From Candidatus Woesearchaeota archaeon (lineage in GTDB: Archaea; Nanobdellota; Nanobdellia; Woesearchaeales; UBA10216), in contig JACPBY010000001.1 of NCBI GenBank assembly GCA_016180065.1, positions 100,851-164,850 on the forward strand: 64,000 bases of DNA, in the 5' to 3' direction. This document shows positions 1 through 64,000 of this stretch, piece after piece; position 1 is the first letter of the stretch; the number at the start of each line of letters is the position of its first letter. Below the pieces are notes generated by a model, which saw only the letters and a program-made list of their open reading frames with translations, searched no databases and was not told where the DNA came from. The translations under genes and the position numbers were made by a program.

Positions 1-1
1 C

Positions 2-877
2 TATAAGGACATCTACAAACTTCTTCTTTTTGCAGACAAACTCCCCCTTTTCATTCGGCTCCGGCTTATACTCCGAGCAGACCTCCTCCAGCCTGCAGCA
101 GGAGCATGTGCCGGTAGGGTAATCGCAGGTGTAGCTCTTCTTTGGAGGAGGGAAATTCTCATCCCAGTCAAGGCCGCTCATGCCGTCAATTGAGGAAACA
201 ACGCTGCGGATATCTTTCTCTGTATTGCCGACAAGAGATTGTGCAACAGCCGCAATGGAATTTCCGTCAGCAACAACATCGCGGCCCAGTTTTTCGGTAA
301 AGCTTGGCTTTACCCCGTATTTGATGTTTGGCATTGAGATTGTCACAGGCTCCTTTGCCCTGCCAATAATTTCAGTGCTGCCCTGCTTAACCTCAAAAGG
401 CTCATAGCTGAAAGGAACCTTAACATCGCTTTTTTCATTGAAGCCGGATATGAAACTGCTGAAGGGAGGAGTAAAGAGACCAATAAGGCTTGCTTTCATA
501 GTTTCTTCATAAGGGTAACAGCCGCTGGGATTTACAGGCAGGGGAACGCAGGAGTTCTCGGGAAGGATGTTGTCCTTTGCCCAGTAGCTATGGCCGTTAA
601 TGCCGCCGCAAGGAGGATTAGATGAGAAAAAGCCATTTTTCCCGTAACTGACTGCTGCCTGCTCCAGTGCAAGCCTTGCAGAGTCGTCAACGAACAGCAG
701 GGCTTTCTCGGCATTTGCGTAAGTTTTCAGTATCCTGAACTGCTCTGAGCCGAGGGCAAGCCCTGACCTGAGATGGTAGTCCTTGGTGAACAGGCTGAAA
801 ACCACAAAGCCAAGGAGGAATATTGCCATGATGGTGATGGTGGCAACATAATAGTCAAGCCCCTTCTTGTTCTGCAT
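2..877 (-). CDS. prepilin-like (class III signal-type N-terminus) surface protein; the C-terminal part runs off the left window edge
   Basis: I translated the minus strand by hand from the ATG at 877. It reads MQNKKGLDYYVATITIMAIFLLGFVVF... and stays open to position 2, so it is missing from the track because it has no stop in the window. KKG is followed by about 20 hydrophobic residues. A Cys-rich stretch (CDYPTGTCSCC) lies near the edge. Confidence 0.6.
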   Translation of the reverse strand, partial: MQNKKGLDYYVATITIMAIFLLGFVVFSLFTKDYHLRSGLALGSEQFRILKTYANAEKALLFVDDSARLALEQAAVSYGKNGFFSSNPPCGGINGHSYWAKDNILPENSCVPLPVNPSGCYPYEETMKASLIGLFTPPFSSFISGFNEKSDVKVPFSYEPFEVKQGSTEIIGRAKEPVTISMPNIKYGVKPSFTEKLGRDVVADGNSIAAVAQSLVGNTEKDIRSVVSSIDGMSGLDWDENFPPPKKSYTCDYPTGTCSCCRLEEVCSEYKPEPNEKGEFVCKKKKFVDVLI

Positions 878-912
878 TAACTTATTTGCGTTTGCCATTT
901 GCTTCATTGCCC

Positions 913-1752
913 TCAAGCCTGCGGCAGCCACGACTTGAATTCATGATAATACCTGAACTCGACCTTCGCCAAGCCTGAATTTGCCACGGGAATAGCCTGG
1001 ACAGCCTGGCTTGAAAACCGCCTTGCCGGCTTTCTGGCTGTCCTGCCAGCCAAAACAGCACCACTGGCTTCTTCATACTCCTTGTTCATCTGAGGCACCA
1101 TTATTTCCGGAAAGTACCTGATGCAAAGCTCAAAACCAGACCTGCCGCACAGGTCTTCATTGCTGCTGGGCTTAAGGTCTTCAGGGTCAAAGTCAACGCC
1201 TACCGGCAAGAGATAAAACATAAATTCACCCCTTTTAGGGTAGTCCTTCACAGACCTGAGGAACATAACCGCGGTCACTGCCCTGAAAGCATCCCATACT
1301 TTTCCCCGGTCCTCGCCGGAATAATAAAGCGCATGCAGGCCGCTTATGAACCCAGAGTAATCCTTGCCTTCATAAACCTCAGGATATGCCTCCAGGATTT
1401 CCCTTGCTTTCTTTAAATCGAGCTGCTTTTTCAGTTCGGTAATGTAAGGATTCTTATTTTTGTTTTCTTCCAGCCATTGAATCTTTTCCAAAAGCTCATC
1501 CTTGCCGGGCAGGTCTGTCCTCAAGTAGCTGTCAAGCTGCGCGTCAGCCTTGGCAAAAGAAGCAAGGTTGACATCAACATCGAGGCTTGCCCTTGCCTCC
1601 TTGTTTTTGAGGAACTGCCCCCCGAGGTTCAATAGCAGGATAAGTATTGCAACGCTGACAAAGAAAAGGAGGTAAGACGCTATATCCAGAAGGCCGAACT
1701 GGCCTTTTTTGAAGCGTTCCGAAATATGCTTTGCACTATGTTCTTTCCCCAT
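913..1752 (-). CDS. prepilin-like membrane/surface protein
   Basis: I moved the start to the internal ATG at 1752, 14 nt after the upstream stop. N-terminus: MGKEHSAKHISERFKKGQFGLLDIASYLLFFVSVAILILLL. Confidence 0.55.
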   Translation of the reverse strand: MGKEHSAKHISERFKKGQFGLLDIASYLLFFVSVAILILLLNLGGQFLKNKEARASLDVDVNLASFAKADAQLDSYLRTDLPGKDELLEKIQWLEENKNKNPYITELKKQLDLKKAREILEAYPEVYEGKDYSGFISGLHALYYSGEDRGKVWDAFRAVTAVMFLRSVKDYPKRGEFMFYLLPVGVDFDPEDLKPSSNEDLCGRSGFELCIRYFPEIMVPQMNKEYEEASGAVLAGRTARKPARRFSSQAVQAIPVANSGLAKVEFRYYHEFKSWLPQA

Positions 1753-1765
1753 TCTTTTTTTCCTC

Positions 1766-2305
1766 TCAGCCGGAAGCAATAAAGACCGTCTCAACGACAT
1801 AGCCGGCAGTCCTTCCGGTTGCAGGGTCAAGCACAGCAGCATACCTTACATCACTGTAAACTGCCTTGCTGCCTTCTCCTTTGCCGCCTGCCTGGGCCAG
1901 GGGCTGCCAGCGCTCATACCTGTCCTTGTCAGTATAAATGGCCTGGCCTGGCTGCTGGCCGAGCTGGTAGTCAACAGCAGCCTGCTTTTTCACAAACCGG
2001 CCAACAATCAATGGCTTGTCATTGACGAGCAAGTCCCCGAGCCGTTTGGTGCTGAAACTTTCAGAGTCTATCACGCCAGTGTAAACCCTGCCTGTATCGG
2101 GGTCGGATTTGGAAAAGCCATTCCCTGAATAATAAGCCGCGCTTGCAAGTATTTTTGATTCTGCATCGTAAACATTCGTCCTTGTCATGATAAATGAGCT
2201 GATGACCCAGAAAATCGTGGCAACAACCACGATGGTGTAAATGAACCTGGGCACCCACATAAACATCTTGTATGAGAGGCTGATTCCTCTCTTGCTTTTT
2301 AGCAA
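1766..2305 (-). CDS. prepilin-like membrane/surface protein
   Basis: Track ORF 1766..2353. The likely start is an in-frame TTG at 2305, just after the upstream stop at 2319. N-terminus: (M)LKSKRGISLSYKMFMWVPRFIYTIVVVATIFWVI. Confidence 0.5.
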   Translation of the reverse strand: MLKSKRGISLSYKMFMWVPRFIYTIVVVATIFWVISSFIMTRTNVYDAESKILASAAYYSGNGFSKSDPDTGRVYTGVIDSESFSTKRLGDLLVNDKPLIVGRFVKKQAAVDYQLGQQPGQAIYTDKDRYERWQPLAQAGGKGEGSKAVYSDVRYAAVLDPATGRTAGYVVETVFIASG

Positions 2306-2318
2306 GCTATGCAAATGT

Positions 2319-2804
2319 TTATGCAAATGCCGCATTCCGTTCCACCGCAGCATTGTCTGCCATCACAAAAAGATTCCCATCCCTGTTGCCAAGATGCACG
2401 AGTGCAGGAGCCTCGCTTCCCGGGCTGGGAATTATCCGGTAAGCCATCTTGCTGCCTTCCCTGTTGCTGCCAAAGTAGTCATAGACCCCGGCAACATTAT
2501 CGGATTCACCCAAATTTTTCCTGACCCGCACCATGTTGTCCCTTATTTCAACAACATACTTGTAATCCCTCATGGAGTATGTGTACTCAATATCACCCGG
2601 GGCAGCGTAAACAGCATCCAACGCAAGCGCTATGTCCCTCGCTATGTAATTCTTTTCAAGAGTTTCGCCCTTAAGGTCATTCACAGCCTTGTCAAGGAAT
2701 GTAAGAGTTATAATCGCGGCAAGCACAAGGCCGGCAACAATCATCCCTGTCTGGGTTGTTATTGCCTCTCCCCTTTTCCGGTTAAGCCTGCAAACGCGCT
2801 TCAA
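2319..2804 (-). CDS. prepilin-like membrane/surface protein
   Basis: Track ORF 2319..2849. The likely start is an in-frame TTG at 2804, 5 nt after the upstream stop at 2809. N-terminus: ..LNRKRGEAITTQTGMIVAGLVLAAIITL. Confidence 0.5.
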   Translation of the reverse strand: MKRVCRLNRKRGEAITTQTGMIVAGLVLAAIITLTFLDKAVNDLKGETLEKNYIARDIALALDAVYAAPGDIEYTYSMRDYKYVVEIRDNMVRVRKNLGESDNVAGVYDYFGSNREGSKMAYRIIPSPGSEAPALVHLGNRDGNLFVMADNAAVERNAAFA

Positions 2805-2808
2805 TTTC

Positions 2809-3396
2809 TTATGCCCCTGTGATGCGAAGCTCTGCCCCTGCTTTTCCAAGCCTGACCGACAATGTCTTTAACCCCCTGACATACAGCTGGTTGTCGTTTG
2901 GGGTGTCATCCATGACATTAACAGCGGTTATGGCAGAATACTCATAAAAAAGCTTGCAGTCCCTTCCGCGATTATGTTCAGCGTCAATCTTCAGGCAGCC
3001 CTCATCTATGCATACGCACAGGCAAGACTGGCCGTTGCACTCCGGAGGGCTTTCAGCACCGTTGTTAATCTTCTGGTTCCTGTTAAAGCTCATGAGGAAG
3101 AGGCCCTTGTCCACCGAGAATGAGTGGGGAAGGTTATTTGCCGTTACCATGTTCCCGTTTTCATCCTCAATCTGCGTGCCAAGCATGTCAATCTTGCTCA
3201 TCATGTCAGCAAAGCCCCTGTCTACAGAATAGGCATTCGCTGTTGTTCCCCCAACTGTCAAGCCAAACATCCTGCCACCTATGGGCAATATAACGAAAGC
3301 AACAATCATGGCCGCTATCACCCAGCCGGCAGCCGAGAAGATGACCGTAGGGGTAATAGCGCCTTTCCTGCCCTTAACATTCAAAGCTTCATTCAT
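2809..3396 (-). CDS. prepilin-like membrane/surface protein
   Basis: I moved the start to the ATG at 3396, which overlaps the upstream gene end by 8 nt. N-terminus: MNEALNVKGRKGAITPTVIFSAAGWVIAAMIVAF. The protein contains a Cys cluster (CNGQSCLCVCIDEGC). Confidence 0.55.
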   Translation of the reverse strand: MNEALNVKGRKGAITPTVIFSAAGWVIAAMIVAFVILPIGGRMFGLTVGGTTANAYSVDRGFADMMSKIDMLGTQIEDENGNMVTANNLPHSFSVDKGLFLMSFNRNQKINNGAESPPECNGQSCLCVCIDEGCLKIDAEHNRGRDCKLFYEYSAITAVNVMDDTPNDNQLYVRGLKTLSVRLGKAGAELRITGA

Positions 3397-3664
3397 TGTT
3401 TTCTTCCCTGATAACGCAGCAGTAGAGTTGGCCAGTGCAACCCAAGCCCTTGATTTCCTGGCCATCAGGGCACTGGCTGGGGTTGGCGCCGCCCTGAACG
3501 CACTTATATTTCGGCTCGCACTGGTTCACCTTGTTCACGCTGCCCATTATGTTTCCAACCCCACCCTTGAAAATGGCAATGACTATCAGAATTACAACAA
3601 GCACAACAGCAGCAACAGCCACAGTTTCAATGGACAGGGCTGCGTTTTTCCTTCTCAAAACCAT
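3389..3664 (-). CDS. small type IV pilin-like protein (91 aa)
   Basis: N-terminus: MVLRRKNAALSIETVAVAAVVLVVILIVIAIF. If cleavage follows Ala, Glu sits at +5 as in bacterial T4 pilins. The C-terminal globular part is short and Cys-rich. Confidence 0.6.
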   Translation of the reverse strand: MVLRRKNAALSIETVAVAAVVLVVILIVIAIFKGGVGNIMGSVNKVNQCEPKYKCVQGGANPSQCPDGQEIKGLGCTGQLYCCVIREENNE

Positions 3665-3670
3665 ATGGCT

Positions 3671-4456
3671 TCACCTCTCCAACGCGTCATCAACGCTTAC
3701 GCCGCTTGGCGACGACTTCCGTGGAACCGGCACAGGCTTCACATCCTTTGTTTCATTCAGTTCAGAGACAAGAATATCGTATCTTGCCTTTAAAAGAACA
3801 TACCAACTCTCATAGGAATCAACAGCCAAGCCAAGGTGGTCCTGGACAAACTGCCTTGTCTCAAAGTCATTTATTGGGCCGATTGGAGGGCCGTAAACCC
3901 TAAGCCGCTTTGCGAGATGCCTGGAGCGCTCAGCATGAATCGCTCCAGAAGGCAGGCCAAGACCATAATAAGCCTCTTCAATGACTGCAAGGTTTTCCAT
4001 AATGCCGGCAAGCCCTTTACCGCTGCCAAGCAGCTGCAGGGTTTTGCCATCAACATACTTCCCGGAGAAGTTAAGAAGCTCGTGCTGCTGGATTGCAGTT
4101 TCAAGCTCCAAAGTCATAAGGTAAGGGACAGCCCTCATGGCATTCCCCTCATCAGGAGGGGCGGCAAGCATGACAGCCCAGTCATAGCCTGCAAGGTTTC
4201 TCACATCAACCTGAGCCTCAACATCCATTGGCGAAGTAAACACAAGCTCTTCAGTGGCAAGTGCCGGGATTTCAGGCCTGGCACTTCGCTTGGAAAATTC
4301 AAAAACCGCGAAAACAAGGATGGCAACAGCCAGGATAACCACAGCAGCAACTGCCAAAGCCCTGATGTTCCTTGGCCTGCCTGCACTATACTGGCTGTAC
4401 GGATAATTTCCCTGCGTTCCCTGGTATGCCCCCTGATTCCCGTAAGGCTGGTACAT
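3671..4456 (-). CDS. single-pass membrane protein with a Q/Y/G-rich N-terminal tail
   Basis: 261-aa ORF: MYQPYGNQGAYQGTQGNYPYSQYS...RNIRALAVAAVVILAVAILVFAVF. It sits inside the co-directional cluster and I recognise no family. Confidence 0.55.
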   Translation of the reverse strand: MYQPYGNQGAYQGTQGNYPYSQYSAGRPRNIRALAVAAVVILAVAILVFAVFEFSKRSARPEIPALATEELVFTSPMDVEAQVDVRNLAGYDWAVMLAAPPDEGNAMRAVPYLMTLELETAIQQHELLNFSGKYVDGKTLQLLGSGKGLAGIMENLAVIEEAYYGLGLPSGAIHAERSRHLAKRLRVYGPPIGPINDFETRQFVQDHLGLAVDSYESWYVLLKARYDILVSELNETKDVKPVPVPRKSSPSGVSVDDALER

Positions 4457-4479
4457 TTGTGTGTTCTCCGCGTTAAAAC

Positions 4480-7400
4480 CTAAGATGCTGCTGCCAGCTT
4501 CTTCACATTCCCAAGCTCCATTTTCCTCAAGCCGTTAAAGCTGCTTATGTCTTTGGCATCCCAAAGCAGCTTCTGAACTTCAAGGTCTGTCAAGCCGTTT
4601 TCCCTGAAAGACCTTGCAGTGTCGTATGCCAACCCTGCATTTTCCAAAAATTCATCAGCCTTTGCGTTAAAGATATCATCCTCATCCTGCTCGCTCAATG
4701 CGCCGCTCACTTCGATGTTTGAAGCCATTGGGGCAACTACGCTGCCAAGCCACTCCTGCCTCTCTGTGCTGAAGCCCTCAATGTTAAGGGCGTTAAGGCT
4801 TCCAAGCGCAAACTTCTCAATGCTGGCAACCGGAAATACGGCAGTGCAACCGCGGGAAACATGGTCATCTATCGTGGCTTCAACAAGGACATCGTAGTAC
4901 GAGCACAAGGCCACCTTGCCGTCAGGAACGCTGAACTGCTCAGGGTCCAGCACAGGATTTCCGAGGTCATGGTCGTAGCCGTTCTGGAACATGACAAAGG
5001 CAAGCTCCTCTGAACCGTCATCATTAACAGCAACCACTGGCACAGCAACCTTAATCTCTTCTGATGCCATGAAGTCCTCTGCAGACTGAATGTATGCCTT
5101 TGAAGTGTCAAAGCTGGCTACTGCTGCCGGTGGCAGGTACATCGCAAGCATAGCCCTGAACTGAGGCTCAAGCGCCTTGTTTTTCACGACCTTTGCAAAA
5201 GGAACGGCGTAGTCAACTGCGAATGTATGTGCAGCGCTGACGGCAGTTCCTGCCCCTTCTGCCAGAGGCCTCAAGGCAGCGTAAGCAGTATCAGCAGCCC
5301 TGGCCTTAAGCACAACAAGCTGGTTAAAGAATGAGGGGAAATGCTCGGGCACAAGGGAAACCGAGCCTGTTTCCCTGCCTAGGACAGCAACAAGCCTGCC
5401 TCCCTTGTCATATATTTTTTCTCCCGGGGTTATCAGATTCTTTATGCCTGCTATCTCTGCAACAAGCTCCTTTAGCTCTTTTTCAACATCAGCCCCGCCA
5501 CTTATTCCCTCCCCAAGGCGCTTCTGAAGCACCCTGCGCTTCTTGAACAGCTCTGCAAGGCCCTGCTTTTTCAGCTCATAAGCCTTCACCATCCTTGCGG
5601 AAGCAGGGTCAATGCCTGAGTTAAGCACCCTCACGGCATCTGCATCCTCTGTTATGCCATAAGCCTTTTTGAGATAAACATCAATGAACTTTTTTCGCAG
5701 GTTAGAGTTTGCTTTTCCTCCCTTGGCCAGCAGCTCGCCAATCTCACCAGCCGTAAACTCTTCCCGCTGCACGAGCTTGAGGACATTCTTTATGCTCACT
5801 TTGTCATTGAGAAGCTCAGGAAAGCTATCCATAACTGCCTGATACCTCTCAGCCAGCCTTGGGCCAACATTATCAATGCTGCCAATGGTTGCCCTGAACT
5901 GGTAAGTAACCATGTTCCCATCCCTGGCAAGGGCTACGAGATAAGGCCTTTCATTCTTTCCAGTTGTAAGGATGAACTCAGCCGCAAGCTTCTTCAGCTT
6001 CATGGCCTCCTCCATTGACTTTGCAGCCTCCTCAAAAGCTTCAGGCGAAGCCTTTGCAATCATAACCTGCTTTGCAAGCCTCGGGTTGGTTATGCCGTGC
6101 TCAGGCCCCAGCCAGCCGTTCACAGCCTTTATGACTGCAGGGTCGTCATCGGCAAGCCTGGCAGGATTTTTCAAAACCTTCAGCACCTCATCCTTATTCA
6201 GGCCGCCCTGCAGGAGCTTCAGTGCCATCTCCTGATTCTTGGGCTTTGCAAATACAAAAGGATGCTGCGCAACGAGAGTAGTGTAGGCTTCCTTCACTTC
6301 CTTCACCAGGTCATCATACCTTGCTGGGTTGTTTGCGAGCGAGTTTTCAAACGTCTTCAGGAACCTGACTCTGAGCGTTTTCCCTGTTGCAAGCTCTGCT
6401 GTTTCAAAGCTTTCAAACCCCGCCTTAACCCTGCGCGCCTTCAGCACCCTGATGGGCTGTGCCGCAATTTCGCGCAGAACATTCACAGCTTCTTTTGTCA
6501 ATCCGGTTGCGGATTTACCAAACTCCCTTGCAAGGATTGCCGCATTTTCCCTTGTTATCACAGCCCTGGACTGCGAGGCAGCCTTAACCACGAGTTCCTG
6601 TGACAACGAGCCGGTTTTCCCGGCAAGTTTGACCATCTGCCTGCTCTTCGCAACAAAGCCTGCAGCAGATGCCTTGCCAACGCTCATGAGCGCTTTTGGG
6701 CCGCCAAACATGTAAAACGTAGGGTCACCGAATATGTCTATGGCCATGCCCTTTGACAGCACCAGAGCCCGGTGGCCAAACGATTTCAGGTTGGCAACCT
6801 TGCTTCGGGCATCAACTGCATAGTCTGACTCGGGGAAATAATCAACAACAACATTGTACATCTCAATCGCCATGCCGTCATCGCCAAGCCCCTTAAAGAA
6901 CCCTGCAACCTCATAGTAAATGTCATCAAGGACATCATACTGCCTATCATCGTCTTTCCCTGAAAAGTCGTCGTACTTTGCAATAGCAAGAACAAGCGGT
7001 GTGTTGCTTTGGGCTATGGCATTCTCATCAGCCCACTTTTGCTCTGATACAAACAGCCCCATGCTGGCAGAATAGCCGCCTACCGCGTCAAAATCCTTCA
7101 CAGCCTGGTCTCTTACAGCCTTGTCCTTGCTGCTCATGGCAACTTCCAGCTTTGCCCGGTAAGCCATAAACTGCTTGCCTATGCTGTCATATTTCTCGTT
7201 AAGGTAATAATCCTTGGCCTTGCTCAACCTTAACTCGTTCATCGTGCCAACAACAGAAACAAGGGGCGTGCCCTGCTCAGCGTCAGCCATCAGCTTTTCT
7301 ATCAGGTTGAGCTTGCTTTCCCGGGTCTGAAGCTTTGAGCCTTCAATAAACATCTTTACCGGGTTAATAAGGTCAAAAACAAAGAAGAAACCCCCCATCG

Positions 7401-10400
7401 TGTTTGCCTCTATGTTCTGGTTCATCACCCCTGTTATTACAGAAAGGACAGCGATTGCCTTCTGGTTAACTTCCTGCACAGAATGCGGCTCGCAGCACAC
7501 CTTGCCAACAGGCATTGTTACCCCATAGCCTGCTTTTTCTGCCGGGCAGGCATAAGGCGCAACAGAGCCGCCAGCAGCCCTGCACTCAACATCATACTCG
7601 CACGAATAAATGCAGGGGCTTTTAGTGAACTCCGGTTTGCCATAGTCAACAATCCCGCCGCAAAGGAACGACGACAGCTTTCTGGCTTCTTCTTTCTCTG
7701 CAACTATTGCTGTTGTAGTTCCATCGCTGTTGCATTCAAACACAACCTCCTCGCTGGCCTTGCCAAGGCATCCTACCCATTGCGCCCCAACCTGCATTCT
7801 TTCCCTGCAGTCAGATGAGGCAGCTGGAGTAAAGGAAGGCAAATCCAAAGGCCTGCCGGTAACGTCCACTGCAGAAATTTTTATCGGCTTCGGGGAAGGC
7901 TCAAAAAACAGGTTGTTCCACTCGCGCCTGCAGGTGTTGCCCAGCCAGTCGCACGGCAGGATGCTCCACTCTGTTGAATCAGCCTGCTGCATCCTCAGCC
8001 ACCTTAACGGCTGGGTTGAAGTGATATCAATCACAAGCTTAAACAGCTCTCCAGGCAAAGGCTTCTCAGGAATTGTTTTTGGCTCATCGCCGGTATAATG
8101 GGTTTCGGGCATAATAGGCTGGATGTTTGCTGCCCTGCCGGTTATTTTAACCCAGCCGCGATTTTTCAGGTTGTTTGCAAGGTTCTTCCTGGCCTTGCAG
8201 GTGTCGCCGGTGTCGGGCTTGCAGCTTTCTATTGAAAGGAAGCCTTTCTGCTGTTCTTCGCCAGGATACTGCTTTTTTATGGCAGCCTCATAAAGGGCAT
8301 GGACTGCCTCGGGCCTGCAGCCTTTGCCATCTTTGTAGAGCCTGTCAAAGTCACAGTCGAACAATGCCTTTATTTCCGGGTTGCTGTTATAGATGCCTTT
8401 CGCAACGTCATTCTTCCTGATGAACTGGCGCTTCTTTCCAACAACGTTGCAGCCGTCCTGCATCTTGAACAGTGAGTTTTTCCCGCAGCTTGTGGCATCA
8501 GAATCGTAAAGCTCTATGTAGCGGTCATCGTAAAGGTTTACCGTTGCCGGGGATGGGCCTGAGGCCAGCTCATACTTTATGCTGTCCAAAGCCTTAAGCG
8601 TGAACCTGTGCGAGCCGTCATACGTGCTGTCAAACGGGCCTATCCTGATTTTCTCGTAAACATTACCGCCGGTTGGCGCAACAGAAACAGGCAGCACGTT
8701 CACGAACTGGTCTTCCCTGTCCTGCGCATACCTCCTGTGCTCGTGCTTTATCTCAAAGCTTTTGATGCTTTCAACAGGGCCGCTCAGCACCCAGCTTGCG
8801 CTTATCGTGCCGTCAGGGTTTGGAACAAGCCTGAAATCCTGCACCCTGACTTCAGAAGGCGCCAGGATTATTGGAGTATTAGCACTAGCTTCCTGCCAGC
8901 CTTTTTTGTTAAGCTCTTCAGTCAGCACACGCCTCGCAGAGCAGACTTTGCGCACATCACCTTCAAATCCCGCCTTTCCCAGCTTTAACGCGCTGTCAAG
9001 GTCGCAGTTAGAGCCAGTAACCTTATCATAACTGGCAGAGAAAAACTTCCCCATCAGCTTCTCATACATCAGATTAACAGCTTCAGGAACCTTGCAGTTG
9101 TCCATGCCACTGCCTTTTTCGTAAACGCAGCCAAGCTCATCAAACTTTGCCTTTATGCCGCCATAAATCTCCTCAGCAGATGGCGAAACTTTTTTGATTA
9201 ATGCCTTCTTATTCCCGATAACATCACAGTTTGCTATGCACCAGTAAGATTCAGTATATTGAGTCTTGGGTGGCTGCTGGTAATATTCAATGAACCTTTG
9301 GTTGTAAAGCCCAACGCCTGCCTTTACCTCGTTTGACTTGAAGTTACTGTCTGCATTGCTTGTTGCGGATATCGTGAACTCATGCCAGCCCAGCTGATTC
9401 TCCCTGGGAACTGCATGGGAGAAGGAGCGGGTTGCAGGGCCCTTTTCCAGGCGCTCAGGGGATGATGTTACAGACTTGATTTCATTGCCTTCCTTGTAAA
9501 TAAGCCTTGTAACAACATGATTTATCTCAAAGCCCTTCACGTTGTTTTTGCCGACAGGAACAGACCAGCTCACGGCCATTACGCCATTCTCGTCGCTCTT
9601 CACGGCTGCGCTGTCAAGGTTTGGCTCCCTGTTGTCGAGGTAGCTTGCTATAACCCTGCCGTATTTCTCATTCCTGTCCCCTGCGGAACCAGAGATGGCC
9701 ATCTGCTTCCATCCCAGCTTATCCCGCAGATGCTTTTCCAGGCTGTTGGAGCACTGCGCAAAATCATTTTTTACGTCTGCCTTCACGCTGTCAACAGTCC
9801 ATTTCTTGTTGTCCCACAGCTTTTCAGCAGCGTTCATGAACTCTGTCAGCGCATCGACCTTGGCTTCCTCACAAACCCTTCGGTAGAAGTCAAATGCTGC
9901 CGCCTTCTGGTAAACATCATTGATCTGGGCTGCTGTGCACCCGTTGAAAGTAATAGGCCCAATGCTTCCGTATGCCTGCATTTGCGAAGGGGCAGGGTAG
10001 TCGCAGCACTGGCCGCCATCGCACGTCCTGCCAACCTTACCGCCGTTTTTATTGACAAGCTCATTGTAAATAATCATCACGCCTTCCCTGCACTTTTCCG
10101 GAATGTTGCTCCCAAGTTTCGCTATCAGCTTTGCCCGCTTGCACTCAATCACGTCACAATCGCTGCAGCCACTAACAGGATTGTCAAAGAGCTCAAGATA
10201 GCTTTCGTCGTAGAAGCCAAGCTCAAACCTCTTCACGTCCTTTGTGCTCCCGTCCTTTTTGAGGACAGCAACGAACGTGTACCAGCCCGGCTTGAACTTC
10301 CCGCTGAGCGTGGAAACGCCGCCCATGGCCTGGCTGACTGTTCCACCGCAATCAGCTTCATCAGCAGGGCACTTTACATTAAACTTCTTTTCCAGCTTCC

Positions 10401-10752
10401 CCCCGTTTTTACCTTCGCTTGTGTAAACAAGGTTTTGTTTTTGTTCAGTATTAGGCGGATCCGGCGCCCTGAAATTACCGCTGCCCTCTGCTTTTTCCGT
10501 GTAGCTACTGTGAATCTCAAGGACTGCATTATCCTTGTTTCCGCCAAGCGTTGCAGCAAAGGCAAGGTTGCCGTCTTCGGCTGGCACTGCAGAGAAAGAG
10601 CCTATTTTTGGCTTTCCCCACCCAAGGTCAAAATTGTCAGTTACGGCTTCCATGGCATGAGCGATGGGCCCGCCAGCTACCTTGAGGGCTATGAAAGCCA
10701 CAATCATCATGATTACAGCGCCCTTAAGGTCCATCCAGGGCATTTCAGCCAA
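4480..10752 (-). CDS. giant (2,090 aa) prepilin-like surface protein with three tandem about 250-300-aa repeats and a long helical C-terminal half
   Basis: Uninterrupted 6.3-kb ORF with N-terminus MAEMPWMDLKGAVIMMIVAFIALKV. The repeat markers are FYDESYLELFD..CSDCDVIECK, LYNQRFIEYY..CIANCDVIGNK and LYDDRYIELYD..DGCNVVGKK. Each repeat ends with L..(K/R).GW. Confidence 0.8.
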   Translation of the reverse strand: MAEMPWMDLKGAVIMMIVAFIALKVAGGPIAHAMEAVTDNFDLGWGKPKIGSFSAVPAEDGNLAFAATLGGNKDNAVLEIHSSYTEKAEGSGNFRAPDPPNTEQKQNLVYTSEGKNGGKLEKKFNVKCPADEADCGGTVSQAMGGVSTLSGKFKPGWYTFVAVLKKDGSTKDVKRFELGFYDESYLELFDNPVSGCSDCDVIECKRAKLIAKLGSNIPEKCREGVMIIYNELVNKNGGKVGRTCDGGQCCDYPAPSQMQAYGSIGPITFNGCTAAQINDVYQKAAAFDFYRRVCEEAKVDALTEFMNAAEKLWDNKKWTVDSVKADVKNDFAQCSNSLEKHLRDKLGWKQMAISGSAGDRNEKYGRVIASYLDNREPNLDSAAVKSDENGVMAVSWSVPVGKNNVKGFEINHVVTRLIYKEGNEIKSVTSSPERLEKGPATRSFSHAVPRENQLGWHEFTISATSNADSNFKSNEVKAGVGLYNQRFIEYYQQPPKTQYTESYWCIANCDVIGNKKALIKKVSPSAEEIYGGIKAKFDELGCVYEKGSGMDNCKVPEAVNLMYEKLMGKFFSASYDKVTGSNCDLDSALKLGKAGFEGDVRKVCSARRVLTEELNKKGWQEASANTPIILAPSEVRVQDFRLVPNPDGTISASWVLSGPVESIKSFEIKHEHRRYAQDREDQFVNVLPVSVAPTGGNVYEKIRIGPFDSTYDGSHRFTLKALDSIKYELASGPSPATVNLYDDRYIELYDSDATSCGKNSLFKMQDGCNVVGKKRQFIRKNDVAKGIYNSNPEIKALFDCDFDRLYKDGKGCRPEAVHALYEAAIKKQYPGEEQQKGFLSIESCKPDTGDTCKARKNLANNLKNRGWVKITGRAANIQPIMPETHYTGDEPKTIPEKPLPGELFKLVIDITSTQPLRWLRMQQADSTEWSILPCDWLGNTCRREWNNLFFEPSPKPIKISAVDVTGRPLDLPSFTPAASSDCRERMQVGAQWVGCLGKASEEVVFECNSDGTTTAIVAEKEEARKLSSFLCGGIVDYGKPEFTKSPCIYSCEYDVECRAAGGSVAPYACPAEKAGYGVTMPVGKVCCEPHSVQEVNQKAIAVLSVITGVMNQNIEANTMGGFFFVFDLINPVKMFIEGSKLQTRESKLNLIEKLMADAEQGTPLVSVVGTMNELRLSKAKDYYLNEKYDSIGKQFMAYRAKLEVAMSSKDKAVRDQAVKDFDAVGGYSASMGLFVSEQKWADENAIAQSNTPLVLAIAKYDDFSGKDDDRQYDVLDDIYYEVAGFFKGLGDDGMAIEMYNVVVDYFPESDYAVDARSKVANLKSFGHRALVLSKGMAIDIFGDPTFYMFGGPKALMSVGKASAAGFVAKSRQMVKLAGKTGSLSQELVVKAASQSRAVITRENAAILAREFGKSATGLTKEAVNVLREIAAQPIRVLKARRVKAGFESFETAELATGKTLRVRFLKTFENSLANNPARYDDLVKEVKEAYTTLVAQHPFVFAKPKNQEMALKLLQGGLNKDEVLKVLKNPARLADDDPAVIKAVNGWLGPEHGITNPRLAKQVMIAKASPEAFEEAAKSMEEAMKLKKLAAEFILTTGKNERPYLVALARDGNMVTYQFRATIGSIDNVGPRLAERYQAVMDSFPELLNDKVSIKNVLKLVQREEFTAGEIGELLAKGGKANSNLRKKFIDVYLKKAYGITEDADAVRVLNSGIDPASARMVKAYELKKQGLAELFKKRRVLQKRLGEGISGGADVEKELKELVAEIAGIKNLITPGEKIYDKGGRLVAVLGRETGSVSLVPEHFPSFFNQLVVLKARAADTAYAALRPLAEGAGTAVSAAHTFAVDYAVPFAKVVKNKALEPQFRAMLAMYLPPAAVASFDTSKAYIQSAEDFMASEEIKVAVPVVAVNDDGSEELAFVMFQNGYDHDLGNPVLDPEQFSVPDGKVALCSYYDVLVEATIDDHVSRGCTAVFPVASIEKFALGSLNALNIEGFSTERQEWLGSVVAPMASNIEVSGALSEQDEDDIFNAKADEFLENAGLAYDTARSFRENGLTDLEVQKLLWDAKDISSFNGLRKMELGNVKKLAAAS

Positions 10753-10909
10753 ACCTCATTTCCCTGATGAAGCCAAGGTCAACCACGCCAAAGGCTGCGG
10801 CTGCGAAAACCAGAAGCATAATCAGGATGCCAAGGGCAATAATCCAGCCACCCAGATGGCCCCAGGTAGTCGCTTCCTGACCCTTTTTACCAATGGCAAA
10901 ACTCCTCAT
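10745..10909 (-). CDS. small prepilin-like protein (54 aa)
   Basis: Track ORF 10745..10948. I prefer the ATG at 10909 because a TATA-like box at 10963-10972 is too close to 10948. N-terminus: MRSFAIGKKGQEATTWGHLGGWIIALGILIMLLVF. Confidence 0.45.
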   Translation of the reverse strand: MRSFAIGKKGQEATTWGHLGGWIIALGILIMLLVFAAAAFGVVDLGFIREMRFG

Positions 10910-10962
10910 GCGCACACCCTTTTTCTTTAATAACACCTGACGGCTCACTAACTTAAAAACAC

Positions 10963-10972
10963 TATATAAATT
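10963..10972 (-). promoter_or_regulatory. TATA-like box internal to the pilin-like cluster
   Basis: The minus strand reads aatttatata in the only gap longer than 50 nt in the cluster (10910-11002). It lies upstream of the small gene and the giant gene. Confidence 0.4.
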
Positions 10973-11002
10973 CTTTGCCGTTCCGCAGCCTGACTTGTGC
11001 CC

Positions 11003-11971
11003 TTACCGCTTCTCCAGCTCTGCAGGATAATAGGTGCAGCCAATCTCGTTCTTGAGCATGCTGCCAGAATTCACACCGTTCCACTCCCTCAGGACTGTGA
11101 ACGCAGCCCATTCAGGAACATTATCACGGCTCGTAAGGAATGAAACAGCTTCTGACATGCCGTAAAAAACACCGAATGCTGCAGCGCCTGCACCAAGCAC
11201 AACCCAGCCGGGAGGGCCTGCAACAACACCTATGCTTGCCACGGCAAGCATAGTCCCGCCTGCTGCCAAAGCCCCGCCGCCAACCCCTATTACCAGCCCT
11301 GCCTTGCCCTCTGCTGTTTGAGCTGTCAAATGCCTCGCCACTTCCGCTATCTGGTCCTCGCCTTTTGCATAAACAAAAATCGAGGCATACGTTCCTTTTT
11401 TCAGCTCGCCTTTCTCCACAGTGCCGAGCAAGGGCGTGTTTTTCAAGGTGCCAAGCACCTGCTCAGCTTTTGATGTTTTAAAGCTTGAAAGATAATCAAT
11501 GTAAAGCCTTCCGCTCCTGTCAGGAATCTCCTCATCCATGAGATATTGACTAAGCCCTGCAACGGGCTCGCCAGCCCTGATATCAATGAATGCGCAGACA
11601 GTGCAATAGGTCGCTTCGTCGATGAACAGGTTGAGCTTGCCCTCGCCAAAATTGTTCCAGCAGTCATACATGGCATTGGCTATCCTCCTCTTCGCCTTTT
11701 CCTGAGCAGATGGAGTGCTGGTTTTCGTTATCTTGATGTCCTGCGCAGGGCACTCTATTGCAGCAGGAAACTCAAACCCCCTGATGTGGAGATTGGCATT
11801 CCTCTGAACGCTCCCCTTGCATGCGGTTGCATCAGCAGAGCTCTCGCTTGCCTCAGCAACGCCCCCCATGAATTTGAATGACAGCAATATCATCGCAACG
11901 ACAACAGCAAGAAGCACGATTGTTTCGTTCTCAAGGCCTTTCTTGTTGAGCCTCTTAAGCACAGGCAGCAT
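11003..11971 (-). CDS. prepilin-like protein, paralog of 11973..13040, with an extra Gly/Ala-rich C-terminal membrane segment
   Basis: The ATG at 11971 directly follows the upstream stop. N-terminus: MLPVLKRLNKKGLENETIVLLAVVVAMILLSF. It shares the motif DCWNNFGEGKLNLF..CTVCAFI with its neighbour. Confidence 0.6.
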   Translation of the reverse strand: MLPVLKRLNKKGLENETIVLLAVVVAMILLSFKFMGGVAEASESSADATACKGSVQRNANLHIRGFEFPAAIECPAQDIKITKTSTPSAQEKAKRRIANAMYDCWNNFGEGKLNLFIDEATYCTVCAFIDIRAGEPVAGLSQYLMDEEIPDRSGRLYIDYLSSFKTSKAEQVLGTLKNTPLLGTVEKGELKKGTYASIFVYAKGEDQIAEVARHLTAQTAEGKAGLVIGVGGGALAAGGTMLAVASIGVVAGPPGWVVLGAGAAAFGVFYGMSEAVSFLTSRDNVPEWAAFTVLREWNGVNSGSMLKNEIGCTYYPAELEKR

Positions 11972-11972
11972 C

Positions 11973-13040
11973 TCAGTAAAGCCTCTTGCAGGTGCTGGCA
12001 AGCTCCGAGGACGGGACAAGGCGGACAGTGGCAGGGAAAACTTTCAAGGTGCCTGTCTTGCCAAGCTCCACCTTCCAGTTTGTAAGGTCAACTTCATTTC
12101 CTCCATCAACAACCTTCCCAAACACAAGCCCGGGATTTTCACCTTCCCTGTAGCCCGGAACCGGCTTGCCATACCCTGTGTTGCAGCCTATGTCGGCAGC
12201 GTCTCCTCCTGTCACAGGGTTTTTGTCATAGCCGCCAAGATAGCAGTCAACGATGCCCGCATTTGGAGGCGCGGTGGAACCGGTTGAGTATTTCCCAAAA
12301 AAATACCTGTTTTGGGACTGGGTTGACAAGGCGAACACAACGCTGTAAGGCTGCGGCACTCTCTTTCCAGTCTTATCAGCATAAAACTTTATGGCCTTGC
12401 CATCAAACGCGCTTATGTATCTAGTAAAGTCCTGGGGCTTGTGGACTGAGTTTTCAAGGAAATATTCCATGTACGTTTTCTCATCCTTCGGAGGAATTGC
12501 TGTTGCGGCAGCATAGGAGTAAAGGTTCGTGAGCTCAACAGCATCGCCTTCATCAACAAAGTCCTGGCTGGGGATTATCTCAGAGCAGACGATGCAGGCT
12601 GTTCCATCCTTGGCATCAACTGACTGCTGCAGCTTTATCTTGCCCTCGCCAAACATGTACCAGCAGTCCTTCATGTTCTTCATGATGAGCTCCTTAAGCT
12701 GGTTCTCCCTCTCCCCAGTATCGGTGCTGAGCCGAATTTTGTCATCATACCTCTTTATGCTCTTCTTTGTTATTTCGCTGAAAATAGTCTTGCAATTAAA
12801 CTGGAAAGGGCTGTCCATGAATGTATAATCCATCACCCAGAAGTCCTTTGTGAACTGAAAGCTTGCGAGGGCAACGCTCAGCTTGCACCCTTCAATAAGG
12901 TCTTTTGTCTGGGCAGCAGCAATGTAAGGCTTGGTCATTGAAAAGACAAGGAAGAACACTGCCACAGCTGCTACTGCACTAACTACCTCTCCTTGGGCAA
13001 GCCCTTTCTTTTCCTTTTTTCCAACAGGGCTTCCTGGCAT
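11973..13040 (-). CDS. prepilin-like protein, paralog of 11003..11971
   Basis: N-terminus: MPGSPVGKKEKKGLAQGEVVSAVAAVAVFFLVF. It carries the motif DCWYMFGEGKIKLQ..CIVCSEI. Confidence 0.65.
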   Translation of the reverse strand: MPGSPVGKKEKKGLAQGEVVSAVAAVAVFFLVFSMTKPYIAAAQTKDLIEGCKLSVALASFQFTKDFWVMDYTFMDSPFQFNCKTIFSEITKKSIKRYDDKIRLSTDTGERENQLKELIMKNMKDCWYMFGEGKIKLQQSVDAKDGTACIVCSEIIPSQDFVDEGDAVELTNLYSYAAATAIPPKDEKTYMEYFLENSVHKPQDFTRYISAFDGKAIKFYADKTGKRVPQPYSVVFALSTQSQNRYFFGKYSTGSTAPPNAGIVDCYLGGYDKNPVTGGDAADIGCNTGYGKPVPGYREGENPGLVFGKVVDGGNEVDLTNWKVELGKTGTLKVFPATVRLVPSSELASTCKRLY

Positions 13041-13041
13041 G

Positions 13042-13188
13042 TCAGCAGATGCCTCCGCTCCACGTGCCGGTTTTGCACATTATGCTCCTCAGAACCATGA
13101 AAATGATGACAATCGCCCCAATGACAACGACGCTTCCAAGCACGGTCTCTGACAGGATAGCTGTGCCTCTTTTCTTACTGCACACCAT
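13042..13188 (-). CDS. mini prepilin-like protein (48 aa), first gene of the cluster
   Basis: Not in the track because it is shorter than 60 aa. My translation is MVCSKKRGTAILSETVLGSVVVIGAIVIIFMVLRSIMCKTGTWSGGIC. Its stop lies 1 nt before the next ATG at 13040. Confidence 0.45.
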   Translation of the reverse strand: MVCSKKRGTAILSETVLGSVVVIGAIVIIFMVLRSIMCKTGTWSGGIC

Positions 13189-13209
13189 ACAATCACCATT
13201 CGAAATTGC

Positions 13210-13217
13210 TTATATAA
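13210..13217 (-). promoter_or_regulatory. TATA-like box for the pilin-like gene cluster
   Basis: ttatataa lies about 25 nt upstream of the ATG at 13188, so the transcript would be leaderless or nearly so. Confidence 0.45.
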
Positions 13218-13238
13218 GGTTTTCGGAAAAGGAGGTAA

Positions 13239-13583
13239 TTACAGCTTTCTTATTCTTATGCGTCCGTCTTTAACCACTACCAGCTTGCCTTCAACATCAA
13301 GCTCCCGCATGGTTTTAGTTAGGATACCAAATCTCTCCTCAGGGTCAGTGCTGGCAGTTCTTAGAAGGATAAACCCCGGGGCTGGCTTCCTTCGCCTGAC
13401 AATCAGTTCGCCGAAGTCTTTATCATCAGAAATCAGGATTCTGCCTTCGCTTTCTGCTCTGGCAAGGACTGCCTCATCACTTGCAGCGGGCATAATATCT
13501 CCTGCAAATATAACATCATGTTTAGCGCCTGCTAGCATGTCAGCCAGCCTTTTACCTGTGCTTTCATCAACCAGAAGCCGCAT
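13239..13583 (-). CDS. PIN-like toxin (DUF5615-type)
   Basis: MRLLVDES...HDVIFAG...SDEAVLARAESEGRILISDDKDFGEL...PGFILLR matches the DUF5615 pattern. It overlaps the upstream DUF433 gene. Confidence 0.7.
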   Translation of the reverse strand: MRLLVDESTGKRLADMLAGAKHDVIFAGDIMPAASDEAVLARAESEGRILISDDKDFGELIVRRRKPAPGFILLRTASTDPEERFGILTKTMRELDVEGKLVVVKDGRIRIRKL

Positions 13584-13827
13584 AAGCTGCCTTTTTCTCC
13601 TCTATTTCAGGTATGATGTCCTCTCCCCTAACGAGGCTTGCAGAATACTCAACTGCTGCTCTCACATCATCCTTAGTCAGGTTTGGGTAGTCCTTGAGTA
13701 TTCCTTCAGTAGTCATACCATCAGCTATTCTTTGGAGGATTGCGTCTACAGGCACTCTAGTGCCTTTGATTACAGGCTTCCCAACCATTATTTTTGGGTC
13801 CACAATTATCCTTTTCATGAAGTCCAT
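13567..13827 (-). CDS. DUF433 family antitoxin-like protein
   Basis: IIVDPKIMVGKPVIKGTRVPVDAILQRIADGMTTEGILKDYPNLTKDDVRAAVEY is a typical DUF433 signature. Confidence 0.75.
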   Translation of the reverse strand: MDFMKRIIVDPKIMVGKPVIKGTRVPVDAILQRIADGMTTEGILKDYPNLTKDDVRAAVEYSASLVRGEDIIPEIEEKKAAYAASG

Positions 13828-13898
13828 ATGAATAATACCCTTATTAATGTGATAGCGGCTACCAAATTATATAATGTTTTTGGAAAAGTTTTTAACTT

Positions 13899-16337
13899 TT
13901 GCAGCTGATAAAGAAATTTTTGATGGCTGCTTCTGATGGCGAAGGCGGCAAAGGCGAGGAAAGCCTTGAGGCGCTTATAGAAAAGAGCTTAAGGATTAAA
14001 CCCCTTTTTGAAAAAACCCATCCTGCCGGGGCAGAGGCTGCCCCCAAAACTCTCATAGAGAGGCTGCTCCCGCTCTCAGCAGCTGCTGCAAATGCAGTGC
14101 TGTCATCCCCAGGCAACCCGGCATATGCGCCTGCTGCGGTCGGAGCACTGACATACATTCTTGCCAGCAAAACCGCCAGGTTAGCAAAGCTAAACAGCAA
14201 AATCAGCACAGCAACTTACGGGCTTGGCCCTTCATTTGCCAGCAATGTCTTATTCCAATTTAAAGGATTGGCTGCCATCGTTTCAGGCATGGTGTCTTTT
14301 GCAATCCCTTATTCCGCCAAAAGCTTCGGGGATGAAACAGGCAGTTCCCTGGACTGGTTTGCTGAGCTGGCAAAGTCCCTGCCAAGCTTTGCTCCTGAAA
14401 TAGCATACGGCACGCTCAGCGGCTTTGGCACATACGTTCTCCTGACAGGGCTCCAGCATGTTGCACATCCGCAGAGCCTACTTACTGCATGGCACATGCT
14501 GCGCAAAAATCCTGAAAAAATGGCTGGAATTCCCCATTCAAAAGAAAAGGAGATTGGGCTGCTGCTGCAGATGGGGGACGCCTTTCTTGACTCAAAAAAT
14601 TTTGCTGGCGCTGCTGGCGCGTATAAAGGACTTCTTCAGTCAGCAATGAGAACTGACGGCAAAACAGGAATCTCTGACTGGCTTGTAGGCAGAGCGAAGA
14701 ATGTGCAGGCTTATGGCACAACCATTCCCAATCCGCTGCAGCAGGCAATGCACGAATTTGCAGCCGGAAACCATGAAAGCGCTCATTCTCTGCTGGCATA
14801 TGCAATAAGAATTGAGCCTAACAACAGGGACCTGCACAGGATAAGAGCTTTGTTTTTTCAGGTGCTTGGAGAGAAGAGCGCAGCAGACCTTGAAATGCGC
14901 ATATTTGTTGAGCTGGCAAGGAGGGACGCTGAATCAATTTTTGAACTGGTCGGGGAATCCCGCAACAGGGTGCTCACTATAAAAGGCGGAAGAACCCGCG
15001 ACATATATGTGAAAGAAGGCCCTGCCAGTTCTTTTGATGATGAAGCGAGGAATATTTCAGAATTCTCCCGAGAGATTCCCGGAAGACTGCCATCAGTTGT
15101 AGGAATGTGTCCGGCTGATGCAAAAGGGAAAGCGGCTATGGCTGTTGAAAGCATGGGGAACGCAACCATGCTGCAAAAGGCAATCACAGGCAACCTGACG
15201 GCACAAGATGTGGAGTCAACAATTGATTTGCTGTTAGAAGTCTTAACAGCCGGGGAAAAACTAAGAAAGCAGGGAAAAATAAAGGTTGCAGAGCCAATCA
15301 GCCTGCCAACATACATTTATTCAAGCCAAACAGCCCTTAAAAGCCTTGGCAGAAATGCTGTGCAGGAAAACGTGCACGAAGAAAACGGCACAAAGCAAAC
15401 CCCGCTGTATTTCGCGCACAGGGTCAATGACCTTTTTGTCCTGGGCGTGCAGGAGCATAACGGGATAGAGTTTACGCAGGAATTCGCAGATAAAGTCATG
15501 AATGGGGCAGCAGTCCTCAATTATCTCCTGCTTGAGCATCCCCTGATTAAGCAGGGAACGCTCAACGGGGTGTACACGGACTTTACGCACCGGAACATAA
15601 TCTTTGACAGCCTGTCGGGAGCCTTGAAAGGGAAGATAGACTGGGAGCAGATAAAGGTGCTGCCTGTAATGTTTGAGCTTGTAAACATACTTGAATTCTA
15701 CCGCGTAAACTTCTCAGCCAGCCAAATAGAGTCCTTTCAAAAATATTTTGTCAACAGGTTTGAACATGCATCTGGAGCAAAAATCAGCATGAGCCAGTTT
15801 AGTTTCTTATACCACACAGCTGCGGCCATAAGGCACCTTGAGCTGATATCTTACAGAAGCAGGGATGCAGCGTTTAACCCGGAGAACGCCTCTGCGCAGG
15901 CTTACCATCACCTTATGGCAAGGATGCACCTCGTTGAGGTAATTGCAAAAGCACCAATAACCCAGAACCATCCTGCAAGGGCGGCGCTTGAGGAAATGCT
16001 TCAGCAATTGGATATGACACCAATTATGAAGGATGCAAGGCAACAAAAGGAACTTGAAAGCGAAGTCCGGCTTCACGCAACGAGAGCTGGCCCATCAATG
16101 AGATACCTTGCTCACGAAGCATCGCAGAAGGCATACTGGAAAGACTTTTTCAGCCCACCCCAAAACTTTCTACGCCGTCCACACTTAACCAACACTCCTT
16201 ACAGGAAAGCCAGTGTTGCCGAAAACCTGGCAAGCAATGCATCAGTTATTATTGGAGTCCCTGCAGCATTGGCGACAGCAGGAACCTTTGACACTGCACT
16301 GTATTTTGCCCTTCAAACAATAATGCCTTCATTGTGA
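13899..16337 (+). CDS. membrane-associated TPR-like / protein-kinase-like (APH/choline-kinase fold) protein, 812 aa
   Basis: The catalytic-loop-like motif YTDFTHRNIIF (DxxxxN) is followed by GKIDWEQ. Hydrophobic segments lie near the N- and C-termini. The track start is a TTG at 13899, and the first ATG is at 13923. Confidence 0.7.
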   Translation: MQLIKKFLMAASDGEGGKGEESLEALIEKSLRIKPLFEKTHPAGAEAAPKTLIERLLPLSAAAANAVLSSPGNPAYAPAAVGALTYILASKTARLAKLNSKISTATYGLGPSFASNVLFQFKGLAAIVSGMVSFAIPYSAKSFGDETGSSLDWFAELAKSLPSFAPEIAYGTLSGFGTYVLLTGLQHVAHPQSLLTAWHMLRKNPEKMAGIPHSKEKEIGLLLQMGDAFLDSKNFAGAAGAYKGLLQSAMRTDGKTGISDWLVGRAKNVQAYGTTIPNPLQQAMHEFAAGNHESAHSLLAYAIRIEPNNRDLHRIRALFFQVLGEKSAADLEMRIFVELARRDAESIFELVGESRNRVLTIKGGRTRDIYVKEGPASSFDDEARNISEFSREIPGRLPSVVGMCPADAKGKAAMAVESMGNATMLQKAITGNLTAQDVESTIDLLLEVLTAGEKLRKQGKIKVAEPISLPTYIYSSQTALKSLGRNAVQENVHEENGTKQTPLYFAHRVNDLFVLGVQEHNGIEFTQEFADKVMNGAAVLNYLLLEHPLIKQGTLNGVYTDFTHRNIIFDSLSGALKGKIDWEQIKVLPVMFELVNILEFYRVNFSASQIESFQKYFVNRFEHASGAKISMSQFSFLYHTAAAIRHLELISYRSRDAAFNPENASAQAYHHLMARMHLVEVIAKAPITQNHPARAALEEMLQQLDMTPIMKDARQQKELESEVRLHATRAGPSMRYLAHEASQKAYWKDFFSPPQNFLRRPHLTNTPYRKASVAENLASNASVIIGVPAALATAGTFDTALYFALQTIMPSL

Positions 16338-16343
16338 CTGCAG

Positions 16344-17249
16344 CTAAAGCTTCTCAGCCATCAGCGCGCCATTCATGTCAAATATGTCGCTCTCTGCCGC
16401 CTTTAAAAGAAAAAGGACTGGAAGCTCTTTTTTGGCTGTCTTCAGCAGCAGGCTTTCAAGTTCAGCCTTAAGCGAGTAATGCCTCTGGGCAAAACAGGCT
16501 ATTGCCCCAATGCCGAATTTTCCATGAACCACCCTGAATTGCCTGAAAAAATCAGAAACATTTGCATAAGCAGAGAAGACATCCTTGCTTAATTGCAGCC
16601 TGTTGCCGGCACAATAGCCGCATATGTCCCTGAAGCTGTCTCCAATCTTCTCAAGCTGCTCAACAAGGTAGTAAGACGGCGCTGCCCTTTTGACAACCCT
16701 GTGGCCTGCCATGTTAATTGCCCTCCTGCAGAAATCAGCGTACTTGTTGACTTCGAAGTCCATGGATGCCGTAAAATCCAGCTTTTCCCAATTTTTTGCC
16801 TTAATGTTGCTCAGGCCCTCCTGTGCCATCGTATCTATGACAAAAATCATTTTCCTGAACAAGCTTTCAAACTCTTCAGGTATTATGTGGGAAACATTCC
16901 TTACAAGAACCCTGTTTTTCCCCTCTTCAACTGATTCGAACCCAACCAATTCGCTTAAAACTTCTTTTATGGATGAAAGCTCATCGGGAGACTGGAATCC
17001 AACCTCAAACTCATCATAACCTGCCTTGTAAAGAGCGCCAAGAACCCTCTTGACCATCAGCCCTGCCCCGGAAACATCCACAACAGCCCTGCCCTGCCTT
17101 GATTCTGAAGCAGGATAAACAACCAGCCTTGGACCAGCCTCCTCAACTTCCAGCCCATCGCCCTTTTTCAGCCTGTGCTGCCTAAGCCATGCAGATGGCA
17201 GCGAAATGACGTATGTCTCAGTCCCCAGCTGTATCAGCTTTCTCAGCAT
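16344..17249 (-). CDS. AbrB/SpoVT-domain plus PhoU-domain regulator (archaeal PhoU-like)
   Basis: The N-terminus KLIQLGTETYVISLPSAWLRQHRLKKGDGLEVEE is a swapped-hairpin AbrB-type motif. The C-terminal helical region is PhoU-like. Confidence 0.75.
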   Translation of the reverse strand: MLRKLIQLGTETYVISLPSAWLRQHRLKKGDGLEVEEAGPRLVVYPASESRQGRAVVDVSGAGLMVKRVLGALYKAGYDEFEVGFQSPDELSSIKEVLSELVGFESVEEGKNRVLVRNVSHIIPEEFESLFRKMIFVIDTMAQEGLSNIKAKNWEKLDFTASMDFEVNKYADFCRRAINMAGHRVVKRAAPSYYLVEQLEKIGDSFRDICGYCAGNRLQLSKDVFSAYANVSDFFRQFRVVHGKFGIGAIACFAQRHYSLKAELESLLLKTAKKELPVLFLLKAAESDIFDMNGALMAEKL

Positions 17250-17271
17250 TTGGCTAACTTCCCTTTCTCCC

Positions 17272-17715
17272 CTAAGGGCTTATCTGCGAATTCTTCATGG
17301 TGTTAAGCACAAGCACTGTATTGGTGCCTTCGACAAACTCATAAGTCTGAATTTTCTTCAAAAAAGCATCAAGGCCCCTCCTGTTCCTGAACTTCGCGAT
17401 GACAACGCTGTCAAAGTCCCCGGTAACGTCAAAGACGGCAGCAACGGAAGGATGGTGGGCAATCTTCTTTTCAACCTCAAACAGCTTCCCCTTGGATATC
17501 TTCATGTTTATAATTGCATCAATATCGTAGCCAAGCTTTTCATAATCGAGCACGGCAGTATATCCCCTGATTACCCCGGCCTTCTCAAGCTTCCTGGAGC
17601 GGTTAATGACTGTTGCCACAGAAACGCCAATCGCAGAGGCAATCCGCCTGTAAGACAAGCGGGAGTCTGCAAGCAGGACATCCAGCAGCTTCCTATCCGT
17701 TTCGTCGATTGCCAT
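17272..17715 (-). CDS. Lrp/AsnC family transcriptional regulator
   Basis: DETDRKLLDVLLADSRLSYRRIASAIGVSVATVINRSRKLEKAGVIRGY forms the HTH, followed by an RAM/ACT-like C-terminal domain. Confidence 0.9.
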   Translation of the reverse strand: MAIDETDRKLLDVLLADSRLSYRRIASAIGVSVATVINRSRKLEKAGVIRGYTAVLDYEKLGYDIDAIINMKISKGKLFEVEKKIAHHPSVAAVFDVTGDFDSVVIAKFRNRRGLDAFLKKIQTYEFVEGTNTVLVLNTMKNSQISP

Positions 17716-17859
17716 CTTTCCAAACGTCAGCCTTTCTGATAATTTAAAGCAATTTTATTGACAAATATATAATTTTTTCCATAAAAAGCAAACATTTTCT
17801 TTAATAAAAGCCGGAAAACTATAAATAACCACAAATCAAACCCTTCCTGGTGAATAAAA

Positions 17860-17997
17860 ATGGAAAACAGCTACGAATACCATGAGGATGGGGGAGGAGA
17901 CTTTTACGAAAGCTTCGAGATGGAGCTGGAAGAAGATGAGATAACCACGGCAGAAGAAGGCTTCATGATTGGATTTGTCGGGCTTGAGGAAGACTGA
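17860..17997 (+). CDS. small highly acidic protein (45 aa), hypothetical
   Basis: My translation is MENSYEYHEDGGGDFYESFEMELEEDEITTAEEGFMIGFVGLEED. A TATA-like aactataaataacc lies about 35 nt upstream. It is not in the track. Confidence 0.3.
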   Translation: MENSYEYHEDGGGDFYESFEMELEEDEITTAEEGFMIGFVGLEED

Positions 17998-18001
17998 TGC
18001 G

Positions 18002-19585
18002 TTAGCTTTTCAGCTCAGGAAACGCCATCATGGAGTGCCTTGCCCTTTCTTTGGCTGCTGAGATGGATAAAGAAGCAAGGTCGTTCAGCAGCGGAATTTT
18101 TATGGGAATCGCGAACCTGGTGAAGGCACTGGTAACTATGGCTTCGCCCTTGTCAAGCGAGGCTATGTTCCGGTCATCTGTTGTGAGGTCCTGGGCCGCA
18201 GACTCTATGAGCGCTGACCTTTCAGGAGCCATCTCCATTCCAAGAATTATCTTCGTGTTGATGTTTGCAAGGACTTCTTTCGGGATAAGAGAAGGCAACT
18301 GGGTAATCGCGATAAGGCCGACCTTGAACTTTCTTCCTTCCCTGGCGATTGTCAGGAAGATATTTCCCCCCCGCTCAACCACTTCCCTGCCAAGCACCCT
18401 CGGCGCTTCTTCAACAACCATTGAGATGACCGGCTTCGAGTCCAGCAGGCCATCGCGCTTGTAGTGCCTGTACCTTCTAAGCGCTTCAGAGGCAAAAAGG
18501 CTTCCTATCAGCAGCTCAACCTGCCCAGAAAAGCTTGAAGTGTCTATTATGACGACCTTGCCGCCTTCAAGGCTGTCAAGAACATCGCTGATTGTGGAAA
18601 TGCCTGCCTCAACATCAAATATGCCGTTGCAGTAAATCTCATTGTCCCTGGCTTCAATGTCAAGCAGCGAGCAAAGCCGCCTTTTCAGGACAGCCAAGGT
18701 GCCTTCATGGAAGTTCGGGGCAGGCTCATCCTTAAGCACAGCCTCAATCCACCTGCTGCCATGCCTTTTGCTGTAGTAGCCAAGAGCCTCACGCTGCGCA
18801 TCAGACCAGCTGACAACACCATTGAAGTGCGACGGCCTCACATGCCTCAGGTTGATTTTCAGCGTTCTGGCGCCCTGCGGGGGGCTGTTTGGAGTATAAT
18901 ATATGACGCTGTCCCTCTCAGGATAGTCCTTTAGCCCGGTGCGGCTGCGGCCGTAATACTCATCATGGGGGTCAAGGACAAGGATTCCCGCATAGCCCCT
19001 GGATGCGAGGTCCCACAACATGCACGATGTCAGGTTTGACTTGCCCTTGCCTGTCTGGGCTGCAATCATTATGTGATGGGAAAGAGCCTTCTCGCCATCA
19101 ATCCTTATGTCAAAGTCAAGCACGCTGGAGCCTGAGCGCACCTTCCCAAGCAGCAGCGGGGCAGCAGGCTTGGAAAGGAAGGAAAGATCATCAGGAGAAA
19201 CCGCCCTGACCTGTGAGAAGAAAGCAGGAAGGGACTTGCAGACCCTTGCTTCCTTCCCGGTAATAGCCAGCAGAGGCTTCAGGAACGCGAGGGTATAGCT
19301 CCTCAGGCCCTTGTCAAGGAACTCAAGCTCCGCATCACCCTCCAGCTTTACGCCAGAGATAAGCTCAAGGCTCTGCTGCGAGAGCTGCGAGCCGTAACTG
19401 AGGTCAAACACCTGAAGCAGAATCCTGCCTTCAGAAGTATCAGATATTAAAAGCTCGCCAATCTCAAGCCTGGCACCGGACTTCTGCCTCACAACAACGC
19501 CAGAGAACCCGCCTGAAATAACCTGGCCAACCACGCCTAAATGACCTGCGCTGCTGCCATCTGTATGCTCCCATTCGTTTGCCAT
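18002..19585 (-). CDS. HerA-like (DUF87) P-loop ATPase with an N-terminal HAS-barrel
   Basis: Walker A is [10 protein letters not shown]. The N-terminal barrel-like region is [29 protein letters not shown]. The length is 527 aa. Confidence 0.8.
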
Positions 19586-19607
19586 AATGCCCGGTTACGT
19601 GAAAACG

Positions 19608-19619
19608 TTTAAAAATATT
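19608..19619. promoter_or_regulatory. shared AT-rich TATA-like box between divergent genes
   Basis: tttaaaaatatt lies about 25-35 nt from both the ATG at 19585 (-) and the ATG at 19653 (+). Confidence 0.35.
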
Positions 19620-19652
19620 CACACATGCCATCAGAAAAGGTAAGAACCTGGC

Positions 19653-20153
19653 ATGAGCACCCCAACCAAGGCAACAACAGATGCGGCAGCATTTAACTAC
19701 CTGAAGGAATGGGCTACAACATACTCCCGGCACAGGGATATCCCCCTTAAAAAAATCAGGGATATAAAAGACACGCAGAATGGCTTCCAAATCATCAATA
19801 AAGACGGCACATCAGCGGACTGTGTAATCCTTCCTTCCCTCAAAAATGCGCTCCACCCGGCTGAAACCCGTGGGCAGCGGGTTATAGTGACGCTGAGCAA
19901 CATCGAGAACATTAAAGAAGTATGCAAGGCATGGGATGCCATGGCAGCAGACAGAACACTGCTCATCATTTTTGCCAACCCCCTGTCAGAAGCAGAGGAT
20001 AGGTGGGTGCTGAAGCCGCACCTCCACAACAAGGTGTGCGACACAGCATCCCTCACGCAGGGGCTTAAGGCCATGTCGGAGTTTGTTGAGCCAATCGATG
20101 AGGAAACGCTTACGCTCAGGATAGGGGCAATCAGGGCTGCTGAAGTGCAATAA
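19653..20153 (+). CDS. hypothetical protein (166 aa)
   Basis: Clean ORF with an upstream TATA-like box. I recognise no motif. Confidence 0.55.
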   Translation: MSTPTKATTDAAAFNYLKEWATTYSRHRDIPLKKIRDIKDTQNGFQIINKDGTSADCVILPSLKNALHPAETRGQRVIVTLSNIENIKEVCKAWDAMAADRTLLIIFANPLSEAEDRWVLKPHLHNKVCDTASLTQGLKAMSEFVEPIDEETLTLRIGAIRAAEVQ

Positions 20154-20198
20154 AAATATATAGCTGGGTTTGATAATTTGCAATTATGCGTGTAAAAT

Positions 20199-20361
20199 CT
20201 GATTTTCCACCAATCTCTGATTGGTGGTATCTGTTTGTGGAAAATCAGGCTCTGAGCAAACCGACCCGAGCGAAGCGAGCATGCAAATCGGCAGCAGCCG
20301 ATTGCACATTCCGCAATGCGGAATTGCGCCACCGGTCTTTGACCGGTGGTGGTCGGTTTGC
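20199..20361 (+). other. cluster of strong hairpins: a 12-bp stem-loop followed by a 106-nt four-helix element
   Basis: ctgattttccac (20199-20210) pairs with gtggaaaatcag (20237-20248). gcaaaccgacc (20256-20266) pairs with ggtcggtttgc (20351-20361) and encloses three hairpins. The strand is not determined. Confidence 0.4.
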
Positions 20362-22057
20362 GATTGACAAAGCGTGTAACAAAAATTTTTCTCCTGTTTC
20401 CCCCGCATCCTTAGCTGCAGCAGTTTTCCTGGCGCTTCTTTTTTTAGCAACCGCTTCACTGCCCGTTCTTGCAGACCAGGCAATATTCGACGGCACTGTG
20501 GTTTCAGGCCGTCAATACAACACCAGCACAGGCCAGGCGTTCACAGCAACATATGTGCAGTCAGAAGCCAAGCTGCTGGTTGAGTTCCCGAGCGAGGCGC
20601 TCGTAATAAAAAACCAGAGCTGCACCATGGGAAAAAGCCTGAAAGGATGCCTGAGCGAGATAAAGTTCAAAGGCTACAATTATTCCCTGCCTGACAAGGA
20701 AGTTTACGACGTCCGCCTGACTCTGAGCTTATTTGTGCCTGAGATTGAAATTGCAAAATACGTGGAGAAGCCAACGATTGATGTTGGCGAGGAAACCACG
20801 GTGTATGTCAACATAACAAACACAGGAAGCGCAGCAGCCACGGTCCATTTCACGGAGAACGTGTCTTCAGGCCTTAAAGCCATTGAGATGCCAGGCCAAC
20901 GCTGCCAGCTTTCCGCGGGCAATACCCTTGTGCTTACCACCGACTTGACTGTAAAAGAGCAGAGGCAGTGTAACTATCTTGTTTCAGCCCTCGAGCCGGG
21001 CACTTACTCCCTGAAATCCACAGCAGCATTCGCTGCGGTTACTCCAAGAGAAACGGCGGCATCTGCGGCAATAAGCGTAAATGCCCTGCCGATGCTCATG
21101 AATGCAACATACCTGCAAAACATTCCCCTTGGTGAAAAAGTAAACCTAACCTTCACGCTAAAATCCGGCGAAAAGATAGACGCACTCTCTTTCGCGGCAT
21201 TTATCCCGAACCCGCTCAAAATTACATCATTCGGTGGGATTGCAGAGCAGGAAAAACAGCCCGGCGGGTCAAAATTAAAATACGGCAACAGGTTCACAAG
21301 CCTGAACGGAAGCATTGACCTGCCATTCACATCAGAAGCAGTAAGCGTTGGAGAATTCTACATAAATGCCGATGCAAGCTGGCTGCTTGGAGAGCTGAAG
21401 CAAAAAGCAAGCCTTGCTTTTCCCGTAAACATAACACTAACAAAGCCTTACCTCAGGGCGGGCAGGTATGATAACCAAACAGGACTGTTAGATGTGGACA
21501 TCGTGAACCCGTCGCACCTTCCGCTCTACAATGTTTCCGTGGCCTTAAACAGCTTTGGAAACGCTACCGGAAAGCCAATCAATGTTGAAGTAATAAGCAG
21601 CCTGAGCCATGCAAGCTTTGAAGCAGCACTGGCAACAGCAGGAAACACATCTTACAATGGCTCAATACGCTACTACACGCCATACAGGCAGGAACTCACC
21701 GCAACCGCAACGCTGCCAATAAACGCCTCGCAGGCAATCCGGAAGGAAGAAGAGCCAGCAAAGCCAGCCCAGCCAACTGCCGAAGCACCTCACATAAACA
21801 CTCAGCCTTTACCGACCTCTTCAGAAAGCGAACCAGCAGCATCTGAACAGCAGAACATCTACGAGCAACCACAAAGAAAAAGCACAGCATCTTCCCAGAT
21901 AAAGCTGGCTGCCGTGATAGCAGGGGCAATAGTGCTCCTGATTATGGCTTTCGCGCTCATAAAGTCAAGGGGCAAAGGCGGCACCGGTCACGAAGGGGCA
22001 CAGGAAGAGCCAACAGGCGCTGAAAGCGAAACAGAAAACACTTATGGCCCAGCATGA
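20339..22057 (+). CDS. surface protein with repeated beta-sandwich (CARDB/DUF11-like) domains, an N-terminal signal peptide and a C-terminal TM anchor
   Basis: The signal-like stretch is SLAAAVFLALLFLATASLPVLADQ. A typical domain motif is VGEETTVYVNITNTGSAAATVHF. The C-terminal anchor is LAAVIAGAIVLLIMAFALIKSRGKGG. The track start at 20186 would translate through the hairpin cluster, so I use the in-frame TTG at 20339. The start remains uncertain. Confidence 0.7.
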   Translation: MTGGGRFAIDKACNKNFSPVSPASLAAAVFLALLFLATASLPVLADQAIFDGTVVSGRQYNTSTGQAFTATYVQSEAKLLVEFPSEALVIKNQSCTMGKSLKGCLSEIKFKGYNYSLPDKEVYDVRLTLSLFVPEIEIAKYVEKPTIDVGEETTVYVNITNTGSAAATVHFTENVSSGLKAIEMPGQRCQLSAGNTLVLTTDLTVKEQRQCNYLVSALEPGTYSLKSTAAFAAVTPRETAASAAISVNALPMLMNATYLQNIPLGEKVNLTFTLKSGEKIDALSFAAFIPNPLKITSFGGIAEQEKQPGGSKLKYGNRFTSLNGSIDLPFTSEAVSVGEFYINADASWLLGELKQKASLAFPVNITLTKPYLRAGRYDNQTGLLDVDIVNPSHLPLYNVSVALNSFGNATGKPINVEVISSLSHASFEAALATAGNTSYNGSIRYYTPYRQELTATATLPINASQAIRKEEEPAKPAQPTAEAPHINTQPLPTSSESEPAASEQQNIYEQPQRKSTASSQIKLAAVIAGAIVLLIMAFALIKSRGKGGTGHEGAQEEPTGAESETENTYGPA

Positions 22058-22146
22058 CCTTTTGTTTCGCTGCGGCTCAACAAAAGCTCAACCAAAATCA
22101 ACAAGAGCTTGACAAAAGAAGCCAGGGCATAGCAGACGAAACTCAC

Positions 22147-22878
22147 CTATTCCTTGCCTTTGGCTGTCACTTTGGACTTTGCCTTTGCAACAAGCTTGTG
22201 AAACAAGCCCTTTCTCTTCTCTTTTGTGAGCTTGTCAATATCCTCTGCAGCCTGCCTGACATAATTAATGCCGCGCTCGGCAAACCTCCAGTTAGTAACA
22301 GAATCATCAAAATCAGCAATCCTGCCAGGGGCATAGCCCTGCACATAAGCCAACCCTGCATCAACCTCAAGATATGCCACGTTCTCAATCCTGTACCTCA
22401 AAGGCATACTTGGATGCTCAGCAGCATAGCCAAGCGTAAGAATGCCCATGGGCCGCTCGCCTCCCCGCATCAGCACTATCTGCCCAACTCTCTCCTCATT
22501 TATGGCACTGACAAAGCAGCTTCCCAACCCAAGGGCATGGGCTGCAAGCATCATCTGCATGGCAGCCATGGCGCAGTCCTGGACAGCGTAAAGGTCCTTC
22601 CCTCTCTGGCCGAAAAAACGCTCATGCTTGTTCAAAACACCCAGAATCACTATATGGACCGGAGCCTGCTCCATCCAGTACTGCTGCGCAGATGCCTCAG
22701 CAAGAGCCTTCCTTTTCTCAGCGCTCCTGACGACGATAAACTTCCAGGTCTGAAGGTTGCCAGAAGACGGGGCAATCCTCCCTGCATCTACAACGCTGCC
22801 AACCTTATCCCACTCAACAGGCAGGTCAAGATACTTCCTGATGCTCCTCCTGTCCCGCATAGCCTCAAAAACATCCAA
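22147..22878 (-). CDS. nitroreductase family protein with a Lys-rich C-terminal tail
   Basis: (L)DVFEAMRDRRSIRKYL...SSGNLQTWKFIVV is a typical nitroreductase N-terminus. The track ORF extends to 22995. The likely start is the TTG at 22878 or the ATG at 22860, downstream of tttattaa. Confidence 0.75.
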   Translation of the reverse strand: MDVFEAMRDRRSIRKYLDLPVEWDKVGSVVDAGRIAPSSGNLQTWKFIVVRSAEKRKALAEASAQQYWMEQAPVHIVILGVLNKHERFFGQRGKDLYAVQDCAMAAMQMMLAAHALGLGSCFVSAINEERVGQIVLMRGGERPMGILTLGYAAEHPSMPLRYRIENVAYLEVDAGLAYVQGYAPGRIADFDDSVTNWRFAERGINYVRQAAEDIDKLTKEKRKGLFHKLVAKAKSKVTAKGKE

Positions 22879-23049
22879 CTTAGCAGCCTCTTTTACACCT
22901 GATTCTGGCAGTGAGGTTAATAAACTTAACGCACAGTCAACCCTCCCTGCATATCCTTCCCAAATACGCCCTATGACTCTTCTCAATCTCCGCAAACGCG
23001 CTCAGGCGAGAATGGGAGTAGACGGACATGGCTTATTTCACCAACTGCT

Positions 23050-23475
23050 TTAGCCTGGGGTAAACTCATTAATGAACTGCAAAACTTTTTCTGCGTATTC
23101 CGCGTCGAGAGAAGTTCCATAATGAAGTATTCCGTTTCTGAAATACCTGAGTTGGTCTGCAAACTGAACCTCTTTTTCAACGAAGCCCAGTATCCGAAGA
23201 TGAGATACCTCAGCTTCATGCGCTCCCTGCCCGCTTGCGCAATAGCCTTCCAGATATAATTCTGCCCGCACCAAGTTCATCATAAGGTCATAGCAGTATT
23301 CAACATAGTCGTTGGCATTTTCATTCTTAATGCCTATTTTTTCCAATCTCTCTTTTAAAGAGGCCATTTTTCTTTCTGATTCAATGAGCAAGCTTTTTGC
23401 CCGTTCCTTATTTGCCTTGATTCGCTTAACAACACCTTCCCGGACGTATTCCTTGAACAGCTTCAAATTTCTCAT
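23050..23475 (-). CDS. HEPN domain toxin-like protein
   Basis: It contains the R-x4-H motif (RNGILH). It overlaps the upstream nucleotidyltransferase gene by 4 nt. Confidence 0.75.
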   Translation of the reverse strand: MRNLKLFKEYVREGVVKRIKANKERAKSLLIESERKMASLKERLEKIGIKNENANDYVEYCYDLMMNLVRAELYLEGYCASGQGAHEAEVSHLRILGFVEKEVQFADQLRYFRNGILHYGTSLDAEYAEKVLQFINEFTPG

Positions 23476-24011
23476 AATTCAACGCTCCCGTGCAACAAGA
23501 TGCCGTTCAAAATGTTGTTCTTTAAATGTTGATTGATGTCTTTCCATGAACTGTAGAAATTTACGCTGATTTTTCTGTTTAAAATTTTCTCATATTCTTC
23601 GAGATGCAGCATTTTATCTTTTCTCTCTATGACGGCAACGTCTATATCCGAAGCGTTTGTATCCTCCCCAAGCGAATAGCTCCCGAACAGTATTATTGTG
23701 CCGCCTGCCAACTCAGTTTCCAAGTAGTCTGATAATCCTGAGACATAAATGCTTTTCAAATTTTCCGCCCTTTTAAGCTCTACGGCTTTGGGATTATCCC
23801 TGTTAAAAGAAACAAAGTTGATTGTCTTTGTTTTTTCAACTTTCGCAAGATTGCTGTCTTTTAGCTTCTTCAGGGAATTGGCAACAGCAGTGGGAGACAC
23901 CTTCAGTATCTTCGCTATCTCCCTCTGGCTAAGCTTCTCCCCCGCCCTACTGCACAACAGCGAGAATACCCTTGCCTGAAGCGTCGTCCATTTTACTTTA
24001 TATAAGTCCAT
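23472..24011 (-). CDS. winged-HTH fused to a minimal nucleotidyltransferase (MNT) antitoxin-like protein
   Basis: The NTase motif is LFGSYSLGEDTNASDIDVAV. The N-terminal region LSQREIAKILKVSPTAVANSLKKL is HTH-like. Confidence 0.75.
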   Translation of the reverse strand: MDLYKVKWTTLQARVFSLLCSRAGEKLSQREIAKILKVSPTAVANSLKKLKDSNLAKVEKTKTINFVSFNRDNPKAVELKRAENLKSIYVSGLSDYLETELAGGTIILFGSYSLGEDTNASDIDVAVIERKDKMLHLEEYEKILNRKISVNFYSSWKDINQHLKNNILNGILLHGSVEL

Positions 24012-24469
24012 TTTACTTTATTCATATAAAATCAAGTTTATATACCTTTCGGTTTTTCCCGGCTGCCGGGGCAGTGCATCATACCTTTTTAATTTTGGCA
24101 AAGAATAGCACGGAAGAATACGCTTCATAGATGTTAAACTTATTTTTAAAAGGTTTTCGCATATCTTTACTTAACTCCCAATGACAATACCGGTTGGGTT
24201 CAGGCTCAAATTTGTTCTTTATTTCATCCGGTGGATAATGTCAATTTAAGTGGGAATGCCGGTCGTGGTCTTGCAGACTTTGCTAGCCTCCCCTATGGTA
24301 AGCGAGGGGAGGAGAAGAGAAATTGGCTGGAAGCCAACTGCAACTGGCACCGAACCGGTACGGCAGCCACTCACGAAATGACGTTTTATAGGATGAAGCC
24401 GCCATTCAACAACCTATTTATATAGTTGCTGCGAATAAAATCACAACACCAAAAAGAGGCTTTGCTGAA

Positions 24470-25012
24470 ATGACTGTCTTAGACGGCAGCTTTAAAGAGA
24501 TTCTATCCTCAGAAATGGTTGCCAGGCTCGGAGGAATCCTTGCGGGAGCCCTGCTGGTGATTTACACGGACAAGCTTCTGCTGATACCAGGCATGTTCGT
24601 GCTGCTGCCAGGCTTCCTGGAGATGAGGGGGAACATAAGCGGCTCCTTTGCATCAAGGCTCAGCTCCGGGCTGTTCCTTGGCGTCATAAAACCGAACAAG
24701 GCAAACACGAAAACAGTCAGGGGAAACGTGCTGGCCTCATTTTTTCTTGCGATAACTGTGTCGCTTGCACTCGGCCTCACAGTTTTCTTTTTCAATTACC
24801 TGCTGCTGAAGGAATTCAGGCCGGAAATAATCCTGCTCCCGCTGATTGCAGGAACAATAGCAAACGCCGTCGAAATCATCCTTACGCTGTTTGCGACTTT
24901 CTACATCTTCAGGAAAGGGCATGACCCGAACAACATAATGGGGCCGTTCATAACAACAACGGGAGATATCACAAGCATACTGGCATTGCTTATAGCACTG
25001 GCGATACTGTAA
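24470..25012 (+). CDS. MgtE-type divalent cation transporter membrane domain protein (180 aa)
   Basis: The pattern PGFLEMRGNISGSFASRLSS...DPNNIMGPFITTTGDITSIL matches the MgtE transmembrane domain. Confidence 0.7.
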   Translation: MTVLDGSFKEILSSEMVARLGGILAGALLVIYTDKLLLIPGMFVLLPGFLEMRGNISGSFASRLSSGLFLGVIKPNKANTKTVRGNVLASFFLAITVSLALGLTVFFFNYLLLKEFRPEIILLPLIAGTIANAVEIILTLFATFYIFRKGHDPNNIMGPFITTTGDITSILALLIALAIL

Positions 25013-25024
25013 CAGAGGCAAAAA

Positions 25025-25741
25025 ATGAAGCATATGTTGCATATAAGGAAGCAGCTGGAAAGGCTCAGTGCAGTAAAGAGGAAAAGCTACCACCCGCTGG
25101 TCCACCAGCTGCACAAGAAGCACAGGATATCGAAAAAAACCCTGTTCTACGTCAAGGAATATGGGCAGCACTCCAACGTGCCAAGGACAATCATCAAAGA
25201 GAGCATAAAAGTCATGCTTTTCGCATCAGTTTTAAGCTCACTTGGAGGGCTGGCAATAGAAAACATGAAAACAGCATTCATCTCAATCACTCCCCTGATT
25301 ATCCTGCTGCCGTCATTAAACGATATGATAGGCGATTTCGGGGCAATAATATCCTCAAGGTTCTCAACAATGCTGTATGAGCGCAAAATAAGGACCGCAG
25401 AGAGGTGGTGGAAAAACGCCGAGCTGAAAAAGCTGTTTGCGCAGGTGATTATAGTGGCGCTGGCAGCTGTTACCCTGACATCTGCCGCAGCCCTGATTTT
25501 TTCCAGCATACGGGCAGGCAGCTACAGGACAACCCCTGTTGTTGTTACAAAGATTTTCACAATAGCCCTGCTTGACGTTGTGCTGCTGGTGAGCCTGCTA
25601 TTCGTTGTGTCAGTGCTTGCAGGCATTTATCTCTACAGGAAAAAAGAAGACCCAAATAACTTCCTGATACCAATAACAACCTCTGTTGCAGACTTCGGGA
25701 ATATGATAATACTGGCAGGGCTTGTCGCGCTGCTGTTCTAA
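25025..25741 (+). CDS. MgtE-type divalent cation transporter membrane domain protein (238 aa), paralog of the preceding gene
   Basis: LNDMIGDFGAIISSRFSTML...DPNNFLIPITTSVADFGNMI shows the same architecture as 24470..25012. Confidence 0.7.
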   Translation: MKHMLHIRKQLERLSAVKRKSYHPLVHQLHKKHRISKKTLFYVKEYGQHSNVPRTIIKESIKVMLFASVLSSLGGLAIENMKTAFISITPLIILLPSLNDMIGDFGAIISSRFSTMLYERKIRTAERWWKNAELKKLFAQVIIVALAAVTLTSAAALIFSSIRAGSYRTTPVVVTKIFTIALLDVVLLVSLLFVVSVLAGIYLYRKKEDPNNFLIPITTSVADFGNMIILAGLVALLF

Positions 25742-27420
25742 GACCTGTCCTCAAGCATGTCGCTTCTGATGCTCCCAACGTGGCTGGAACTCAGCTTCTT
25801 CAGCGCCTCGCGCCTTTTGCCTATTATGTTCGTGATTATGTGCTCGCCGCCAAGCTGCTCGGGCAGGACAACGTAATCCGCTCCTTTTTTGTAAAGCTCA
25901 AGCGCATCCTCCTCAGACAATGCTGAAGCGACAACAACAGCCTTTGAGCCGGAAGCCCTCACCCTCCCAATCAGGCCAAGGCTGTTGTCCTTATCACGGA
26001 CTGTTGAAACAACAGCCTTTGCCCCCCTGAAGTTCAGCAGCTCATCAATCTCCCAGTTGCCCATGTCAGCGCAGACCCCGCTTATGCCCTGCCCCAGAAG
26101 CTTTCTTATTTTCTCGGGGTTGTAGTCAACAACCACAATTTTCTCCTTTTTCCGCTGCAAGAGCCTTATGACCTTGTTTCCCATCCTGTAAATGCCAAAA
26201 ACAACAACATGGCCCGACAGCTTTCCAGGCACGCTCTTCAGGCCTTCCTCCTTCGCAGAAAGCCGCTCAAACACCTTCATCAGCGGCCTAAGCCGCAGGT
26301 AGATTGAGTTGTCAAAATTTATGGCATAAGCTGTCACCGAGAAAGTCAGCATAGTCAAAATGGCGGTCAGCGAAAAAAACTCCTTGCCAATATGGTTAAG
26401 GGCAACACCAGACGCAACCAGAATGATGGAAAACTCGCTCGACTGCGCAAGCTGGATGGAAGAGAGAAGCGCAGTCCGGTTACCAAACCTGAAAAGCTTG
26501 GTAACCAAGAAAGTTATGGCTGGCTTAAGCACAATCACCAGCAGCACTGCCACAACGACTTTCCAGATAAGGCCGTTATAGTTGCTAAATGTAAGCTGCA
26601 TTCCCAAGCTCACGAAGAACAGCGTAAGGAAAAAATCCCTCAGAGGCTTGACCTTGCCGGCGATCTCAAAATTGTACTGCGTGTTGCCGAGAATAATGCC
26701 TGCAATGAAGGCGCCAATGGCAAGCGAGTAGCCAAGGAACGAGGCAAGCCCTGCAAAAGCCATGCACAGCGCTATGGAAAAAATGAAAAGCAGCTCCTTG
26801 GAGCTGACCAAATAGCGCAACGCCCTGTTAAGGAGAAAGCCTGACACGACCGCGGCAAGCACAAGGGCTGCCCCCTTGCCAACCACTGCGGCAACAGCCA
26901 CAGGCGTGAAGTTGCTTACCGTGCCAAGAAGCGTAATGGCCAGCACAGCGACAAGGTCCTGAGCAAGCAGTATGCCAAGGACAAGCCCGCCATGCAGCGA
27001 GTCAAGCTCATTCTTGTCAGAAAGAAGCTTGACAACGACCATTGTGCTGGAAAAGGAAGCCACAAGGCTGATGTAGACCGCTTCAATAGCAGAGAAGCCT
27101 GTGCTGACAGCAACAAAGTAGCTTATTACACCTGTAATGCCAACCTGCAGCAGCCCGATAACCATTGACGACAGCCCAAGCTGCCTTACCCTCTTAAGGT
27201 CAAGCTCCACTCCAATAATAAAAAGCAGCAAAGCAATGCCCAGCTCAGAGAAACTGCCAAGAACCGCTGCATCTTTCACAATGCCAAACACAGGCCCGAT
27301 AAGAAGCCCTGCAGCGATGTAGCCAAGAATCGGCGGCTGCTTCAGAAGGCTGAAAACAACGGCCAGCACAGTTGCTGCGGCAACCGCAACCCCCACGTCG
27401 TAAAAGAATGAATAGACCAT
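25738..27420 (-). CDS. Kef-type cation:proton antiporter (CPA2) with a C-terminal RCK/TrkA-N domain
   Basis: It has a multi-TM Na/H-exchanger-like N-terminal region (QPPILGYIAAGLLIGP). The Rossmann-like motif is HVVVFGIYRMGNKV...VVVDYNPE. Confidence 0.85.
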   Translation of the reverse strand: MVYSFFYDVGVAVAAATVLAVVFSLLKQPPILGYIAAGLLIGPVFGIVKDAAVLGSFSELGIALLLFIIGVELDLKRVRQLGLSSMVIGLLQVGITGVISYFVAVSTGFSAIEAVYISLVASFSSTMVVVKLLSDKNELDSLHGGLVLGILLAQDLVAVLAITLLGTVSNFTPVAVAAVVGKGAALVLAAVVSGFLLNRALRYLVSSKELLFIFSIALCMAFAGLASFLGYSLAIGAFIAGIILGNTQYNFEIAGKVKPLRDFFLTLFFVSLGMQLTFSNYNGLIWKVVVAVLLVIVLKPAITFLVTKLFRFGNRTALLSSIQLAQSSEFSIILVASGVALNHIGKEFFSLTAILTMLTFSVTAYAINFDNSIYLRLRPLMKVFERLSAKEEGLKSVPGKLSGHVVVFGIYRMGNKVIRLLQRKKEKIVVVDYNPEKIRKLLGQGISGVCADMGNWEIDELLNFRGAKAVVSTVRDKDNSLGLIGRVRASGSKAVVVASALSEEDALELYKKGADYVVLPEQLGGEHIITNIIGKRREALKKLSSSHVGSIRSDMLEDRS

Positions 27421-27597
27421 TGCAGCTGCTTTTTAACAAAAGCAAAGTTAAAAAACGTTGCGGTTTGCATGACCGGAACATATGGCTTTGAAGACTGATG
27501 ACTATGTGGCATTAGCTAAGCCAAGACTTGAGCATATAGCAAAAGATTCCGAGCCGACCCCTTCAAGTATTTCTGCCGGCAATTAGGTATGACAAAA

Positions 27598-27607
27598 CTA
27601 TATAAAT
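27598..27607 (+). promoter_or_regulatory. TATA-like box upstream of the DNA ligase gene
   Basis: ctatataaat is centred about 27 nt upstream of the ATG at 27629. Confidence 0.45.
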
Positions 27608-27628
27608 GCCTTTGCAGCAAGCCGGACT

Positions 27629-29485
27629 ATGAAATACTCCGAGCTTGCCGAGCTTTACGAGAGGCTTGACAGCACAACCAAGCGGCTTGAAAAGACTTAT
27701 CACCTGTCAGAATTCCTCAGGAAGGCTTCGGCAGACGAAATAGGAGCGGTAATCCTGATGGTCCAAGGCAGGGTCTTCCCATCATTTGACGAACGCGAGC
27801 TTGGAGTTGCGAACCAGCACCTGATTAAAGCCATAAGCTCTGCTTCAGGCACACCAACAGCAACAGTGGAGAAAGAATGGGCAAAAACTGGAGACCTTGG
27901 GAAAGTGGCTGAATTGCTGGTTAAGTGGAAAAAGCAGTCAACACTGGCTGCTGCAGAGCTGACTGTTAAAAAGGTGTTTGATAACCTTCGCAAGCTCACA
28001 GAATTGTCCGGGCAGGGAAGCGTTGACAGGAAATTGCAACTTATAGCAGAGCTTTTGAGCTCAGCAAAAGGGCAAGAAGCAAGGTATGTGGTCAGGACAA
28101 TCCTTGGCCAGCTCAGGGTTGGGACAGGGGCAGGCATACTCCGGGATGCAATAGCCTGGGCATATTTCCCAAAGGCAGTTGAAAAGGTGTTTGTAAACTG
28201 CAGCAGCTGCCACAAGATAATCCCCCCAGCCGATAACTGCGTTGAATGCGGAAAAGAGCTAAGCAAGGAAGCAAAAAAAGCAGCCGTAACTTCAGCAGCA
28301 GAAGGAGAGGAAAGCGCACGGGAAGAATACAACATTATCCTTGGCAAGATACAGCAGGCTTATGACCTCACCAATGATTTTGGGGTTGTTGCAAAGAAAG
28401 CAAAGACAGAAGGCATAAAAGGGCTCGAGAACGTTGAGATAAAGGCCGGGACACCAATAAAAGTAATGCTCGCCCTGAAAGCCGAGACGGTTGAGGAAGC
28501 CCTTGAGACTGCCGGAAGGCCTGCGCAGTGCGAGTACAAGTATGACGGCTTCAGGCTGGAATGCCACAGGGACAAGGACAAAATCTGGCTTTACACAAGA
28601 CGGCTGGAAAACGTAACCAACCAGTTCCCTGATGTTGTTGAATGCCTGAAGAAGCATGTGAAAGGCGATAACTACATCATGGATGCGGAAGCTGTGGGGT
28701 TTGACCCGAAAACGCAGAAGTATGTGCCGTTCCAAAACATCTCGCAGCGCATCAAACGAAAATATGACATAGAAAAAACAGCTGAAGAACTGCCAGTTGA
28801 AGTAAACGTGTTTGACGTTCTAAGCTACGAAGGCAAAAGCTTCATTAAAGAGCCATTCAAAAAAAGAAGGGAGCTTATTGAACGGATTGTAAGCAGCACC
28901 AAAAGGAAAATTGTCGTGTCCAAAGCGATAACAGCAGACAAAGAGCCTGAAATTGAGAGATTCTTCAAACAGGCAAAGGCAGACGGCACAGAAGGCCTGA
29001 TGATAAAAAAGCTTGACGCACCATACCAGCCAGGAGCCAGGGTAGGCTACATGCTGAAATTCAAGAAAGTCATGGAAAACCTTGACCTGGCCGTTGTCGC
29101 AGCAGAATGGGGCGAAGGCAAAAGGGCAAAGTGGCTAAGCAGCTACTACCTTGCATGCAACAGCGAAGGAAAGCTCCTTGAAATCGGCAAAGTATCAACA
29201 GGCCTTAAAGAGAAAAGAGAAGAAGGCCTGAGCTTTGACGAAGTAACCGAGCTGCTAAGGCCACTTATTGCTGAGCAGCAGGGAAGATACGTGAAAGTAA
29301 AGCCAAAGATAGTGCTTGAGGTTGCTTACGAGGAAATCCAGAAAAGCCCCACATACGAGTCAGGGTATGCCTTGCGCTTTCCAAGGATAATCCGCAACAG
29401 AAGCGAGGAGAAAGGCGTTGACGACATAAACACCCTTGAGGACGTTGAGAGGCTGTACAAGACACAGAAGAAGATGAAGGCGTAG
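27629..29485 (+). CDS. lig: ATP-dependent DNA ligase with an inserted CxxC..CxxC segment
   Basis: The adenylation motif I is EYKYDGFR, and the protein has DBD, AdD and OB regions. An extra segment NCSSCHKIIPPADNCVECGKEL lies inside the DNA-binding domain. Confidence 0.9.
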   Translation: MKYSELAELYERLDSTTKRLEKTYHLSEFLRKASADEIGAVILMVQGRVFPSFDERELGVANQHLIKAISSASGTPTATVEKEWAKTGDLGKVAELLVKWKKQSTLAAAELTVKKVFDNLRKLTELSGQGSVDRKLQLIAELLSSAKGQEARYVVRTILGQLRVGTGAGILRDAIAWAYFPKAVEKVFVNCSSCHKIIPPADNCVECGKELSKEAKKAAVTSAAEGEESAREEYNIILGKIQQAYDLTNDFGVVAKKAKTEGIKGLENVEIKAGTPIKVMLALKAETVEEALETAGRPAQCEYKYDGFRLECHRDKDKIWLYTRRLENVTNQFPDVVECLKKHVKGDNYIMDAEAVGFDPKTQKYVPFQNISQRIKRKYDIEKTAEELPVEVNVFDVLSYEGKSFIKEPFKKRRELIERIVSSTKRKIVVSKAITADKEPEIERFFKQAKADGTEGLMIKKLDAPYQPGARVGYMLKFKKVMENLDLAVVAAEWGEGKRAKWLSSYYLACNSEGKLLEIGKVSTGLKEKREEGLSFDEVTELLRPLIAEQQGRYVKVKPKIVLEVAYEEIQKSPTYESGYALRFPRIIRNRSEEKGVDDINTLEDVERLYKTQKKMKA

Positions 29486-29496
29486 CAATCCGGTGA

Positions 29497-29853
29497 ATGG
29501 CAGGGATGAAAAAGAAAAAGGCGCTGATTGAAAAAGAACTCCTTTTTGACGCGCTCCTGTCAGCATTCGGGGTAGCAATGGTGGCATTGCTCTACAAAAA
29601 CAACCTGCTATTAACGCTAATAATCCTGGCAGGCTGGATTACCGCCATAAAGCTTTGGCATGTGAAGCACGACATCTGCCTGTTCGTTACAGCAGCTTTT
29701 TTGGGCACAGCAGCAGAAATTGTTGCCATAAGATTCGGCGCATGGCAATACTCAAACCCGACACTTCTGGGCATACCTGCATGGCTGCCCCTGCTCTGGG
29801 GAATAGCTGTTGTTTTCATCAACAGAGTTGTAAATGCCATCGTGAAGTTCTGA
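29497..29853 (+). CDS. small multi-pass membrane protein, hypothetical
   Basis: 118 aa with 3-4 hydrophobic helices. It lies directly downstream of lig. Confidence 0.55.
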   Translation: MAGMKKKKALIEKELLFDALLSAFGVAMVALLYKNNLLLTLIILAGWITAIKLWHVKHDICLFVTAAFLGTAAEIVAIRFGAWQYSNPTLLGIPAWLPLLWGIAVVFINRVVNAIVKF

Positions 29854-29923
29854 GATGAGAATTATAAAACGCAACAGCTGCACTGCATTAACACTATAGC
29901 GCTGGAGTTTGAGAAAAGGAAAA

Positions 29924-30733
29924 TTACCATGATTTGATTATTAACTGTTCAACACGCTTTAGCGCATCGTTTGAAACAAGCTCAAGGCTTAACGGCGCTA
30001 CAGATATTTTCCCTTCTGCAACCGCTTTGGCATCCGTGCCTTCCTGCAAATGCCCGCTTTGCATGTGCCTGAATGCGATGTAAGGATTTACATGAATGAA
30101 GCTATCGCCCCTTTTCTGGAATAGTTTGCCGTAGGAACCCCTGAACGGCACTGTAACCGCAAAAGGCGTGTCAACCGTAGCGCCAAAAGGGATGTTCAGG
30201 GATATCAAATCAACACCTGCGCCGAAGTCTTTTTTGACAAGAATCGCAGCCAGTTTTGTTGTTATTTTTGCAGCATTTTCAAAGATGATGCTGTTTTTAG
30301 CATCAAAGAAATCTGTGCTGGCCCTGATTTCAGGCGGTATGCACAGCGCCGCCGCTATTGATTTCACTCCATCCAGTGATGCTTCCATTGCTGCTCCCAC
30401 AGTCCCTGAGCTGAGCGTTTGCGCATGGCCTAAATTGTCGCTGAGGTTTATCCCTGAAACAACAAGCTTCGGCTTTTTATCCAGAGCACCATACAACCCA
30501 ACCTGAACGCAGTCGGCAGGCGTTCCGCTTAAAGAAAAGACATCAAAGCCCCCTGCCTTTACCTTTTTCAGCTCCAGTGCCTGCCTTGCAGTTATGGACT
30601 TCCCTATCCAGCTTCTCTCGCCAGGAGGGGCTACAGCAGCCACTGAAAACTGCCTTGACATCTCCTTAAGCAGCGAAAGGAAGCCTACTGACTTGTAGCC
30701 GTCGTCGTTTGTCAATAAAACGTCTGCCATCAA
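29924..30733 (-). CDS. surE: 5'/3'-nucleotidase SurE
   Basis: The N-terminal signature is VLLTNDDGYKS, and the length is about 269 aa. Confidence 0.85.
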   Translation of the reverse strand: MMADVLLTNDDGYKSVGFLSLLKEMSRQFSVAAVAPPGERSWIGKSITARQALELKKVKAGGFDVFSLSGTPADCVQVGLYGALDKKPKLVVSGINLSDNLGHAQTLSSGTVGAAMEASLDGVKSIAAALCIPPEIRASTDFFDAKNSIIFENAAKITTKLAAILVKKDFGAGVDLISLNIPFGATVDTPFAVTVPFRGSYGKLFQKRGDSFIHVNPYIAFRHMQSGHLQEGTDAKAVAEGKISVAPLSLELVSNDALKRVEQLIIKSW

Positions 30734-31791
30734 AACTCTCCCTTAAATTTTTCAATGAACTTTTCAAAGTCCTTCTTCCTGACAGAGCCCCCACAGGCTT
30801 TCTCGTGGCCCCCGCCGTAGCCGTCAATCCCGACAAGGGCTTTCTGGAGCGCAGGAAGCACAGGAACAAGGCGAGCCCTGAAGCTCAGCATAAAAGAATC
30901 AGCCTTCTCCCTCCCAACAACAATTACCCTGTTCGGATAAAGAAAAAGAAGCTCGTTAGCCAGGTCTCCGGAAAGGCTTTGCCTGTCCTTGTATGTGAAG
31001 ATGAGGAACTTTTCGCCTTTGCTGCCCTCTGCAACTGTTTTTGCCTCTGCAAGCAGCCGGTCATATTGCGAGCTTATTTTCCTAAAATGGCGGTAGATGT
31101 GCCTGCCCTCTGTTGTCGTGCGGTTAAGTATCTCGTAAGGGCTGCTGACGCGCTCAAGAGCATTTATGCATGAAACAGCATCAGATGTAGGGCCCTTGAG
31201 CATAAATGAGAATATCCTCCCAAGCTTTCCAAGCAAGGTTGTGAACAGGGCTTCCTCAGCTGTCATGGGCTTTGGCAGCAGGTCAGGAAACTTCCGGGTG
31301 AACTCATCAGCAAACTCAGGCATGTGCCAGTCGCTGACTATGCCCGCCATGGCAAGCCACAAATCCTGTTTCCCTGCCTGCCCGGCTGCCTTGTAGCACA
31401 GGTAGCTGGCCGGCGGGTTGTTCTGGGGAGCATGAAGCCGGGGATTGAAGTACCTGACTCCGTTTAGCTTGACAGGCTGGTGGTGGTCTATCCATACAAT
31501 GCTTTTCAAGCCAGGCAATGAACGCCTGACTTCATCAACAAAGGACTGCTGCATAAGAGCAACGTCAAGAACGAACAAGGCATCAGGATTTGCCCTTACC
31601 ACAGGGCCAACAAACCGGCCATTAACATTCGGCTCAGCCTTAACCATCATGCCCTTTCCCCTGCCTATGTAACGCTTGAGCAAAAGGAAAGAAACCAAGC
31701 CGTCAGGGTCATCATGGAACAAAAAGAAAGGCTTTTGGGAAGCGGCAAGCTCAGTTCTTATGCCTTCGTATTCGCTCTCTGTCAAGTCCAT
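30730..31791 (-). CDS. DHH/DHHA1 phosphoesterase (archaeal RecJ-like)
   Basis: It contains the motifs FHDDPDG, IDHHQP and GGGHEKACGG. The track ORF extends to 32226, across the divergent promoter and a hairpin element. I start at the ATG at 31791 (MDLTESEY). Its stop overlaps the surE start (ATGA). Confidence 0.75.
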   Translation of the reverse strand: MDLTESEYEGIRTELAASQKPFFLFHDDPDGLVSFLLLKRYIGRGKGMMVKAEPNVNGRFVGPVVRANPDALFVLDVALMQQSFVDEVRRSLPGLKSIVWIDHHQPVKLNGVRYFNPRLHAPQNNPPASYLCYKAAGQAGKQDLWLAMAGIVSDWHMPEFADEFTRKFPDLLPKPMTAEEALFTTLLGKLGRIFSFMLKGPTSDAVSCINALERVSSPYEILNRTTTEGRHIYRHFRKISSQYDRLLAEAKTVAEGSKGEKFLIFTYKDRQSLSGDLANELLFLYPNRVIVVGREKADSFMLSFRARLVPVLPALQKALVGIDGYGGGHEKACGGSVRKKDFEKFIEKFKGEF

Positions 31792-31819
31792 CAGGAACGC
31801 TGCAAAGCCAGCCAGTATT

Positions 31820-31965
31820 AAACCTTTTTGCTCGCTAAACCTTTTTTGCTGCGGCAAAAAAGCTTTACCAAAAGCTATACATCCTGTCATGGACAAGATT
31901 AGGCTTTCCGTCAACGCACAAGTCGGCAGTTGCCGGCTGTGCACAATCGGCGCAATGCCGATTCG
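31820..31965. repeat. copy of the hairpin-module family (A/T hairpin plus AATCGGC..GCCGATT hairpin)
   Basis: cttttttgc (31841-49) pairs with gcaaaaaag (31854-62). aatcggc (31945-51) pairs with gccgatt (31957-63). The 12-mer gcaaaaaagctt is identical, as its reverse complement, to 52594-52605. Confidence 0.5.
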
Positions 31966-32095
31966 GGCTTTTGCGAACATCAGTGAACAAAAGGGTTGTG
32001 CTATATTAGTATATAAAAGCATAATCTTTATATAGTGGTATTTGAGTTTTAGCACAGTTATTGGGGTTGGTTGGTGAGAGAAGGGGGTTGCATAG

Positions 32096-32518
32096 ATGGT
32101 AATACTTTTTGACCAGTTCCACATGCCGGATGACATCTTTGAGGTAGTCTTTGCCACAACCCAGCAGAAGATAGTTGCCAAGGTTCTCATAAGAACCATG
32201 AAGGAAAAGAACGGTGAGATGAACAAGACAGAGATGTCTTTCTTTGCAACAAAGCTTCACGAAGGCAATTTCGTGACCGAGATAGAAGAGCCGGGCTACG
32301 AGGGCAAAAAAGTAAAGCTTTCATACAACAAAAGGCAGTTTTATGACCGCATTCTGACTCCCATGAAAAGCATGGGCATGATTGACTACGACCTTTACAA
32401 GAAAACCTACCGGCTTTCTGATGCTTTCAACAAGGAGATGATCAAGGTAGGCATCATGTGGCTGCATGAGCTGAAAAGGCCTGTTTCCGGGTTCAAGATA
32501 AAGGAAGCAAAGGCGTAG
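32096..32518 (+). CDS. hypothetical protein (140 aa)
   Basis: Clean ORF with a purine-rich stretch (gagagaaggggg) upstream. I recognise no family. Confidence 0.5.
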   Translation: MVILFDQFHMPDDIFEVVFATTQQKIVAKVLIRTMKEKNGEMNKTEMSFFATKLHEGNFVTEIEEPGYEGKKVKLSYNKRQFYDRILTPMKSMGMIDYDLYKKTYRLSDAFNKEMIKVGIMWLHELKRPVSGFKIKEAKA

Positions 32519-32527
32519 CCTTCTGAA

Positions 32528-33529
32528 TCATAAGCCAATATACCTTGCATAATCGGCTTTTGCCTTCTCTATTGAACCTGACTTCACAATCGCCCTTCCA
32601 TCCCTGAACAGCGTTATGTTCCTGAAGCTAATGCATCCCTCAAAGCCAGCAACCTTTTCCCCCATCTTTTGCAGCTGCAATTTCAGTGCGGGCAAGTTAA
32701 CAGCCTTTCCTTTTACCTGAAACGAGTTCCGGCCGCACAGGCTGACTGTTTTTGAACCTTTCTTGCCGCTTAAATAATCGTAGCTGCTGTTGCCGTTACA
32801 GCTGCCGCAACAGGGATTCCTCTTTACCGCTATTCGCGTAAGGTTGTTCTGCCAAACATTCAGCCTCAAAAGCCCCTTTGCCAGCTCATTGTACCTTCCC
32901 AGAAGCATTTTCAGGGCTTCTGTCACCTGCATTGCTGCAATTGCTGTTGTTGCCGAAGCCAAAACACCAGCAGTATCGCAGGTTTCTCCAGCAGAGGATT
33001 TTCCGAATACGCACGCAAAGCAAGGCGAATTCTTGCTGTTGCTGCCGCGAAAATCAAACGCCATGAGCTGCGCAGCATCGCGGATTGCTGCAGAATGAAC
33101 CCAGGCAAGCCTGTTCTTCAGGCAATACTCATTAATCAGGAATCTTGTTTCAAGGTTGTCTGTGCAGTCAAGGACAACATCAGGCATCCCGACGAGCTTC
33201 GTGATGCTTTTGCAATCAATATCTGCTGCAGCCGCGACTATTTTTATTCCGGAATTTACATGCCTCAACTTCCCTGCTGTTGCTTCCGTTTTCGGCTTCC
33301 CAACATCACGCTCATCGTAAAGAAGCTGCCGCTGCAAATCTGTCAACTCAACAACATCCCTGTCAATAATAACGAGTTTCCCAATACCTGCCCTTGTGAG
33401 AAGCTCCGCAGCTACTGTGCCGAGAGCGCCAAGGCCGACTACCACCGCCCCGCTTCTCAACAGCAGCTTTTGCGCAGCCTTGCCTATCAGCATCTTCTGG
33501 CGACTGTAGCGCGAAATTGCAAACGCCAT
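32528..33529 (-). CDS. ThiF/MoeB/UbaA-type E1-like adenylyltransferase
   Basis: The nucleotide-binding motif is VVVGLGALGTVAAELLTRAGIGKLVIIDRDVVELTDLQRQ. It also has a CDTAGVL region and a C-terminal CCGSC motif. Confidence 0.8.
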   Translation of the reverse strand: MAFAISRYSRQKMLIGKAAQKLLLRSGAVVVGLGALGTVAAELLTRAGIGKLVIIDRDVVELTDLQRQLLYDERDVGKPKTEATAGKLRHVNSGIKIVAAAADIDCKSITKLVGMPDVVLDCTDNLETRFLINEYCLKNRLAWVHSAAIRDAAQLMAFDFRGSNSKNSPCFACVFGKSSAGETCDTAGVLASATTAIAAMQVTEALKMLLGRYNELAKGLLRLNVWQNNLTRIAVKRNPCCGSCNGNSSYDYLSGKKGSKTVSLCGRNSFQVKGKAVNLPALKLQLQKMGEKVAGFEGCISFRNITLFRDGRAIVKSGSIEKAKADYARYIGL

Positions 33530-33583
33530 AGCCCAAACGTAATTTGCAAATCTTTATTAACCTTTGCCGCTGACCATGCTGTT

Positions 33584-34666
33584 ATGGAAAACTCCCGTGA
33601 AACGTCTGCCACAAGGCCCAAGGAAGCAGCATTTCTTTACTCAATCCCAACCGCTGTTTTTGTTTTTGACAGCAACATAAAGCTTGTCCAGAAAATCAAA
33701 GTGGCTGATCCAGAGCTGGCAATGGCAATGCTGTCAAAAAATGAGTGGCTTCCCGAGGAAAAAGAAGCTGTGAGGAAGACGAAATCAGATGGAAAGGCGA
33801 TTGTTGTCCTGGGAGCTAAAAAAGACAAGCCAGATGATGTGGCTTTTTCACAGGATATCAGGAAGCTTGAAGCTGCAACATCAGCAGCCACAGATGAACC
33901 AGCCAGGCTGCGCGAAATAGTAATAAGTTTTACAAAGAAGGCCGTGGCAGAGTCAGTGAATGACGACAATCTGATAATCCAGTCATCATCTGCAATCGCT
34001 GAGCTTAACAAAGCAGCAAACCTTCTCATCAAGCGCGCCAGGGAGTGGTATGAGCTTTACTGCCCTGAAGCATCAAGGCAAATAAGCAGCCACGAGGAAT
34101 TTGCCAATGCTATCCTTAACAAAAGCAAGGATGAGCTTCTCAAGGAATTCAGAGTTAAAGAAACCATGGGCGTGAATCTTGAAAAAGCAGACATCAGGAT
34201 GATTCTCGCGTTTGCTGAGAATATCAAGAGCCTTTATGAAAGGAGAAGCAGCATTGCAGAATACGTTGAGGAACTGATGAAACGGCACTGCCCGAATATT
34301 GCAGCGGTTGCAGGCCCGTCAACAGGCGCAGAGCTCATAGTGCAGGCAGGCTCGCTGCAAAGGCTTGCTATGCTGCCCTCCTCCACAATACAGCTTCTGG
34401 GAGCTGAAAGAGAGCTGTTCAGGCATTTGAAGGACAAGAAGCAAAAGCCGCCAAAGGCAGGCGTTCTGCACAACCATCCGTTTGTGACTTCTGCCCCAAG
34501 ACAGCAGCAGGGAAGGATTGCAAAACTGCTGGCAGACAAAATCTCAATCGCTTCCAGGGTTGACTACTTCAAAGGCAGCTTTGCCGGAGACAGGCTTTTG
34601 GAAGAACTCAAGAAAAAGCTGGAAACCAGAATAACAACAGAAGCTTCAAAGGTGAGCAAAAAATGA
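33584..34666 (+). CDS. nop5: Nop5 (Nop56/58) C/D box sRNP core protein
   Basis: The Nop domain reads LLGAERELFRHLKDKKQKPPKAGVLHNHPFV...RIAKLLADKISIASRVDYF. The track ORF start at 33095 is a 5' extension overlapping the divergent gene, so I use the ATG at 33584. Confidence 0.85.
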   Translation: MENSRETSATRPKEAAFLYSIPTAVFVFDSNIKLVQKIKVADPELAMAMLSKNEWLPEEKEAVRKTKSDGKAIVVLGAKKDKPDDVAFSQDIRKLEAATSAATDEPARLREIVISFTKKAVAESVNDDNLIIQSSSAIAELNKAANLLIKRAREWYELYCPEASRQISSHEEFANAILNKSKDELLKEFRVKETMGVNLEKADIRMILAFAENIKSLYERRSSIAEYVEELMKRHCPNIAAVAGPSTGAELIVQAGSLQRLAMLPSSTIQLLGAERELFRHLKDKKQKPPKAGVLHNHPFVTSAPRQQQGRIAKLLADKISIASRVDYFKGSFAGDRLLEELKKKLETRITTEASKVSKK

Positions 34667-35316
34667 GGCAGGTGTTTCAGGGAGTATTTGAGGAGGACAG
34701 GAAGCTCTACACGCTGAACAGCATGCCTGGGCAGCAACTGTTTGAAGAGGAACTGGTTATAGCCAACGGGAAAGAACACAGAAGCTGGAGCCCCCTTAGA
34801 AGCAAGCTCGCAGCAGCAATAGTCAAAGGCCTGCCCCAGCTTCCCATAACAGCCAAGTCAAAGGTGCTATACCTTGGAGCGGCGCATGGCTACACGCCCT
34901 CTTTTATTTCAGATATTGCATCAGATGGAGCTGTCTTTGCAATAGACTTTGCGCCAAGGGTTGTAAGAGACCTGGTTTTTGCTGCAGAAAAGAGAAAAAA
35001 CATCCTTCCCCTGCTGGCTGACGCAAACCACCCTGAAAGCTACTACAACATTGCCGGAGCTGTTGACATCGTTTACCAGGATGTTGCACAGAAGAACCAA
35101 GTGGGGATATTCCTGAAGAACTGTGACCTCCTACTCAAGCCAGGAGGCTTCGGAATGCTTGCCCTGAAAGCAAGGAGCGTTGACGTTACAATGCAGCCGC
35201 AGATGATATTTGCAGCAGCAAGGAAAGAACTTGAAAAGAAATTCACAATAGACGATTTCAGAATCCTCAGCCCGTTGCAGAAAGACCACGCATTCTTTGT
35301 GTGCCAAAAAAAATGA
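34663..35316 (+). CDS. flpA: fibrillarin-like rRNA/tRNA 2'-O-methyltransferase
   Basis: It contains RSWSPLRSKLAAAI...VLYLGAAHGYTPSFISDI. Its start overlaps the nop5 stop (ATGA). Confidence 0.9.
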   Translation: MRQVFQGVFEEDRKLYTLNSMPGQQLFEEELVIANGKEHRSWSPLRSKLAAAIVKGLPQLPITAKSKVLYLGAAHGYTPSFISDIASDGAVFAIDFAPRVVRDLVFAAEKRKNILPLLADANHPESYYNIAGAVDIVYQDVAQKNQVGIFLKNCDLLLKPGGFGMLALKARSVDVTMQPQMIFAAARKELEKKFTIDDFRILSPLQKDHAFFVCQKK

Positions 35317-35325
35317 ATGCTGCTG

Positions 35326-36153
35326 TCACAAATTACGCAGCATATCCGCATATTTTTCCCTGAAAAGACGCCCGTTCTTATGGCAAAACGAGGTTCCATT
35401 AACCTGGTCAGCCACCATTTCAGGAGGGCCATGAATCAGAAGAATGGCTGGCTTGAATGCAACAACAGGATGCCATGCGTCCTTAGTCACTATAAATGCT
35501 TTCTTCTCAGGAAATCCTGTCCCGCCCATGGTGTAGCCAGTCCCTATTTGAGTCCGCACTGGCATTTTCCCGTTTTCGCTAAGCCACAACTCTGCTGAGT
35601 CGTGAACAGCGTAAAATGCCTCATCGTGACCGTTATGAGCCGAGCTGTGGCCAACTACATCCTTGGTGCGCCACGGATTAGGATTTGCAAACTGAACAAG
35701 CAAGCCGAGCTCGATGCTGTGAGCTAAGTAAAAATGGTCGGAGTCATTTGAGCTGGAAGGCTTAGGCAAACCATAAACCGTCAGACAATGCTCCAAAAAC
35801 TTTAGCTCATGGCCTCCAGGAAGGCGAAAGTCAGGCGTCCACAACCCGCAAAGGTCTGCCAGCCATTGCCGGGGCAGTTCTTCATTATGCTGCTTGATAA
35901 TTGCCATCAAAATACGCCCCTTATCCAGAAACGGCACAAAGGAATCGGGCGCGCCGTGCAGAACTTCGTAGGACAACCCTCCTGCCGGAGCCTCCGTTTT
36001 AACAACCTGCACAAGGTCAACCATTCTCAGCACATCATCCGCCCTTGTTTTTATTTGTTGCTGTTTTGAGGGCAAAAATTGACCAGTTCTCTTTTTGTTC
36101 AGATATGATATATGCCATAGCTTTATAAGAAAAGCCAAAAAAGCAACAGTCAT
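35326..36153 (-). CDS. hypothetical protein (275 aa), possibly N-terminally anchored
   Basis: Clean ORF. The hydrophobic N-terminus is MTVAFLAFLIKLW. I recognise no family. Confidence 0.55.
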   Translation of the reverse strand: MTVAFLAFLIKLWHISYLNKKRTGQFLPSKQQQIKTRADDVLRMVDLVQVVKTEAPAGGLSYEVLHGAPDSFVPFLDKGRILMAIIKQHNEELPRQWLADLCGLWTPDFRLPGGHELKFLEHCLTVYGLPKPSSSNDSDHFYLAHSIELGLLVQFANPNPWRTKDVVGHSSAHNGHDEAFYAVHDSAELWLSENGKMPVRTQIGTGYTMGGTGFPEKKAFIVTKDAWHPVVAFKPAILLIHGPPEMVADQVNGTSFCHKNGRLFREKYADMLRNL

Positions 36154-36318
36154 GCCAAACTCAACTGTGTGTTGCTGTTAGTTCTGAATTCATTGGCTTG
36201 TTTGGGTTGTCGATTTTTACAGTTTTTTGCATTTTTTGCAAGAGATTAAATGACCGCGGAGGTGGAGAAAGAATGGAATACAAGCAAGGTGATTGCAGGT
36301 GTAGGAAAATAGAGTGAC

Positions 36319-36540
36319 TTGGTAATTAAGACAGAAACATCAGAAACAAAGCTAGCGCTTGGCGAAAGCACCTTAGAAGACTTGGTTAAGGCAGTGCCTC
36401 AGAACGACACCATAATTAGCTTGGAATATGCGGCACAACAGCCTCAAGTTTCAGAAACATGCGGCACTATTGGGCCATGCGGAAAGGACTGCTTGCAGTG
36501 CGATTGCAAAAAAACAAATCCGGGCGGCTACGAAAAATAA
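36319..36540 (+). CDS. small Cys-rich peptide ORF with no ATG; in frame with an upstream ATG ORF across a TAG codon
   Basis: The ORF ends ...SETCGTIGPCGKDCLQCDCKKTNPGGYEK. The only start options are TTG or GTG. ATG at 36250 followed by 19 further sense codons and a TAG (36310-12) sits in the same frame. Confidence 0.3.
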   Translation: MVIKTETSETKLALGESTLEDLVKAVPQNDTIISLEYAAQQPQVSETCGTIGPCGKDCLQCDCKKTNPGGYEK

Positions 36541-36544
36541 AAAG

Positions 36545-36552
36545 CTATAAAA
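36545..36552 (+). promoter_or_regulatory. TATA-like box upstream of cysS
   Basis: ctataaaa lies about 30 nt upstream of the ATG at 36582. Confidence 0.4.
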
Positions 36553-36581
36553 GCAGAGCCAGTTAGGGAAGCAGATAGGCT

Positions 36582-37991
36582 ATGGTGCTTAAACTACATA
36601 ACACATTAACGCGGAAAATGGAAGCGTTTAAGCCCCTGAAGAAAGGTGCAGTTGGGATTTACAGTTGCGGACCTACTGTCTACAATTATCCCCACATCGG
36701 CAACTACCGGGCTTACGTCTTTGTTGACCTGCTGAAGCGCTACCTTCTCTACAAAGGCTACAAGGCAAAGCACATAATGAACATCACAGACGTTGACGAC
36801 AAGACAATCCGGGACAGCCAGAAAGAAGGGATAAGCCTGAAAGCGTTTACAACAAGGTATGAAAAGGCGTTCTTTGAGGACATGGAAGCCCTCAACATTT
36901 TGCCTGCTGATGCGTACCCAAGAGCTACCGAGCACATCAAGGAAATGGTTGAGCTTACAAAGTGCCTGCTGAAGAAAGGAATGGCTTACAAGGGCGAGGG
37001 CGGTTCGGTATACTATGCCATTTCGAAGTTCAAGGACTACGGCAAGCTTGCAAACATTGACGTTAAAAAGCTGAAAACAGGCGCTTCCGGAAGAGTGACA
37101 GCAGACGAGTACAGCAAAGAGGCTGCGCAGGACTTTGCGCTGTGGAAGGCTTACGGCAAGGAAGACGGCAATGTCTTTTGGGAAACAGAAATCAGCAGGG
37201 GAAGGCCGGGATGGCATGTGGAATGCTCGGCCATGTCCATGAAATACCTTGGCAAAACCTTTGACATCCACTGCGGAGGAATTGACCTTGTATTCCCGCA
37301 CCACCAGAACGAGATAGCACAGTCAGAAGGCTGCACTGGAAAGCAATTTGCAAAATACTGGCTTCACAACGAATGGCTGCTCGTTAACGGCCAGAAGATG
37401 TCAAAAAGCCTTGGCAACTTCTACACTTTGCGGGATGTTTTGGCAAAAGGCCATTCTCCGGCCTCTGTAAGATACCTGCTGCTGTCAACGCACTACCGCC
37501 AACAGCTTAACTTCACGTTTGAGGGCATTGAAGCTGCAAAGGCATCTGTGGAAAGGCTTAACGAACTGATAAGGAAGCTGCAGGGCATCAAAAGCGGCAG
37601 CGGAAAAACAGCAGTAGTGGAGAAGGAAATAACCGCAGCAGCCAAAAAATTCGAATCAGCAATGGACGATGACCTGAACATAAGCGAAGCCCTTGCAGTC
37701 GTTTTTGACTTTGCAAAAGCAATGAACAGCCGCATTGACGACTGTATGATGAGCAAAGAATCCGCAGCAGCAGTGCTTAAGCTGCTGCAAAAAACAGACA
37801 GCGTGCTGGGCGTAATGAGCTTTGAGCAGGAAAAGCTGCCTCAGGAGACAATGAAGCTGGTTGAGGAAAGGGAGCGGCTGCGGAGAGAGAAGAAGTTTGC
37901 CGAGGCTGATAAAATCCGCTCACAGCTGCGCGAAAAGGGCATCCAGCTTGACGACACACCTGAGGGAATCAGGTGGAAGAAAATTAGCTGA
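36582..37991 (+). CDS. cysS: cysteine--tRNA ligase
   Basis: It contains CGPTVYNYPHIGNYR (HIGH) and QKMSKSLGN (KMSKS). The length is 469 aa. Confidence 0.95.
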   Translation: MVLKLHNTLTRKMEAFKPLKKGAVGIYSCGPTVYNYPHIGNYRAYVFVDLLKRYLLYKGYKAKHIMNITDVDDKTIRDSQKEGISLKAFTTRYEKAFFEDMEALNILPADAYPRATEHIKEMVELTKCLLKKGMAYKGEGGSVYYAISKFKDYGKLANIDVKKLKTGASGRVTADEYSKEAAQDFALWKAYGKEDGNVFWETEISRGRPGWHVECSAMSMKYLGKTFDIHCGGIDLVFPHHQNEIAQSEGCTGKQFAKYWLHNEWLLVNGQKMSKSLGNFYTLRDVLAKGHSPASVRYLLLSTHYRQQLNFTFEGIEAAKASVERLNELIRKLQGIKSGSGKTAVVEKEITAAAKKFESAMDDDLNISEALAVVFDFAKAMNSRIDDCMMSKESAAAVLKLLQKTDSVLGVMSFEQEKLPQETMKLVEERERLRREKKFAEADKIRSQLREKGIQLDDTPEGIRWKKIS

Positions 37992-38056
37992 AAACAAAAA
38001 CATTAATAAACACGGCTTGCTAGGCAAACGAAAGAGGCAGGAAAGGAGGAAAAGAG

Positions 38057-38578
38057 GTGTGCAGTAGTTTGAAAAAAGCTTTGGCAGCACTTGCGGCTGT
38101 GCTCGTTCTCGGAACAATCGGATACGTGCTGATAGAGAAGATGCCTTTCCAGGATGCGCTGCTCTCAGCAGCGTCTGTAATGGCAACAGAAGGCACGCCG
38201 CAAGGCCTAAGCACGCCAGGCAAGCTTTTTACAACAGCCTTGATAATCGCTTCCGTGGCTGCGATTGTAGCAGCAGTTGTAAAGTTCCTCAACCCGCCGG
38301 TGGAAGGCGAAGAGGAAGCGCTCACAGGCTTCTTCAGCTCAGCCCCGCAAAAGGAAAACCTGATAATAAAGGAATTCAAGGCCAACAAAGGAAGCCCGCT
38401 GGCTGGCTTGCAGAAAAGGCAGATACTTGAAAAATTCGGGGCAGTGGTTGTGGGCGTAAAAAGCAAAGGCGGCTTTGACATAGACACGCCGCTAACTGCA
38501 AAAATAAAAAGCGGCTCAAACGTGCTCCTTCTCGGAAGCCCCGCAGTGATAATGGGCGTTGAAAGAAAAAGAAAGTAG
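38057..38578 (+). CDS. 2-TM ion-channel-like protein with a C-terminal TrkA-C (RCK_C) domain and an atypical pore sequence
   Basis: It has two TM helices flanking SVMATEGTPQG, which sits where a K+ channel has TVGYG. The C-terminal LAGLQKRQILEKFGAVVVGVKSKGG..IKSGSNVLLLGS is RCK_C-like. The start is GTG. Confidence 0.6.
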   Translation: MCSSLKKALAALAAVLVLGTIGYVLIEKMPFQDALLSAASVMATEGTPQGLSTPGKLFTTALIIASVAAIVAAVVKFLNPPVEGEEEALTGFFSSAPQKENLIIKEFKANKGSPLAGLQKRQILEKFGAVVVGVKSKGGFDIDTPLTAKIKSGSNVLLLGSPAVIMGVERKRK

Positions 38579-38588
38579 GTTTCCTGTT

Positions 38589-38927
38589 ATGCACTTTAGA
38601 AAGCGCTACGGAGAGTCGCGAATGGACAGCTGCCCTTTCTGCGGCAAACCTGCCACGTCAAAGAACCCGCAGGGCGTGCCAGCATGCATTGCCCACCGGA
38701 AGCTCATGCTTGACGGGCTTCGCTGCGCATGCGGTAGCTTCCTTGAAGTCATGGCAGGCAAGTGGGGCGCATACTGCCGCTGCCCGAAATGCGGCAACGT
38801 GAATTTCAAAAGGGCAGTGGAGATGAACCCGCAGCTGCTGAAGCAACCCGCTACTGAACAGCCCAAAGTGCCCGAAAAAAAGAAGGAAATCGTGATTCGC
38901 TCTGACGAGCTGCATTTGTACTATTAA
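38589..38927 (+). CDS. zinc-ribbon protein (two Cys4-type clusters)
   Basis: The Cys clusters are CPFCGK...ACIAH and CACGS...CRCPKCGN. I start at the ATG at 38589, after the upstream stop. Confidence 0.55.
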   Translation: MHFRKRYGESRMDSCPFCGKPATSKNPQGVPACIAHRKLMLDGLRCACGSFLEVMAGKWGAYCRCPKCGNVNFKRAVEMNPQLLKQPATEQPKVPEKKKEIVIRSDELHLYY

Positions 38928-41350
38928 AACGCCAGCCGCAACTCACTGCCATATGTTACCTTCGCGATATTGTGCGCAGCCTTCATGTCCTTCTCAACAG
39001 GCCTGAACTTCTCCGGAATTACAGCTTCCTTAATCTCAGCCTTGAGAGAAAGCCCCTTTTCCGTATGCTGTTTCCAGATTTGCCTGTTCAGGTCCTCAAG
39101 CTCAGCCCCGGTAAAGCCGGGAAGCTCATAATCCTCTGCAGAAGGAAACCTCTCAAAATGGATGTCCCTGCCATAAAGCCTGCTGTACAGGTTGTAGGTA
39201 ATCATCGGAACTATGGGCGCCAGGACCAGCAGCAGCCGCTCAAGGCAGTAATGCAGGGTTGAAACCGCAGCGCCCTGCTCTTCCATGCTGAATCGTCCGT
39301 CAGTGTTGTAAGCCCTGTTCTTTACCATCTCAATGTAATGCGAAGCAAACGTTTCCCAAAGGAAGTGCTTTGCATTTGCAGCAGGGCTGTGGAAGTCATA
39401 CTTCTCATAGCACTCGGCAGCTTCCCTTACGACGTCGTTTATTTCATGCCTTATCCACTCATCCAATGCAGTGAGCTTTGCTTTCCCGCTGCTGTTTTTG
39501 AACATCGAAACAAACCTTGCAGCATTCCACAGCTTCACAAGGGTCTTGCCTGCGCCGTCAATCCTCTCAAAGGAGCAGCGGAAGTCCTGGCTTGTGATGT
39601 TGCCTTCAATAGCAGCCCACAGCCTGAACGGCTCAGCGCCATATTTCTCAAGAATGTCATGAGGGTCAACAACATTGCCCTTGCGCTTGCTCATCTTCTT
39701 GCCGTGCTCATCAACGACATAATAATTAATCCAGACATCAGCAAAAACCGGCTTTTCTGTGAGAAGATAGCCTTTCAGCAAGGTGTAGTAAAGCCACGTC
39801 CTGATTATGTCCTTGCCCTGCGGCCGCACAGTGCACGGGAAATGGCTCCCGAAGAAAGCGTCATCGCGGTTGTACTTCAGGATGTAAAGGGGCGTGTTGC
39901 TGCTGTCAAACCATGTATCCAAAACCCTTGTTTCGCCTTCGAATTCCTTGTTGCCGCACTTGCCGCACTTTTCAAATGGCGCTTTCTCCTTCCACGGCTG
40001 GTAGTATTTGCCTTTTGGAGGAACAATCGCCTGGCGGCACTTCCTGCAGTACCACAGCGGTATTTCTGTTGCGTAGTATCTCCTTCTTGAGATTGGCCAG
40101 TCTATTGAAACTGAACTTATCCAGTCAATGAGCATCTGCCTGCTGGAATCAGCATAAAAGTTAAGTTTTGCTGCAATTTTCAGCAGCTCCTGCTTGAACT
40201 CAACCTGCTTAAGGTAAAACTCCTTCATGGCAAGGAATTCAATCTCATCACCGCTCCTGTCACAAACCGGAACGTTATGCACAAAAGGGATTTGCTTCTC
40301 AAGGAAGCCCTGCTCCTTAAGCATTCCAATTATCTTTTCCCTTGCCTTCTTTGTCCAGAGCCCTTTCAGGGGCCCTGCAATGTCCAGCATCAGGCCATCT
40401 GAACCAATGGCCTGCACAGGCTTGATATTGCGTTTCCGCAAAAACCTGATTGCATCCTGGTCGCCGGCCGAAGCGCTCATGAAAACCAGGCCTGTGCCGA
40501 ATTCAGGGTCAGCCTCATCATCCTCAGCCACCTGGATCTCCTTGTTGAAAATCGGCACTACAAGCGTTTTGCCATTCAGATGCCTGTATCGCTCATCAGA
40601 AGGGTTGTAGATTACAAGCGCGGCAGTACACAGCAGCTCAGGCCTTGTCGTTGCGATAATTGCGTCCTTGCCCGTTTCCTTGGCTTTAAACTTCACGAAA
40701 TTAAGGGAGCTTGAAGTTTCTTTTCTTTCAACTTCAGAATCAGCAAGGGTTGTCTTGCAGCCAGGGCAATAGTTGTTCAGCCTTTCATCCTCATAAATCA
40801 GCCCCTTGCTGTAAAGGTCAATAAAAGTTTCCTGAGTGAGCTTGCGGTAGTCCTCGCTGTCAGTCTCGTAAACCTCACCAATGCCTGTTCCCCGCTTCCA
40901 GCTGTTAAAGCCTATGCCAAGACGCATGAAGCTGTCAACAGAGGCAGTGCCTGACTCCTCCAGAACCTGCCTGCACTTCTTCAGGAACTCCTCCCTTGAA
41001 AGCTGGTGAAACTTAATGCCAAACTTCTTCTCAGCAGCCATCTCAATCGGAAGGCCGTTGTTGTCCAAGCCCAACGGAAACAGCACGTTAAAGCCTTTCA
41101 TTCTTTTGTACCTGGCGAACATGTCCATCAAAGAATAAGTGGTAGCATGGCCAATATGGATTGGGGTGTTCAGGTAAGGCGGAGGGGTGTCTATGGAATA
41201 AACATTCCCCTTGCCAGCGGCATTGAACCTATACGGCTCTTCAGCCTTCCATTTTTCGTAAACAGCCAACTCCAGTTCCCTGGACCACTTCTTCTCAGAA
41301 ATGCTCGGCTGCGGGAAGGACTTCTCGTCCTTAACGTCATCTGCAGTCAT
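38924..41350 (-). CDS. valS: valine--tRNA ligase (compact, 808 aa)
   Basis: It contains PPPYLNTPIHIGHA (HIGH-type) and KMSKRKGN (KMSKS). The editing-domain signature is ATTRPELLCTAALVIYNPSDERY, and DWPISRRRYY is also present. IleRS and LeuRS patterns fit less well. Confidence 0.8.
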   Translation of the reverse strand: MTADDVKDEKSFPQPSISEKKWSRELELAVYEKWKAEEPYRFNAAGKGNVYSIDTPPPYLNTPIHIGHATTYSLMDMFARYKRMKGFNVLFPLGLDNNGLPIEMAAEKKFGIKFHQLSREEFLKKCRQVLEESGTASVDSFMRLGIGFNSWKRGTGIGEVYETDSEDYRKLTQETFIDLYSKGLIYEDERLNNYCPGCKTTLADSEVERKETSSSLNFVKFKAKETGKDAIIATTRPELLCTAALVIYNPSDERYRHLNGKTLVVPIFNKEIQVAEDDEADPEFGTGLVFMSASAGDQDAIRFLRKRNIKPVQAIGSDGLMLDIAGPLKGLWTKKAREKIIGMLKEQGFLEKQIPFVHNVPVCDRSGDEIEFLAMKEFYLKQVEFKQELLKIAAKLNFYADSSRQMLIDWISSVSIDWPISRRRYYATEIPLWYCRKCRQAIVPPKGKYYQPWKEKAPFEKCGKCGNKEFEGETRVLDTWFDSSNTPLYILKYNRDDAFFGSHFPCTVRPQGKDIIRTWLYYTLLKGYLLTEKPVFADVWINYYVVDEHGKKMSKRKGNVVDPHDILEKYGAEPFRLWAAIEGNITSQDFRCSFERIDGAGKTLVKLWNAARFVSMFKNSSGKAKLTALDEWIRHEINDVVREAAECYEKYDFHSPAANAKHFLWETFASHYIEMVKNRAYNTDGRFSMEEQGAAVSTLHYCLERLLLVLAPIVPMITYNLYSRLYGRDIHFERFPSAEDYELPGFTGAELEDLNRQIWKQHTEKGLSLKAEIKEAVIPEKFRPVEKDMKAAHNIAKVTYGSELRLAF

Positions 41351-41419
41351 TATTAACGGCTAAGAAAAGGGCGGGGTTTTTAAAGGTTGTTGCAGGGCAC
41401 GGCTAAACCAGCAACCACC

Positions 41420-41516
41420 GGCTTTGCCCAATAAGTGACCAAAAACTCGGACTTTTTGGGCAGCCGAGCGACTTATTAGGCAGAAGGCACTAAATAGCGA
41501 CTTTTAGGGCAAAGCC
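41420..41516. other. 97-nt structured intergenic element
   Basis: ggctttgccc (41420-29) pairs with gggcaaagcc (41507-16). Inside it, aataagt pairs with acttatt and ccaaaaa pairs with tttttgg. It also holds the direct repeat agcgactt(a)ttagg. Confidence 0.35.
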
Positions 41517-41521
41517 GCAAC

Positions 41522-42094
41522 TCACCACTTCTCAATCCCAAGTATGTTTAGGTCCCTGGCGCGCTTGAATATCTCGTCTGTTATGAGGAGGTCGTTCTTG
41601 AGGTATTTTACCAGGCTGTCGGTGTTTCCTGTCCGGCAGAGCTCTGCCACCTGTCCTCCGTCTCCCATTGTTTCCATGCCCATCAGGGCTGCGAATTCCT
41701 TTAGTGTTCCCCTGGTGTTCCCGTACCGGTATGCTGAAATCCTGTCCCGCAGGTCTATGACACTTTTAAGGCTGAAGGGCGCTACCGGCACCTTGTGGAT
41801 GAAACTCCTTGTCACAAGGAATGGAATGTCAAATGAAAGAAGGTTAAAACCCACTATGAACGCCCCTGTTTCCCTTGCCTTCCTCCACTCTGCCCAGAAG
41901 TCCTCAAGCAGCTTTTTCTCACCATGCCCCGAGAAGATGATATCCGAGCCGTTTCGCCTGATCCCGATCGCAACCGCCTTGGAATCAATAGGATTAATCA
42001 GCTGCTTCCTTTCCTCCTCAGGCAGGGAGTCGTGCTTCTGCATGTCCACCGGGCAGGTTTCAACGTCAATCACGAAATAGTTGTCAAATGGCAT
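41522..42094 (-). CDS. DEDDy 3'-5' exonuclease (PolB-exonuclease-like, RNase H fold)
   Basis: The motifs are ExoI VIDVET, ExoII GFNLLSFDIPFL and ExoIII YLKND. Confidence 0.75.
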   Translation of the reverse strand: MPFDNYFVIDVETCPVDMQKHDSLPEEERKQLINPIDSKAVAIGIRRNGSDIIFSGHGEKKLLEDFWAEWRKARETGAFIVGFNLLSFDIPFLVTRSFIHKVPVAPFSLKSVIDLRDRISAYRYGNTRGTLKEFAALMGMETMGDGGQVAELCRTGNTDSLVKYLKNDLLITDEIFKRARDLNILGIEKW

Positions 42095-42410
42095 TTTGGA
42101 TTACAACCTTAAACGAGTCAGGCCCTAGAGCCTCTATCCTGATTCTCTTGCCAACCTTTATTCCGAACTCCTTTAGCCCATCAGGAAGCGTGAAACCCAT
42201 TGAATTGCCTATCCTGATTATTCTTCTTTCCGCATCAACTATCCGATGCATTTGCTTAAGCTTCACATACTGATGTGCCTGCTCTTTCGTAAGTGTGGTG
42301 AAGCTGCATTTTGGGCATACCATTGCTTTTGTTTCAAAGCCTTCAAAACGCGCATGCTTCGCTTCCATAAGGCCTCCACAGTCACACCTTATCTTCCTTT
42401 CATTAGCCAT
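42084..42410 (-). CDS. Zn-ribbon plus AbrB/SpoVT-domain protein (antitoxin-like)
   Basis: The Zn ribbon is CDCGG...CPKC, followed by RIIRIGNSMGFTLPDGLKEFGIKVGKRIRIE. It overlaps the exonuclease gene start by 11 nt. Confidence 0.65.
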   Translation of the reverse strand: MANERKIRCDCGGLMEAKHARFEGFETKAMVCPKCSFTTLTKEQAHQYVKLKQMHRIVDAERRIIRIGNSMGFTLPDGLKEFGIKVGKRIRIEALGPDSFKVVIQNAI

Positions 42411-42462
42411 ATAGTCTTTACCTCAATAAGTTCTTGATGGAAAATTGTTATGACACAATAAG

Positions 42463-42696
42463 TCATGTTTTCCTTTCCGAAATACGCTCAAAGCATACTT
42501 TTTCCGGCGCTTTGCACTTCTCCGTTTTTATTTTCCCTGTCCTAAATGCTTCTTCAACTTTGTCAAAGTCAAGATTGTAATACTCTTTCCTGTCAAAAGC
42601 ATGCGGGTCAAACGTAATCTCTGCTGTTTTTCTGTTCAGCTTTGCAAGCAGTTCCTCTATCCAACTGCAATTGTTATAATCATTGTTATAATTCAT
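42463..42696 (-). CDS. DUF4258/BrnT-like toxin candidate
   Basis: MNYNNDYNNCSWIEELLAKLNRKTAEITFDPHAFDRKEYYNLDFDKVEEAFRTGKI. The resemblance is weak. The track start at 42765 adds a Lys-rich extension. Confidence 0.4.
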   Translation of the reverse strand: MNYNNDYNNCSWIEELLAKLNRKTAEITFDPHAFDRKEYYNLDFDKVEEAFRTGKIKTEKCKAPEKVCFERISERKT

Positions 42697-42975
42697 ATTA
42701 AAACCTTTGTTTTTGCGTTTCTTTTTTGTCTTAATATGCCTTACGGCAGCTTTTCCGGAAAACATTTGGCATTGCCGGAATCTATCCGGAAATTATAGGA
42801 GATTTTACACCAAAAGTGCTTTTTCACGGAAATCTTACGGAATTTTCGGAAGACAGCCGATGAAATGACCCTGCCATAGCCAACCACCACAACTTCGTAT
42901 GATTACATAGTGCATTAAGAACTACGCCAGCACCGGCAGCAGGAATAAAACAAGAAGCAGATTGGGCAAATTTAA

Positions 42976-43170
42976 TTAAGAAGAGTCTGATTTTCCCTCT
43001 TCAAAAAGAAAGTTTTTGACCGCCCATTTAAGAATAATAAAAAGAACTACGGCAATTATTCCAAACCTAAATGCGATTTGTTGGAATGGTTGCGGCTGTA
43101 TGATATTTAATTTAAGATATGTGCCATAAACTGTCGCAATACCCGCACCGTTTTGGCTAAAAGAAGTCAT
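42976..43170 (-). CDS. small hydrophobic protein, hypothetical
   Basis: 64-aa ORF with one clear TM segment (FGIIAVVLFIILKWAV). There is no other support. Confidence 0.25.
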   Translation of the reverse strand: MTSFSQNGAGIATVYGTYLKLNIIQPQPFQQIAFRFGIIAVVLFIILKWAVKNFLFEEGKSDSS

Positions 43171-43237
43171 TTAACCCGACCTCGCACCAGAACTGCATAT
43201 CCAAACGCTTTTAAACAACTTGTTCCGGTGATTTCTC

Positions 43238-45094
43238 ATGGCTGCTACTTCGCTTTTTCCCTACGACAAGATAAGGCCTGAGCAGGATGAATTGGTGAAT
43301 GACGTCTACGCTGCTGTTTCTTCTGGAAAGTGCCTTATTGCACATGCTCCGACAGGGCTGGGGAAGACTGCTGCTGCGCTGGCTCCTGCTTTAGAGTACG
43401 CGTTAAAAAGCAAAAAGGCTGTTTTCTTCCTGACCTCAAGGCATACCCAGCATCTCATGGCTGTTGAAACCGCGAAGCTGATTAAGCAGAGATATAAGAC
43501 AGGCTTTTCTGTAACCGACATTGTTGGCAAGAAGCACATGTGCGCCAGGGATGATGTTTCAGGCTTGTTCAGCAGGCAGTTTTATGATTACTGCCATGCC
43601 CTGACAGAGACTGACGGCTGCGAGTTTTTCCTGAACTTCAAGAAGGGCAGCATGCTCACTTCAGAGTCAAAGGTTGTGATTGCGAGGATGGCTGCCGAGC
43701 CGATGCATTCTGACGAGGTTGTTGCAGCTTCGAAGAGATGCAAGGTCTGCCCTTACGAGGCTGCTGTCGCTGCTTCCAGGGACGCTGCCCTGGTCATTGC
43801 GGACTATAATTATTTTTTCAGCCCAAAGGTGAGGGATGGCTTTCTGAGAAAGACAGGGAAGAGCCTTGAGGATGCGATAATCATAGTTGATGAGGCTCAT
43901 AACCTTCCGGACAGGCTTAGGGAGATGCTTACAGACAAGGTATCAACAACAATCATAGAACGGGCAATCAAGGAAGCTGAAAAGGCCTCTGATTTAGAGC
44001 TTACCGGGTTTCTGCTTGATTTAAGTGCTGCATTGAATAACCTTGGCAGAGAGTCTGGCGAGCAGGCAATAACCAAAGGCCAGCTTCTGGAACCGCTAAG
44101 AGACTATGATTTGGCAGCCATGATTGAGAGGATGTCTGTGGTTTCTGAAACAGACAGGGAGAGCGGGCAGCAGAGCTTTTTGGGAAGCGTTGCAAAATTT
44201 CTGGAAAGCTGGCAAGACAGCGATGAGGGCTATGCCCGAATCCTTTACAGCGGTCAGGGACAGAAGGGCAAGGCCGTTTCGGTTTCGTACAGGTGCCTTG
44301 ACCCCTCGCTGGCTTCTTCAGGCGTCATAAGGCAGGCACACTCTGTTATCCTGATGTCAGGAACATTAACGCCAACAGCGATGTACCGGGATATTCTCGG
44401 CTTTCCGGAAAGCACAATGCTCAGGGAGTACAGGAACCCGATGCCGAAAGAAAACAGGCTGGCACTGATTGTAACTGCAGCAACAACGAAGTTCAGCAAA
44501 AGAAACTCCAGCCAGTACGAAAAGCTGGCAGATGTCTGCATAAAAGCCTCTTCCGCAATCCAAGGCAATGTTATCCTGTTCTTTCCCAGCTACACAGTGA
44601 TGGGAGAGGTTCACAAGCACATTCACGGCAAAATCCGGAAGCAGGTGCTTAAGGAGCATGCTGACCTGTCAAAGGATGAAAAGCAAAAGCTGTTCCAGCA
44701 GTTCAAAGACGCCCACATCACCGGCGGGGTTCTCCTTGCCGTCATCGGAGGAAGCTTCAGCGAGGGCATTGACCTGCCCGGAAAGCTGCTTAACGGAGTC
44801 GTCATTGTGGGGCTGCCGCTGGGCCAGCCTGACCTTGAAACAAAGGAGCTCATACGATATTATGATGCTAGGTTCAAAAAAGGCTGGGACTATGGCTATG
44901 TCTTCCCGGCTTTCACAAAGGCTTTGCAGTCAGCAGGAAGGTGCATCAGGACAGAGACAGACAGGGGAGTGGTTGTCTTTGTGGATGAGAGGTATGCGTG
45001 GGAGAGCTACTACCGCTGCTTTCCAAAGGATATGGCGCCAAAGACGACTGAGCATTATGCAGAAGCAATTGCCGACTTTTTCAGAAAAGGCTGA
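43238..45094 (+). CDS. xpd: XPD/Rad3-type (DinG family) Fe-S DNA helicase
   Basis: Walker A is AHAPTGLGKT and the DEAH box is VDEAHNL. Four Cys residues lie between them (HMCARDD, YDYCHA, DGCEFF, CKVCPYE). Confidence 0.9.
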   Translation: MAATSLFPYDKIRPEQDELVNDVYAAVSSGKCLIAHAPTGLGKTAAALAPALEYALKSKKAVFFLTSRHTQHLMAVETAKLIKQRYKTGFSVTDIVGKKHMCARDDVSGLFSRQFYDYCHALTETDGCEFFLNFKKGSMLTSESKVVIARMAAEPMHSDEVVAASKRCKVCPYEAAVAASRDAALVIADYNYFFSPKVRDGFLRKTGKSLEDAIIIVDEAHNLPDRLREMLTDKVSTTIIERAIKEAEKASDLELTGFLLDLSAALNNLGRESGEQAITKGQLLEPLRDYDLAAMIERMSVVSETDRESGQQSFLGSVAKFLESWQDSDEGYARILYSGQGQKGKAVSVSYRCLDPSLASSGVIRQAHSVILMSGTLTPTAMYRDILGFPESTMLREYRNPMPKENRLALIVTAATTKFSKRNSSQYEKLADVCIKASSAIQGNVILFFPSYTVMGEVHKHIHGKIRKQVLKEHADLSKDEKQKLFQQFKDAHITGGVLLAVIGGSFSEGIDLPGKLLNGVVIVGLPLGQPDLETKELIRYYDARFKKGWDYGYVFPAFTKALQSAGRCIRTETDRGVVVFVDERYAWESYYRCFPKDMAPKTTEHYAEAIADFFRKG

Positions 45095-45156
45095 GTTGAG
45101 CTAATTTGGCCTGAGAATAAAAAGGTTAATAAAACATCCTTTGGTATGCCAACGCC

Positions 45157-46374
45157 ATGAGGAATGCGCATCTGCTGCTGTTGCTAATTATTAGCATTGC
45201 TCTCATCACCGGTTGCGTTTCCAAAAGCCCTTCCGGCGCTGAAAACGAGATGGTTGGAAGAACAGAAGAAAAGCCCGCACCCCCTCCTTTGCCGCAGGAA
45301 ACTCCAAGCCCCGAAGCTGATGCCAAGGACAGGCCGCAGCTTCGCGAGCTCAACATTTATGAGGACTTGGTTGTTGGCAGCGGCAGGCTTGTAATCAACA
45401 GGACAAAGCTGAGGCTTTACGGCAACCTGGTGGTAAACGGCAGCGGCAAATTAACGGTGGTTGATTCTGAAATTGTTTTTGTGCAGGACTACAACCAGCA
45501 GTACAGGGCTTATTTCAGGGATGATGCTTCCCTTGACATGAGCAATGTCCGGCTTTACACAGGTGATAAGTGGTTTAATTTTGACTACAGGGGCAACGTG
45601 GCAGTAAGGATGAGCGGTGTTAAAGGCAACGACTGCTGCACTCCGTGGCATGGGGCGTCTGAAAATGCCAGGTTTGACATCACCAACAGCACAATTGGGC
45701 TGACCATAAGCAACAACGTGGCAGTAACCGTCAGGGGTAAAAGCAGCATGTTCTTTGAGCTGGTACTTGCTGATGTGAACGGCGAGTTCATGCTGCCAAA
45801 GGGCGATGTTGATGAGTTCAGGCTGGAAATTGACAACAACAGGCAGAACGCCATGAGAATTGATGTAAGAGACTCCAGCTTCTACCACTGGGGCGCCACA
45901 CTTGACAAACACACAAACGTAACATTTGAAGATACCAGCATCACGATTGGCATGAATGCGGGCTCTGACTGGCAGCTGCCTCCGCCAACAGTTAAGGCTT
46001 CAGGACTGAAGGCAAAGAAGTACGATGATTATTCGCTGCTGTTTGACACAAATAAGCTGAGGCTGCTTAACAGTGAAGTCACTTCGTGGTACCCCCAGGC
46101 GTGGAACGGCGCAACCATTGAGCTTGAAGACTCAGACCTTGCAGACCTGCAGAACAATGGCAGGGACTCAAAGCTGGTTGTGAGGAACAGCAAGGTTGAC
46201 ATTGCGATAGCCGGGGAGAATGTTGTCCAGAAATATTTTGATTCTGAGATAAGGCAGGACGTGATTGTCCATGATGAAGCTGAAATTCACCTTTACAACA
46301 CCAAGGTTGGCGGGAAGATTCTGGAGAACGGCAACGGTAAGGTTTTTATAAACGGAAAGAGGCTTGGAAACTGA
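45157..46374 (+). CDS. secreted lipoprotein-like protein, probably beta-helix/repeat rich
   Basis: The signal plus lipobox-like sequence is LLLLLIISIALITGC. Repetitive N/V/D-rich beta-type segments follow. Confidence 0.6.
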   Translation: MRNAHLLLLLIISIALITGCVSKSPSGAENEMVGRTEEKPAPPPLPQETPSPEADAKDRPQLRELNIYEDLVVGSGRLVINRTKLRLYGNLVVNGSGKLTVVDSEIVFVQDYNQQYRAYFRDDASLDMSNVRLYTGDKWFNFDYRGNVAVRMSGVKGNDCCTPWHGASENARFDITNSTIGLTISNNVAVTVRGKSSMFFELVLADVNGEFMLPKGDVDEFRLEIDNNRQNAMRIDVRDSSFYHWGATLDKHTNVTFEDTSITIGMNAGSDWQLPPPTVKASGLKAKKYDDYSLLFDTNKLRLLNSEVTSWYPQAWNGATIELEDSDLADLQNNGRDSKLVVRNSKVDIAIAGENVVQKYFDSEIRQDVIVHDEAEIHLYNTKVGGKILENGNGKVFINGKRLGN

Positions 46375-46375
46375 T

Positions 46376-47620
46376 ATGTCGCAAAACGATTCTATCCCCT
46401 GGGCAAGGAAGCACCAGCCAAGGTCTTTTGGCGAGGTTGTCGGGCAGCCTGAAGCAGCTGAGGCTCTGGTCAAGTTTGTCAGGGACTTTGATGCAAGGCG
46501 TTCCAAGAAAAAGGCTGCACTGCTCTACGGCCCTGTCGGCTGCGGAAAGACAAGCTCAGTGTATGCTGTTGCAGCGGAGCTGGGGCTTGAGGTTCTGGAG
46601 ACAAACGCGTCTGACTTCAGGAATGCTGAAGGAATAAAATCAGTGGCTGGAGCAGCGAGCAGGCAGCTGAGCCTGTTCAGCAAAGGCAAAATCATCCTGG
46701 TTGACGAGATTGATGGCCTTGCAGGAAGGGAAGACAGGGGAGGGGTTGGGGCTGTGCAGGAAGTCATTGAACAGTCAGCCTTTCCGGTAGTGATGACTGC
46801 AAACGACCCATCTGACAAGAAATTCGCTCCTTTAAGGAAAGCTTCTGTGATGGTTGAGTTCAGGCAGCTCAGCAACAAGGACGTCAAAGAAGCACTGGCA
46901 ACAGTGGCTGCAGCGGAGAAGATAACCGCTGACGAAGATGCGCTTGCCATGCTGGCAAACAGGTCTGCCGGAGACTTAAGGGGCGCAATCACTGATTTGC
47001 AGCTTCTGTGCTCAGGAACAAGCAGGCTTACAAAAGATGTTGTCAGCGAGCTTTCAGAAAGGAACAGGGCTGAGGAGATTGAATCTGCACTGCTGAGGGT
47101 ATTCAAGACAACAGATGTCGCGATTGCGGCTGAAGCGTTTGAAAAAGTGGAAGCACAGCCAGAAGAGTGCTTCGCATGGATAGATGAGAACTTACCACAG
47201 GAATACAAGAAACCCGAGGAGCTGGCTGCAGCCTATGAAGCGCTGTCAAAGGCTGACGTGTTCAGGGGCAGGATAATGAGCAGGCAGCACTGGCGGCTGC
47301 TGAGCTACTACACCCAGCTGGTGGCAATTGGAACCGCGATAGCGAAAGAGAAAAAGTATGAAGGCACTGTGCAGTTCAAGCAGCCAACAAGAGGGCTGAA
47401 GATCTTCATAGCAAAGGCAAAGCACCAGAAAAAGCTGGACATAGCAGCAAAGATAGCTGAGAAACTGCACTCGCCAAGGCCGGCAGTCCTTTCCGACACG
47501 CTGCCTTACCTGAGGCTGATTTTCTCAAACGAAAAAGACAAGGAAAAGCTTGACCGGATGGCAGCCGAGCTCGGGCTTGATGCTGACGAGGCTGAGTGGC
47601 TCACCAGACAACAACCTTAA
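46376..47620 (+). CDS. rfcL: replication factor C large subunit
   Basis: It contains IPWARKHQPRSFGEVVGQ and the Walker A LLYGPVGCGKTS. I use the ATG at 46376, just after the upstream stop; the track start was a TTG at 46364. Confidence 0.9.
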   Translation: MSQNDSIPWARKHQPRSFGEVVGQPEAAEALVKFVRDFDARRSKKKAALLYGPVGCGKTSSVYAVAAELGLEVLETNASDFRNAEGIKSVAGAASRQLSLFSKGKIILVDEIDGLAGREDRGGVGAVQEVIEQSAFPVVMTANDPSDKKFAPLRKASVMVEFRQLSNKDVKEALATVAAAEKITADEDALAMLANRSAGDLRGAITDLQLLCSGTSRLTKDVVSELSERNRAEEIESALLRVFKTTDVAIAAEAFEKVEAQPEECFAWIDENLPQEYKKPEELAAAYEALSKADVFRGRIMSRQHWRLLSYYTQLVAIGTAIAKEKKYEGTVQFKQPTRGLKIFIAKAKHQKKLDIAAKIAEKLHSPRPAVLSDTLPYLRLIFSNEKDKEKLDRMAAELGLDADEAEWLTRQQP

Positions 47621-47811
47621 ACCTTCTCAACGCCTTCTGCTTTCTTTCCCCTGTCTCCATCAACAACGTTGAACTTTACCTTGTCGCCCTGGACTACCGT
47701 GACACCCGGGGCAATCCCGCTCTGGTGCACGAAATACTCGTTGCCGTCATCCGCTGTTATGAAGCCAAAGTGCTTCGCAGCATTAAAGAACTTAACAGTG
47801 CCTTCAACCAT
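47617..47811 (-). CDS. csp: cold-shock domain protein
   Basis: MVEGTVKFFNAAKHFGFITADDGNEYFVHQS carries the RNP1/RNP2-like motifs. Confidence 0.9.
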   Translation of the reverse strand: MVEGTVKFFNAAKHFGFITADDGNEYFVHQSGIAPGVTVVQGDKVKFNVVDGDRGKKAEGVEKV

Positions 47812-47813
47812 TT

Positions 47814-47975
47814 TCAATCACCCTTCGAGTTAAACTTCTTAACGCATTCGGTGCAGTAGTTGCTGGAATAGTGGCCTTTTGCCCTGTCAACCACAAACCT
47901 CACCTTGCACAGCCTGCAGTTGCCAATAACCTTGTACAGGATTTTTCTTGGCTTTGCAGGCTTCTTAGCTTCCAT
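47814..47975 (-). CDS. small zinc-ribbon protein (53 aa)
   Basis: Not in the track. My translation is MEAKKPAKPRKILYKVIGNCRLCKVRFVVDRAKGHYSSNYCTECVKKFNSKGD. Its stop lies 2 nt before the csp ATG. Confidence 0.5.
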   Translation of the reverse strand: MEAKKPAKPRKILYKVIGNCRLCKVRFVVDRAKGHYSSNYCTECVKKFNSKGD

Positions 47976-48068
47976 GCTTATTGGAATCCGGCTGCCTTAC
48001 TTAAAGCTATTGTTTTTTTGCCTGAAAAACACAAATATTTTATACCTTCGTTTAATCGGAAAACAGGC

Positions 48069-49589
48069 ATGCTGACAATAGACGAACTGGCAACATTCTG
48101 CAAGAGGAGAGGCTTTGTTTACCCCAGCTGCGAGATATACGGGGGAATGTCAGGCTTCTTTGACTACGGGCCATTGGGCGTTGAGCTGAAGAACAGCATA
48201 AAGCAGCAGTGGTGGAAAAGCCACGTGCAACAGCGCTCAGACATAGTTGGAATTGACGGCAGCATAATCACCCACCCGAAGGTCTGGGAGGCGTCAGGGC
48301 ACGTTGCCAACTTCACAGACATAATGGCAAAGTGCGGCAAGTGCGGCAACAGTTCCAGGGCAGACCACCTTGTTGAGGACAAAGCTAAAATCCCAACCGC
48401 AGGGATGAACACCTCACAGCTGCAGGAACTTATGGCCAAGCATAAAATAAAATGCCCCCGCTGCGGCTCTGACGTGCTAAAGATTGCCCAGCCATTCAAC
48501 CTCATGTTTAAGACAACAGTCGGCCCAAGCTCGGGGAAGGAAGCAGAAGCTTACCTGAGGCCTGAAACAGCACAGCTCATCTTTACAGACTTCAAGCTCG
48601 CGCAGGAAAACGCAAGGCTGAAGCTGCCATTTGGCATAGCGCAGATTGGGAAGGCATTCAGGAACGAGATTGCTCCGAGGGACTTTCTTTTTCGCTGCCG
48701 GGAATTTGAGCAGATGGAGATAGAATACTTTGTCCACCCGAACAAGATAGGGAAATGCCCATACGTTGAGGAGTTCAGCAGCTACGAAATGAATGTTTTA
48801 ACGAGCGAAATGCAGAAAAAAGGCGGTGATGAGCATAAAAAGACGAAAGTAAAAGAGATGCTTGACAAAAAGCTAATCCTGCCATGGCATGCCTACTGGC
48901 TGGCATTTGAGCACAATTGGCTTGCCAGCCTGGGAGCAAAGACGGAAAACTTAAGGATAAGGCAGCATGTGCAGGAGGAAAAATCACATTATGCAACAGA
49001 CACATGGGACCTTGAATACAATTTTCCCTTTGGCTGGAAAGAGCTGGAAGGAATAGCAAACAGGTCTGATTACGACCTGCAGCAGCACATGAAAGCTTCA
49101 GGAAAAGATTTAAGCTGTTTTGACCCTGAGACAAACACGAAAGTTGTTCCCCACGTCGTTGCAGAGCCAAGCCTCGGAGTGGACAGGACTTTTCTGGTCT
49201 TTTTATTTGACGCTTACGAATACGACAGCAAAAGGGAGAACATTGTTTTGCACCTGAATCCCAAGCTTGCCCCCATTAAGGCTGCGGTGTTCCCGCTGCT
49301 GTCAAACAAGGAAGAGCTGGTTGCCGATGCCAAGAAAGTCTACGATGAGCTGAGGAAGGAATTCAGCTGTTTCTACGATGAAAACGGAAGCATTGGAAGA
49401 AGGTATTCAAGGATGGACGAGGCAGGCACTCCTTACTGCATAACTGTTGACTTTGACTCGCTATCCAAGCATGATGCTACAATCCGGGACAGGGACAGCA
49501 CGAAGCAGGCCAGGGTTAAGATTAAAGAGCTGGCTGAAATCCTGCATAAACTGCTTTCTGGAAAGATGGAGTTTGGCAGCCTTGCTTAG
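48069..49589 (+). CDS. glyS: glycine--tRNA ligase (archaeal/eukaryotic alpha2 type)
   Basis: It begins MLTIDELATFCKRRGFVYPSCEIYGGMSGFFDYGPLGVELKNSIKQQWW. The track start at 47871 is a 5' extension over the opposite-strand Zn-ribbon gene. Confidence 0.9.
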   Translation: MLTIDELATFCKRRGFVYPSCEIYGGMSGFFDYGPLGVELKNSIKQQWWKSHVQQRSDIVGIDGSIITHPKVWEASGHVANFTDIMAKCGKCGNSSRADHLVEDKAKIPTAGMNTSQLQELMAKHKIKCPRCGSDVLKIAQPFNLMFKTTVGPSSGKEAEAYLRPETAQLIFTDFKLAQENARLKLPFGIAQIGKAFRNEIAPRDFLFRCREFEQMEIEYFVHPNKIGKCPYVEEFSSYEMNVLTSEMQKKGGDEHKKTKVKEMLDKKLILPWHAYWLAFEHNWLASLGAKTENLRIRQHVQEEKSHYATDTWDLEYNFPFGWKELEGIANRSDYDLQQHMKASGKDLSCFDPETNTKVVPHVVAEPSLGVDRTFLVFLFDAYEYDSKRENIVLHLNPKLAPIKAAVFPLLSNKEELVADAKKVYDELRKEFSCFYDENGSIGRRYSRMDEAGTPYCITVDFDSLSKHDATIRDRDSTKQARVKIKELAEILHKLLSGKMEFGSLA

Positions 49590-50218
49590 CCTTCCGCATT
49601 ATTGCCGAACTTCTCAAGGTGCACTATCTTCTCGTATCCAAACCGCACCGGCCTTTCAGGAGCGGGCTTGGACTCATAGCCAAGCGTTATCAGGAGCACG
49701 ACCGCATAATCCTGCGGTATGCCAAACTCTTTTTTTACCTTTCGCTCGTCAAAGTTTCCAACCGGGCAGCTTGAGATGCCCATGTTCTCTGCCGCAAGCA
49801 TCAGGGTCATGGCGGCAAGTGATGTGCTTCCGACTGCCCAGAGCCTGGCGTCTGCCTCGTTTAGCGTCAGGCTTTTCACCCGTGCAAAGAAAGCTTCCTT
49901 CTTCGCGGCATCCATGGCACCTTTTCCCGTCCTGTCTGCTGCGATTGCCTCTGCCTTTCCTGAAGGGTTCATGCTGCCAAGCGCTATGACTGTTGCCGAT
50001 GCCTGTTCAATGTGCTTCTGGCCGTTTGTGCAGCCAAGCAGCCTTTTTTTGTTTTCCTCATCCCTGACAACAATGAACTCCCAAGGCTGGAGGTTGTAGC
50101 TTGATGGTGAAAGCTTCACCAGCTCGAACAGGCGCTGCAGTTCTGCGTCGCTTATTGCCCGGTTGCCGTCGTAGTCCCTAACGCTCCTTCTTTCCTTCAC
50201 AACTTTTTCAAAATCCAT
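49586..50218 (-). CDS. nitroreductase family protein
   Basis: It begins MDFEKVVKERRSVRDY...SPSSYNLQPWEFIVV. I start at the ATG at 50218. Confidence 0.8.
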   Translation of the reverse strand: MDFEKVVKERRSVRDYDGNRAISDAELQRLFELVKLSPSSYNLQPWEFIVVRDEENKKRLLGCTNGQKHIEQASATVIALGSMNPSGKAEAIAADRTGKGAMDAAKKEAFFARVKSLTLNEADARLWAVGSTSLAAMTLMLAAENMGISSCPVGNFDERKVKKEFGIPQDYAVVLLITLGYESKPAPERPVRFGYEKIVHLEKFGNNAEG

Positions 50219-50274
50219 GGGAAATGCAGCTAAAGCAGCAACTATTAAAACCTTGCGCGAATTTCTTTGCCAAA

Positions 50275-51162
50275 ATGGCAATCAAAAGCGTCGGCTTTGC
50301 CGGCATTGGCACAATGGGCTCTGGCATGAGCCGCAACCTCGTTAAGGCGGGCTTCAGTGTCTTTGTCTACAACAGGACAAGGTCCAAGGCTGAAGCTGTT
50401 GTGAGCGCAACAGTTGTTGACACCCCGGCAGAACTGTGCAGGAGGGCTGAAGTTGTGCTGATGTGCGTTTCAAACGACAGCTCTTTGAGGGACATACTCT
50501 ACGGCAGCAGCGGCATGATGCCTGCCCTGACAGGAAAAAATATTCTCATAGACAGCAGCACAACATCTGTTGAATTAACTGCAGAAATTGCAAAGAAGTG
50601 CGCTGAGAAAGGCGCTGAGTTTCTGGACGCCCCTGTGACAGGGGGAATGAAAGGCGCGGCTGAAGGCACATTGCTATACATGATAGGCGGGAAGAAGAAA
50701 ACGTTTGAAAGCTGCCGCAATGTGCTTGAAGCAATGGGAAAACTGCTGGTTTACTGCGGCCCCAGCACTTACGGCCAGCGCATGAAGATAGCCCTCAACC
50801 TCACCCAGTCAATGATTCTTGAAAGCTGCCTTGAAGGCGTTGTGCTGGGATTGAAGGAAGGCCTGCCTCTTGGCGTGATAATGGAAACATTTGACAATTC
50901 CGGAGCCAAAAGCGGCGTTGCAACTGCCAAGCTGCCGGGCATAGTGCAGAGGGACTTTACGCCGACTTTCCTGCTTGAGCTGATGGACAAGGACCTTAAA
51001 CTTGCGGCATCTGAGATAAGCAAATTCAACCTAAAGCTGCCTGTTGCAGCGGAAACAATCAGGATACTCCAGGAATGCATGGACAAAGGCCTTGCCAAGG
51101 AAGACTGGACTGCCATAGCAAAGCTTCTTGAGCAAGAAAACAAGGCAGAGATCTCTAAATAA
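50275..51162 (+). CDS. NAD(P)-dependent beta-hydroxyacid dehydrogenase (3-hydroxyisobutyrate/6-phosphogluconate dehydrogenase-like)
   Basis: It begins MAIKSVGFAGIGTMGSGMSRNLVKAGFSVFVYNRT. I start at the ATG at 50275. Confidence 0.8.
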   Translation: MAIKSVGFAGIGTMGSGMSRNLVKAGFSVFVYNRTRSKAEAVVSATVVDTPAELCRRAEVVLMCVSNDSSLRDILYGSSGMMPALTGKNILIDSSTTSVELTAEIAKKCAEKGAEFLDAPVTGGMKGAAEGTLLYMIGGKKKTFESCRNVLEAMGKLLVYCGPSTYGQRMKIALNLTQSMILESCLEGVVLGLKEGLPLGVIMETFDNSGAKSGVATAKLPGIVQRDFTPTFLLELMDKDLKLAASEISKFNLKLPVAAETIRILQECMDKGLAKEDWTAIAKLLEQENKAEISK

Positions 51163-51173
51163 CTTTAAATATT
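51163..51173 (+). promoter_or_regulatory. TATA-like box upstream of tRNA-Pro
   Basis: ctttaaatatt is centred about 28 nt upstream of tRNA position 1 (51196). Confidence 0.45.
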
Positions 51174-51195
51174 CTCCACTGCTGCCGCTCCAGTG

Positions 51196-51381
51196 AGGGG
51201 CTGTAGTGCAACTTGGCCAACACACAGCGTTCGGGTGCAACCTTTTTGTTCGTTGCGACTCACAAAAACAAGCTCGAGCCAAGCTCGAGATGCACCCCGC
51301 CCAAAAGGCGGGTGTGGCTTGACCAAAAAGCGAAAAGGGCAGAAAAACGCTGTAGTCTGGGTTCGAATCCCAGCAGCCCCG
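51196..51381 (+). tRNA. tRNA-Pro(CGG) with a 112-nt intron after position 37 (51235-51346)
   Basis: Folded by hand. The acceptor GGGGCTG pairs with CAGCCCC. The D-arm is GTGC-AACTTGGCCA-ACAC. The anticodon stem CAGCG pairs with CGCTG, and the loop is TTCGGG..A. The T-arm is CTGGG-TTCGAAT-CCCAG and the discriminator is G. No CCA is encoded. Confidence 0.85.
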
Positions 51382-51388
51382 TTCTCAA

Positions 51389-52411
51389 TCACGGCACCAG
51401 CACAATCTTCCCAAAGGACTGCCTTGACAGCAGGCGTTCCTGGGCTTTTCTCGCGTCCTTAAGCCTGAAGGCAGAGTCCAGCACAGGCCTGAGCTTGTTG
51501 TCAGCAGCCAGCTTCGTCACTGTCATGAAATCCTTCATGGTCCCGGAAACAGAGCCAAGGATTGAGCGCTGCGCCATGAAAAGCTCCCTGATGTTAATTG
51601 TGGCTTCATTGCCAGAAGTAACGCCGCAGGTAACAAGCCTGCCGTTCCTGGCAAGGCACTTGACGCTTTTTGCAAAAGTGGCAGCCCCAACAGGATCAAT
51701 AACCACGTCAACGCCCTTATTCTTCGTTGCTGCCAATACCTCATCAATCCAATCCTCTTCCGAGTAATTTATGACAACATCAGCACCTATTCTCTGAGCC
51801 TTCCGGAGCTTCTCCTCGCTCGAGGAAGTGGCAATGACCTTTGCTCCAAGAAGCTCTGCAATCTGGATTGAAGCTACACCGACGCCAGAGCCAGCACCTA
51901 AAACAAGGACCGTCTCGTTCGGCTGGGCCTTTGCACGGTCAACAAGCATGTGGTAAGCTGTTGTAAACGTCAAAGGGAGTGCCGCAGCCTCTTCAAACTT
52001 AAGGTTTTCCGGCATCCTCATGAGGTTCTTTATCGGAACAGTGACATATTCTGCGTAGGTGCCGTCAACCTGGGCTCCTAAAGTCCTGTAAGTGGCGCAG
52101 AGATTGTGGCTGCCCTCAATGCAGAACCTGCAGTGAAAGCAGGCAACCGTAGGGTATATGATTACCTTTCTTCCCACAAAGGAAGCATCACCAGCATTAA
52201 CATCCTCAACAACACCAGCAGCATCAGCCCCCGGAATGTGGGGCAGGCTTGGCTTGTAATAATTTCCCTTCTCAACCCAGATGTCAATGCGGTTGACAGA
52301 AGCAGCCTTTACCCTCACAAGAGCCTCCCCGAAAGCGGGAACGGGCTTGGAAACATCCTCATAGCAGAGCACTTCAGGGCCGCCGAACTCATGAAACCTT
52401 ACAGCCTTCAT
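51389..52411 (-). CDS. zinc-type alcohol dehydrogenase / quinone oxidoreductase (MDR superfamily)
   Basis: It contains MKAVRFHEFGGPEVLCYEDV and GAGSGVGVASIQIAELLGAKVIATS. The track ORF extends to 52522 over a hairpin module, so I use the ATG at 52411. Confidence 0.85.
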   Translation of the reverse strand: MKAVRFHEFGGPEVLCYEDVSKPVPAFGEALVRVKAASVNRIDIWVEKGNYYKPSLPHIPGADAAGVVEDVNAGDASFVGRKVIIYPTVACFHCRFCIEGSHNLCATYRTLGAQVDGTYAEYVTVPIKNLMRMPENLKFEEAAALPLTFTTAYHMLVDRAKAQPNETVLVLGAGSGVGVASIQIAELLGAKVIATSSSEEKLRKAQRIGADVVINYSEEDWIDEVLAATKNKGVDVVIDPVGAATFAKSVKCLARNGRLVTCGVTSGNEATINIRELFMAQRSILGSVSGTMKDFMTVTKLAADNKLRPVLDSAFRLKDARKAQERLLSRQSFGKIVLVP

Positions 52412-52431
52412 GGTTTCCCTGGCGGCAGCTT

Positions 52432-52481
52432 CAAATCGGGATGCGCCCGATTGCACATTCGGCCCCTCGCCGAATTGTGCC
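52432..52481. repeat. two-hairpin module, homolog of 20284-20330
   Basis: The sequence is caaatcggg-atgcg-cccgattg followed by cacattcggc-ccctc-gccgaattgtgc. The long identical blocks shared with 20284-20330 are interrupted only by compensatory stem swaps and differing loops. Confidence 0.55.
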
Positions 52482-52582
52482 TGCTGTTCCGGCCTGCCCT
52501 GCCCAAGAAGTTTCTCTTCCATGGCAAAAGGTAATGCAGGTTTGTTTTTATATTTTAGCTAACGGAGAAGTTTGATATTTTC

Positions 52583-52626
52583 GGCTTTTGACCAAGCTTT
52601 TTTGCGCGCTCACCAAAAAGGTTGAA
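52583..52626. repeat. A/T-rich hairpin module abutting the tRNA-Leu 3' end; may also serve as its oligo-T terminator
   Basis: ggcttttgaccaagcttttttgcgcgctcaccaaaaaggttgaa is near-identical, as its reverse complement, to 31838-31875. Confidence 0.5.
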
Positions 52627-52808
52627 TGCGGGAGACGTGATTCGAACACGTGAACCCACTAAGGGACAAGCTTTTTCTCAGCCGTTTTCGCGTTTTTGGA
52701 TTGTGTTTCCGGAGAGGAAACACTCATCGGCCGCTGCCGATGTTGAACCTTTTTCGCAAAAAGGGTCACCTGAAGCTTGCGCGTTTGACCAGGCTTCGCT
52801 ACCCCCGC
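52627..52808 (-). tRNA. tRNA-Leu(CAG) with a 96-nt intron after position 37 (52673-52768)
   Basis: Folded by hand on the minus strand. The acceptor GCGGGGG pairs with CTCCCGC (one G-U pair). The D-loop has A14, G18G19 and A21. The anticodon stem CAAGC pairs with GCTTG, and the loop is TTCAGG..A. The long variable arm is TCCCTTAGTGGGTTC. The T-arm is ACGTG-TTCGAAT-CACGT and the discriminator is A. Confidence 0.85.
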
Positions 52809-52827
52809 AATAAGGGAGCTTTACGCT

Positions 52828-52920
52828 CCCTTATCAACCCTTATTACGGATTGACAAAGCAAGCAGAAGAGCCCTTATCAACCCTACGGAACGATACGAG
52901 CTCGCTGCCCTTATCAAGCC
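52828..52920. repeat. three 13-bp direct repeats CCCTTATCAA(C/G)CC upstream of tRNA-Leu
   Basis: The copies are at 52828-40, 52872-84 and 52908-20. The first overlaps the hairpin aataagggag/ctcccttat (52809-34). Confidence 0.6.
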
Positions 52921-53028
52921 TGCGAGATGAGGTTTATACTTAAATTTAACTATCAATTGGTGCGGTGCGGCAAACAAGGCCTTTTTTTTTGGCAAAAAAT
53001 ATAAGCTCAGGCAAGAAGGATTAGGCTA

Positions 53029-53574
53029 ATGGGCATACAGCACTTCTTCATGTCTGATCCGGGAACAGGGCAAACTATGCCTGTTACAGCCTGGCCTGCG
53101 GAAAATGAGCTGTTTTGCATTCTGAACTACCTGCTTGCATGCTCAGACTGGGTCAACCAAGTTTACAGGCTTGGCCTGAGAGAAACAGGGAAGATTCACC
53201 TCTACAGGGCAAGCATCCCGTGGGCAAGGCAGCACGGATTTTTGACCGGCCTATGGATTGGTGGGGCGGCACATTCAGGTTATCTGCAAGGGCCACACAA
53301 AGATGAAGATATTATTTTCTTTCATGATAAGGTGCAGCACAAGGCAGCTGAAATAGCTTTAATGATGCACGAGCTGACGCATTTCTTTCAGGGAAAGGGA
53401 GAGCAGGCAGACCACGCCAGAGCCGTGCAGATAATTGCCCTTATGATTAAAAATTACTTAATGATTAACGACCACAGAAACAGGCAAAACTTTGCAAATT
53501 ACGGGGTCAACCTTAAAGAACTCTCCGCGCAGGAGCTAATGGCAGCCCTCAACTATCTGAAGCACATGCTTTAG
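53029..53574 (+). CDS. hypothetical HExxH-motif protein (putative zinc metallopeptidase-like)
   Basis: It has the motif MMHELTHFF. A TATA-like aaaatataagc lies about 30 nt upstream. Confidence 0.5.
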   Translation: MGIQHFFMSDPGTGQTMPVTAWPAENELFCILNYLLACSDWVNQVYRLGLRETGKIHLYRASIPWARQHGFLTGLWIGGAAHSGYLQGPHKDEDIIFFHDKVQHKAAEIALMMHELTHFFQGKGEQADHARAVQIIALMIKNYLMINDHRNRQNFANYGVNLKELSAQELMAALNYLKHML

Positions 53575-53649
53575 GAGCTGTTTTTGACAGAGAGTTTTTT
53601 GACAGAAAAGTATTAAAAGCAGCAACTGATTGGCTTTTTGAGAGTAAAA

Positions 53650-54993
53650 ATGACTGTTGAGATATGCGCTGTTTCTGGGTTTGATGAAGTTGGCAGGAAT
53701 ATGGTCGCTGTCAAGGTAGATGATGAAGCCGTAATCTGCGACATGGGGCTGCACCTTGAGAACTACATAAAGATAACAGATGATGAGGAAGAGGATGTTG
53801 TGAAGCTTAGCAGGGAGTCGCTGATAAAGGCAAGGGCAGTGCCAAATGACGACCTCATAAGGGACTGGAAAGGCAAGGTCAAGGCAATAGTGCCGAGCCA
53901 TGCCCACCTTGACCACCTTGGGGCAGTGCCTTTTTTAGCCCACCATTACGATGCCCCAATCATAGGGACGCCCTACACCATACAGGTCCTGAAGCACATA
54001 CTAAAGGACAGCGGCCTCCGCATACAGAACAAGCTGAAAGCCATTGATGAGAACGGCACGGTGAACATCTCAAAAAAGCTCCAGGTCGAGCTTGTGCACA
54101 CAACGCATTCAACACCCCACACAGCAACTGTAGCTATCCACACGCCTGCTGGAGCAGTTGTTTATGCCAACGACTTCAAGTTTGACGACACCCCCACGCT
54201 TGGGAAGCCTCCAAACTACGAACGGCTGAGAGAGCTTGGAGAACAGGGAGTCCTGGCTGCTGTTGTTGACAGCACCTATGCGGCAGTTGACGCAAAAACA
54301 CCCTCTGAGAGAGTGGCCAAGGAAATGCTTGCTGATGTGCTGCTGAACCAGAACCATGAAGGAAAGGGGCTTATCGTAACTACTTTTTCATCCCATATCG
54401 CAAGGCTCAAAAGCATAGTGGAGCTAAGCCAGAAGATGGGCAGGAAAGCAGTAATTCTGGGAAGGAGCATGACAAAGTACATAGCTGCTGCAGAAGAGAT
54501 AAGCCTCGCAGAGTTCTCGGGCAAGGCGGAAATCCTTGGCGGATTCAGCGGCAAGGTAAAAGACCGGCTCAGGAAGATTGAACACGACGGCAAGGAAAAG
54601 TACCTTATCATATGCACCGGGCACCAGGGCGAGCCGAAATCCGTGCTCTCCAAGATTGCTTCAGGGCTTCTTAACTTCAACCTTGGCCCCAAAGACACCA
54701 TAGTGTTCTCGTGCAGGGTAATACCAACGCCAACCAACAGGAAAAACAGGGAAAGGCTTGAAAGCATGCTAAGAAAGTCAAATGTCAGGATATTCAAGGA
54801 TGTCCACCAGTCAGGCCACGCGGCAGGGCAGGACATAAGGCGCTTCCTTGAGCTTGTCAGGCCAAAGCAAATAATCCCGAGCCACGGCGAGAAAAGAATG
54901 AAAGACGGGCTTAGGCACATAGCAGCCAGCCTGGGCTATGATGAAAAGCAGGTTCACATGATGCATGATGGCCAGCGAATGATGCTTGGCTGA
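53650..54993 (+). CDS. rnj: ribonuclease J-like beta-CASP metallo-beta-lactamase RNase
   Basis: It contains [21 protein letters not shown] and [12 protein letters not shown]. The length is about 447 aa with no KH domains. I start at the ATG at 53650. Confidence 0.8.
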
Positions 54994-55000
54994 GCCCGGC

Positions 55001-55504
55001 ATGAGAAAGAGCGCAACAGCAGCAATAATGAATCGCAGGGGCGAGATACTTCTTCAATTGAGAAGTGATGTTCCAATCTGGGTCATGCCGGGAGGAGGAA
55101 TTGAAAGCGGCGAAACACCTGTCAAAGCTGTTATGCGGGAGGTGCTTGAGGAAACAGGGCTAAAGGCAAAAGCCAGCTATTGCGTTGGAAGCTATGACAG
55201 CAGCTGCCTGTTTTATTCTGACAGAACAGATGTGTTCATGTGCAAGGCAATTGGCAGGCTGCGGAAAAACGCCGAGTCGCTGCAACTGCAATTCTTCAAA
55301 CAGGAAAAGCTGCCGAAGCCAATGCTTTCGTTCCATAGGGAACGCATAGCTGATGCTTTTTCAGGGAAAAAGAATGTAAAGAAAGCCCAGGCTATACGGC
55401 TGCGGCAGCTATTGAGGGACACCGGCTTCAGCCCTTTGCTTGCCATTCGCTTTCTGGCGTTTGCCTGCCGCGAAATTGTGCCTCTGCAAAAAATATTTAA
55501 ATAG
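55001..55504 (+). CDS. NUDIX hydrolase
   Basis: The Nudix box is [25 protein letters not shown] start at the ATG at 55001, after the rnj stop. Confidence 0.85.
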
Positions 55505-55551
55505 GGGCAGCAGCGGCAAGACCAGTCTGGTTGTTGTTTGGGGGTAGAAAC

Positions 55552-56289
55552 ATGAGGCTTACACTTGCAGAGCCGAAGTACTTAAAGGAAAGCATAGCCA
55601 TAATTTCCGAGCTTGTCAACGAGGCAAAACTCAGGATATCAAGGGAAGGCATTGAGCTGGTAGCCATGGACCCTGCCAATGTCGCCATGGTGATTTTCAA
55701 GCTCCTGCCGACAGCATTCACAGAGTACGACATTGAAAAGCCGGCAGACATAGCAATAAACCTCACTAACCTTAGGCAGATTCTTAGAAGGGCAAGCCCG
55801 GCAGACATGCTTTCGCTTGAGCTTGAAGGCAACAAGCTGAAAGTGCAGCTCAGGTCAGCTTCAACAAGGACATTCAGCCTGCCGCTCATAGAAACAGAAG
55901 ACAAGGAGCAGAAAGTGCCGGAACTGGCGTTCCCTGTCAACATAGAAACAGACTCTGCCCTGCTCAACGAAGCAATAAGCGATGCTGACATTGTATCAGA
56001 ATCAGTCAGCATGACAGCAGAGCCGGGAAAGCTGACGCTTCAGGCAGAAGGCGACCTCAACACAGCAGCCATCGAGATAAAGGAGTCAAACAGCTCAAAG
56101 ATTATTGCGAGGGAGAAAGTAAAGGCAAAATATTCAATAGAATACCTCAAGAAGATGATGGAGGGAAGCAAGCTGTCAGACAAGGCAGTAATGCAGTTCA
56201 ACAAGGACTACCCTCTCAAGCTCACCTACAGCACGGTTGACAAGGTCATGCTGGCATTCATACTGGCGCCGAGAGTTGATACGGACTGA
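55552..56289 (+). CDS. pcn: DNA polymerase sliding clamp PCNA
   Basis: It begins MRLTLAEPKYLKESIAIISELVNEAKLRISREGIELVAMDPANVAMV. The length is 245 aa. Confidence 0.9.
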   Translation: MRLTLAEPKYLKESIAIISELVNEAKLRISREGIELVAMDPANVAMVIFKLLPTAFTEYDIEKPADIAINLTNLRQILRRASPADMLSLELEGNKLKVQLRSASTRTFSLPLIETEDKEQKVPELAFPVNIETDSALLNEAISDADIVSESVSMTAEPGKLTLQAEGDLNTAAIEIKESNSSKIIAREKVKAKYSIEYLKKMMEGSKLSDKAVMQFNKDYPLKLTYSTVDKVMLAFILAPRVDTD

Positions 56290-56368
56290 TTAGGCAAAAC
56301 AGTTAAATTGGCGTGGTATCTTTTCTCAAGCAAACAATTTTAAATAACCGCCTTTGCATCTGCACTGC

Positions 56369-57289
56369 ATGGAAAAGCTTGTCATCATCGGCTCAGGAAT
56401 GGCAGGGCTGACAGCAGCCATCTATGCTGCGAGGGCAAATCTCCATCCGCTTGTTGTTTCCGGCAAAGCGGAAGGCGGGCAGCTGATGCTTACAACTGTT
56501 GTGGAGAACTACCCTGGCTTTCCTGAAGGCATAACAGGGCCTGAGCTGGCTGAGAAGTGCAGGCAGCAGGCAAAGAGGTTCGGGGCAAGGTTCAAGGATG
56601 GAAATGTTGAGGCGTTTACCGCCAAAGGCAGCAGTTATGAGCTGGTTGTTGAAGGAGAGAAAATCGAAGCGAAATGCGCCATAATTGCAACAGGAGCGTC
56701 AGCAAGGATGCTTGGCATTGAGTCCGAAAAGAAATACTTTAACCTGGGAGTGCACACCTGCGCTACCTGTGATGCTGCTTTTTACACAGGCAAAGACGTC
56801 ATTGTGGTTGGGGGGGGAGACAGCGCATGCGAGGAATCCCTGTTCATGACAAAACTTGTCAGTTCTGTGACCATAATCCACCGCAGAAGCGGGTTCAGGG
56901 CCAGCAAGGTAATGCAGGAAAGGGTGTTTGCGAACAGCAAGATAAAAACAGTGTGGAATTCTGCAGTTGAGGAAGTTCTGGGAGACGGCAAAAAAGTGAC
57001 CGGCGTGAAAATAAAGGACACGAACAGCGGCAAAACAAGCGAACTGAAGACAGATGCAGTGTTCCTGGCAATAGGCCATGTGCCCAACACTGCAGCATTC
57101 AAAGGCGCACTTAGCATGGAAGAGAACGGCTACATCAAGGCTGACAGCAGGCTAAGGACAAACCTTCCCGGCGTTTTTGCTGCAGGAGACTGCTGTGATA
57201 AGATTTACCGGCAGGCAATAACCGCAGCAGGGATGGGCTGCATGGCAGCTTTAGAGGCAGAACGGTATCTTGAAGGGGTACAGCGCTAA
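56369..57289 (+). CDS. trxB: thioredoxin-disulfide reductase
   Basis: It contains LVIIGSGMAGLTAAIYAARA, the redox motif CATCDA, and GGGDSACEE. The TATA-like attttaaataa lies about 25 nt upstream of the ATG at 56369. Confidence 0.9.
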   Translation: MEKLVIIGSGMAGLTAAIYAARANLHPLVVSGKAEGGQLMLTTVVENYPGFPEGITGPELAEKCRQQAKRFGARFKDGNVEAFTAKGSSYELVVEGEKIEAKCAIIATGASARMLGIESEKKYFNLGVHTCATCDAAFYTGKDVIVVGGGDSACEESLFMTKLVSSVTIIHRRSGFRASKVMQERVFANSKIKTVWNSAVEEVLGDGKKVTGVKIKDTNSGKTSELKTDAVFLAIGHVPNTAAFKGALSMEENGYIKADSRLRTNLPGVFAAGDCCDKIYRQAITAAGMGCMAALEAERYLEGVQR

Positions 57290-57330
57290 AAAAAAAGGGG
57301 CACAACCCTTTTATCCGCAGCAGCGGATTT

Positions 57331-60300
57331 TTAATGCGGAATCTTTGGCAACTTGAGCGGAGGCAGCTTCCTGTGCGTGAAATGCATGATTTCAACAGCT
57401 GCCAGAACCAGCGCAGTAAGCACAACCACAGTCCACACCACCTTTGCCGCAAACCCAAGCCCGCCTTTTTCAGCTTCAGATGGCCTTGCTTCTTCAGGCT
57501 GGGGCTGTTGCAGCTGCTGCACAACCTCAACCTGCTGTTCCTGCCCTTTGGCCGCTTCCTCACCGGATGGCAGCGCCTTCACGGCAAGCTTGGCTTTTGC
57601 CTTCTCAGCAACTACTGAAAAGACTGAAAAGCCCGGGGTTGTTGCCTCATAGCTTATGAAATCCGCGTCTTCTGAAATTTGTTTAGTCGGAAGCCTTACC
57701 CACTCATTGGAAACAAGCCTGTTCAGCGAGGTTGTGGCAGGGTCAAGGCTGTTGTTGCCAAACCAGCCTGTTGGAACTCTAAACTTAATCGTAGCGGTTG
57801 TTACAGCTTCCAGCTTGGCCTTTGTTATTGACAGGTACTTGTAAACGTTGCCAGCGCCTTTTGATACAGGAGGGGAAATGCTTGAAGCGAGTGTTGTTTC
57901 CCTCACGCTGACCGCGGGGCTGGATGAGGCTGTTCCAGCGACTGCGACTATCTCATAAACGGCAAGGTCGGCGAACTTCTTGTATGAGAAGGTTCCCGCA
58001 TCGCCTGCGTTCAGGTCTTTCTGGAGCAGGAAGTTCTCTGAAGCAAGCGCAGCCCCGCCTCCGCCTCCCCCTCCTCCGCCACCTCCGCCTCCACTGCTGC
58101 TGCTTGAAGCGCTGCTGCCTGAGCTGCTCCCGTAAGTCTTCGTGCCCTGCACGCCATAGTAGGAGAAGCCAAGGCCTGCGCCTATAGCCATGGTGCAGTT
58201 GGTGACAGACGCGCCGAAGGTGCAGCTTGCGTTGCTGGTGACATCAAAGCAGTTTGACAGGTTATCATCGCTGCACTTCCAAAGCTTGGTGCCGTTGTCA
58301 GGTATTGTTATGGTTATGTACTTAACTCCGAGCTTTTGAATGATTGTGTTCCAGCTTGTTGTGTTTATGCCGACAAACTTGTTTGTTGAGTTTGAAGAGT
58401 AAAGCGTGGTTATGTTTATGGTTGCGGCAGCGAAGACTGACACGTTTTTCAGGGTGATGTTGTAACCGTTGTTCGGGTCCTTGATGGTTATGTCAATATT
58501 CTGGGCGTTGGAGGCGTTGACCTGCTTGCCGTAAGTCATGTTATCGCCAGAAACTCCCAGCTGCGGAATGTCAATCTGCAGCCCGGAAGAAGGGACCGGC
58601 TTGAAGACATAAGACTTGTAGCTAGTATCTGTCGTGAAGTTCGTGCACCCGCTCAACAAGCAGTTCCCACACAAGTCGCACAGCTTGTACTTGTAATAAT
58701 ATGTGCGGTTGCTGCCAAGGGTGGCATTAACGCTGTACTTGTCAATCAATGCTTCATGCCACGACTTAAACTCGTTCCCGGTAATTGAGTCAGTCAACCC
58801 AAAGTCCTTGATAGTTGAGTTAAGCGTTGAGCACTTGGTGTCATTGCCATAGAAAACCACTGTGCCGTTGCTTGGCTCGTCAGAGTCAAAAGAGATTGAC
58901 GCCCCTTCAGGGAACGTTGCAGCCTCAAGCCACTTCAGGCCCGGCGGGCTTTTGTCATTGGGGTCGCAGGTCATTCCAAAGCCGCAGCCAGCGAACGGGT
59001 CATACTTACAGCTGTTGTCATTACAGTCAACCATGCCATTGTTGTCATTATCCTTGCCGTCGGTGCACAGCGGGCCACCTTCAAAAGGCACAAAGCCAAA
59101 CTTCTTGAACAGGGTGCAGTCCGGGTCGTTGTCAGCCGTCAAGCCGTCGCCATCAGCATCCTGCCCGGTTGCCATGCAGTTTTCAAACTTCTTGTCAATG
59201 CTTCCGGGCGCATAATAGTAAGGCCCGCCTATGTCAACAGGGTTGGTTTCATTTGCACCAGCGCCAGCGTCATTCAAAATTGTCAGGTTATTGCTGCTGT
59301 TGGCAGTCATCATGAAAATCCTGATAACACCTTTCGGGCTGCCAAAATCAGCCTTCTTGATGACCATTATCTGCACCCCTCCCGGCAGGCCCCCGCCGCT
59401 TCCTCCTTCACCAGGGCCGCCGGGCCCTCCCTGCCCTTCCTGGCCTCCTGGACCGCCTATGGTCATCTTGCACATGTCTTTCATCACAGCCAATTGGGCT
59501 GAGAACGGCACCCAGCTGCCCGAAACGCACCTGAAGCCAACCTTGAATTCGCCGCTTGTAGTGTTCTCGGTGTAGAAAAACTTGTAGTCAAAGCCGTACT
59601 CCCTGAACTGGGCGCCCAGAGGCAGAGTGCCATTAACAGCACAGCCTGTGCTTGCATTGTTGTCAGAATCAATGAAGCGGTAAAACTTTGCAGTAAGGTT
59701 CCTTGTTATTGCCTTGTAAGCTGAGACCTTGTTGCAGCCTGCGAAATTTGAAAGGTTCTTGACTGCCATGCCAATGTCAATCTTGTCCTGCGCTCCAGGG
59801 CTTTCATGGACACCCACATCAGTGATGTCAGTCCAGTTCTGGCCCGATGTGTTGTCATCCTGCGGGTCAAACCCTATCAGCTCAGGAGGGGAGTCAACCA
59901 GCATCCCGCCTGCAAGGTTCTTCTCAAATACGGGGTTGCACCAGCCGGTTGCTGCATTGTAATAGCAGACAGCGGTTGCTCCCAACGGGCCTATTCCTGT
60001 CTGGGCTGCGCAGCCGGCAGGATTGTTATCGTTTTGCATGCATGTTGAAGGGCCAATTGCGCCAAGCCCTGCACCGCTGCCTCCTGCGCCTGAACCCATG
60101 CCGTAGCCGCAGAACGGGTCTGACTGGCAGTCGTTAACATCAGCGCAGTCCGAGAGGCTGTCGCCATCCTCATCTCCAGGCAGGAAACAAATCTCCTGGA
60201 CAGTGTTGTTCAAATGGCAGAATGAGGCAAATGAGCTTGTAGTATCCCAGCTGCAGTTTGCAGCGCTCGCAGCGCAGATGTTCTGGCTCTGGCAGGCAGA

Positions 60301-61869
60301 GCACGTCTTTGTGCAGTCCTTCTTATTGGCGAGAAGAAGCTTCTCGCAGGAGCCATCCTCAGAGGCGTTGAAAGTCCCATCGCCGTTTGAGTCAGAGCTG
60401 AAGGAATCGGAAATCCAGGAACAGTTTGCATTGCTAGTCCGGCAGGTGTCGTTTTTGAAGCACCCAATGCAATTTGCGCTGCAGTCAGTAAACCCAAACT
60501 TTATGTAGCTTTCCGGCTCGCACCAGCCCTGCCCGTTCATTGCGTTTGTGTCAGGAATCCACTTACAGAAGCCCAAAGCCGAGTTCTTGCACTGCTGCGC
60601 AGCTGTTTCGTTTGTAGCCCAGGGGCTGCCGTCTGACTGCTTTTCACACGCCCAGCAGGCATCATTGCAGCTTTCCTTGCTGAAATCGCCAAAAGACGGC
60701 TCGCACCACGAATCAGATGCTGTTTGGGTGTTGCTGTACTGGTCAGTGTAGGTGTACTTTTCTGTTTTCCAGGTGCCTCCTGTGGCTGTGCAGGAAGATT
60801 CTGTCTTGATGTCAAAGAAATCCCCACCGCCTCCGGAGCTGCCGAATATGCTGTTAAGGCTGAACTCGCACTTGCTCTTGGCTGCGTTCCAGCTGCACGG
60901 CATGAAATAAGTCCCGCTTGCCACTGTGCAGTTCTGCTGGTTTGCAGCAGCATCGCAGAATGTAAAAGGGGAAACAGGCAGGTTTGCAGAGGTTTTTGTA
61001 ACATTCCCTACGCAAGTGATGTTTGAGGACACCCAAGTGCACAACGGCGAGGTATGGGGCTGGTTGTTGCAAATGGTCTGGTTGACAAAGTTCGGGCACA
61101 CTATGCCTGCAGCATAATCAAAGCCTTCCCTGGAATCGCAGAGGCTCCCAACATCGCTCCACTGGCAAACAGTCACGTTGCCACAGGCGGCCCTGTTGCC
61201 GTCAAAAATCGGGCAGTCCGCTGTTTTGTTCATTGCACCTGTGCCTCCACCGCCGCCAGCCTTTCCTTCCTGGCAACTCTTCGTAAGCTCATCCCAGTGG
61301 CAGGCAGCGCCTGAGTCCACAGCACCCCAGCAGGCAACAGAGTTCTGGTATTGGAAACAGCCCGTGTTTGGAGGCTCGCCCAAAGCCGGACTGCCATTGC
61401 TCTGGAACTTCCAGATGGCTGTTGCGCTGCTGCCTGGCACAACATTGACGAGAACTATCAGCGCATATGTGTTGTTGCCCGTCTTCACGGCAAAGGCATC
61501 ACCAGCACCAAAAACAGAGGCTCCAACATGCTCATAAATAAGCCCCACTCCACCGTAGAACGTGTCAGAGCCATTCGGCACCTTATAAGTGGTAAGGTTG
61601 TTCATGGGCCCCATATTCCTGATTTTGCCAGGGCTCGCATTAAGGAAGCCAAGGCTGGTGCTTGTCATAAACGCGTTAACAGCCACTCCAGACCTCTTGT
61701 CCCACTTGACATGGCCTGAAGAGTTGCTTACCTCGCCGCTTGTAAGGTTGATGTAAGTAGTGTCATTAAGGACAGCTGTGCCGCTCGTAACCACAGCTGC
61801 AACAGGGAAAGAAGATGCCAAAACGCCAAAAAGGACAACGACAGAAATGAACGCAAAAGACTGACGCAT
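57331..61869 (-). CDS. very large Cys-rich, sequon-dense surface (S-layer-like) protein with a PGF-pre-PGF-like domain and a C-terminal TM anchor
   Basis: The signal peptide is MRQSFAFISVVVLFGVLASSFPVAA (ATG at 61869). It has many N-x-S/T sequons, repeated C-x(n)-C-x-W-x(n)-C units, Asp-rich Ca-binding-like motifs, a poly-Gly tract and YEATTPGFSVFSVV. The C-terminus is GLGFAAKVVWTVVVLTALVLAAV. Confidence 0.8.
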   Translation of the reverse strand: MRQSFAFISVVVLFGVLASSFPVAAVVTSGTAVLNDTTYINLTSGEVSNSSGHVKWDKRSGVAVNAFMTSTSLGFLNASPGKIRNMGPMNNLTTYKVPNGSDTFYGGVGLIYEHVGASVFGAGDAFAVKTGNNTYALIVLVNVVPGSSATAIWKFQSNGSPALGEPPNTGCFQYQNSVACWGAVDSGAACHWDELTKSCQEGKAGGGGGTGAMNKTADCPIFDGNRAACGNVTVCQWSDVGSLCDSREGFDYAAGIVCPNFVNQTICNNQPHTSPLCTWVSSNITCVGNVTKTSANLPVSPFTFCDAAANQQNCTVASGTYFMPCSWNAAKSKCEFSLNSIFGSSGGGGDFFDIKTESSCTATGGTWKTEKYTYTDQYSNTQTASDSWCEPSFGDFSKESCNDACWACEKQSDGSPWATNETAAQQCKNSALGFCKWIPDTNAMNGQGWCEPESYIKFGFTDCSANCIGCFKNDTCRTSNANCSWISDSFSSDSNGDGTFNASEDGSCEKLLLANKKDCTKTCSACQSQNICAASAANCSWDTTSSFASFCHLNNTVQEICFLPGDEDGDSLSDCADVNDCQSDPFCGYGMGSGAGGSGAGLGAIGPSTCMQNDNNPAGCAAQTGIGPLGATAVCYYNAATGWCNPVFEKNLAGGMLVDSPPELIGFDPQDDNTSGQNWTDITDVGVHESPGAQDKIDIGMAVKNLSNFAGCNKVSAYKAITRNLTAKFYRFIDSDNNASTGCAVNGTLPLGAQFREYGFDYKFFYTENTTSGEFKVGFRCVSGSWVPFSAQLAVMKDMCKMTIGGPGGQEGQGGPGGPGEGGSGGGLPGGVQIMVIKKADFGSPKGVIRIFMMTANSSNNLTILNDAGAGANETNPVDIGGPYYYAPGSIDKKFENCMATGQDADGDGLTADNDPDCTLFKKFGFVPFEGGPLCTDGKDNDNNGMVDCNDNSCKYDPFAGCGFGMTCDPNDKSPPGLKWLEAATFPEGASISFDSDEPSNGTVVFYGNDTKCSTLNSTIKDFGLTDSITGNEFKSWHEALIDKYSVNATLGSNRTYYYKYKLCDLCGNCLLSGCTNFTTDTSYKSYVFKPVPSSGLQIDIPQLGVSGDNMTYGKQVNASNAQNIDITIKDPNNGYNITLKNVSVFAAATINITTLYSSNSTNKFVGINTTSWNTIIQKLGVKYITITIPDNGTKLWKCSDDNLSNCFDVTSNASCTFGASVTNCTMAIGAGLGFSYYGVQGTKTYGSSSGSSASSSSSGGGGGGGGGGGGGAALASENFLLQKDLNAGDAGTFSYKKFADLAVYEIVAVAGTASSSPAVSVRETTLASSISPPVSKGAGNVYKYLSITKAKLEAVTTATIKFRVPTGWFGNNSLDPATTSLNRLVSNEWVRLPTKQISEDADFISYEATTPGFSVFSVVAEKAKAKLAVKALPSGEEAAKGQEQQVEVVQQLQQPQPEEARPSEAEKGGLGFAAKVVWTVVVLTALVLAAVEIMHFTHRKLPPLKLPKIPH

Positions 61870-62055
61870 GTCCAACCTATACGCACCTCTTCTTTTCTTT
61901 CTGTTGCTTTCTGAAAGCACTGGTATAAATACATTTCTGTATTTATGCACACGTTTGGCGGGATTGGTTTGTTGCAATTCATCACAACAATCTTTAAATA
62001 TGACCTCATATTGTGTCTTATGACATCATACTTTGAAGGTTTTGGAGGTGTTGGG

Positions 62056-63231
62056 ATGAGAACTACAATCAGCGTTATCAAGGCAGACATAGGCTCTATC
62101 GGCGGCCACGTCAGGCCAAGCAAGGAGGTCATGGCCACGGTCACGGAATATGTCAGCAAAAGCAGGTGGATAAAGGATTACAGGGTGTTCTCAATAGGCG
62201 ACGACATCGCCATAATGATGAGTCATGCAGAAGGCAAGGACAGCCCTGAAGTGCACAGGCTGGCATGGGATGCATTTACAGCAGGCACCAAGGTAGCCAA
62301 GGAACAGGGGCTTTACGGCGCAGGGCAGGACCTCCTGAAGGACGCCTTCTCAGGCAACATCAAAGGAATGGGGCCAGCAGTTGCAGAGCTTGAGTTTGAG
62401 GAAAGGCCAAATGAGCCGTTCATTGTTTTTGCGGCAGACAAGACTGATGCAGGCGCTTTCAGCCTCCCGCTTTACAGCTCATTCGCAGACCCGATGCACT
62501 GTTCTGGATTAATACTGAGCCCGAAAATGGCAAAAGGCTTCAAGTTCAGGATTATGGACGTCACATACACGGAAAGCGACAGGGACATAGAGCTTAACGC
62601 CCCGGAGGAACTTTATGAAATAGCAGCCCTGCTGAGGGATAACGAGCGGTTTGTTGTTGAATCGATTTTCTCAAGGGTTTCCGGCGAACAGGCTGCTTCG
62701 ATAAGCACGACCAGGCTGCATAACATCGCAGGAAAATACACAGGGAAAGACGACCCAGTGATGCTCGTGAGGGTCCAGGGCGAATTCCCTGCAACAGGCG
62801 AGATACTATCACCGTTCAAAATATGCCACTATGTCAGCGGCTTCATGAGAGGCTCGCACACAGGCCCATTGACGCCGGTCAAGGCATGCCAGGGAGTAAG
62901 CTTCTTTGACGGGCCGCCAATAGTCTCTGCACAGGGCTTCTGCATACATAATGGCAGGTTTACAGATGGCGTTGACCTGTTTGCGGATGACTCCATATGG
63001 GACGAAGTGAGGAGGAAAGCAGCCCAGAAGGCGCTTGCAATCAGGGAACAGGGCTTCTCAGGGAATGCAATGCTCGGCATGAACGAGCTTGAATACACCG
63101 GCATTGTGGAGACGCTCAAGAACATAGAGCCCAAGTTCAGGATAAGGGAAGACTTCAGGAAGGAAGAGAAGGAGATGGAGAAAATCCTGAAAAAAGAGCA
63201 AGAAATGGAAAAGCTGCTCCATGCGAAATAA
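62056..63231 (+). CDS. fbp: fructose-1,6-bisphosphate aldolase/phosphatase (class V FBPase)
   Basis: It begins MRTTISVIKADIGSIGGHVRPS. A GGAGGTG Shine-Dalgarno-like sequence lies 5 nt upstream of the ATG at 62056. Confidence 0.9.
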   Translation: MRTTISVIKADIGSIGGHVRPSKEVMATVTEYVSKSRWIKDYRVFSIGDDIAIMMSHAEGKDSPEVHRLAWDAFTAGTKVAKEQGLYGAGQDLLKDAFSGNIKGMGPAVAELEFEERPNEPFIVFAADKTDAGAFSLPLYSSFADPMHCSGLILSPKMAKGFKFRIMDVTYTESDRDIELNAPEELYEIAALLRDNERFVVESIFSRVSGEQAASISTTRLHNIAGKYTGKDDPVMLVRVQGEFPATGEILSPFKICHYVSGFMRGSHTGPLTPVKACQGVSFFDGPPIVSAQGFCIHNGRFTDGVDLFADDSIWDEVRRKAAQKALAIREQGFSGNAMLGMNELEYTGIVETLKNIEPKFRIREDFRKEEKEMEKILKKEQEMEKLLHAK

Positions 63232-63259
63232 GAGGGCGGGAAAAATTGCAAAGGTCAAG

Positions 63260-64000
63260 GTGGGCATCAACGGCTACGGCACAATAGGCCGAAGGGTTGC
63301 CGATGCTGTGCTGAAGCAGCCTGACATGGAGCTTATCGGGGTTACAAAGGTAACGCCGGATTACAGGATTGAAGAAGCGCAGGAAAAGGGAATAAATGTA
63401 TTCTCAGTAAGCAGCAGCAGGGATTTTGAGGCGCAAGGCTACTTAGTGAAGGGGCGCCTGCAAGATATGCTGGCTGAATGCGATGTTGTCGTTGACTGCT
63501 CGCCAAAAGGCAAAGGCAGCGAAAACATGGCAATTTACAGCAACTACCCGAACCTGAAAGCAATACTTCAGGGAGGGGAGAAGCATGACATTACAGGCTT
63601 TTCGTTCAACAGCGACTGCAACTACGGGCAGGCAGCAGGCAGAAGGCTTGCAAGGGTGGTCTCATGCAACACCACAGCCCTCTGCAGGATAATCAGCACG
63701 CTCAATGCCAGCTTCCGGATAAGGAAAGTAAGGGCAACCATCGTCAGGAGAAGCGCTGACCAGTCGGAGAGCGAGAAAAGCGTCCTCAATGCATGGGTTC
63801 CGGAAGCCAAAAAGGGATTTCCCAGCCACCACGCCCTGGACGTCAAGACAATCCTCCCAGACATAAACATAACCACTCTTGCAGGAGAAGCCCCAATGAC
63901 GCTCATGCACGGGCACATGCTGTTTATAGAGCTTGAAAAAGGAGGCAGGCAGGCAGATGCCCATGGCGTTGCTGATGCCCTTCAGAAAAACCCGAGAATA
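63260..64000 (+). CDS. gap: archaeal type II glyceraldehyde-3-phosphate dehydrogenase, 3' end beyond the window
   Basis: My translation gives (V)GINGYGTIGRRVADAVLKQPDMELIGVTK...VVSCNTTALCR. There is no in-frame ATG, so the probable start is the GTG at 63260. The ORF is open to position 64000. Confidence 0.8.
   Translation, partial: MGINGYGTIGRRVADAVLKQPDMELIGVTKVTPDYRIEEAQEKGINVFSVSSSRDFEAQGYLVKGRLQDMLAECDVVVDCSPKGKGSENMAIYSNYPNLKAILQGGEKHDITGFSFNSDCNYGQAAGRRLARVVSCNTTALCRIISTLNASFRIRKVRATIVRRSADQSESEKSVLNAWVPEAKKGFPSHHALDVKTILPDINITTLAGEAPMTLMHGHMLFIELEKGGRQADAHGVADALQKNPRI

Follow-up and report, generated by a model that had tools for sequence, protein, structure and literature searches.

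What kind of apparatus is encoded by a run of 12 closely packed genes, most of which open with a short basic leader and a hydrophobic helix? The run occupies the left end of a 64-kb stretch of chromosome (hereafter the window) from a tiny symbiotic archaeon of the Woesearchaeota (DPANN), and the operon most likely specifies components of a surface filament akin to the type IV pilus (T4P), namely about ten pilin-like subunits and a giant secreted protein.

The genes, numbered g1 to g12 leftwards, are all on the minus strand and run from position 13188 to beyond the left edge of the window, with every open reading frame located where the first-pass annotation had placed it. The spacings from g1 to g12 are, in order, 1, 1, 93, 1, 23, 6, -8, 4, -17, 13 and 5 nt, so the earlier description of gaps of 1-14 nt is roughly right, apart from one gap of 23 nt and two overlaps. 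The single 93-nt gap lies between g3 and g4 and does contain a TATA-like box. As read from the sequence, this BRE/TATA-like element (AAAGAATTTATATA / AAAGAA-TTTATATA) is at 10963..10970 (-), and two related loci (L007 and L008) have retained 76-78 nt between the genes at the same position. Another BRE/TATA-like element (AAAACC-TTATATAA / AAAACCTTATATAA) is located upstream of g1, at 13210..13217 (-), ~22 nt before its ATG. The latter is presumed to be the promoter of g1-g3, and the box within the gap an internal promoter for g4-g12.

The cluster is bounded on both sides, upstream by a toxin-antitoxin-like DUF433/DUF5615 pair and downstream by RPA and YdjM. Its gene order is conserved in relatives, a point that the first-pass annotation had left for comparison. 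The order g1 to g12 is kept in six related loci (including L007, L008, L011, L012 and L013), and the order (g7)n-g2-g3-g4..g8-g9-g10-x-g12 across 20 non-redundant metagenome loci with GC contents of 29-55%. In the metagenome locus L022 the cluster is followed by RPA and YdjM as it is in the lineage of the window, and the loci are therefore syntenic. The toxin-antitoxin-like pair directly upstream, and an IS605 OrfB gene that interrupts the cluster in L009, might point to a surface module derived from a mobile element or a virus rather than to a cellular apparatus. However, even very distant lineages keep the cluster beside RPA and YdjM, housekeeping genes surround it, and neither genes for an integrase, capsid or terminase nor a break in composition are present. 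This origin is largely refuted, and we regard it as improbable in the extreme.

The N-terminal motif [KR][KR][G/A] followed by one transmembrane (TM) helix opens ten of the gene families (g1-g4 and g7-g12), and is conserved among their orthologues. The basic leader and N-terminal hydrophobic helix characteristic of class III signals are found in these ten and are absent from g5 and g6. All the junction strings quoted in the first-pass annotation are present in the sequence, and its count of 11 motif-bearing genes stands for ten families; the exception is g5, where DLKG is not conserved in the orthologues. Under a strict motif rule 7 of the 12 locus genes are positive, compared with 2 of the 42 other genes in the window, and among the 20 metagenome loci the motif is present in 137/178 genes inside the cluster against 44/221 outside it. 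The frequency of the motif in the locus exceeds chance. Glutamine at position +1 is found in the window only in g4 and g11, and is common in g7-like relatives.

Contrary to the earlier description, the glycine is not immediately adjacent to the hydrophobic stretch. Instead, 2-14 residues of mixed or polar character, sometimes charged (as in g10), lie between the G/A and the hydrophobic core, a looser spacing than that of canonical class III signals. Within the wider g2/g3 superfamily [KR]G precedes the TM helix in only 57-63% of members, and no N-terminal domain common to the g2 and g9 families was detected by hhalign. The variable and sometimes charged spacing is consistent with a different explanation, in which the N-termini are uncleaved signal anchors (N-in, C-out) of a membrane-anchored, Cys-rich multi-subunit complex for surface or host contact that does not polymerise as a T4P, with KKG acting simply as a positive-inside flank and helix cap. 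On the other hand, ten mutually unrelated families, from lineages with GC contents of 0.29-0.55, conserve the small residue (G/A) directly behind the basic pair, and a positive-inside flank alone does not account for it.

Three of the proteins are small. The first, g1 (13042..13188 (-), 48 aa), has the junction KKRG↓TAILSE (the arrow marks the putative cleavage point), a single TM helix and a short tail containing the conserved pattern C-x-T-G-x-W-x-G-G-x-C, and has orthologues in L007, L008, L011 and L012. It is a candidate pilin lacking a globular domain, similar to those of Flp and Epd pili. The second, g4 (10745..10909 (-), 54 aa), comprises GKKG↓QEATTWGHLGGW, a TM helix and a conserved tail ending in IRNARFG. 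It always lies directly before g5, and further copies are present in L017, L018, L020, L022 and L024. Pilins that lack a globular domain have been described for the Epd and Tad systems (bioRxiv 10.64898/2026.04.22.720090), and the very short g1 and g4 are consistent with this type. The third, g7 (3389..3664 (-), 91 aa), is a small pilin-like protein that begins RRKNAALSIETV and continues with a TM helix and a six-Cys knot ending in CC. In other clusters its family is present in one to four copies, with the consensus M.KK[G/A]↓QGISINVIIIAAIAL and a start seen as M.KK[G/A]↓QGISINVIII; the g7 of the window has N in place of G/A at -1 in the register of the family alignment. The g7-like start resembles the class III signal QxSxE that Epd pilins of Methanococcus carry.

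The larger proteins with the motif have Cys-rich outside domains. The 355-aa g2 (11973..13040 (-)) consists of KKG, a TM helix and an extracellular alpha/beta domain with eight conserved Cys (CWYMYG...CxVCSE). Its AF2 model (pLDDT 74) has a helix over residues 17-60 followed by the globular alpha/beta domain. Together with its paralogue g3 it founds a large superfamily, of 1,893 representative clusters at 50% identity. The g3 protein (11003..11971 (-), 322 aa) has the junction NKKG↓LENET, a TM helix and the same kind of Cys-rich domain, and in addition a Gly/Ala-rich hydrophobic region near the C-terminus (about residues 222-275). Because of these extra segments g3-type proteins are unlikely as filament subunits, and g3 is probably a component embedded in the membrane, a feature that would also suit a complex of signal anchors.

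The best pilin-like candidate is g9 (2319..2804 (-), 161 aa). It has the junction RKRG↓EAITT, a TM helix that continues into a conserved amphipathic helix (GETLEKNYIARDIAL.LDAVYAAPGD), and then a beta domain. The TTG start at 2804 is required for RKRG↓EAITT, and the resulting 161 aa fit the orthologues (158-164 aa) better than the 141 aa of the gene caller. In the AF2 model (pLDDT 81.6) the N-terminal helix spans residues 10-67 (58 residues), is continuous with the TM segment and is followed by eight strands. The predicted continuity of the helix from the membrane into the globular domain is pilin-like, and argues against a simple signal anchor. The remaining members are g8 (2809..3396 (-), 195 aa), with GRKG↓AITPT, a TM helix and a Cys-containing domain; g10 (1766..2335 (-), 189 aa), where SKRG is separated from the TM helix by a 14-residue amphipathic stretch (..MxWIPRF..); g11 (913..1752 (-), 279 aa), with FKKG↓QFGLL and a TM helix; and g12, the last gene of the cluster (<2..907 (-)), with NKKG↓LDYY, a TM helix and a 12-Cys outside domain. 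The window contains 302 aa of g12, and its full length in L001 is 379 aa.

The giant protein g5 (4480..10743 (-), 2,087 aa) is of a different kind. It has a Sec-type signal peptide, in which the h-region is followed by a conserved A-H/Y-A at about residues 28-32; this was judged by eye from the n-h-c arrangement and the small residues at -3 and -1. The junctions in six orthologues are AHA↓M, AYA↓A, AHA↓A, AHG↓A, AYG↓A and AYA↓F. The orthologues drop the K-G motif and keep the A-x-A Sec cleavage site, and g5 was consequently rejected as a pilin-like subunit. It contains 38 Cys, some of them in modules that recur (at least two, near residues 190 and 500), and its C-terminal half is helix-rich; in other lineages its length ranges from 600 to 2,090 aa. 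It is presumed to be an adhesin or distal component. The neighbouring g6 (3671..4456 (-), 261 aa) lacks KKG, as had been noted, and has a Q/G/Y-rich N-terminal tail, one TM helix and an outside domain. It is an accessory protein, which occurs only where g5 is giant (the window, L008 and L011).

Since g5 is clearly Sec-secreted, with A-H/Y-A conserved in six orthologues, it may be asked whether all the proteins are ordinary Sec substrates cleaved by signal peptidase I, soluble or associated with an S-layer, with KKG being the n-region style of the lineage. Small residues at -3 and -1 after the TM helix of g2 (V-x-A↓QD), g3 (x-E-A↓) and g8 (A-N-A↓Y) are possible signal peptidase I sites, and a large surface protein elsewhere in the window (57331-61977) also opens with KRRG and a TM helix. 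However, the putative c-regions of g2 and g8 would be unusually long (9-14 residues), cleavage would leave almost nothing of g1 (48 aa) and g4 (54 aa), and g7, g9, g10, g11 and g12 have no A-x-A site. Moreover the TM segment of g9 forms part of a 58-residue helix modelled at high confidence, and the linkage to a T4P ATPase and an A24 peptidase described below would be left unexplained. Secretion of the whole set in this manner is thus improbable.

Searches for known families and folds returned no match. No protein of the cluster matched Pfam, NCBIfam or the PDB, and no match to curated models of pilins and class III signals (PF04021, PF07790, TIGR02537 and similar) was obtained for the window proteins or the g7-like relatives. 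The best sub-threshold scores were to TadE (E 0.023) and XpsH (E 0.022). Solved pilins gave no match by sequence or fold, and Foldseek against the PDB gave none with E <0.5 for the AF2 models of g2 or g9. The lack of a matching pilin family or fold would be expected of a signal-anchor complex, as would the position of the operon away from any ATPase in the window, the six closest loci and most metagenome loci. No assembly ATPase, platform protein or prepilin peptidase is present in the 64-kb window in any frame, as the first-pass annotation had observed, and none flanks the cluster in its six closest loci either.

The machinery is linked in more distant relatives. In L022 and L037 a gene for a PF00437 ATPase (E 1.7e-15), transcribed in the same direction, immediately precedes the cluster, and the nearest solved relatives of this ATPase are Archaeoglobus fulgidus GspE (9e-29), CpaF (7e-25) and FlaI (1e-18). 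The ATPase is followed by a 10-TM protein of 711-716 aa, for which (at 716 aa) no T2SSF match was found, and the same linkage is present in the partial locus L039. L022 has in addition, 4.7 kb downstream of the cluster, a gene for a Peptidase_A24 protein (PF01478, E 3.3e-15, exceeding the gathering score). Of the longer metagenome loci, about 20 in number, only 2-3 have the ATPase linked. A co-directional CpaF/FlaI-type ATPase and 10-TM protein, with an A24 peptidase nearby, are not accounted for by signal anchors, and we consider an unpolymerised complex of this kind unlikely, while giving it some weight. The proposal of class III signals on many filament or attachment subunits is largely, though indirectly, backed by the conservation of the motif, the g9 model and the linkage in L022 and L037, but fails for the Sec-type g5 and for g3-type proteins, and finds no curated pilin or solved fold.

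The number of subunits had been described as well outside that of usual T4P loci. This was overstated, and the locus is not outside known biology, because Methanococcus maripaludis has an 11-gene Epd cluster with many pilins, and DPANN pilin islands have been predicted by Makarova et al. 2019 (PMC6393860; bioRxiv 10.64898/2026.04.22.720090). Several features are common to the Epd pilus (TFF 'system 1', EppA-dependent) and the present operon: a multi-gene cluster for a wide variety of pilin-like proteins, leaders that end in K/R-G, Q as a frequent residue at +1 and a polar one at around the fifth position, a major pilin that lacks a globular domain, and additional 'stand-alone' pilin loci apart from the machinery; an Epd-type system has also been reported in DPANN (bioRxiv 10.64898/2026.04.22.720090, PMC3875500, PMC4390842). 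In contrast to Epd, the operon contains no peptidase, ATPase or platform genes, none of its proteins matches PF04021 (DUF361) or other pilin models, it comprises ten distinct families and a Sec-exported giant protein, and the membrane protein of its relatives is a single 10-TM protein of ~715 aa with no T2SSF match rather than two platform genes. Of the Epd hallmarks, the dedicated EppA-like peptidase, the two platform genes and the DUF361 motif are lacking, and Q at +1 is confined in the window to g4 and g11. By analogy the cluster may work like the Epd system; membership of it is unproven.

The bacterial Tad/Flp pilus (CpaF, TadB/C, Flp, TadE/F) is alike in the CpaF-like ATPase (7e-25) linked to homologous clusters, the very small pilin candidates (48-54 aa), the G↓xxxxE/T-type junction and the several minor pilin-like proteins. 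It differs in that the present system is archaeal, has no secretin or TadZ-type components, and has many more subunit families, which are larger and Cys-rich. The 'dark matter' type IV pilus islands of DPANN predicted in Fig. 2A of Makarova, Wolf and Koonin (2019) are described there as runs of unannotated signal-peptide genes, whose products are interpreted as divergent pilins on account of the adjoining ATPase and TadB/C (PMC6393860). The arrangement in L022 and L037 matches that description at the level of gene layout, whereas the version in the window is detached from the machinery. For the present cluster the analysis shows, in addition, that gene order is kept between lineages and how large the g2/g3 superfamily is. 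The concept is also that of the T4aP minor-pilin/PilY1 tip complex and of modular pilins (Streptococcus sanguinis PilB, PMC8179133), in which several pilins of low abundance initiate or cap the filament and display a large adhesin, although there is no similarity of sequence or fold, and g5, with its Sec signal, is not itself a pilin. Overall, the locus is probably an operon for the structural part of a type IV filament (pilus or pseudopilus) specific to DPANN, standing alone and with a logic closest to archaeal Epd and bacterial Tad.

In such a filament system the short basic leader ending [KR][KR][G/A], ahead of the single N-terminal hydrophobic helix of g1-g4 and g7-g12, would be trimmed at the cytoplasmic face of the membrane by a class III signal peptidase of the A24 family. 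A CpaF/FlaI-like ATPase and a polytopic platform protein would then pull the helices from the membrane and stack them into a filament. The small g1, g4 and g7 are candidates for the shaft, and the larger Cys-rich g2, g8, g9, g10, g11 and g12 for minor or tip subunits, while g3, with its extra hydrophobic segments, probably remains in the membrane. Exported separately via Sec, g5 would be a variable, Cys-rich distal or adhesive component presented by the apparatus, with g4 and g6 as likely partners. The Woesearchaeota lineage of the window does not have the genes for ATPase, platform and peptidase beside the operon, and their products would have to act in trans. Ultrasmall cells bearing pili-like appendages have been imaged in the groundwater from which MAGs carrying the orthologous operon were recovered (PMC7906910), and the likely role of the apparatus would be to attach the ultrasmall cell to a host or surface.

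All twelve ORFs of the pilin-like cluster are found on the minus strand between positions 2 and 13188, so that the feature described in the first-pass annotation is real; starts were chosen to fit the orthologues. Starting at the right-hand end, g1 (13042–13188, 48 aa), g2 (11973–13040, 355 aa) and g3 (11003–11971, 322 aa) follow one another with spacings of 1 and 1 nt. After a gap of 93 nt the run continues with g4 (10745–10909, 54 aa), from which g5 (4480–10743, 2,087 aa) is separated by 1 nt, g6 (3671–4456, 261 aa) lying 23 nt further on. After 6 nt comes g7 (3389–3664, 91 aa), which overlaps g8 (2809–3396, 195 aa) by 8 nt; 4 nt beyond this g9 (2319–2804, 161 aa, TTG start) overlaps g10 (1766–2335, 189 aa) by 17 nt, and g11 (913–1752, 279 aa) and g12 (<2–907) follow after 13 and 5 nt. 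The whole of g12 (379 aa) is visible in L001, a 22-kb Logan contig with identical genes, where it ends the cluster. Beyond it L001 carries genes for an RPA-like OB-fold protein and then YdjM, and before g1 a DUF433/DUF5615 pair. The toxin-antitoxin-like DUF5615 and DUF433 genes are located directly upstream of g1 in the window too (13239–13583 and 13567–13827, both minus strand), 50 nt away.

The TATA-like box that had been noted in the 93-nt gap between g3 and g4 is present as AAAGAA-TTTATATA at 10963–10970, and is resembled by AAAACC-TTATATAA at 13210–13217, ahead of g1. Both have the look of archaeal BRE/TATA elements and would point to two transcription units, g1–g3 and g4–g12.

The eleven junction strings originally quoted as class III signals all occur in the window sequence. 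Under a strict rule ([KR][KR][G/A] within 45 residues, then no more than 12 residues to an uncharged hydrophobic stretch of 17 residues) seven of the 12 cluster proteins pass, compared with two of the 42 remaining window genes; g3, g7 and g10 miss it on details only. In ten families [KR][KR][G/A] is kept among orthologues while the neighbouring residues vary (orthologue comparison, with alignments A1 of the g2 family and A2 of the g9 family). The attribution of the motif to 11 of the 12 products is thus sustained for these ten families, while the DLKG of g5 is replaced in its orthologues; g6 is without the motif. Nor does the hydrophobic core follow the glycine directly, as had been stated, since 2–14 mixed residues lie between them, for example G-LAQGE-VVSAV and G-ISLSYKMFMWVPRF-IYTIVVV. 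Across 20 metagenome clusters [KR][G/A] plus a TM helix begins 137 of 178 in-cluster genes, against 44 of 221 outside, and several of these 44 are the upstream continuation of the same gene run; in some loci (L028 and L046) the uninterrupted run of such genes reaches about 18. Amongst full-length g2-family representatives (n = 137), 57% have [KR][KR]G and 63% [KR]G ahead of the TM helix.

The orthologues of g5 start MAADLSWGQL..., MPGLSINQ... or MAWEAIKK..., and all six have a small-x-small site (AHA, AYA, AHG or AYG) past the h-region. As this site is kept and the K-G start is not, g5 has the appearance of an ordinary Sec substrate. The same reading, ordinary Sec signal peptides, is conceivable for g2, g3 and g8 as well, but it fails for g1, g4, g7 and g9–g12, and as an account of the cluster's products we consider it very unlikely. 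The length of g5 varies between 600 and 2,090 aa across lineages; in some loci it is giant (∼2,050 aa), in the related loci L007, L012 and L013 it has 600–684 aa, and two samples differ by a single residue, with 2,086 and 2,087 aa (window, L001, L002, L007 and L012 compared). It contains at least two repeated Cys-containing modules, with CxxCDVI at residues ∼193 and ∼501, and a search of PDB sequences gave nothing relevant. Among the compared loci g6 is found only where g5 is giant. By phmmer g2 and g3 are paralogues, and the Gly/Ala-rich hydrophobic region near the C-terminus of g3-type proteins makes a filament-subunit role unlikely for them.

The AlphaFold2 model of g9 (27 sequences, pLDDT 81.6) comprises a single helix of residues 10–67, kinked at the invariant G46, and then eight beta strands. 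As modelled, the TM segment makes up the front half of a long helix, which enters the globular part in the manner of a type IV pilin. The g2 model (pLDDT 74, pTM 0.76) has a helix at 17–60 and an alpha/beta domain. Foldseek comparison of the two models with the PDB returned nothing below E 0.5, so any likeness to the pilin fold would be architectural only, the globular folds being assigned by no PDB match. The window proteins and ten g7-like relatives gave no match to Pfam or NCBIfam models of pilins or class III signals, profiles of the g2 (A1), g9 (A2) and g7 (A5) families found no pilin among solved structures, and hhalign detected no domain shared between the g2 and g9 families. In the g7 family the consensus is M.KK[G/A]-QGISINVIIIAAIAL, with a small domain behind it that ends in CC. 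It is reminiscent of QxSxE, the class III signal in Epd pilins of Methanococcus, a likeness that we take as a lead only.

Gene order is conserved in related genomes, both in six related loci and in 20 from metagenomes. When the twelve proteins were compared by phmmer with the ORFs of the six (L007, L008, L009, L011, L012 and L013), every family was recovered in the same order. A metagenome scan with the sub-alignment A4 returned 53 loci; using family HMMs, homologues of g2, g3, g4, g7, g8, g9, g10 and g12 are co-linear in 20 non-redundant loci (GC 0.29–0.55), in the order (g7)n-g2-g3-(g4)-...-g8-g9-g10-x-g12. The g2-family profile, searched against 1.84 billion representatives, matches 1,893 clusters at E ≤ 1e-3 and 367 at E ≤ 1e-10. 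MAGs supplying g2 and g9 homologues are named Candidatus Woesearchaeota or ‘Nanoarchaeota’, and the genome scan gave three groundwater Woesearchaeota MAGs and one contig binned as Methanosarcinales. The latter (L013, CAZBPE010000011.1, labelled ‘uncultured Methanosarcinales archaeon’) has the complete DPANN-type operon aboard; the label is probably a mis-binning, or possibly the sign of a host–symbiont pair. One MAG has an IS605 OrfB/Cas12f-like TnpB gene between g3 and g4 (L009, 6662–7879, minus strand).

In L001, L007, L012 and L022, the loci checked for both genes, RPA and then YdjM come after the cluster. The RPA-like gene is located at 13891–15509 in L001, 8784–10318 in L007, 18372–19900 in L012, 14600–16047 in L022, 13758–14801 in L040 and 19124–20113 in L043, and is common to lineages as distant as GC 0.29 and 0.50.

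With RPA and YdjM right after its cluster, L022, a 144-kb contig, is syntenic with the window, and it is here that the cluster is tied to type IV pilus machinery. Directly ahead of the cluster, on the same strand, is a 763-aa PF00437 ATPase (E 1.7e-15); among solved proteins it comes nearest to A. fulgidus GspE (9e-29), followed by CpaF of Tad systems (7e-25) and FlaI of the archaellum (1e-18). After the ATPase comes a protein of 716 aa, for which ten TM segments are predicted and which matches nothing in Pfam or the PDB. L037 has both genes ahead of its cluster as well, and the short L039 shows the ten-TM protein. Beyond the cluster in L022, by 4.7 kb, a 288-aa six-TM protein matches Peptidase_A24 (PF01478, E 3.3e-15; 56.8 bits, cut-off 26.5), with the motifs ...CDIKTKEVPD... 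and ...GGGD....

Three tandem paralogous 5-TM proteins (∼180 aa) are encoded just upstream of the ATPase (L022 2649–5225; L037 2842–5389), together with two coiled-coil proteins on the other strand; Pfam gives no significant match for any of them. They may be further parts of the machinery; no match supports the 5-TM proteins as peptidases.

The absence of ATPase, platform protein and peptidase from the window, as first reported, was borne out: homologues of the L022 ATPase, ten-TM protein and A24 peptidase occur in no frame of the window or of L001–L016, and the flanks of the six related loci contain no type IV pilus ATPase, platform or peptidase. Short Logan contigs extending beyond the window add RPA and YdjM on the left and a GAPDH-like gene on the right, and no machinery genes. 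This detachment, with the lack of any pilin match, would suit an uncleaved, membrane-anchored surface complex, but such a complex leaves both the conserved G/A and the machinery linkage of L022 and L037 unexplained, and we regard it as unlikely. We think it probable that the cluster, as an operon standing on its own, supplies the structural part of a DPANN type IV filament system. Class III-type leaders would be borne by about ten subunits, g3 would be one component retained in the membrane, and g5 a giant, length-variable protein exported through Sec, accompanied by g4 and g6 as two small or accessory partners; in this lineage ATPase, platform and peptidase would act in trans. A HerA-type ATPase (18002–19585) was rejected as a Ced/Ted-like motor, being neither conserved beside the operon elsewhere nor of the T2SSE family. 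A mobile-element origin of the cluster was also rejected.

The other window genes include Nop56/58, fibrillarin, ATP-dependent DNA ligase, RFC, PCNA, XPD, HerA, RNase J, several aminoacyl-tRNA synthetases and an archaeal type FBPase, and the window is archaeal chromosome. ARAGORN found no tRNA genes in the 64 kb (1–64000). Divergent from the operon is an 812-aa protein (13899–16337, plus strand) with a weak APH/kinase-like match (27.7 bits), and L008 has an 821-aa gene in the same relative position (4775–7240, minus strand). The minus-strand stretch 16344–19585 encodes a 301-aa protein with an AbrB/MazE-type N-terminal domain (16344–17249), similar to a 304-aa MazE-domain protein near the operon in L012, an Lrp/AsnC regulator (17272–17715) and the HerA/DUF87 ATPase. 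There are two large surface proteins, a 623-aa DUF11 protein (20186–22057, plus strand) and one of 1,548 aa (57331–61977, minus strand) with an N-terminal KRRG and TM segment, a C-terminal TM segment and no Pfam match.

DPANN archaea are abundant, uncultivated episymbionts, and to our knowledge the molecular means of their host attachment are largely unknown. The cluster might be a DPANN-wide host-contact organelle not described before, a type IV filament derivative presenting a hypervariable giant Sec-exported protein, with which Woesearchaeota and related ultrasmall archaea grapple, or even penetrate, their hosts; we put this forward as a doubtful extension. Such an organelle may have at least ten distinct subunit families, up to ∼18 in some lineages and none in protein-family databases, and may be assembled without a dedicated motor in lineages detached from the ATPase.

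The original interpretation as a surface filament or attachment apparatus was largely right in kind, with support from motif conservation, the ATPase linkage, the A24 peptidase of L022 and the architecture of the g9 model. The unusualness of the locus was overstated, since comparable loci have been described or predicted. The Epd system of M. maripaludis has an 11-gene cluster and a large number of pilins, the major one of which lacks a globular domain, and further pilin loci stand apart (bioRxiv 10.64898/2026.04.22.720090). Makarova, Wolf and Koonin argued that DPANN runs of signal-peptide ‘dark matter’ genes beside an ATPase and TadB/C are divergent pilins (PMC6393860). In its workings the present cluster would be an analogue, and at most a candidate member, of the Epd system and of Tad pili. 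What this analysis adds is a definition of the families and of their gene order, which is kept over a broad span of lineages, together with the extent of the g2/g3 superfamily, the detachment from the machinery seen in Woesearchaeota, and the distinction of pilin-like subunits from a Sec-exported giant.

The g2/g3 superfamily comprises ∼1,900 sequence clusters, yet the cluster proteins are absent from Pfam and NCBIfam and all are annotated ‘hypothetical’; the families can serve as markers when metagenomes are screened for the apparatus. For host specificity, the variable giant g5 stands out as a candidate determinant. He et al. imaged pili-like appendages on ultrasmall cells of the same groundwater from which MAGs carrying this operon were obtained (PMC7906910), and, being tied to type IV pilus machinery, the cluster is a concrete, testable candidate for those pili.

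Follow-up and report, generated by a model that had tools for sequence, protein, structure and literature searches.

A conserved giant protein of a Woesearchaeota-type archaeon encoded within a prepilin-like gene cluster

The window analyzed here, a 64,000-nt (64-kb) stretch of DNA from a Woesearchaeota-type DPANN archaeon, contains a single 6.3-kb reading frame, which raises the question of what so large a protein does for a cell that, judged by the affiliation of its relatives and by context, is tiny and symbiotic-type. The cultivated members of the DPANN lineage group are described in PMC11291902 as all needing contact with a host cell.

Results

The giant reading frame is a conserved gene

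As the initial annotation had stated, the frame at 4480..10752 (-) is uninterrupted; it is closed upstream by a TGA at 10758-10756. Starting from TTG 10752 it comprises 2,090 codons. The ATG at 10743 (MPWMDLKG...), positioned 1 nt past the stop codon (10747-10745) of an upstream 54-aa ORF, is probably the genuine start and gives a protein of 2,087 aa (CDS 4480..10743 (-), stop codon 4480-4482). Comparison with related, independent Woesearchaeota assemblies yielded three full-length, collinear orthologs of 2,054, 2,045 and 1,874 aa (55, 40 and 35-36% identity; 35-57% overall), and several hundred alignment columns were invariant from end to end across at least three independent assemblies. The giant ORF is therefore not an assembly artefact, and we consider it confirmed as a real, conserved gene of this archaeon. 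A chance or misassembled frame is almost certainly the wrong explanation, as no point in its favor was found for this gene, known here from sequence alone, and it is effectively refuted by orthologs that keep the 6.3-kb ORF end to end in at least three independent assemblies, together with its cysteine pattern and synteny.

The earlier remark that none of the globular parts could be recognized still stands. No Pfam family matched the full-length protein at E<=1 or the halves of the four orthologs at E<=10, except for weak TPR matches; across Pfam, NCBIfam and the PDB, the only matches were one TPR unit and FN3-like folds, and profile searches of the giant returned no S-layer or adhesin family. 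Features beyond that first description are a common central module, a conserved membrane partner and the complete absence of N-glycosylation sequons, each described below.

Cysteine-containing repeats of a putative extracellular stalk

Three tandem Cys-containing units had been proposed for the N-terminal half and were recovered by Smith-Waterman alignment against 200 shuffles (z=24.8 for units 2 and 3, 4.5 for units 1 and 2, and 5.7 for units 1 and 3). BLASTP of the giant against itself gave no repeat match, indicating that the units have diverged. Unit 1 (aa ~44-350; 9694..10614 (-)) has a beta-rich and a helical part with 12 Cys, and units 2 (aa ~375-620; 8884..9621 (-)) and 3 (aa ~630-866; 8146..8856 (-)) each appear to combine an FN3-like beta-sandwich with a helical subdomain containing 6 Cys. 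A fourth beta-rich region (aa ~885-1030; 7654..8091 (-)) with 6 invariant Cys was modeled at a pLDDT below 50. The conserved block described for every unit was present with its quoted motifs (FYDESYLELF, LYNQRFIEYY and LYDDRYIELY in units 1 to 3, then CSDCDVI, CIANCDVI and (C-x11-)CNVV, with the endings LGW, KKGW and NRGW), but the exact C..C spacing is missing in unit 3.

Confidence in the AlphaFold2 models was low to moderate, with a pLDDT of 46 for the N-half repeats and 65.5 for the tail. Within the repeat model, the beta parts of units 2 and 3 (local pLDDT 55-77) aligned by Foldseek to tandem FN3 pairs (E=2e-5 to 1e-3, probability 1.0), and the Pfam fn3 profile had no match in the giant. 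Each repeat looks like an FN3-like beta-sandwich followed by a helical, probably disulfide-bonded subdomain, a predicted fold class that we assign with moderate confidence. There are 36 Cys in aa 1-1090 and 2 in aa 1091-2087; their number is even in every unit of the N-terminal half (12, 6, 6, 6, 6) and most are invariant across the four orthologs. FN3-like/helical Cys repeats are what an extracellular stalk would be expected to have.

A new core module is paired with a membrane protein in archaea

The repeats are followed by a previously undescribed core module (aa ~1033-1435) made up of a six-Cys knot, a helical domain that includes a single TPR unit, and the motif FGDP..FGGPKAL. The knot (aa 1040-1086, C-x3-C-x5-C-x11-CP-x16-CC; 7486..7626 (-)) corresponds to the Cys-dense segment noted earlier behind the repeats, and all 6 of its Cys (aa 1044-1084) are invariant. 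Profile comparison and AlphaFold2 delimited the helical domain (aa 1091-1340, including GGFFFVFDLINPVKMF; 6724..7473 (-)), in which a hydrophobicity scan found no hydrophobic hairpin, and the alignment placed the near-invariant AIDIFGDPxFYxFGGPKAL (aa 1334-1352; 6688..6744 (-)) at the core end. The TPR-like unit within the domain (aa 1276-1325; 6769-6918 (-)) matched the CpoB TPR (E=4e-6) and designed CTPR3 (E=5e-6) when the core profile was searched, and Pfam TPR_6 at E=0.01 in two of the four orthologs. Since profile searches detected no tandem array, the giant contains a TPR-like unit and is not a TPR protein.

The module recurs in other proteins from DPANN archaea and in at least one from a bacterium (hhalign probability 96-97%). 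These proteins are also secreted, and their N- and C-terminal parts differ: the C-terminal region of P0010 carries an HExxH motif and that of P0011 a weak HD-domain match (E=0.008), enzymatic readings that are motif-only or sub-threshold for families. Three of the distant relatives (P0009, P0012 and P0013) lie outside pilin clusters, which indicates that the core module itself needs no pilus.

Located 23 nt downstream of the giant, the gene at 3671..4456 (-) encodes a 261-aa single-pass membrane protein without Cys. Its homologs adjoin the distant archaeal core proteins P0009 (E=2e-15), P0013 (E=2e-14) and, weakly, P0012 (E=2e-3), on the opposite strand at P0009 and P0013, so that core module and partner are paired by gene adjacency in archaea. 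The partner co-varies with the conserved core and not with the variable ends. Its sequon count is neutral (9 versus 7.1 expected), which, with the lack of Cys, would be consistent with a cytoplasmic domain and casts doubt on docking outside the cell. At least one bacterium, a probable CPR member, has the core module alone, with no partner homolog detectable on its contig (L011).

The remaining ~720-aa alpha/beta region (4483..6648 (-)) contains 2 Cys and recurring LLQGGLxxDEVxxVL-type motifs. It was found only in the orthologs of the giant, among which it is conserved and not polymorphic, and Foldseek of its model gave no fold match. A helical tail of ~1,000 aa with TPR-like stretches had been predicted; the tail model (mean pLDDT 65.5) is indeed mostly helical and the quoted stretch TPR-like, but only one such unit is supported and several small beta-sheets are present. 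AlphaFold2 confidence was very low from about aa 1343 on. The suggested Foldseek search of the C-terminal half reached a best E of 0.55, and no toxin or pore-former matched the tail structurally (XaxA, E=2.4).

The giant protein lacks N-glycosylation sequons

No N-x-S/T sequon occurs in the giant (0 versus 10.3 expected, both halves being depleted), compared with 9 S/T-x-N and 14 D-x-S/T control motifs. The three orthologs contain 0, 1 and 0 (~8.5 expected), and the neighboring prepilin-like ORFs of the four loci 11 versus 33 expected. Cytoplasmic proteins of the window have sequon counts at expectation, and two of its other surface proteins are sequon-rich (16 versus 5.3 and 48 versus 18.8 expected). 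The sequon-free state of both halves would suggest that the oligosaccharyltransferase outside the cell has access to the full chain, which has to stay bare. The abundant sequons of S-layer and known archaeal surface glycoproteins were not found in the giant, and an assignment to these proteins was rejected on this count and on the missing family match.

A degenerate leader within a prepilin-like cluster

The leader and following helix (aa 1-27, MPWMDLKG↓AVIMMIVAFIALKVAGGPI; 10663..10743 (-)) include the only strongly hydrophobic segment of the giant (aa 9-27; Kyte-Doolittle 2.21 in a 19-residue window), which therefore has no second TM. A hydrophobic stretch of ~20 residues directly behind the cleavage site, as in class III signals, is thus present, and K-G precedes it. 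However, the leader MPWMDLK has a net charge of 0, K-G is replaced by Q-G in P0002 and Q-S in P0003, and the hydrophobic stretch begins at +1, compared with a spacer of 5-12 residues in the cluster neighbors. The fourth ortholog (L003) has a canonical class III GKRG↓A seven residues further upstream. An AxA-type Sec site is present in the giant (AHA↓ME) and in P0002 (ANA); P0003 and the L003 ortholog do not share it. Judged by its sequence, the leader may be read as an only degenerate class III (prepilin-type) signal, a poor example of its kind, and Sec cleavage at AHA↓ME would fit equally well. Pilin and archaellin profiles (Pfam, NCBIfam) had no match in the giant. The pilin-type N-terminus claimed earlier thus holds for the hydrophobic segment, the K-G and the canonical KRG↓A of one ortholog, but not for charge or conservation of K-G.

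The giant lies within a strongly syntenic same-strand cluster of 11-12 ORFs, packed like an operon with 1 nt to the upstream and 23 nt to the downstream ORF. Directly upstream is a 54-aa mini prepilin-like ORF (MRSFAIGKKG↓QEATTWGHLGGWIIALG...; 10745..10909 (-)), 67% identical to its L003 ortholog. It is preceded by three prepilin-like ORFs that together span 11003..13188 (-), of 48 aa (KKRG↓T; 13042-13188), 355 aa (KKG↓L; 11973-13040) and 338 aa by ORF, with a likely ATG near 11971 (KKG↓L; 11003-12019). Downstream of the partner, six more span 1..3664 (-): a 91-aa ORF (3389-3664) and those with RKG↓A (2809-3465), KRG↓E (2319-2849), KRG↓I (1766-2353), KKG↓Q (913-1842) and KKG↓L (907-1; partial, running off the window). 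Four loci keep the order of 2-3 prepilin-like ORFs, the 54-aa mini-prepilin, the giant, the 261-aa TM protein and 5-6 prepilin-like ORFs, with the mini-prepilin directly abutting the giant start in all four. A [KR]G followed by a TM helix was found in 9-11 of 12 cluster ORFs versus 2 of 47 other ORFs of the window. None of the nine cluster neighbors tested matched a pilin family (Pfam, NCBIfam), and searches of the window and of the DNA flanking the related loci detected no gene for a pilus ATPase, a platform protein or a prepilin peptidase.

Discussion

The reading we prefer, held with about as much belief as doubt, is that the giant is an exported, glycan-free and pilus-associated surface protein mediating contact with another (host) cell. 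It would be produced alongside about twelve prepilin-like proteins, all belonging to a surface apparatus that resembles a type IV filament. Its N-terminal hydrophobic helix would carry it across the membrane and then either remain there as an anchor or, given processing like that of the neighbors, enter a short pilus or pseudopilus. The three FN3-like/helical, probably disulfide-bonded units and the fourth beta-rich region may form a rigid extracellular stalk, with the six-Cys knot, the core module and the lineage-specific ~720-aa C-terminal region as the working end distal to it. The core module would act with the adjacent membrane protein, possibly by physical interaction, and selection would keep both halves free of N-glycosylation sites; the depletion itself is plain from the counts, and its cause is our interpretation. 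The initial annotation had suggested a tip adhesin or cell-contact protein on a pilin-like anchor. The prepilin-like cluster, the canonical KRG↓A in one ortholog, the stalk-like FN3/Cys repeats and the DPANN affiliation of the organism speak for this proposal, and the weak leader, the missing machinery genes in the window and the lack of a pilin-family match against it; placing the giant at a tip is pure inference.

Several known systems share this layout in part. The fimU-pilVWXY1E minor-pilin operon of Pseudomonas includes a large non-pilin tip adhesin, PilY1, a beta-propeller protein often carrying a vWA domain. There, too, a run of small pilin-like genes, apart from assembly genes, surrounds one large adhesin gene, but neither a beta-propeller nor a vWA domain was detected in the giant and the archaeal genes are unrelated in sequence. 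The part appended to the N-terminal helix of this 2,087-aa protein is also much larger than that of Streptococcus sanguinis PilB. In both, a pilin-type N-terminal hydrophobic helix precedes a bulky functional module that a filament would display, but the two modules of PilB include a genuine pilin fold behind a canonical prepilin leader, in contrast to the degenerate leader of the giant, for which no pilin globular fold was demonstrated (PMC8179133). Archaeal type IV filament (TFF) loci, for example those of systems 2 and 4G/4I, have been described as encoding large adhesin-like proteins. These resemble the giant as very large surface proteins with Ig/FN3 folds, which are predicted in the giant, presumed to serve adhesion or recognition and encoded among several genes for pilins with class-III-type signals (bioRxiv 10.64898/2026.04.22.720090). 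Unlike the giant, however, they belong to defined arCOGs (e.g., arCOG05616, or PilY-like) and their loci contain ATPase and platform genes, whereas the giant has no machinery gene nearby, no family match, a new core module accompanied by a membrane partner and zero sequons. The SPEARE proteins of Nanohaloarchaeota are likewise giant, mostly extracytoplasmic DPANN proteins proposed for host attachment or entry, with serine-protease, laminin-G/adhesion and type III restriction endonuclease domains and, in most, a TM near the C-terminus (PMC6642349). Pfam found none of these defining domains in the giant and its sole TM is N-terminal, so membership was rejected.

The absence of nearby machinery genes and of pilin family matches also agrees with a plainer, fairly unlikely explanation, in which the giant is an ordinary Sec-exported envelope protein without a part in any filament. 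It would be held at the surface through binding of the core module to the membrane partner, its N-terminus being a cleaved signal (AHA↓ME) or a plain signal anchor and its neighbors simply small membrane proteins of type II topology that belong to this envelope structure. The AxA-like motif behind the hydrophobic segment in the giant and P0002, the unconserved K-G and the pairing of core and partner in archaea without an adjoining pilin cluster are consistent with this. Against it, [KR]G precedes the TM at a constant distance in 9-11 of the 12 cluster ORFs and is rare elsewhere in the window, a pattern far more specific than the positive-inside rule; one giant ortholog has the canonical KRG↓A, AxA is absent from P0003 and the L003 ortholog, and the mini-prepilin abuts the giant in every locus.

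A contact-dependent effector or toxin-like delivery protein appears very unlikely. Here, the Cys-rich N-terminal half would bind the target and the Cys-poor, glycan-free C-terminal half would insert into or cross its envelope, with the partner as an immunity-like or holding factor. Immunity genes of pore-forming colicins lie adjacent to the toxin gene on the opposite strand. As in colicins and polymorphic toxins, a conserved central part is combined with differing ends and a small membrane-protein gene is directly adjacent, sometimes on the opposite strand (P0009 and P0013); unrelated C-terminal regions follow the core in different proteins, including those with the HExxH motif (P0010) and HD match (P0011), and a chain half with 2 Cys versus 36 and no sequons would suit unfolding or passage along a narrow path. 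However, these possibly enzymatic C-termini are sub-threshold or motif-only, the orthologs share a conserved C-terminal region, the partner tracks the core, unlike classical immunity proteins, and has no detectable homolog on L011, the helical core lacks a hydrophobic hairpin, and no toxin or pore-former structure matched (best Foldseek E 0.55). A polymorphic toxin proper was rejected, since C-terminal polymorphism with cognate immunity genes is not seen and no toxin or pre-toxin domain (PT-TG, PT-HINT, Rhs) was found.

Beyond the contact protein that we prefer, a broader and distinctly unlikely proposal is that the core module (aa ~1033-1435) and its membrane partner constitute an undescribed two-gene system of ultra-small DPANN archaea for engaging or breaching the envelope of another cell, which in this Woesearchaeota lineage would have gained a disulfide-stabilized FN3-like stalk by fusion and become part of a pilus-like apparatus, with the Cys-poor, glycan-free C-terminal half entering or inserting into the host. 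If so, this half would form a feeding junction or deliver an effector.

A conserved gene encodes a 2,087-residue protein

Positions 4480 to 10752 on the minus strand form one ORF without interruption, its frame closed by a TGA at 10758-10756, which bears out the single 6.3-kb reading frame of the initial annotation. The first ATG lies at 10743, 1 nt past the stop (10747-10745) of a 54-codon upstream ORF; the encoded protein (hereafter the giant) is therefore taken to be 2,087 aa long and to start MPWMDLKGAV. GC content of the ORF is 0.50-0.51, the same as in the remaining window, which is archaeal by content (Nop56/58, fibrillarin, ATP-dependent DNA ligase, PCNA, RFC, XPD-type helicase and archaeal FBPase). 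Homolog searches and comparison identified orthologs that are collinear over their full length, namely P0002 (2,054 aa, 55% identity; Logan assembly), P0003 (1,874 aa, 35%; ENA and JGI) and P0004 (2,045 aa, 40%; MAG JACPBX01), and the MAGs that hold orthologs carry the labels Candidatus Woesearchaeota or Nanoarchaeota. Several hundred invariant columns are spread along the entire alignment. Because such relatives occur in independent assemblies, an artefactual ORF is exceedingly improbable. Searches of a 5.8-billion-protein index recovered only two orthologs, scans with the ortholog alignment added P0003-like metagenome copies only, and no match was obtained among the viral contigs scanned with that alignment.

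The giant is encoded within a prepilin-like gene cluster

All genes of the cluster are located on the minus strand, as is the giant gene, and are separated or overlap by only a few bases. Listed from the highest coordinates, they encode proteins of 48 aa (KKRG|T, 13188-13042), 355 aa (KKG|L, 13040-11973), 338 aa (KKG|L, 12019-11003) and 54 aa (KKG|Q, 10909-10745), the giant (degenerate LKG|A, 10743-4480), a 261-aa single-pass membrane protein termed the partner (4456-3671), in which IRA|L directly before the TM passed a loose scan, further proteins of 91 aa (KNA|A, 3664-3389), 218 aa (RKG|A, 3465-2809), 176 aa (KRG|E, 2849-2319), 195 aa (KRG|I, 2353-1766) and 309 aa (KKG|Q, 1842-913), and a partial ORF leaving the window (KKG|L, 907-1). 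A simple motif scan, in which an uncharged hydrophobic stretch of 16 residues had to begin no more than 12 residues after [KR][GA], was positive for 9 cluster ORFs versus 2 of the 47 other ORFs in the window. Three related loci (L001, L003 and L004) keep the gene order and content of the cluster, with pairwise identities of 25-72%. None of the cluster proteins searched matched known pilin families in Pfam or NCBIfam, and the 64-kb window contains neither a pilus ATPase nor a platform protein nor a prepilin peptidase. As the prepilin-like genes are syntenic and the assembly genes absent from the window, the cluster, judged by its predicted products, resembles a minor-pilin operon sited apart from its assembly genes.

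Two further features adjoin the cluster. A gene pair at 13239-13827 (minus strand) encodes DUF433 (E=1e-23) and DUF5615 PIN-like (E=2e-18) proteins in a toxin-antitoxin layout; it sits between the cluster and a divergent gene for an 812-aa protein (13899-16337, plus strand), and is missing from that position in L001 and L003. The 812-aa protein has a weak APH/phosphotransferase (kinase-like) match (E=3e-6), and its gene also stands beside the cluster, divergently oriented, in L001 and L003 (39-44% identity); a functional link between its product and the cluster is possible.

The N-terminus of the giant was initially annotated as pilin-type. Residues 9-27 are the only strongly hydrophobic segment in the entire protein; the K-G in front of them agrees with the class III rule, yet the leader is not basic. 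The position also varies, with Q before the G in P0002 and S replacing the G in P0003, whereas the ortholog at L003 shows a canonical GKRG|A shifted seven residues upstream relative to the alignment. Behind the hydrophobic stretch lies an AxA-type site (AHA|ME; ANA in P0002), as would suit a Sec-exported envelope protein held in place by the partner. Set against the canonical leader at L003 and the genomic context, the Sec route appears less likely, though it is to be taken seriously. A pilin-type N-terminus is plausible and draws support from its context, although the sequence itself does not prove it; the giant would then be processed by the class III route and might be built into a filament. 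A receptor-like topology with another TM helix at aa ~1098-1130 was rejected, because no segment in that part is hydrophobic enough to pass the threshold and relatives have charged residues in the homologous segments.

Repeat architecture, cysteines and predicted folds

Comparison of the giant against itself by BLASTP gave no match, and its three tandem units (U1, U2 and U3) were instead compared using Smith-Waterman scores against 200 shuffles. The resulting z values (U2 vs U3, 24.8; U1 vs U3, 5.7; U1 vs U2, 4.5) show the predicted units to be mutually related, and the motifs listed for them initially are present, except that U3 has C-x11-C rather than C-x2/3-C. The 38 cysteines are distributed asymmetrically, with 36 in aa 1-1090, where the count per unit is always even (12, 6, 6, 6 and 6), and two in the last 997 residues; most are invariant across the four orthologs. 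This is the pattern expected of an N-terminal half that would be extracellular and disulfide-bonded.

AlphaFold2 models were built from shallow alignments. For aa 1-1100 (four rows) the model was poor overall (mean pLDDT 46), with U2 and U3 reaching pLDDTs of 55-77; in each, a beta part of seven strands precedes a helical part. In Foldseek the beta parts of U2 and U3 aligned with tandem FN3 pairs (for example neogenin, DCC, Ihog and contactin; E=2e-5 to 1e-3), suggesting an FN3-like, probably disulfide-bonded stalk. In the model of aa 1000-2087 (15 rows; mean pLDDT 65.5), long helices that were predicted well alternate with nothing more than several small sheets. neither a BAR-domain nor a pore-former reading is supported. 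PDB sequence and profile searches recovered a single TPR unit at aa ~1276-1325 (CpoB, E=4e-6); matches to histone H2B (E=0.07) and flagellin-hook (E=0.047) were dismissed as chance. Pfam returned only weak TPR matches for the whole giant and for both halves of the four orthologs at E<=10, and NCBIfam returned no family for the giant. The TPR-like helical tail described initially is thus partly upheld, since the stretch quoted for it is this TPR unit and much of the region is modeled as helical, but the unit is the only one recovered and small sheets are present too. Beyond it and the FN3-like folds, the globular parts are as unrecognizable to databases as they had been by eye.

Within the C-terminal region, a motif of the form LLQGGL(N/T)xDEVxxVL / FRENGLTDLEVQKLL recurs at aa ~1510, ~1655 and ~2046 (window ~6170-6215, ~5735-5780 and ~4560-4605, minus strand). 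Similar G(L/I/V)xxxxxhxxhh motifs come after the core module, described below, in distant relatives.

A core module is shared with other proteins and travels with the partner

A profile of giant aa 1000-2087, searched exhaustively with HMMER against 1.84 billion representatives, returned 14 proteins. Seven of these (P0009 to P0015; 646-1,784 aa) match only aa ~1033-1435 (E=2e-23 to 2e-5), here termed the core module; the others are giant orthologs and their fragments, and P0016, an ordinary TPR protein. Using hhalign, the giant matched P0009 and P0013 with 96-97% probability, confined to the core, and its C-terminal 720 aa showed no similarity to either protein outside it. The core comprises, in this order, a 6-Cys knot (C-x3-C-x5-C-x11-CP-x16-CC), an amphipathic helix together with a G(F/G)F..(F/I)(D/N)..N motif, a helical region that closes with the TPR-like unit and S.GHKA, and a G(L/D)(D/P)..(I/Y)P motif, which in the giant family reads AIDIFGDPxFYxFGGPKAL. 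The knot is present in archaeal members and missing from the three proteins with cohesin-like N-termini. The C-terminus of the 91-aa prepilin-like protein (3389-3664, minus strand), C-x5-C-x9-CP-x10-C-x5-CC, recalls this knot, but the resemblance is not significant (E=0.73 with the knot profile).

Sequences flanking the core vary on both sides. N-termini include PSI-like Cys-rich and cohesin-like types, and C-termini include an HExxH motif (P0010) and a sub-threshold HD match (P0011); a kinase-like reading of the P0012 and P0014 C-termini, based on motifs without Pfam or PDB support, was discarded. P0009, P0012 and P0013 are encoded on archaeal contigs without pilin clusters. The contig of P0015 (L011, 1183-3663) is bacterial, carrying RF-1 and bL31. 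P0010, P0011 and P0015 combine a knot-less core with cohesin-like N-termini that follow a QKQQxIRQRA motif, which suggests an origin in CPR (Patescibacteria), the contig being shown as bacterial for P0015 only.

A profile of four partner orthologs was run against 1,645 ORFs from all fetched loci. It identified the genes directly adjoining P0009 (E=2e-15) and P0013 (E=2e-14) and, weakly, a gene beside P0012 (E=2e-3), and found no homolog on the bacterial contig L011. The partner, which has a 200-aa domain, has no relatives in Pfam or the PDB, and its copy in the window contains no cysteine. The archaeal core module thus travels with the partner both with and without a pilin cluster, which argues for a functional and probably physical pairing. 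At the distal end of the giant, where the core and a lineage-specific C-terminal region would form the working part, the module may cooperate with this membrane protein. In an alternative reading, which we consider improbable, the giant would act as a contact-dependent effector and the partner would play an immunity-like role.

The giant family avoids N-glycosylation sequons

Despite 102 Asn residues, the giant contains no sequon (N-x(not P)-S/T), versus 10.3 +/- 2.9 expected from 500 shuffles, none of which was as low. Of the control motifs, the reverse motif S/T-x-N occurs nine times and D-x-S/T 14 times. P0002, P0003 and P0004 have 0, 1 and 0 sequons against ~8.5 expected each, and depletion is present in both halves of the giant family. 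It extends to the archaeal core relatives P0012, P0013, P0014 and P0009 (0, 0, 0 and 3 versus 5.0-9.6 expected) and to the prepilin-like neighbours over four loci (11 versus 33), but not to P0010, P0011 and P0015 (9, 5 and 4 versus 7.8, 7.9 and 4.7). Partner sequons are unbiased (9 versus 7.1 in six copies pooled), and cytoplasmic proteins of the window have as many sequons as expected.

Other proteins show the opposite bias. A surface protein of DUF11/CLIPPER type (623 aa; 20186-22057, plus strand), anchored by a C-terminal TM segment, has 16 sequons versus 5.3 expected, and because of this enrichment the organism evidently N-glycosylates its surface proteins. A second giant ORF (57331-61977, minus strand; 1,548 aa, 64 Cys, N-terminal KKRRG|A and TM motif) has 48 versus 18.8; it matches no Pfam family, proved unrelated to the giant on comparison, and is probably a heavily glycosylated, possibly S-layer-like, surface protein. 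Elsewhere in the window, a HerA/DUF87-type ATPase gene (18002-19585, minus strand) splits genes that adjoin each other in L001 and is therefore a lineage-specific insertion.

The giant family is thus evidently under selection to avoid N-glycosylation. In a cytoplasmic protein the number of sequons would drift towards expectation. The depletion therefore argues for export of the entire chain, its Cys-poor C-terminal half included, and suggests that glycans would hinder its function, for example in tight packing, along a narrow path or during entry into a partner-cell envelope.

Discussion

Taken together, the best-supported reading is that the giant is an exported, N-terminally anchored surface protein of a type-IV-filament-like apparatus that would mediate cell contact, with a stalk and a distal tip and possibly a host as its target. 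Large adhesin-like proteins of archaeal TFF loci (bioRxiv 10.64898/2026.04.22.720090) and modular pilins (PMC8179133) have been described, and proteins of this kind are therefore already known. SPEARE proteins of Nanohaloarchaeota (PMC6642349) are analogous in function, but the giant has none of the domains that define them. What is new here is the protein family with its sequon-free signature, of which no report was found in the literature for such proteins, and a module-partner pair common to DPANN archaea, with the module alone in at least one bacterium.

To our knowledge, little is known of the proteins with which DPANN archaea and CPR bacteria attach to their hosts and exploit them. The locus provides a concrete and conserved candidate for such an apparatus, combining a dozen prepilin-like genes, a stalked protein of 2,087 aa, a new module that occurs in archaeal and bacterial proteins and, in archaea, a dedicated partner. 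Sequon avoidance can be computed from any proteome and could flag exported proteins that must stay bare. If confirmed, the module-partner pair would define two new protein families and make host contact in uncultivated Woesearchaeota more accessible to testing.

Follow-up and report, generated by a model that had tools for sequence, protein, structure and literature searches.

Two tRNA genes in this Candidatus Woesearchaeota genome, tRNA-Pro(CGG) and tRNA-Leu(CAG), are probably functional genes that each carry one endonuclease-spliced intron at position 37/38, built mostly of repeat DNA in three layers and holding modules that are cargo. The first layer is a core hairpin repeat of 35-47 nt (YRACC-T5-loop-A5-GSTYRAYC-A5) beginning 0-3 nt past the 5' splice site. 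The second, a double-hairpin module of 42-48 nt nested in the core, comes from another dispersed family and about doubles the length relative to the 44-57-nt core-type introns of nine other tRNAs; the third is a tRNA-specific 3' extension, which would close a helix on the 5' arm of the core while its GAA pairs with U32-U33-C34. The 3' splice site would then lie within a 3-nt bulge (between AA and A38) and the 5' site within a loop that is less tight. Cleavage of this relaxed BHB would fall to the alpha-type EndA of the genome and exon joining to an RtcB-type ligation, the inner hairpins presumably being cargo with no part in tRNA maturation. We infer both the splicing and the cut positions from the gene structures and predicted folds described below.

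Gene structures and intron boundaries

The window, which is the whole 64,000-nucleotide stretch of DNA analysed here, corresponds to C18:100851-164850 of an assembly of 1.06 Mb in 23 contigs (48.6% GC, ~88% complete). Default ARAGORN and Rfam searches at the gathering threshold call zero RNA genes across it. With introns allowed, ARAGORN returns genes at C18:152047-152231 (window 51197-51381, plus strand) and C18:153476-153659 (window 52626-52809, minus strand), with the intron position misplaced at both loci. An exhaustive splice test, in which each possible segment was deleted and ARAGORN rerun on the remainder, resolved the two genes into a canonical tRNA-Pro(CGG) with an intron of 111 nt and a canonical tRNA-Leu(CAG) with an intron of 96 nt, both exactly at 37/38. 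Both genes, at 51197-51381 (plus strand) and 52808-52627 (minus strand), are intact, and ARAGORN draws perfect cloverleaves from the spliced exons of both tRNAs. Their parts are as follows.

51197-51235, plus strand: 5' exon of tRNA-Pro(CGG), positions 1-37 (spliced product a clean cloverleaf; orthologs)
51232-51234, plus strand: tRNA-Pro anticodon, C34-G36, followed by G37 at 51235 (cloverleaf)
51236-51346, plus strand: Pro intron, 111 nt, at the canonical 37/38 position (ARAGORN; MFE -40.4 kcal/mol, z = -3.9)
51347-51381, plus strand: 3' exon of tRNA-Pro(CGG), A38 to the discriminator (splice test)
52769-52808, minus strand: 5' exon of tRNA-Leu(CAG), with G1 at 52808 and G37 at 52769 (splice test)
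52673-52768, minus strand: Leu intron, 96 nt, at 37/38 (splice test, folding)
52627-52672, minus strand: 3' exon of tRNA-Leu(CAG), A38 to A73 (splice test)

The two genes proposed in the initial annotation are thus real, being recovered by intron-mode ARAGORN and the exhaustive splice test, which also reproduces the proposed 96-nt Leu intron at 52673-52768. The Pro intron had been drawn as 112 nt, 51235-51346, which is one base too long: 51235 is G37, and excision of that segment leaves a 6-nt anticodon loop.

Repeat architecture of the introns

Each long intron consists of the core, one nested double-hairpin module of 42-48 nt and a tRNA-specific 3' extension, arranged in the window as listed.

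51238-51268, plus strand: 5' part of the Pro core repeat, CAACC-T5-GTTCGTTGCGACTCAC-A5, 31/31 identical to intergenic C5:3537-3567
51269-51316, plus strand: Pro nested module, 48 nt, with hairpins CTCGAGC/GCTCGAG and CACCCCGCC/GGCGGGTG, lying between A5 and the GCTTGACC of the core
51317-51329, plus strand: 3' part of the Pro core, GCTTGACCAAAAA (repeat comparison)
51330-51346, plus strand: tRNA-specific 3' extension of Pro, GCGAAAAGGGCAGAAAA, present as AAAAGGGMAGAAAA in orthologs (pairing, folding)
52701-52742, minus strand: Leu nested module, 42 nt, with hairpins ATCGGC/GCCGAT and GTGTTTCC/GGAAACAC, inserted in the core at GGTTCAA^TCCAAAAA
52673-52692, minus strand: Leu 3' extension, CGCGAAAACGGCTGAGAAAA, which pairs with the core 5' arm UGACCCUUUUUGCG and with U32-U33-C34 and leaves the bulge of AA and A38

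Across bases 3-33 the Pro intron matches an intergenic copy at 100% identity (E = 2e-11), and relative to the uninterrupted relative of its core, C5:3537-3583, the intron has 48 bases extra. The Pro module has a copy at C17:69521-69568 (~90% identity) and a partial one at C1:4353-4378, while C17:69502 is 92% identical to the Pro intron over 73 nt. The Leu intron shares 96% identity over its bases 1-75 with intergenic C18:67116-67190 (E = 2e-30), a composite of core and module that fills the rpL15-secY spacer in the orientation opposite to both genes; relative to the uninterrupted cores of the Leu subtype (C4:30331-30366 and C1:68614-68648) the intron has 42 bases extra. Empty and module-filled cores therefore coexist in the same genome, supporting a modular build, and the last 17-20 nt of each intron lie outside the repeat. 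The intron starts TG..CCTTTTTG, the AGAAAA ends before A38 and the six internal hairpins, three per intron, that had been described earlier are all present in the sequence, and the three hairpins of each intron thus resolve into a core hairpin and a two-hairpin passenger. The modules share a plan of two adjacent 7-10-bp hairpins in 42-52 nt, which recurs in elements at window positions 20284-20330 and 52432-52481 and in the modules of orthologous introns.

Both introns contain copies of a dispersed 35-47-nt repeat, YRACC-T5-hairpin-A5-GSTYRAYC-A5, whose plan across introns comprises YRACC-T5, a variable hairpin top and A5-G(C/G)T-YRA(C/T)C-A5(CG). An nhmmer profile made from ten introns finds ~45 copies in the genome, and a covariance model made from 32 copies finds at least 41 uninterrupted copies (E <= 0.1), with compensatory changes in the core stem, e.g. 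CCTTCTTT...AAAGAAG. The core is present in at least 11 anticodon-loop introns, two T-loop introns (C17:71783-71829 and C7:1166-1212), tRNA leaders and trailers, and intergenic DNA. Cataloguing the tRNA introns of the genome gave nine further core-type introns at 37/38 that belong to the same repeat family, with boundaries taken from the exhaustive splice test; it is the nested module that gives the Pro and Leu introns about double this length.

Glu(TTC): 57 nt
Ser(CGA): 48 nt
Leu(GAG): 52 nt
Gly(CCC): 51 nt
Thr(CGT): 44 nt
Arg(TCG): 54 nt
Gln(CTG): 54 nt
His(GTG): about 49 nt
tRNA at C11:30427: about 56 nt

The family is not restricted to tRNA genes, since many copies are intergenic, including the closest relatives of both long introns. 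Three copies outside introns lie in the window.

52582-52624, minus strand: core copy in the trailer of tRNA-Leu, on the tRNA strand, starting 2 nt past the 3' end (39.3 bits, E = 1e-6)
22055-22101, plus strand: intergenic core copy whose initial TGA is the stop codon of the upstream ORF (nhmmer, covariance model)
31837-31877, plus strand: core copy without a tRNA link (nhmmer, covariance model)

Reversed cores lie directly 5' of the tRNAs Thr-GGT, Glu, Ser-CGA and Thr-CGT, and in intergenic cores the TGA or TAA of YRACC is often the stop codon of the upstream gene. Within introns the core starts 0-3 nt after the 5' splice site, with 33 copies forward and 1 reversed relative to the tRNA strand, and wherever it accompanies a tRNA, 0-3 nt separate its hairpin end from a processing site. 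Outside introns the copies occur in both orientations relative to transcription. The core is bounded by YRACC in direct rather than inverted repetition. That the intronic cores keep so strictly to one orientation and position does not resemble neutral colonisation and speaks against the reading favoured here.

Orthologous genes were compared in congeners of this genome (G000), which are groundwater "Candidatus Woesearchaeota" MAGs (e.g. G001 = JAHFTU01, G006 = JACPBX01), and in more distant relatives. Their states are as follows.

tRNA-Pro(CGG), intron-free: G003, G009, G011 (sister genus)
tRNA-Pro(CGG), D-loop intron only: G001
tRNA-Pro(CGG), core-only anticodon intron of 44-60 nt: G004, G005, G006
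tRNA-Pro(CGG), 111-nt intron on the plan of this genome, second hairpin different: G007
tRNA-Pro(CGG), 104-nt anticodon intron (core and modules) with D-loop and T-loop introns: G008
tRNA-Leu(CAG), intron-free: G002, G003, G009, G012
tRNA-Leu(CAG), core-only intron of 43-64 nt, various core subtypes: G001, G004, G005, G008, G010
tRNA-Leu(CAG), core with a different module at a different site: G007

The short Pro introns of G004 and G005 lack the Pro module, and the inner hairpins are generally optional, differing or missing in orthologous introns. The exon junctions of the orthologs are precise and without duplication, and no core-less intron at 37/38 was found among the orthologs examined. 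The family-level relatives G011 and G012 (both tRNAs) and G013 (Pro) are without a core-type intron.

These comparisons bear on the origin of the resemblance between the two introns. Direct transposition of an intron from one of these tRNAs to the other, as RNA or as DNA and by way of the shared U32-U33-C34 partner, would account for their same position, same AGAAAA end before A38 and similar 3' extensions, and related introns in non-isoacceptor tRNAs are the signature known from Thermoproteales (PMC4090602). We nevertheless consider it improbable, because the two cores are of different subtypes, the modules differ and occupy different core sites, and the orthologous introns of other species carry yet other core subtypes. 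Moreover, the nearest relative is an intergenic copy for each intron, and none of the closest matches, C5:3537 (100% over 31 nt) and C17:69502 (92% over 73 nt) for Pro and C18:67116 (96% over 75 nt) for Leu, is the partner intron. The relatedness of the 3' ends proposed in the initial annotation holds in so far as identity to repeat copies is far beyond chance, but it is not special to this pair and is partly forced, since both tRNAs have U32-U33-C34 and both extensions pair with the CCUUUUU arm; the shared ends would thus follow from a common core and a common need to pair UUC. Similarly, of the Thermoproteales-like intron transposition that had been invoked, what remains is that the introns are related and mobile-looking, but their link runs through a genome-wide repeat family and no private Pro-Leu link is seen.

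A second alternative is an RNA function inside the long introns, for example as a guide for modification, as a protein-binding RNA or as a stable circle released on splicing. It is consistent with the strong structure of the introns (z = -3.9) and with the recurrence of the core sequence in several DPANN lineages. Furthermore, tRNA processing would release the core as a discrete RNA, because its hairpin end lies 0-3 nt from the processing site. We regard this alternative as quite unlikely. Neither intron contains a C box (RUGAUGA); the Pro intron also has no D box or K-turn arrangement, and the lone CUGA of the Leu intron is missing in orthologs. No H/ACA arrangement was found in the introns, and Rfam gives no match for them even at E = 10. 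In addition, modules are optional and replaced between species, non-intron copies lie in both orientations relative to transcription, and seven orthologs have no intron at all. The embedded guide RNA suggested at first therefore finds no C/D or H/ACA architecture, no Rfam match and no conservation of the inner hairpins to uphold it.

Predicted splice structure and endonuclease

Folding reveals that the Pro and Leu introns are both far more stable than shuffled sequences (z = -3.9), with 0 of 200 shuffles as stable. The closing helix is formed in Pro by the core 5' arm CCUUUUUG and GCGAAAAGG of the extension, where AAAAGGG pairs with the CCUUUU arm, and in Leu by the core 5' arm UGACCCUUUUUGCG and CGCGAAAACGGCUG. 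In both introns the GAA of the 3' extension pairs with U32-U33-C34, leaving AA and A38 as a 3-nt bulge inside which the 3' splice site is predicted, between AA and A38. Position 35 is mismatched (G35 or A35 opposite A), such that three of the four central BHB pairs form, and the 5' splice site lies in a looser loop in which the MFE fold draws no canonical 5' bulge. Thus the BHB is relaxed and not strict, and the hBHBh' motif, with two 3-nt bulges and a 4-bp helix between them, is formed by neither intron. The pairing check and folding confirm the earlier drawing, in which U32-U33-C34 paired with GAA beside an AAA bulge and allowed only a relaxed BHB.

The pattern of three pairs and a mismatch is found in 11 of 11 folded intron-bearing orthologs and in both window introns. 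In the Leu gene of G004 it is kept despite altered sequence, CGGAAA giving U-A, U-G and C-G pairs. This persistence of the pairing pattern through sequence change in orthologs argues for selection acting on the splicing of these introns.

The type of splicing endonuclease was approached through the single match to an endonuclease catalytic domain in the genome, a 198-aa EndA at C18:30290-30931 whose gene adjoins an RNase Z-like gene. The protein comprises N-terminal and catalytic domains, its catalytic Tyr, His and Lys are aligned with those of solved archaeal EndAs, and in structural comparison it comes closest to the Nanoarchaeum alpha subunit (3IEY_A) and M. jannaschii EndA (1A79). Alignment with the latter displays no obvious insertion or extra loop, and no clear L3-type insertion. 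The one EndA gene found is of alpha4-like size, although the genome has many non-canonical introns, and a second EndA subunit may be missing from the 88%-complete assembly. Alpha4-type EndAs in DPANN lineages with highly disrupted tRNA genes are described in the corresponding passages of Kaneta et al. 2018 (PMC5829648).

A T5-T6 run is located just 3' of the 5' exon in both genes, and immediately after position 37 in more than 12 tRNA genes. Such a run is an archaeal termination signal and is odd for a transcribed intron. It would suit two adjacent half-transcripts, produced by the T5 stop and an internal start, paired through CCUUUUU/AAAAGG and joined in trans as in Nanoarchaeum; the 3' extension indeed pairs with the 5' arm independently of the internal hairpin, the middle of the intron tolerates any insert, and by structure the EndA is closest to the Nanoarchaeum alpha subunit. 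Such split transcription is nevertheless very unlikely, because the two halves adjoin each other, TATA-like boxes do not recur at any fixed distance from the 3' extension, the same element is evidently read through in ortholog leaders downstream of a canonical TATA, and cis-splicing accounts for the same features. Least credible of all, at a very small probability, is that both genes are pseudogenes broken by repeat insertions: default ARAGORN and Rfam do not call them and the BHB is imperfect, but their exons give perfect cloverleaves, the insertions lie exactly at 37/38, intron-mode ARAGORN finds no second Pro(CGG) gene or other A73-type Leu(CAG) gene in the genome, and the 3' bulge and helix are retained in all intron-bearing orthologs despite sequence change.

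Distribution of the repeat and proposed intron origin

Upstream of tRNA-Leu, a second hairpin repeat occupies the leader.

52809-52930, minus strand: tRNA-Leu leader with three copies of the second hairpin repeat GGGTTGATAAGGG-N-CCCTTATT, the last ending at tRNA +1
~52935-52950, minus strand: canonical TATA of tRNA-Leu, GTTAAATTTAAG, upstream of the leader repeats

The reversed core in ortholog leaders is situated downstream of the canonical TATA box but ahead of +1 and therefore belongs to the transcribed leader, not the promoter. For the Leu locus, the reversed core and GGGTTGATAAGGG...CCCTTATT had been considered as a leaderless stable-RNA promoter on account of TTGATAA at -29; this was rejected likewise, since in orthologs the canonical TATA (GTTAAATTTAAG) precedes the repeat, which makes it an insert within the transcribed leader. 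Upstream of C11:30427, a module is inserted within a leader-type hairpin. RNAs downstream of three leader-type repeats gave zero Rfam matches, and the assembly yielded no rRNA motifs with flanks to compare. Several other roles were considered for the repeats and rejected: a general terminator, as ~45 copies stand against roughly 1000 genes and the element lies inside introns; a leader-trailer processing stem around the tRNA, as the ortholog leader and trailer boxes are non-complementary; inverted or direct flank copies as a general footprint, as three clear direct duplications occur among 30 non-intron copies; and adjacency to gene starts or stops as a rule, as most of 114 copies from other genomes have none.

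The exact pattern CCTTTTT-N(4-30)-AAAAAGCTYRACCAAAAA matched more than 117 contigs in a species-level genome collection, nearly all of them DPANN MAGs (Woesearchaeota, Iainarchaeum, Micrarchaeota, Parvarchaeota, Nanoarchaeota and Altiarchaeota); several matches labelled "Methanosarcinales", which are ~1-Mb genome-sized records, are probably mislabelled. The pattern occurs 122 times at those loci, 22 times within ARAGORN-called tRNAs on the tRNA strand and once within a tRNA in reverse, while 12 occurrences abut a tRNA end, the hairpin end always towards the tRNA. About 30% of the sampled copies touch tRNA genes, which fill well under 1% of such genomes; in low-GC relatives the copies are mostly intergenic. 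The covariance model has matches in 51 of 401 sampled genomes of the phylum, a lower bound. By the same model, and again as lower-bound counts, copies are many in the same genus and in some distant families, and a filtered search gave zero core matches in other sampled genera of the same family. So patchy a distribution is easier to reconcile with an element that spreads than with a conserved signal of ancient origin.

A direct duplication of 21-26 nt, which takes in a gene start, lies on either side of C5:3537-3583, the intergenic twin of the Pro core; the copy at C4:27387 has a 12-nt duplication, and most copies have none. This genome lacks a Y1 (RAYT-type) transposase (PF01797), and only 2 of 11 genus genomes have one. 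It does encode a reverse transcriptase, but that enzyme occurs in only 3 of the 11 genus genomes and is missing from the repeat-rich G008. Neither tracks the repeat, and both were rejected as its mobiliser.

We infer that the repeats spread at the DNA level, and the arrival of the core would have created these introns. Beyond this, it is a tentative possibility, held at well below even chances, that the core is a non-autonomous "intron cassette" whose DNA-level insertion into a tRNA gene creates a new intron. The arriving unit would bring its own closing helix and need only 3-4 bases of exon pairing, so that the intron would be spliceable at once, and the same element would also settle in intergenic DNA and beside the sites of RNase P and RNase Z. 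The lack of a core-less 37/38 intron in orthologs, the fixed position and strand of the core, and the lack of core matches in sampled sister genera fit a cassette.

Several known systems provide partial parallels to introns built from a dispersed repeat. Near-identical introns are described in Thermoproteales tRNAs of different identity, at canonical and T-loop positions, in the account of Fujishima et al. 2010 (in PMC4090602), as gained after speciation and constrained by a BHB-like splice structure; copying between tRNA genes is proposed there by a mechanism given as unknown (PMC4090602). The present family is similar in placing related sequences in different tRNAs at anticodon-loop and T-loop positions. 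In contrast, it also follows stop codons and occupies operon spacers as well as tRNA leaders and trailers, takes nested modules, spans several DPANN lineages and includes some copies with long direct target duplications. Like REP/REPIN/BIME, Correia, RPE and MITE-type repeats, its members are short (35-50 nt), noncoding, dispersed hairpins, mostly intergenic, patchy, modular and nesting. Unlike REP/REPIN, the core family is without a RAYT/Y1 transposase in this genome and in 9 of 11 genus genomes. Unlike MITEs, the core has no terminal inverted repeats, and duplications are mostly lacking or, in a few copies, long and variable (12 and 21-26 nt). Unlike the small palindromic repeats of bacteria, it is tied to an extreme degree to tRNA processing sites and forms the body of introns.

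In Haloferax volcanii and other Euryarchaeota, the long tRNA-Trp intron encodes a box C/D guide RNA, according to Singh et al. 2004 as presented in PMC4090602. The introns described here resemble it in being unusually long (~100 nt) and located at 37/38, but have no C/D boxes, K-turn, conserved inner part or Rfam match. In their DPANN and Woesearchaeota passages, Kaneta et al. 2018 (PMC5829648) treat the enzyme and the intron positions, and intron sequence families go unmentioned there. In the literature searched, tRNA introns derived from a repeat that is also dispersed in leaders, trailers and intergenic DNA appear to be undescribed.

Genes of this type are missed by standard tRNA finders, and DPANN tRNA sets are under-called because those finders overlook them. 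A 2026 Asgard census found neither a route of tRNA intron birth nor any donor sequences (bioRxiv 10.64898/2026.10.13.758758). Here a donor pool is visible, the introns having intergenic twins of 96-100% identity, among close species the two tRNA genes are found without an intron, with a minimal one and with an enlarged one, and at least one intergenic twin has an insertion footprint, such that intron gain and growth become testable. Repeat-built introns thus offer a concrete lead on the origin and growth of archaeal tRNA introns and, should the core indeed act as an intron cassette, this DPANN lineage would be a live system for their birth.

Orientation of the core repeat and the tRNA-processing genes

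In this Woesearchaeota genome (G000) and at the core-bearing loci of other genomes (L014-L130), copies of the core, the dispersed 35-47-nt hairpin repeat, that are linked to tRNA genes display a common polarity, with the hairpin end directed toward the body of the tRNA, or toward its 5' exon, and lying 0-3 nt from the RNase P, RNase Z or tRNA-splicing endonuclease (EndA) 5' site. Leader copies run in reverse, trailer and intron copies in the forward direction. This orientation rule is kept by about 24 copies to 0 in G000 and by 12 to 0 among tRNA-flanking copies elsewhere, while the intron copies of other genomes comprise 22 forward and 1 reversed. The sole reversed intron copy seen, at locus L030, lies in a tRNA-Leu gene, at the D-loop region, on the strand opposite to the tRNA. 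It belongs to the 987-kb complete genome CP061209.1 ('Methanosarcinales archaeon Met33H'), a taxonomic label that looks wrong because the genome is of ~1 Mb and carries a DPANN core repeat.

The single EndA gene of G000 and an RNase Z-like metallo-beta-lactamase gene are encoded side by side on opposite strands (C18:29360-30931 for the pair, corresponding to 217-1788 of locus L001). The two form a neighbouring, divergent pair of tRNA-processing genes, with starts ~30 nt apart in L001 (ends at 1116 and 1147). One reverse transcriptase gene is present in G000 (C3:658-1269, a 411-aa open frame); within the genus, in a sample too small to support a conclusion, the only other carriers are G002 and G003, both of which lack the 37/38 intron of tRNA-Leu(CAG).

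Every core-type intron, in more than 12 tRNA genes of G000, contains a T5-T6 run no more than 10 nt past the 5' exon.

Examples of T5-T6 runs following the 5' exon
Window 51243-51247, T5-T6 run
Window 52762-52758, T5-T6 run

Such a run is the usual termination signal in archaea. The tRNAs with core introns are produced at a cost, unless oligo-T terminates weakly in this lineage.

Intergenic copies and the leader hairpin repeat

In the region C5:3510-3640, an intergenic core that shares an identical sequence with the 5' portion of the long tRNA-Pro(CGG) intron lies between the two copies of a direct duplication of 21-26 nt (GGACATCCCATTCTCATCCAT), which takes in the start codon of the adjoining minus-strand gene; the arrangement resembles the footprint of an insertion accompanied by a long duplication of its target. 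The rpL15-secY spacer (C18:67116-67190) consists entirely of a composite of the core and the double-hairpin module, a second dispersed family, presenting 96% identity to bases 1-75 of the Leu intron, in reverse orientation and ending 0-1 nt ahead of the secY ATG. At C14:39160-39300 two core copies are arranged in tandem with a period of ~69 nt, each followed by GAAAATGAA(A/G)GTAGGAGTTAAGCTCTGGAGC, and this tandem may represent a small ORF start in repeated form or a composite repeat of larger size.

A further hairpin repeat, GGGTTGATAAGGG-N-CCCTTATT, occupies the 5' leaders of tRNAs in 1-3 tandem copies, the final copy stopping exactly at the tRNA +1 position, with a canonical TATA further upstream.

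Occurrences of the leader hairpin repeat
Window 52809-52930, minus strand, tRNA leader
G000 C6:12636-12790
G000 C14:155684-155800
G000 C11:77296-77366
G000 C17:69424-69470

The repeat also lies upstream of three RNAs or regions (C17:6304, C1:57939 and C14:155684) that match no Rfam family. The leader hairpin repeat that precedes the tRNA at C11:30427-30555 is interrupted by a double-hairpin module (CAAGTCGGGATGCGCCCGACTGTGCAGTCGGCAACTGCCGACTTGCAC), in the region C11:30560-30640 (minus strand).

A family of class-II tRNA-like genes

G000 contains at least seven paralogous tRNA-like genes of class II, with a long variable arm.

Class-II tRNA-like genes of G000
C5:46095-46180, minus strand
C17:49121-49210, minus strand
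C17:2528-2619, minus strand
C10:3943-4031, minus strand
C1:53066-53151, minus strand
C19:25806-25898, plus strand
C14:33628-33740, plus strand

The acceptor stem is of Ser type (GCCGGGA or GCCGCGG) and the discriminator base is G73; the genes also have a T-loop intron of 20-25 nt and conserved upstream regions. The anticodon loops, of 7 nt and intron-free, carry CAG (n = 5), AAG and GAT, and A73 Leu tRNAs of normal type are also present in the genome. The family may include serine-identity tRNAs with leucine anticodons, both the anticodon and the identity calls being provisional; such tRNAs would be remarkable.
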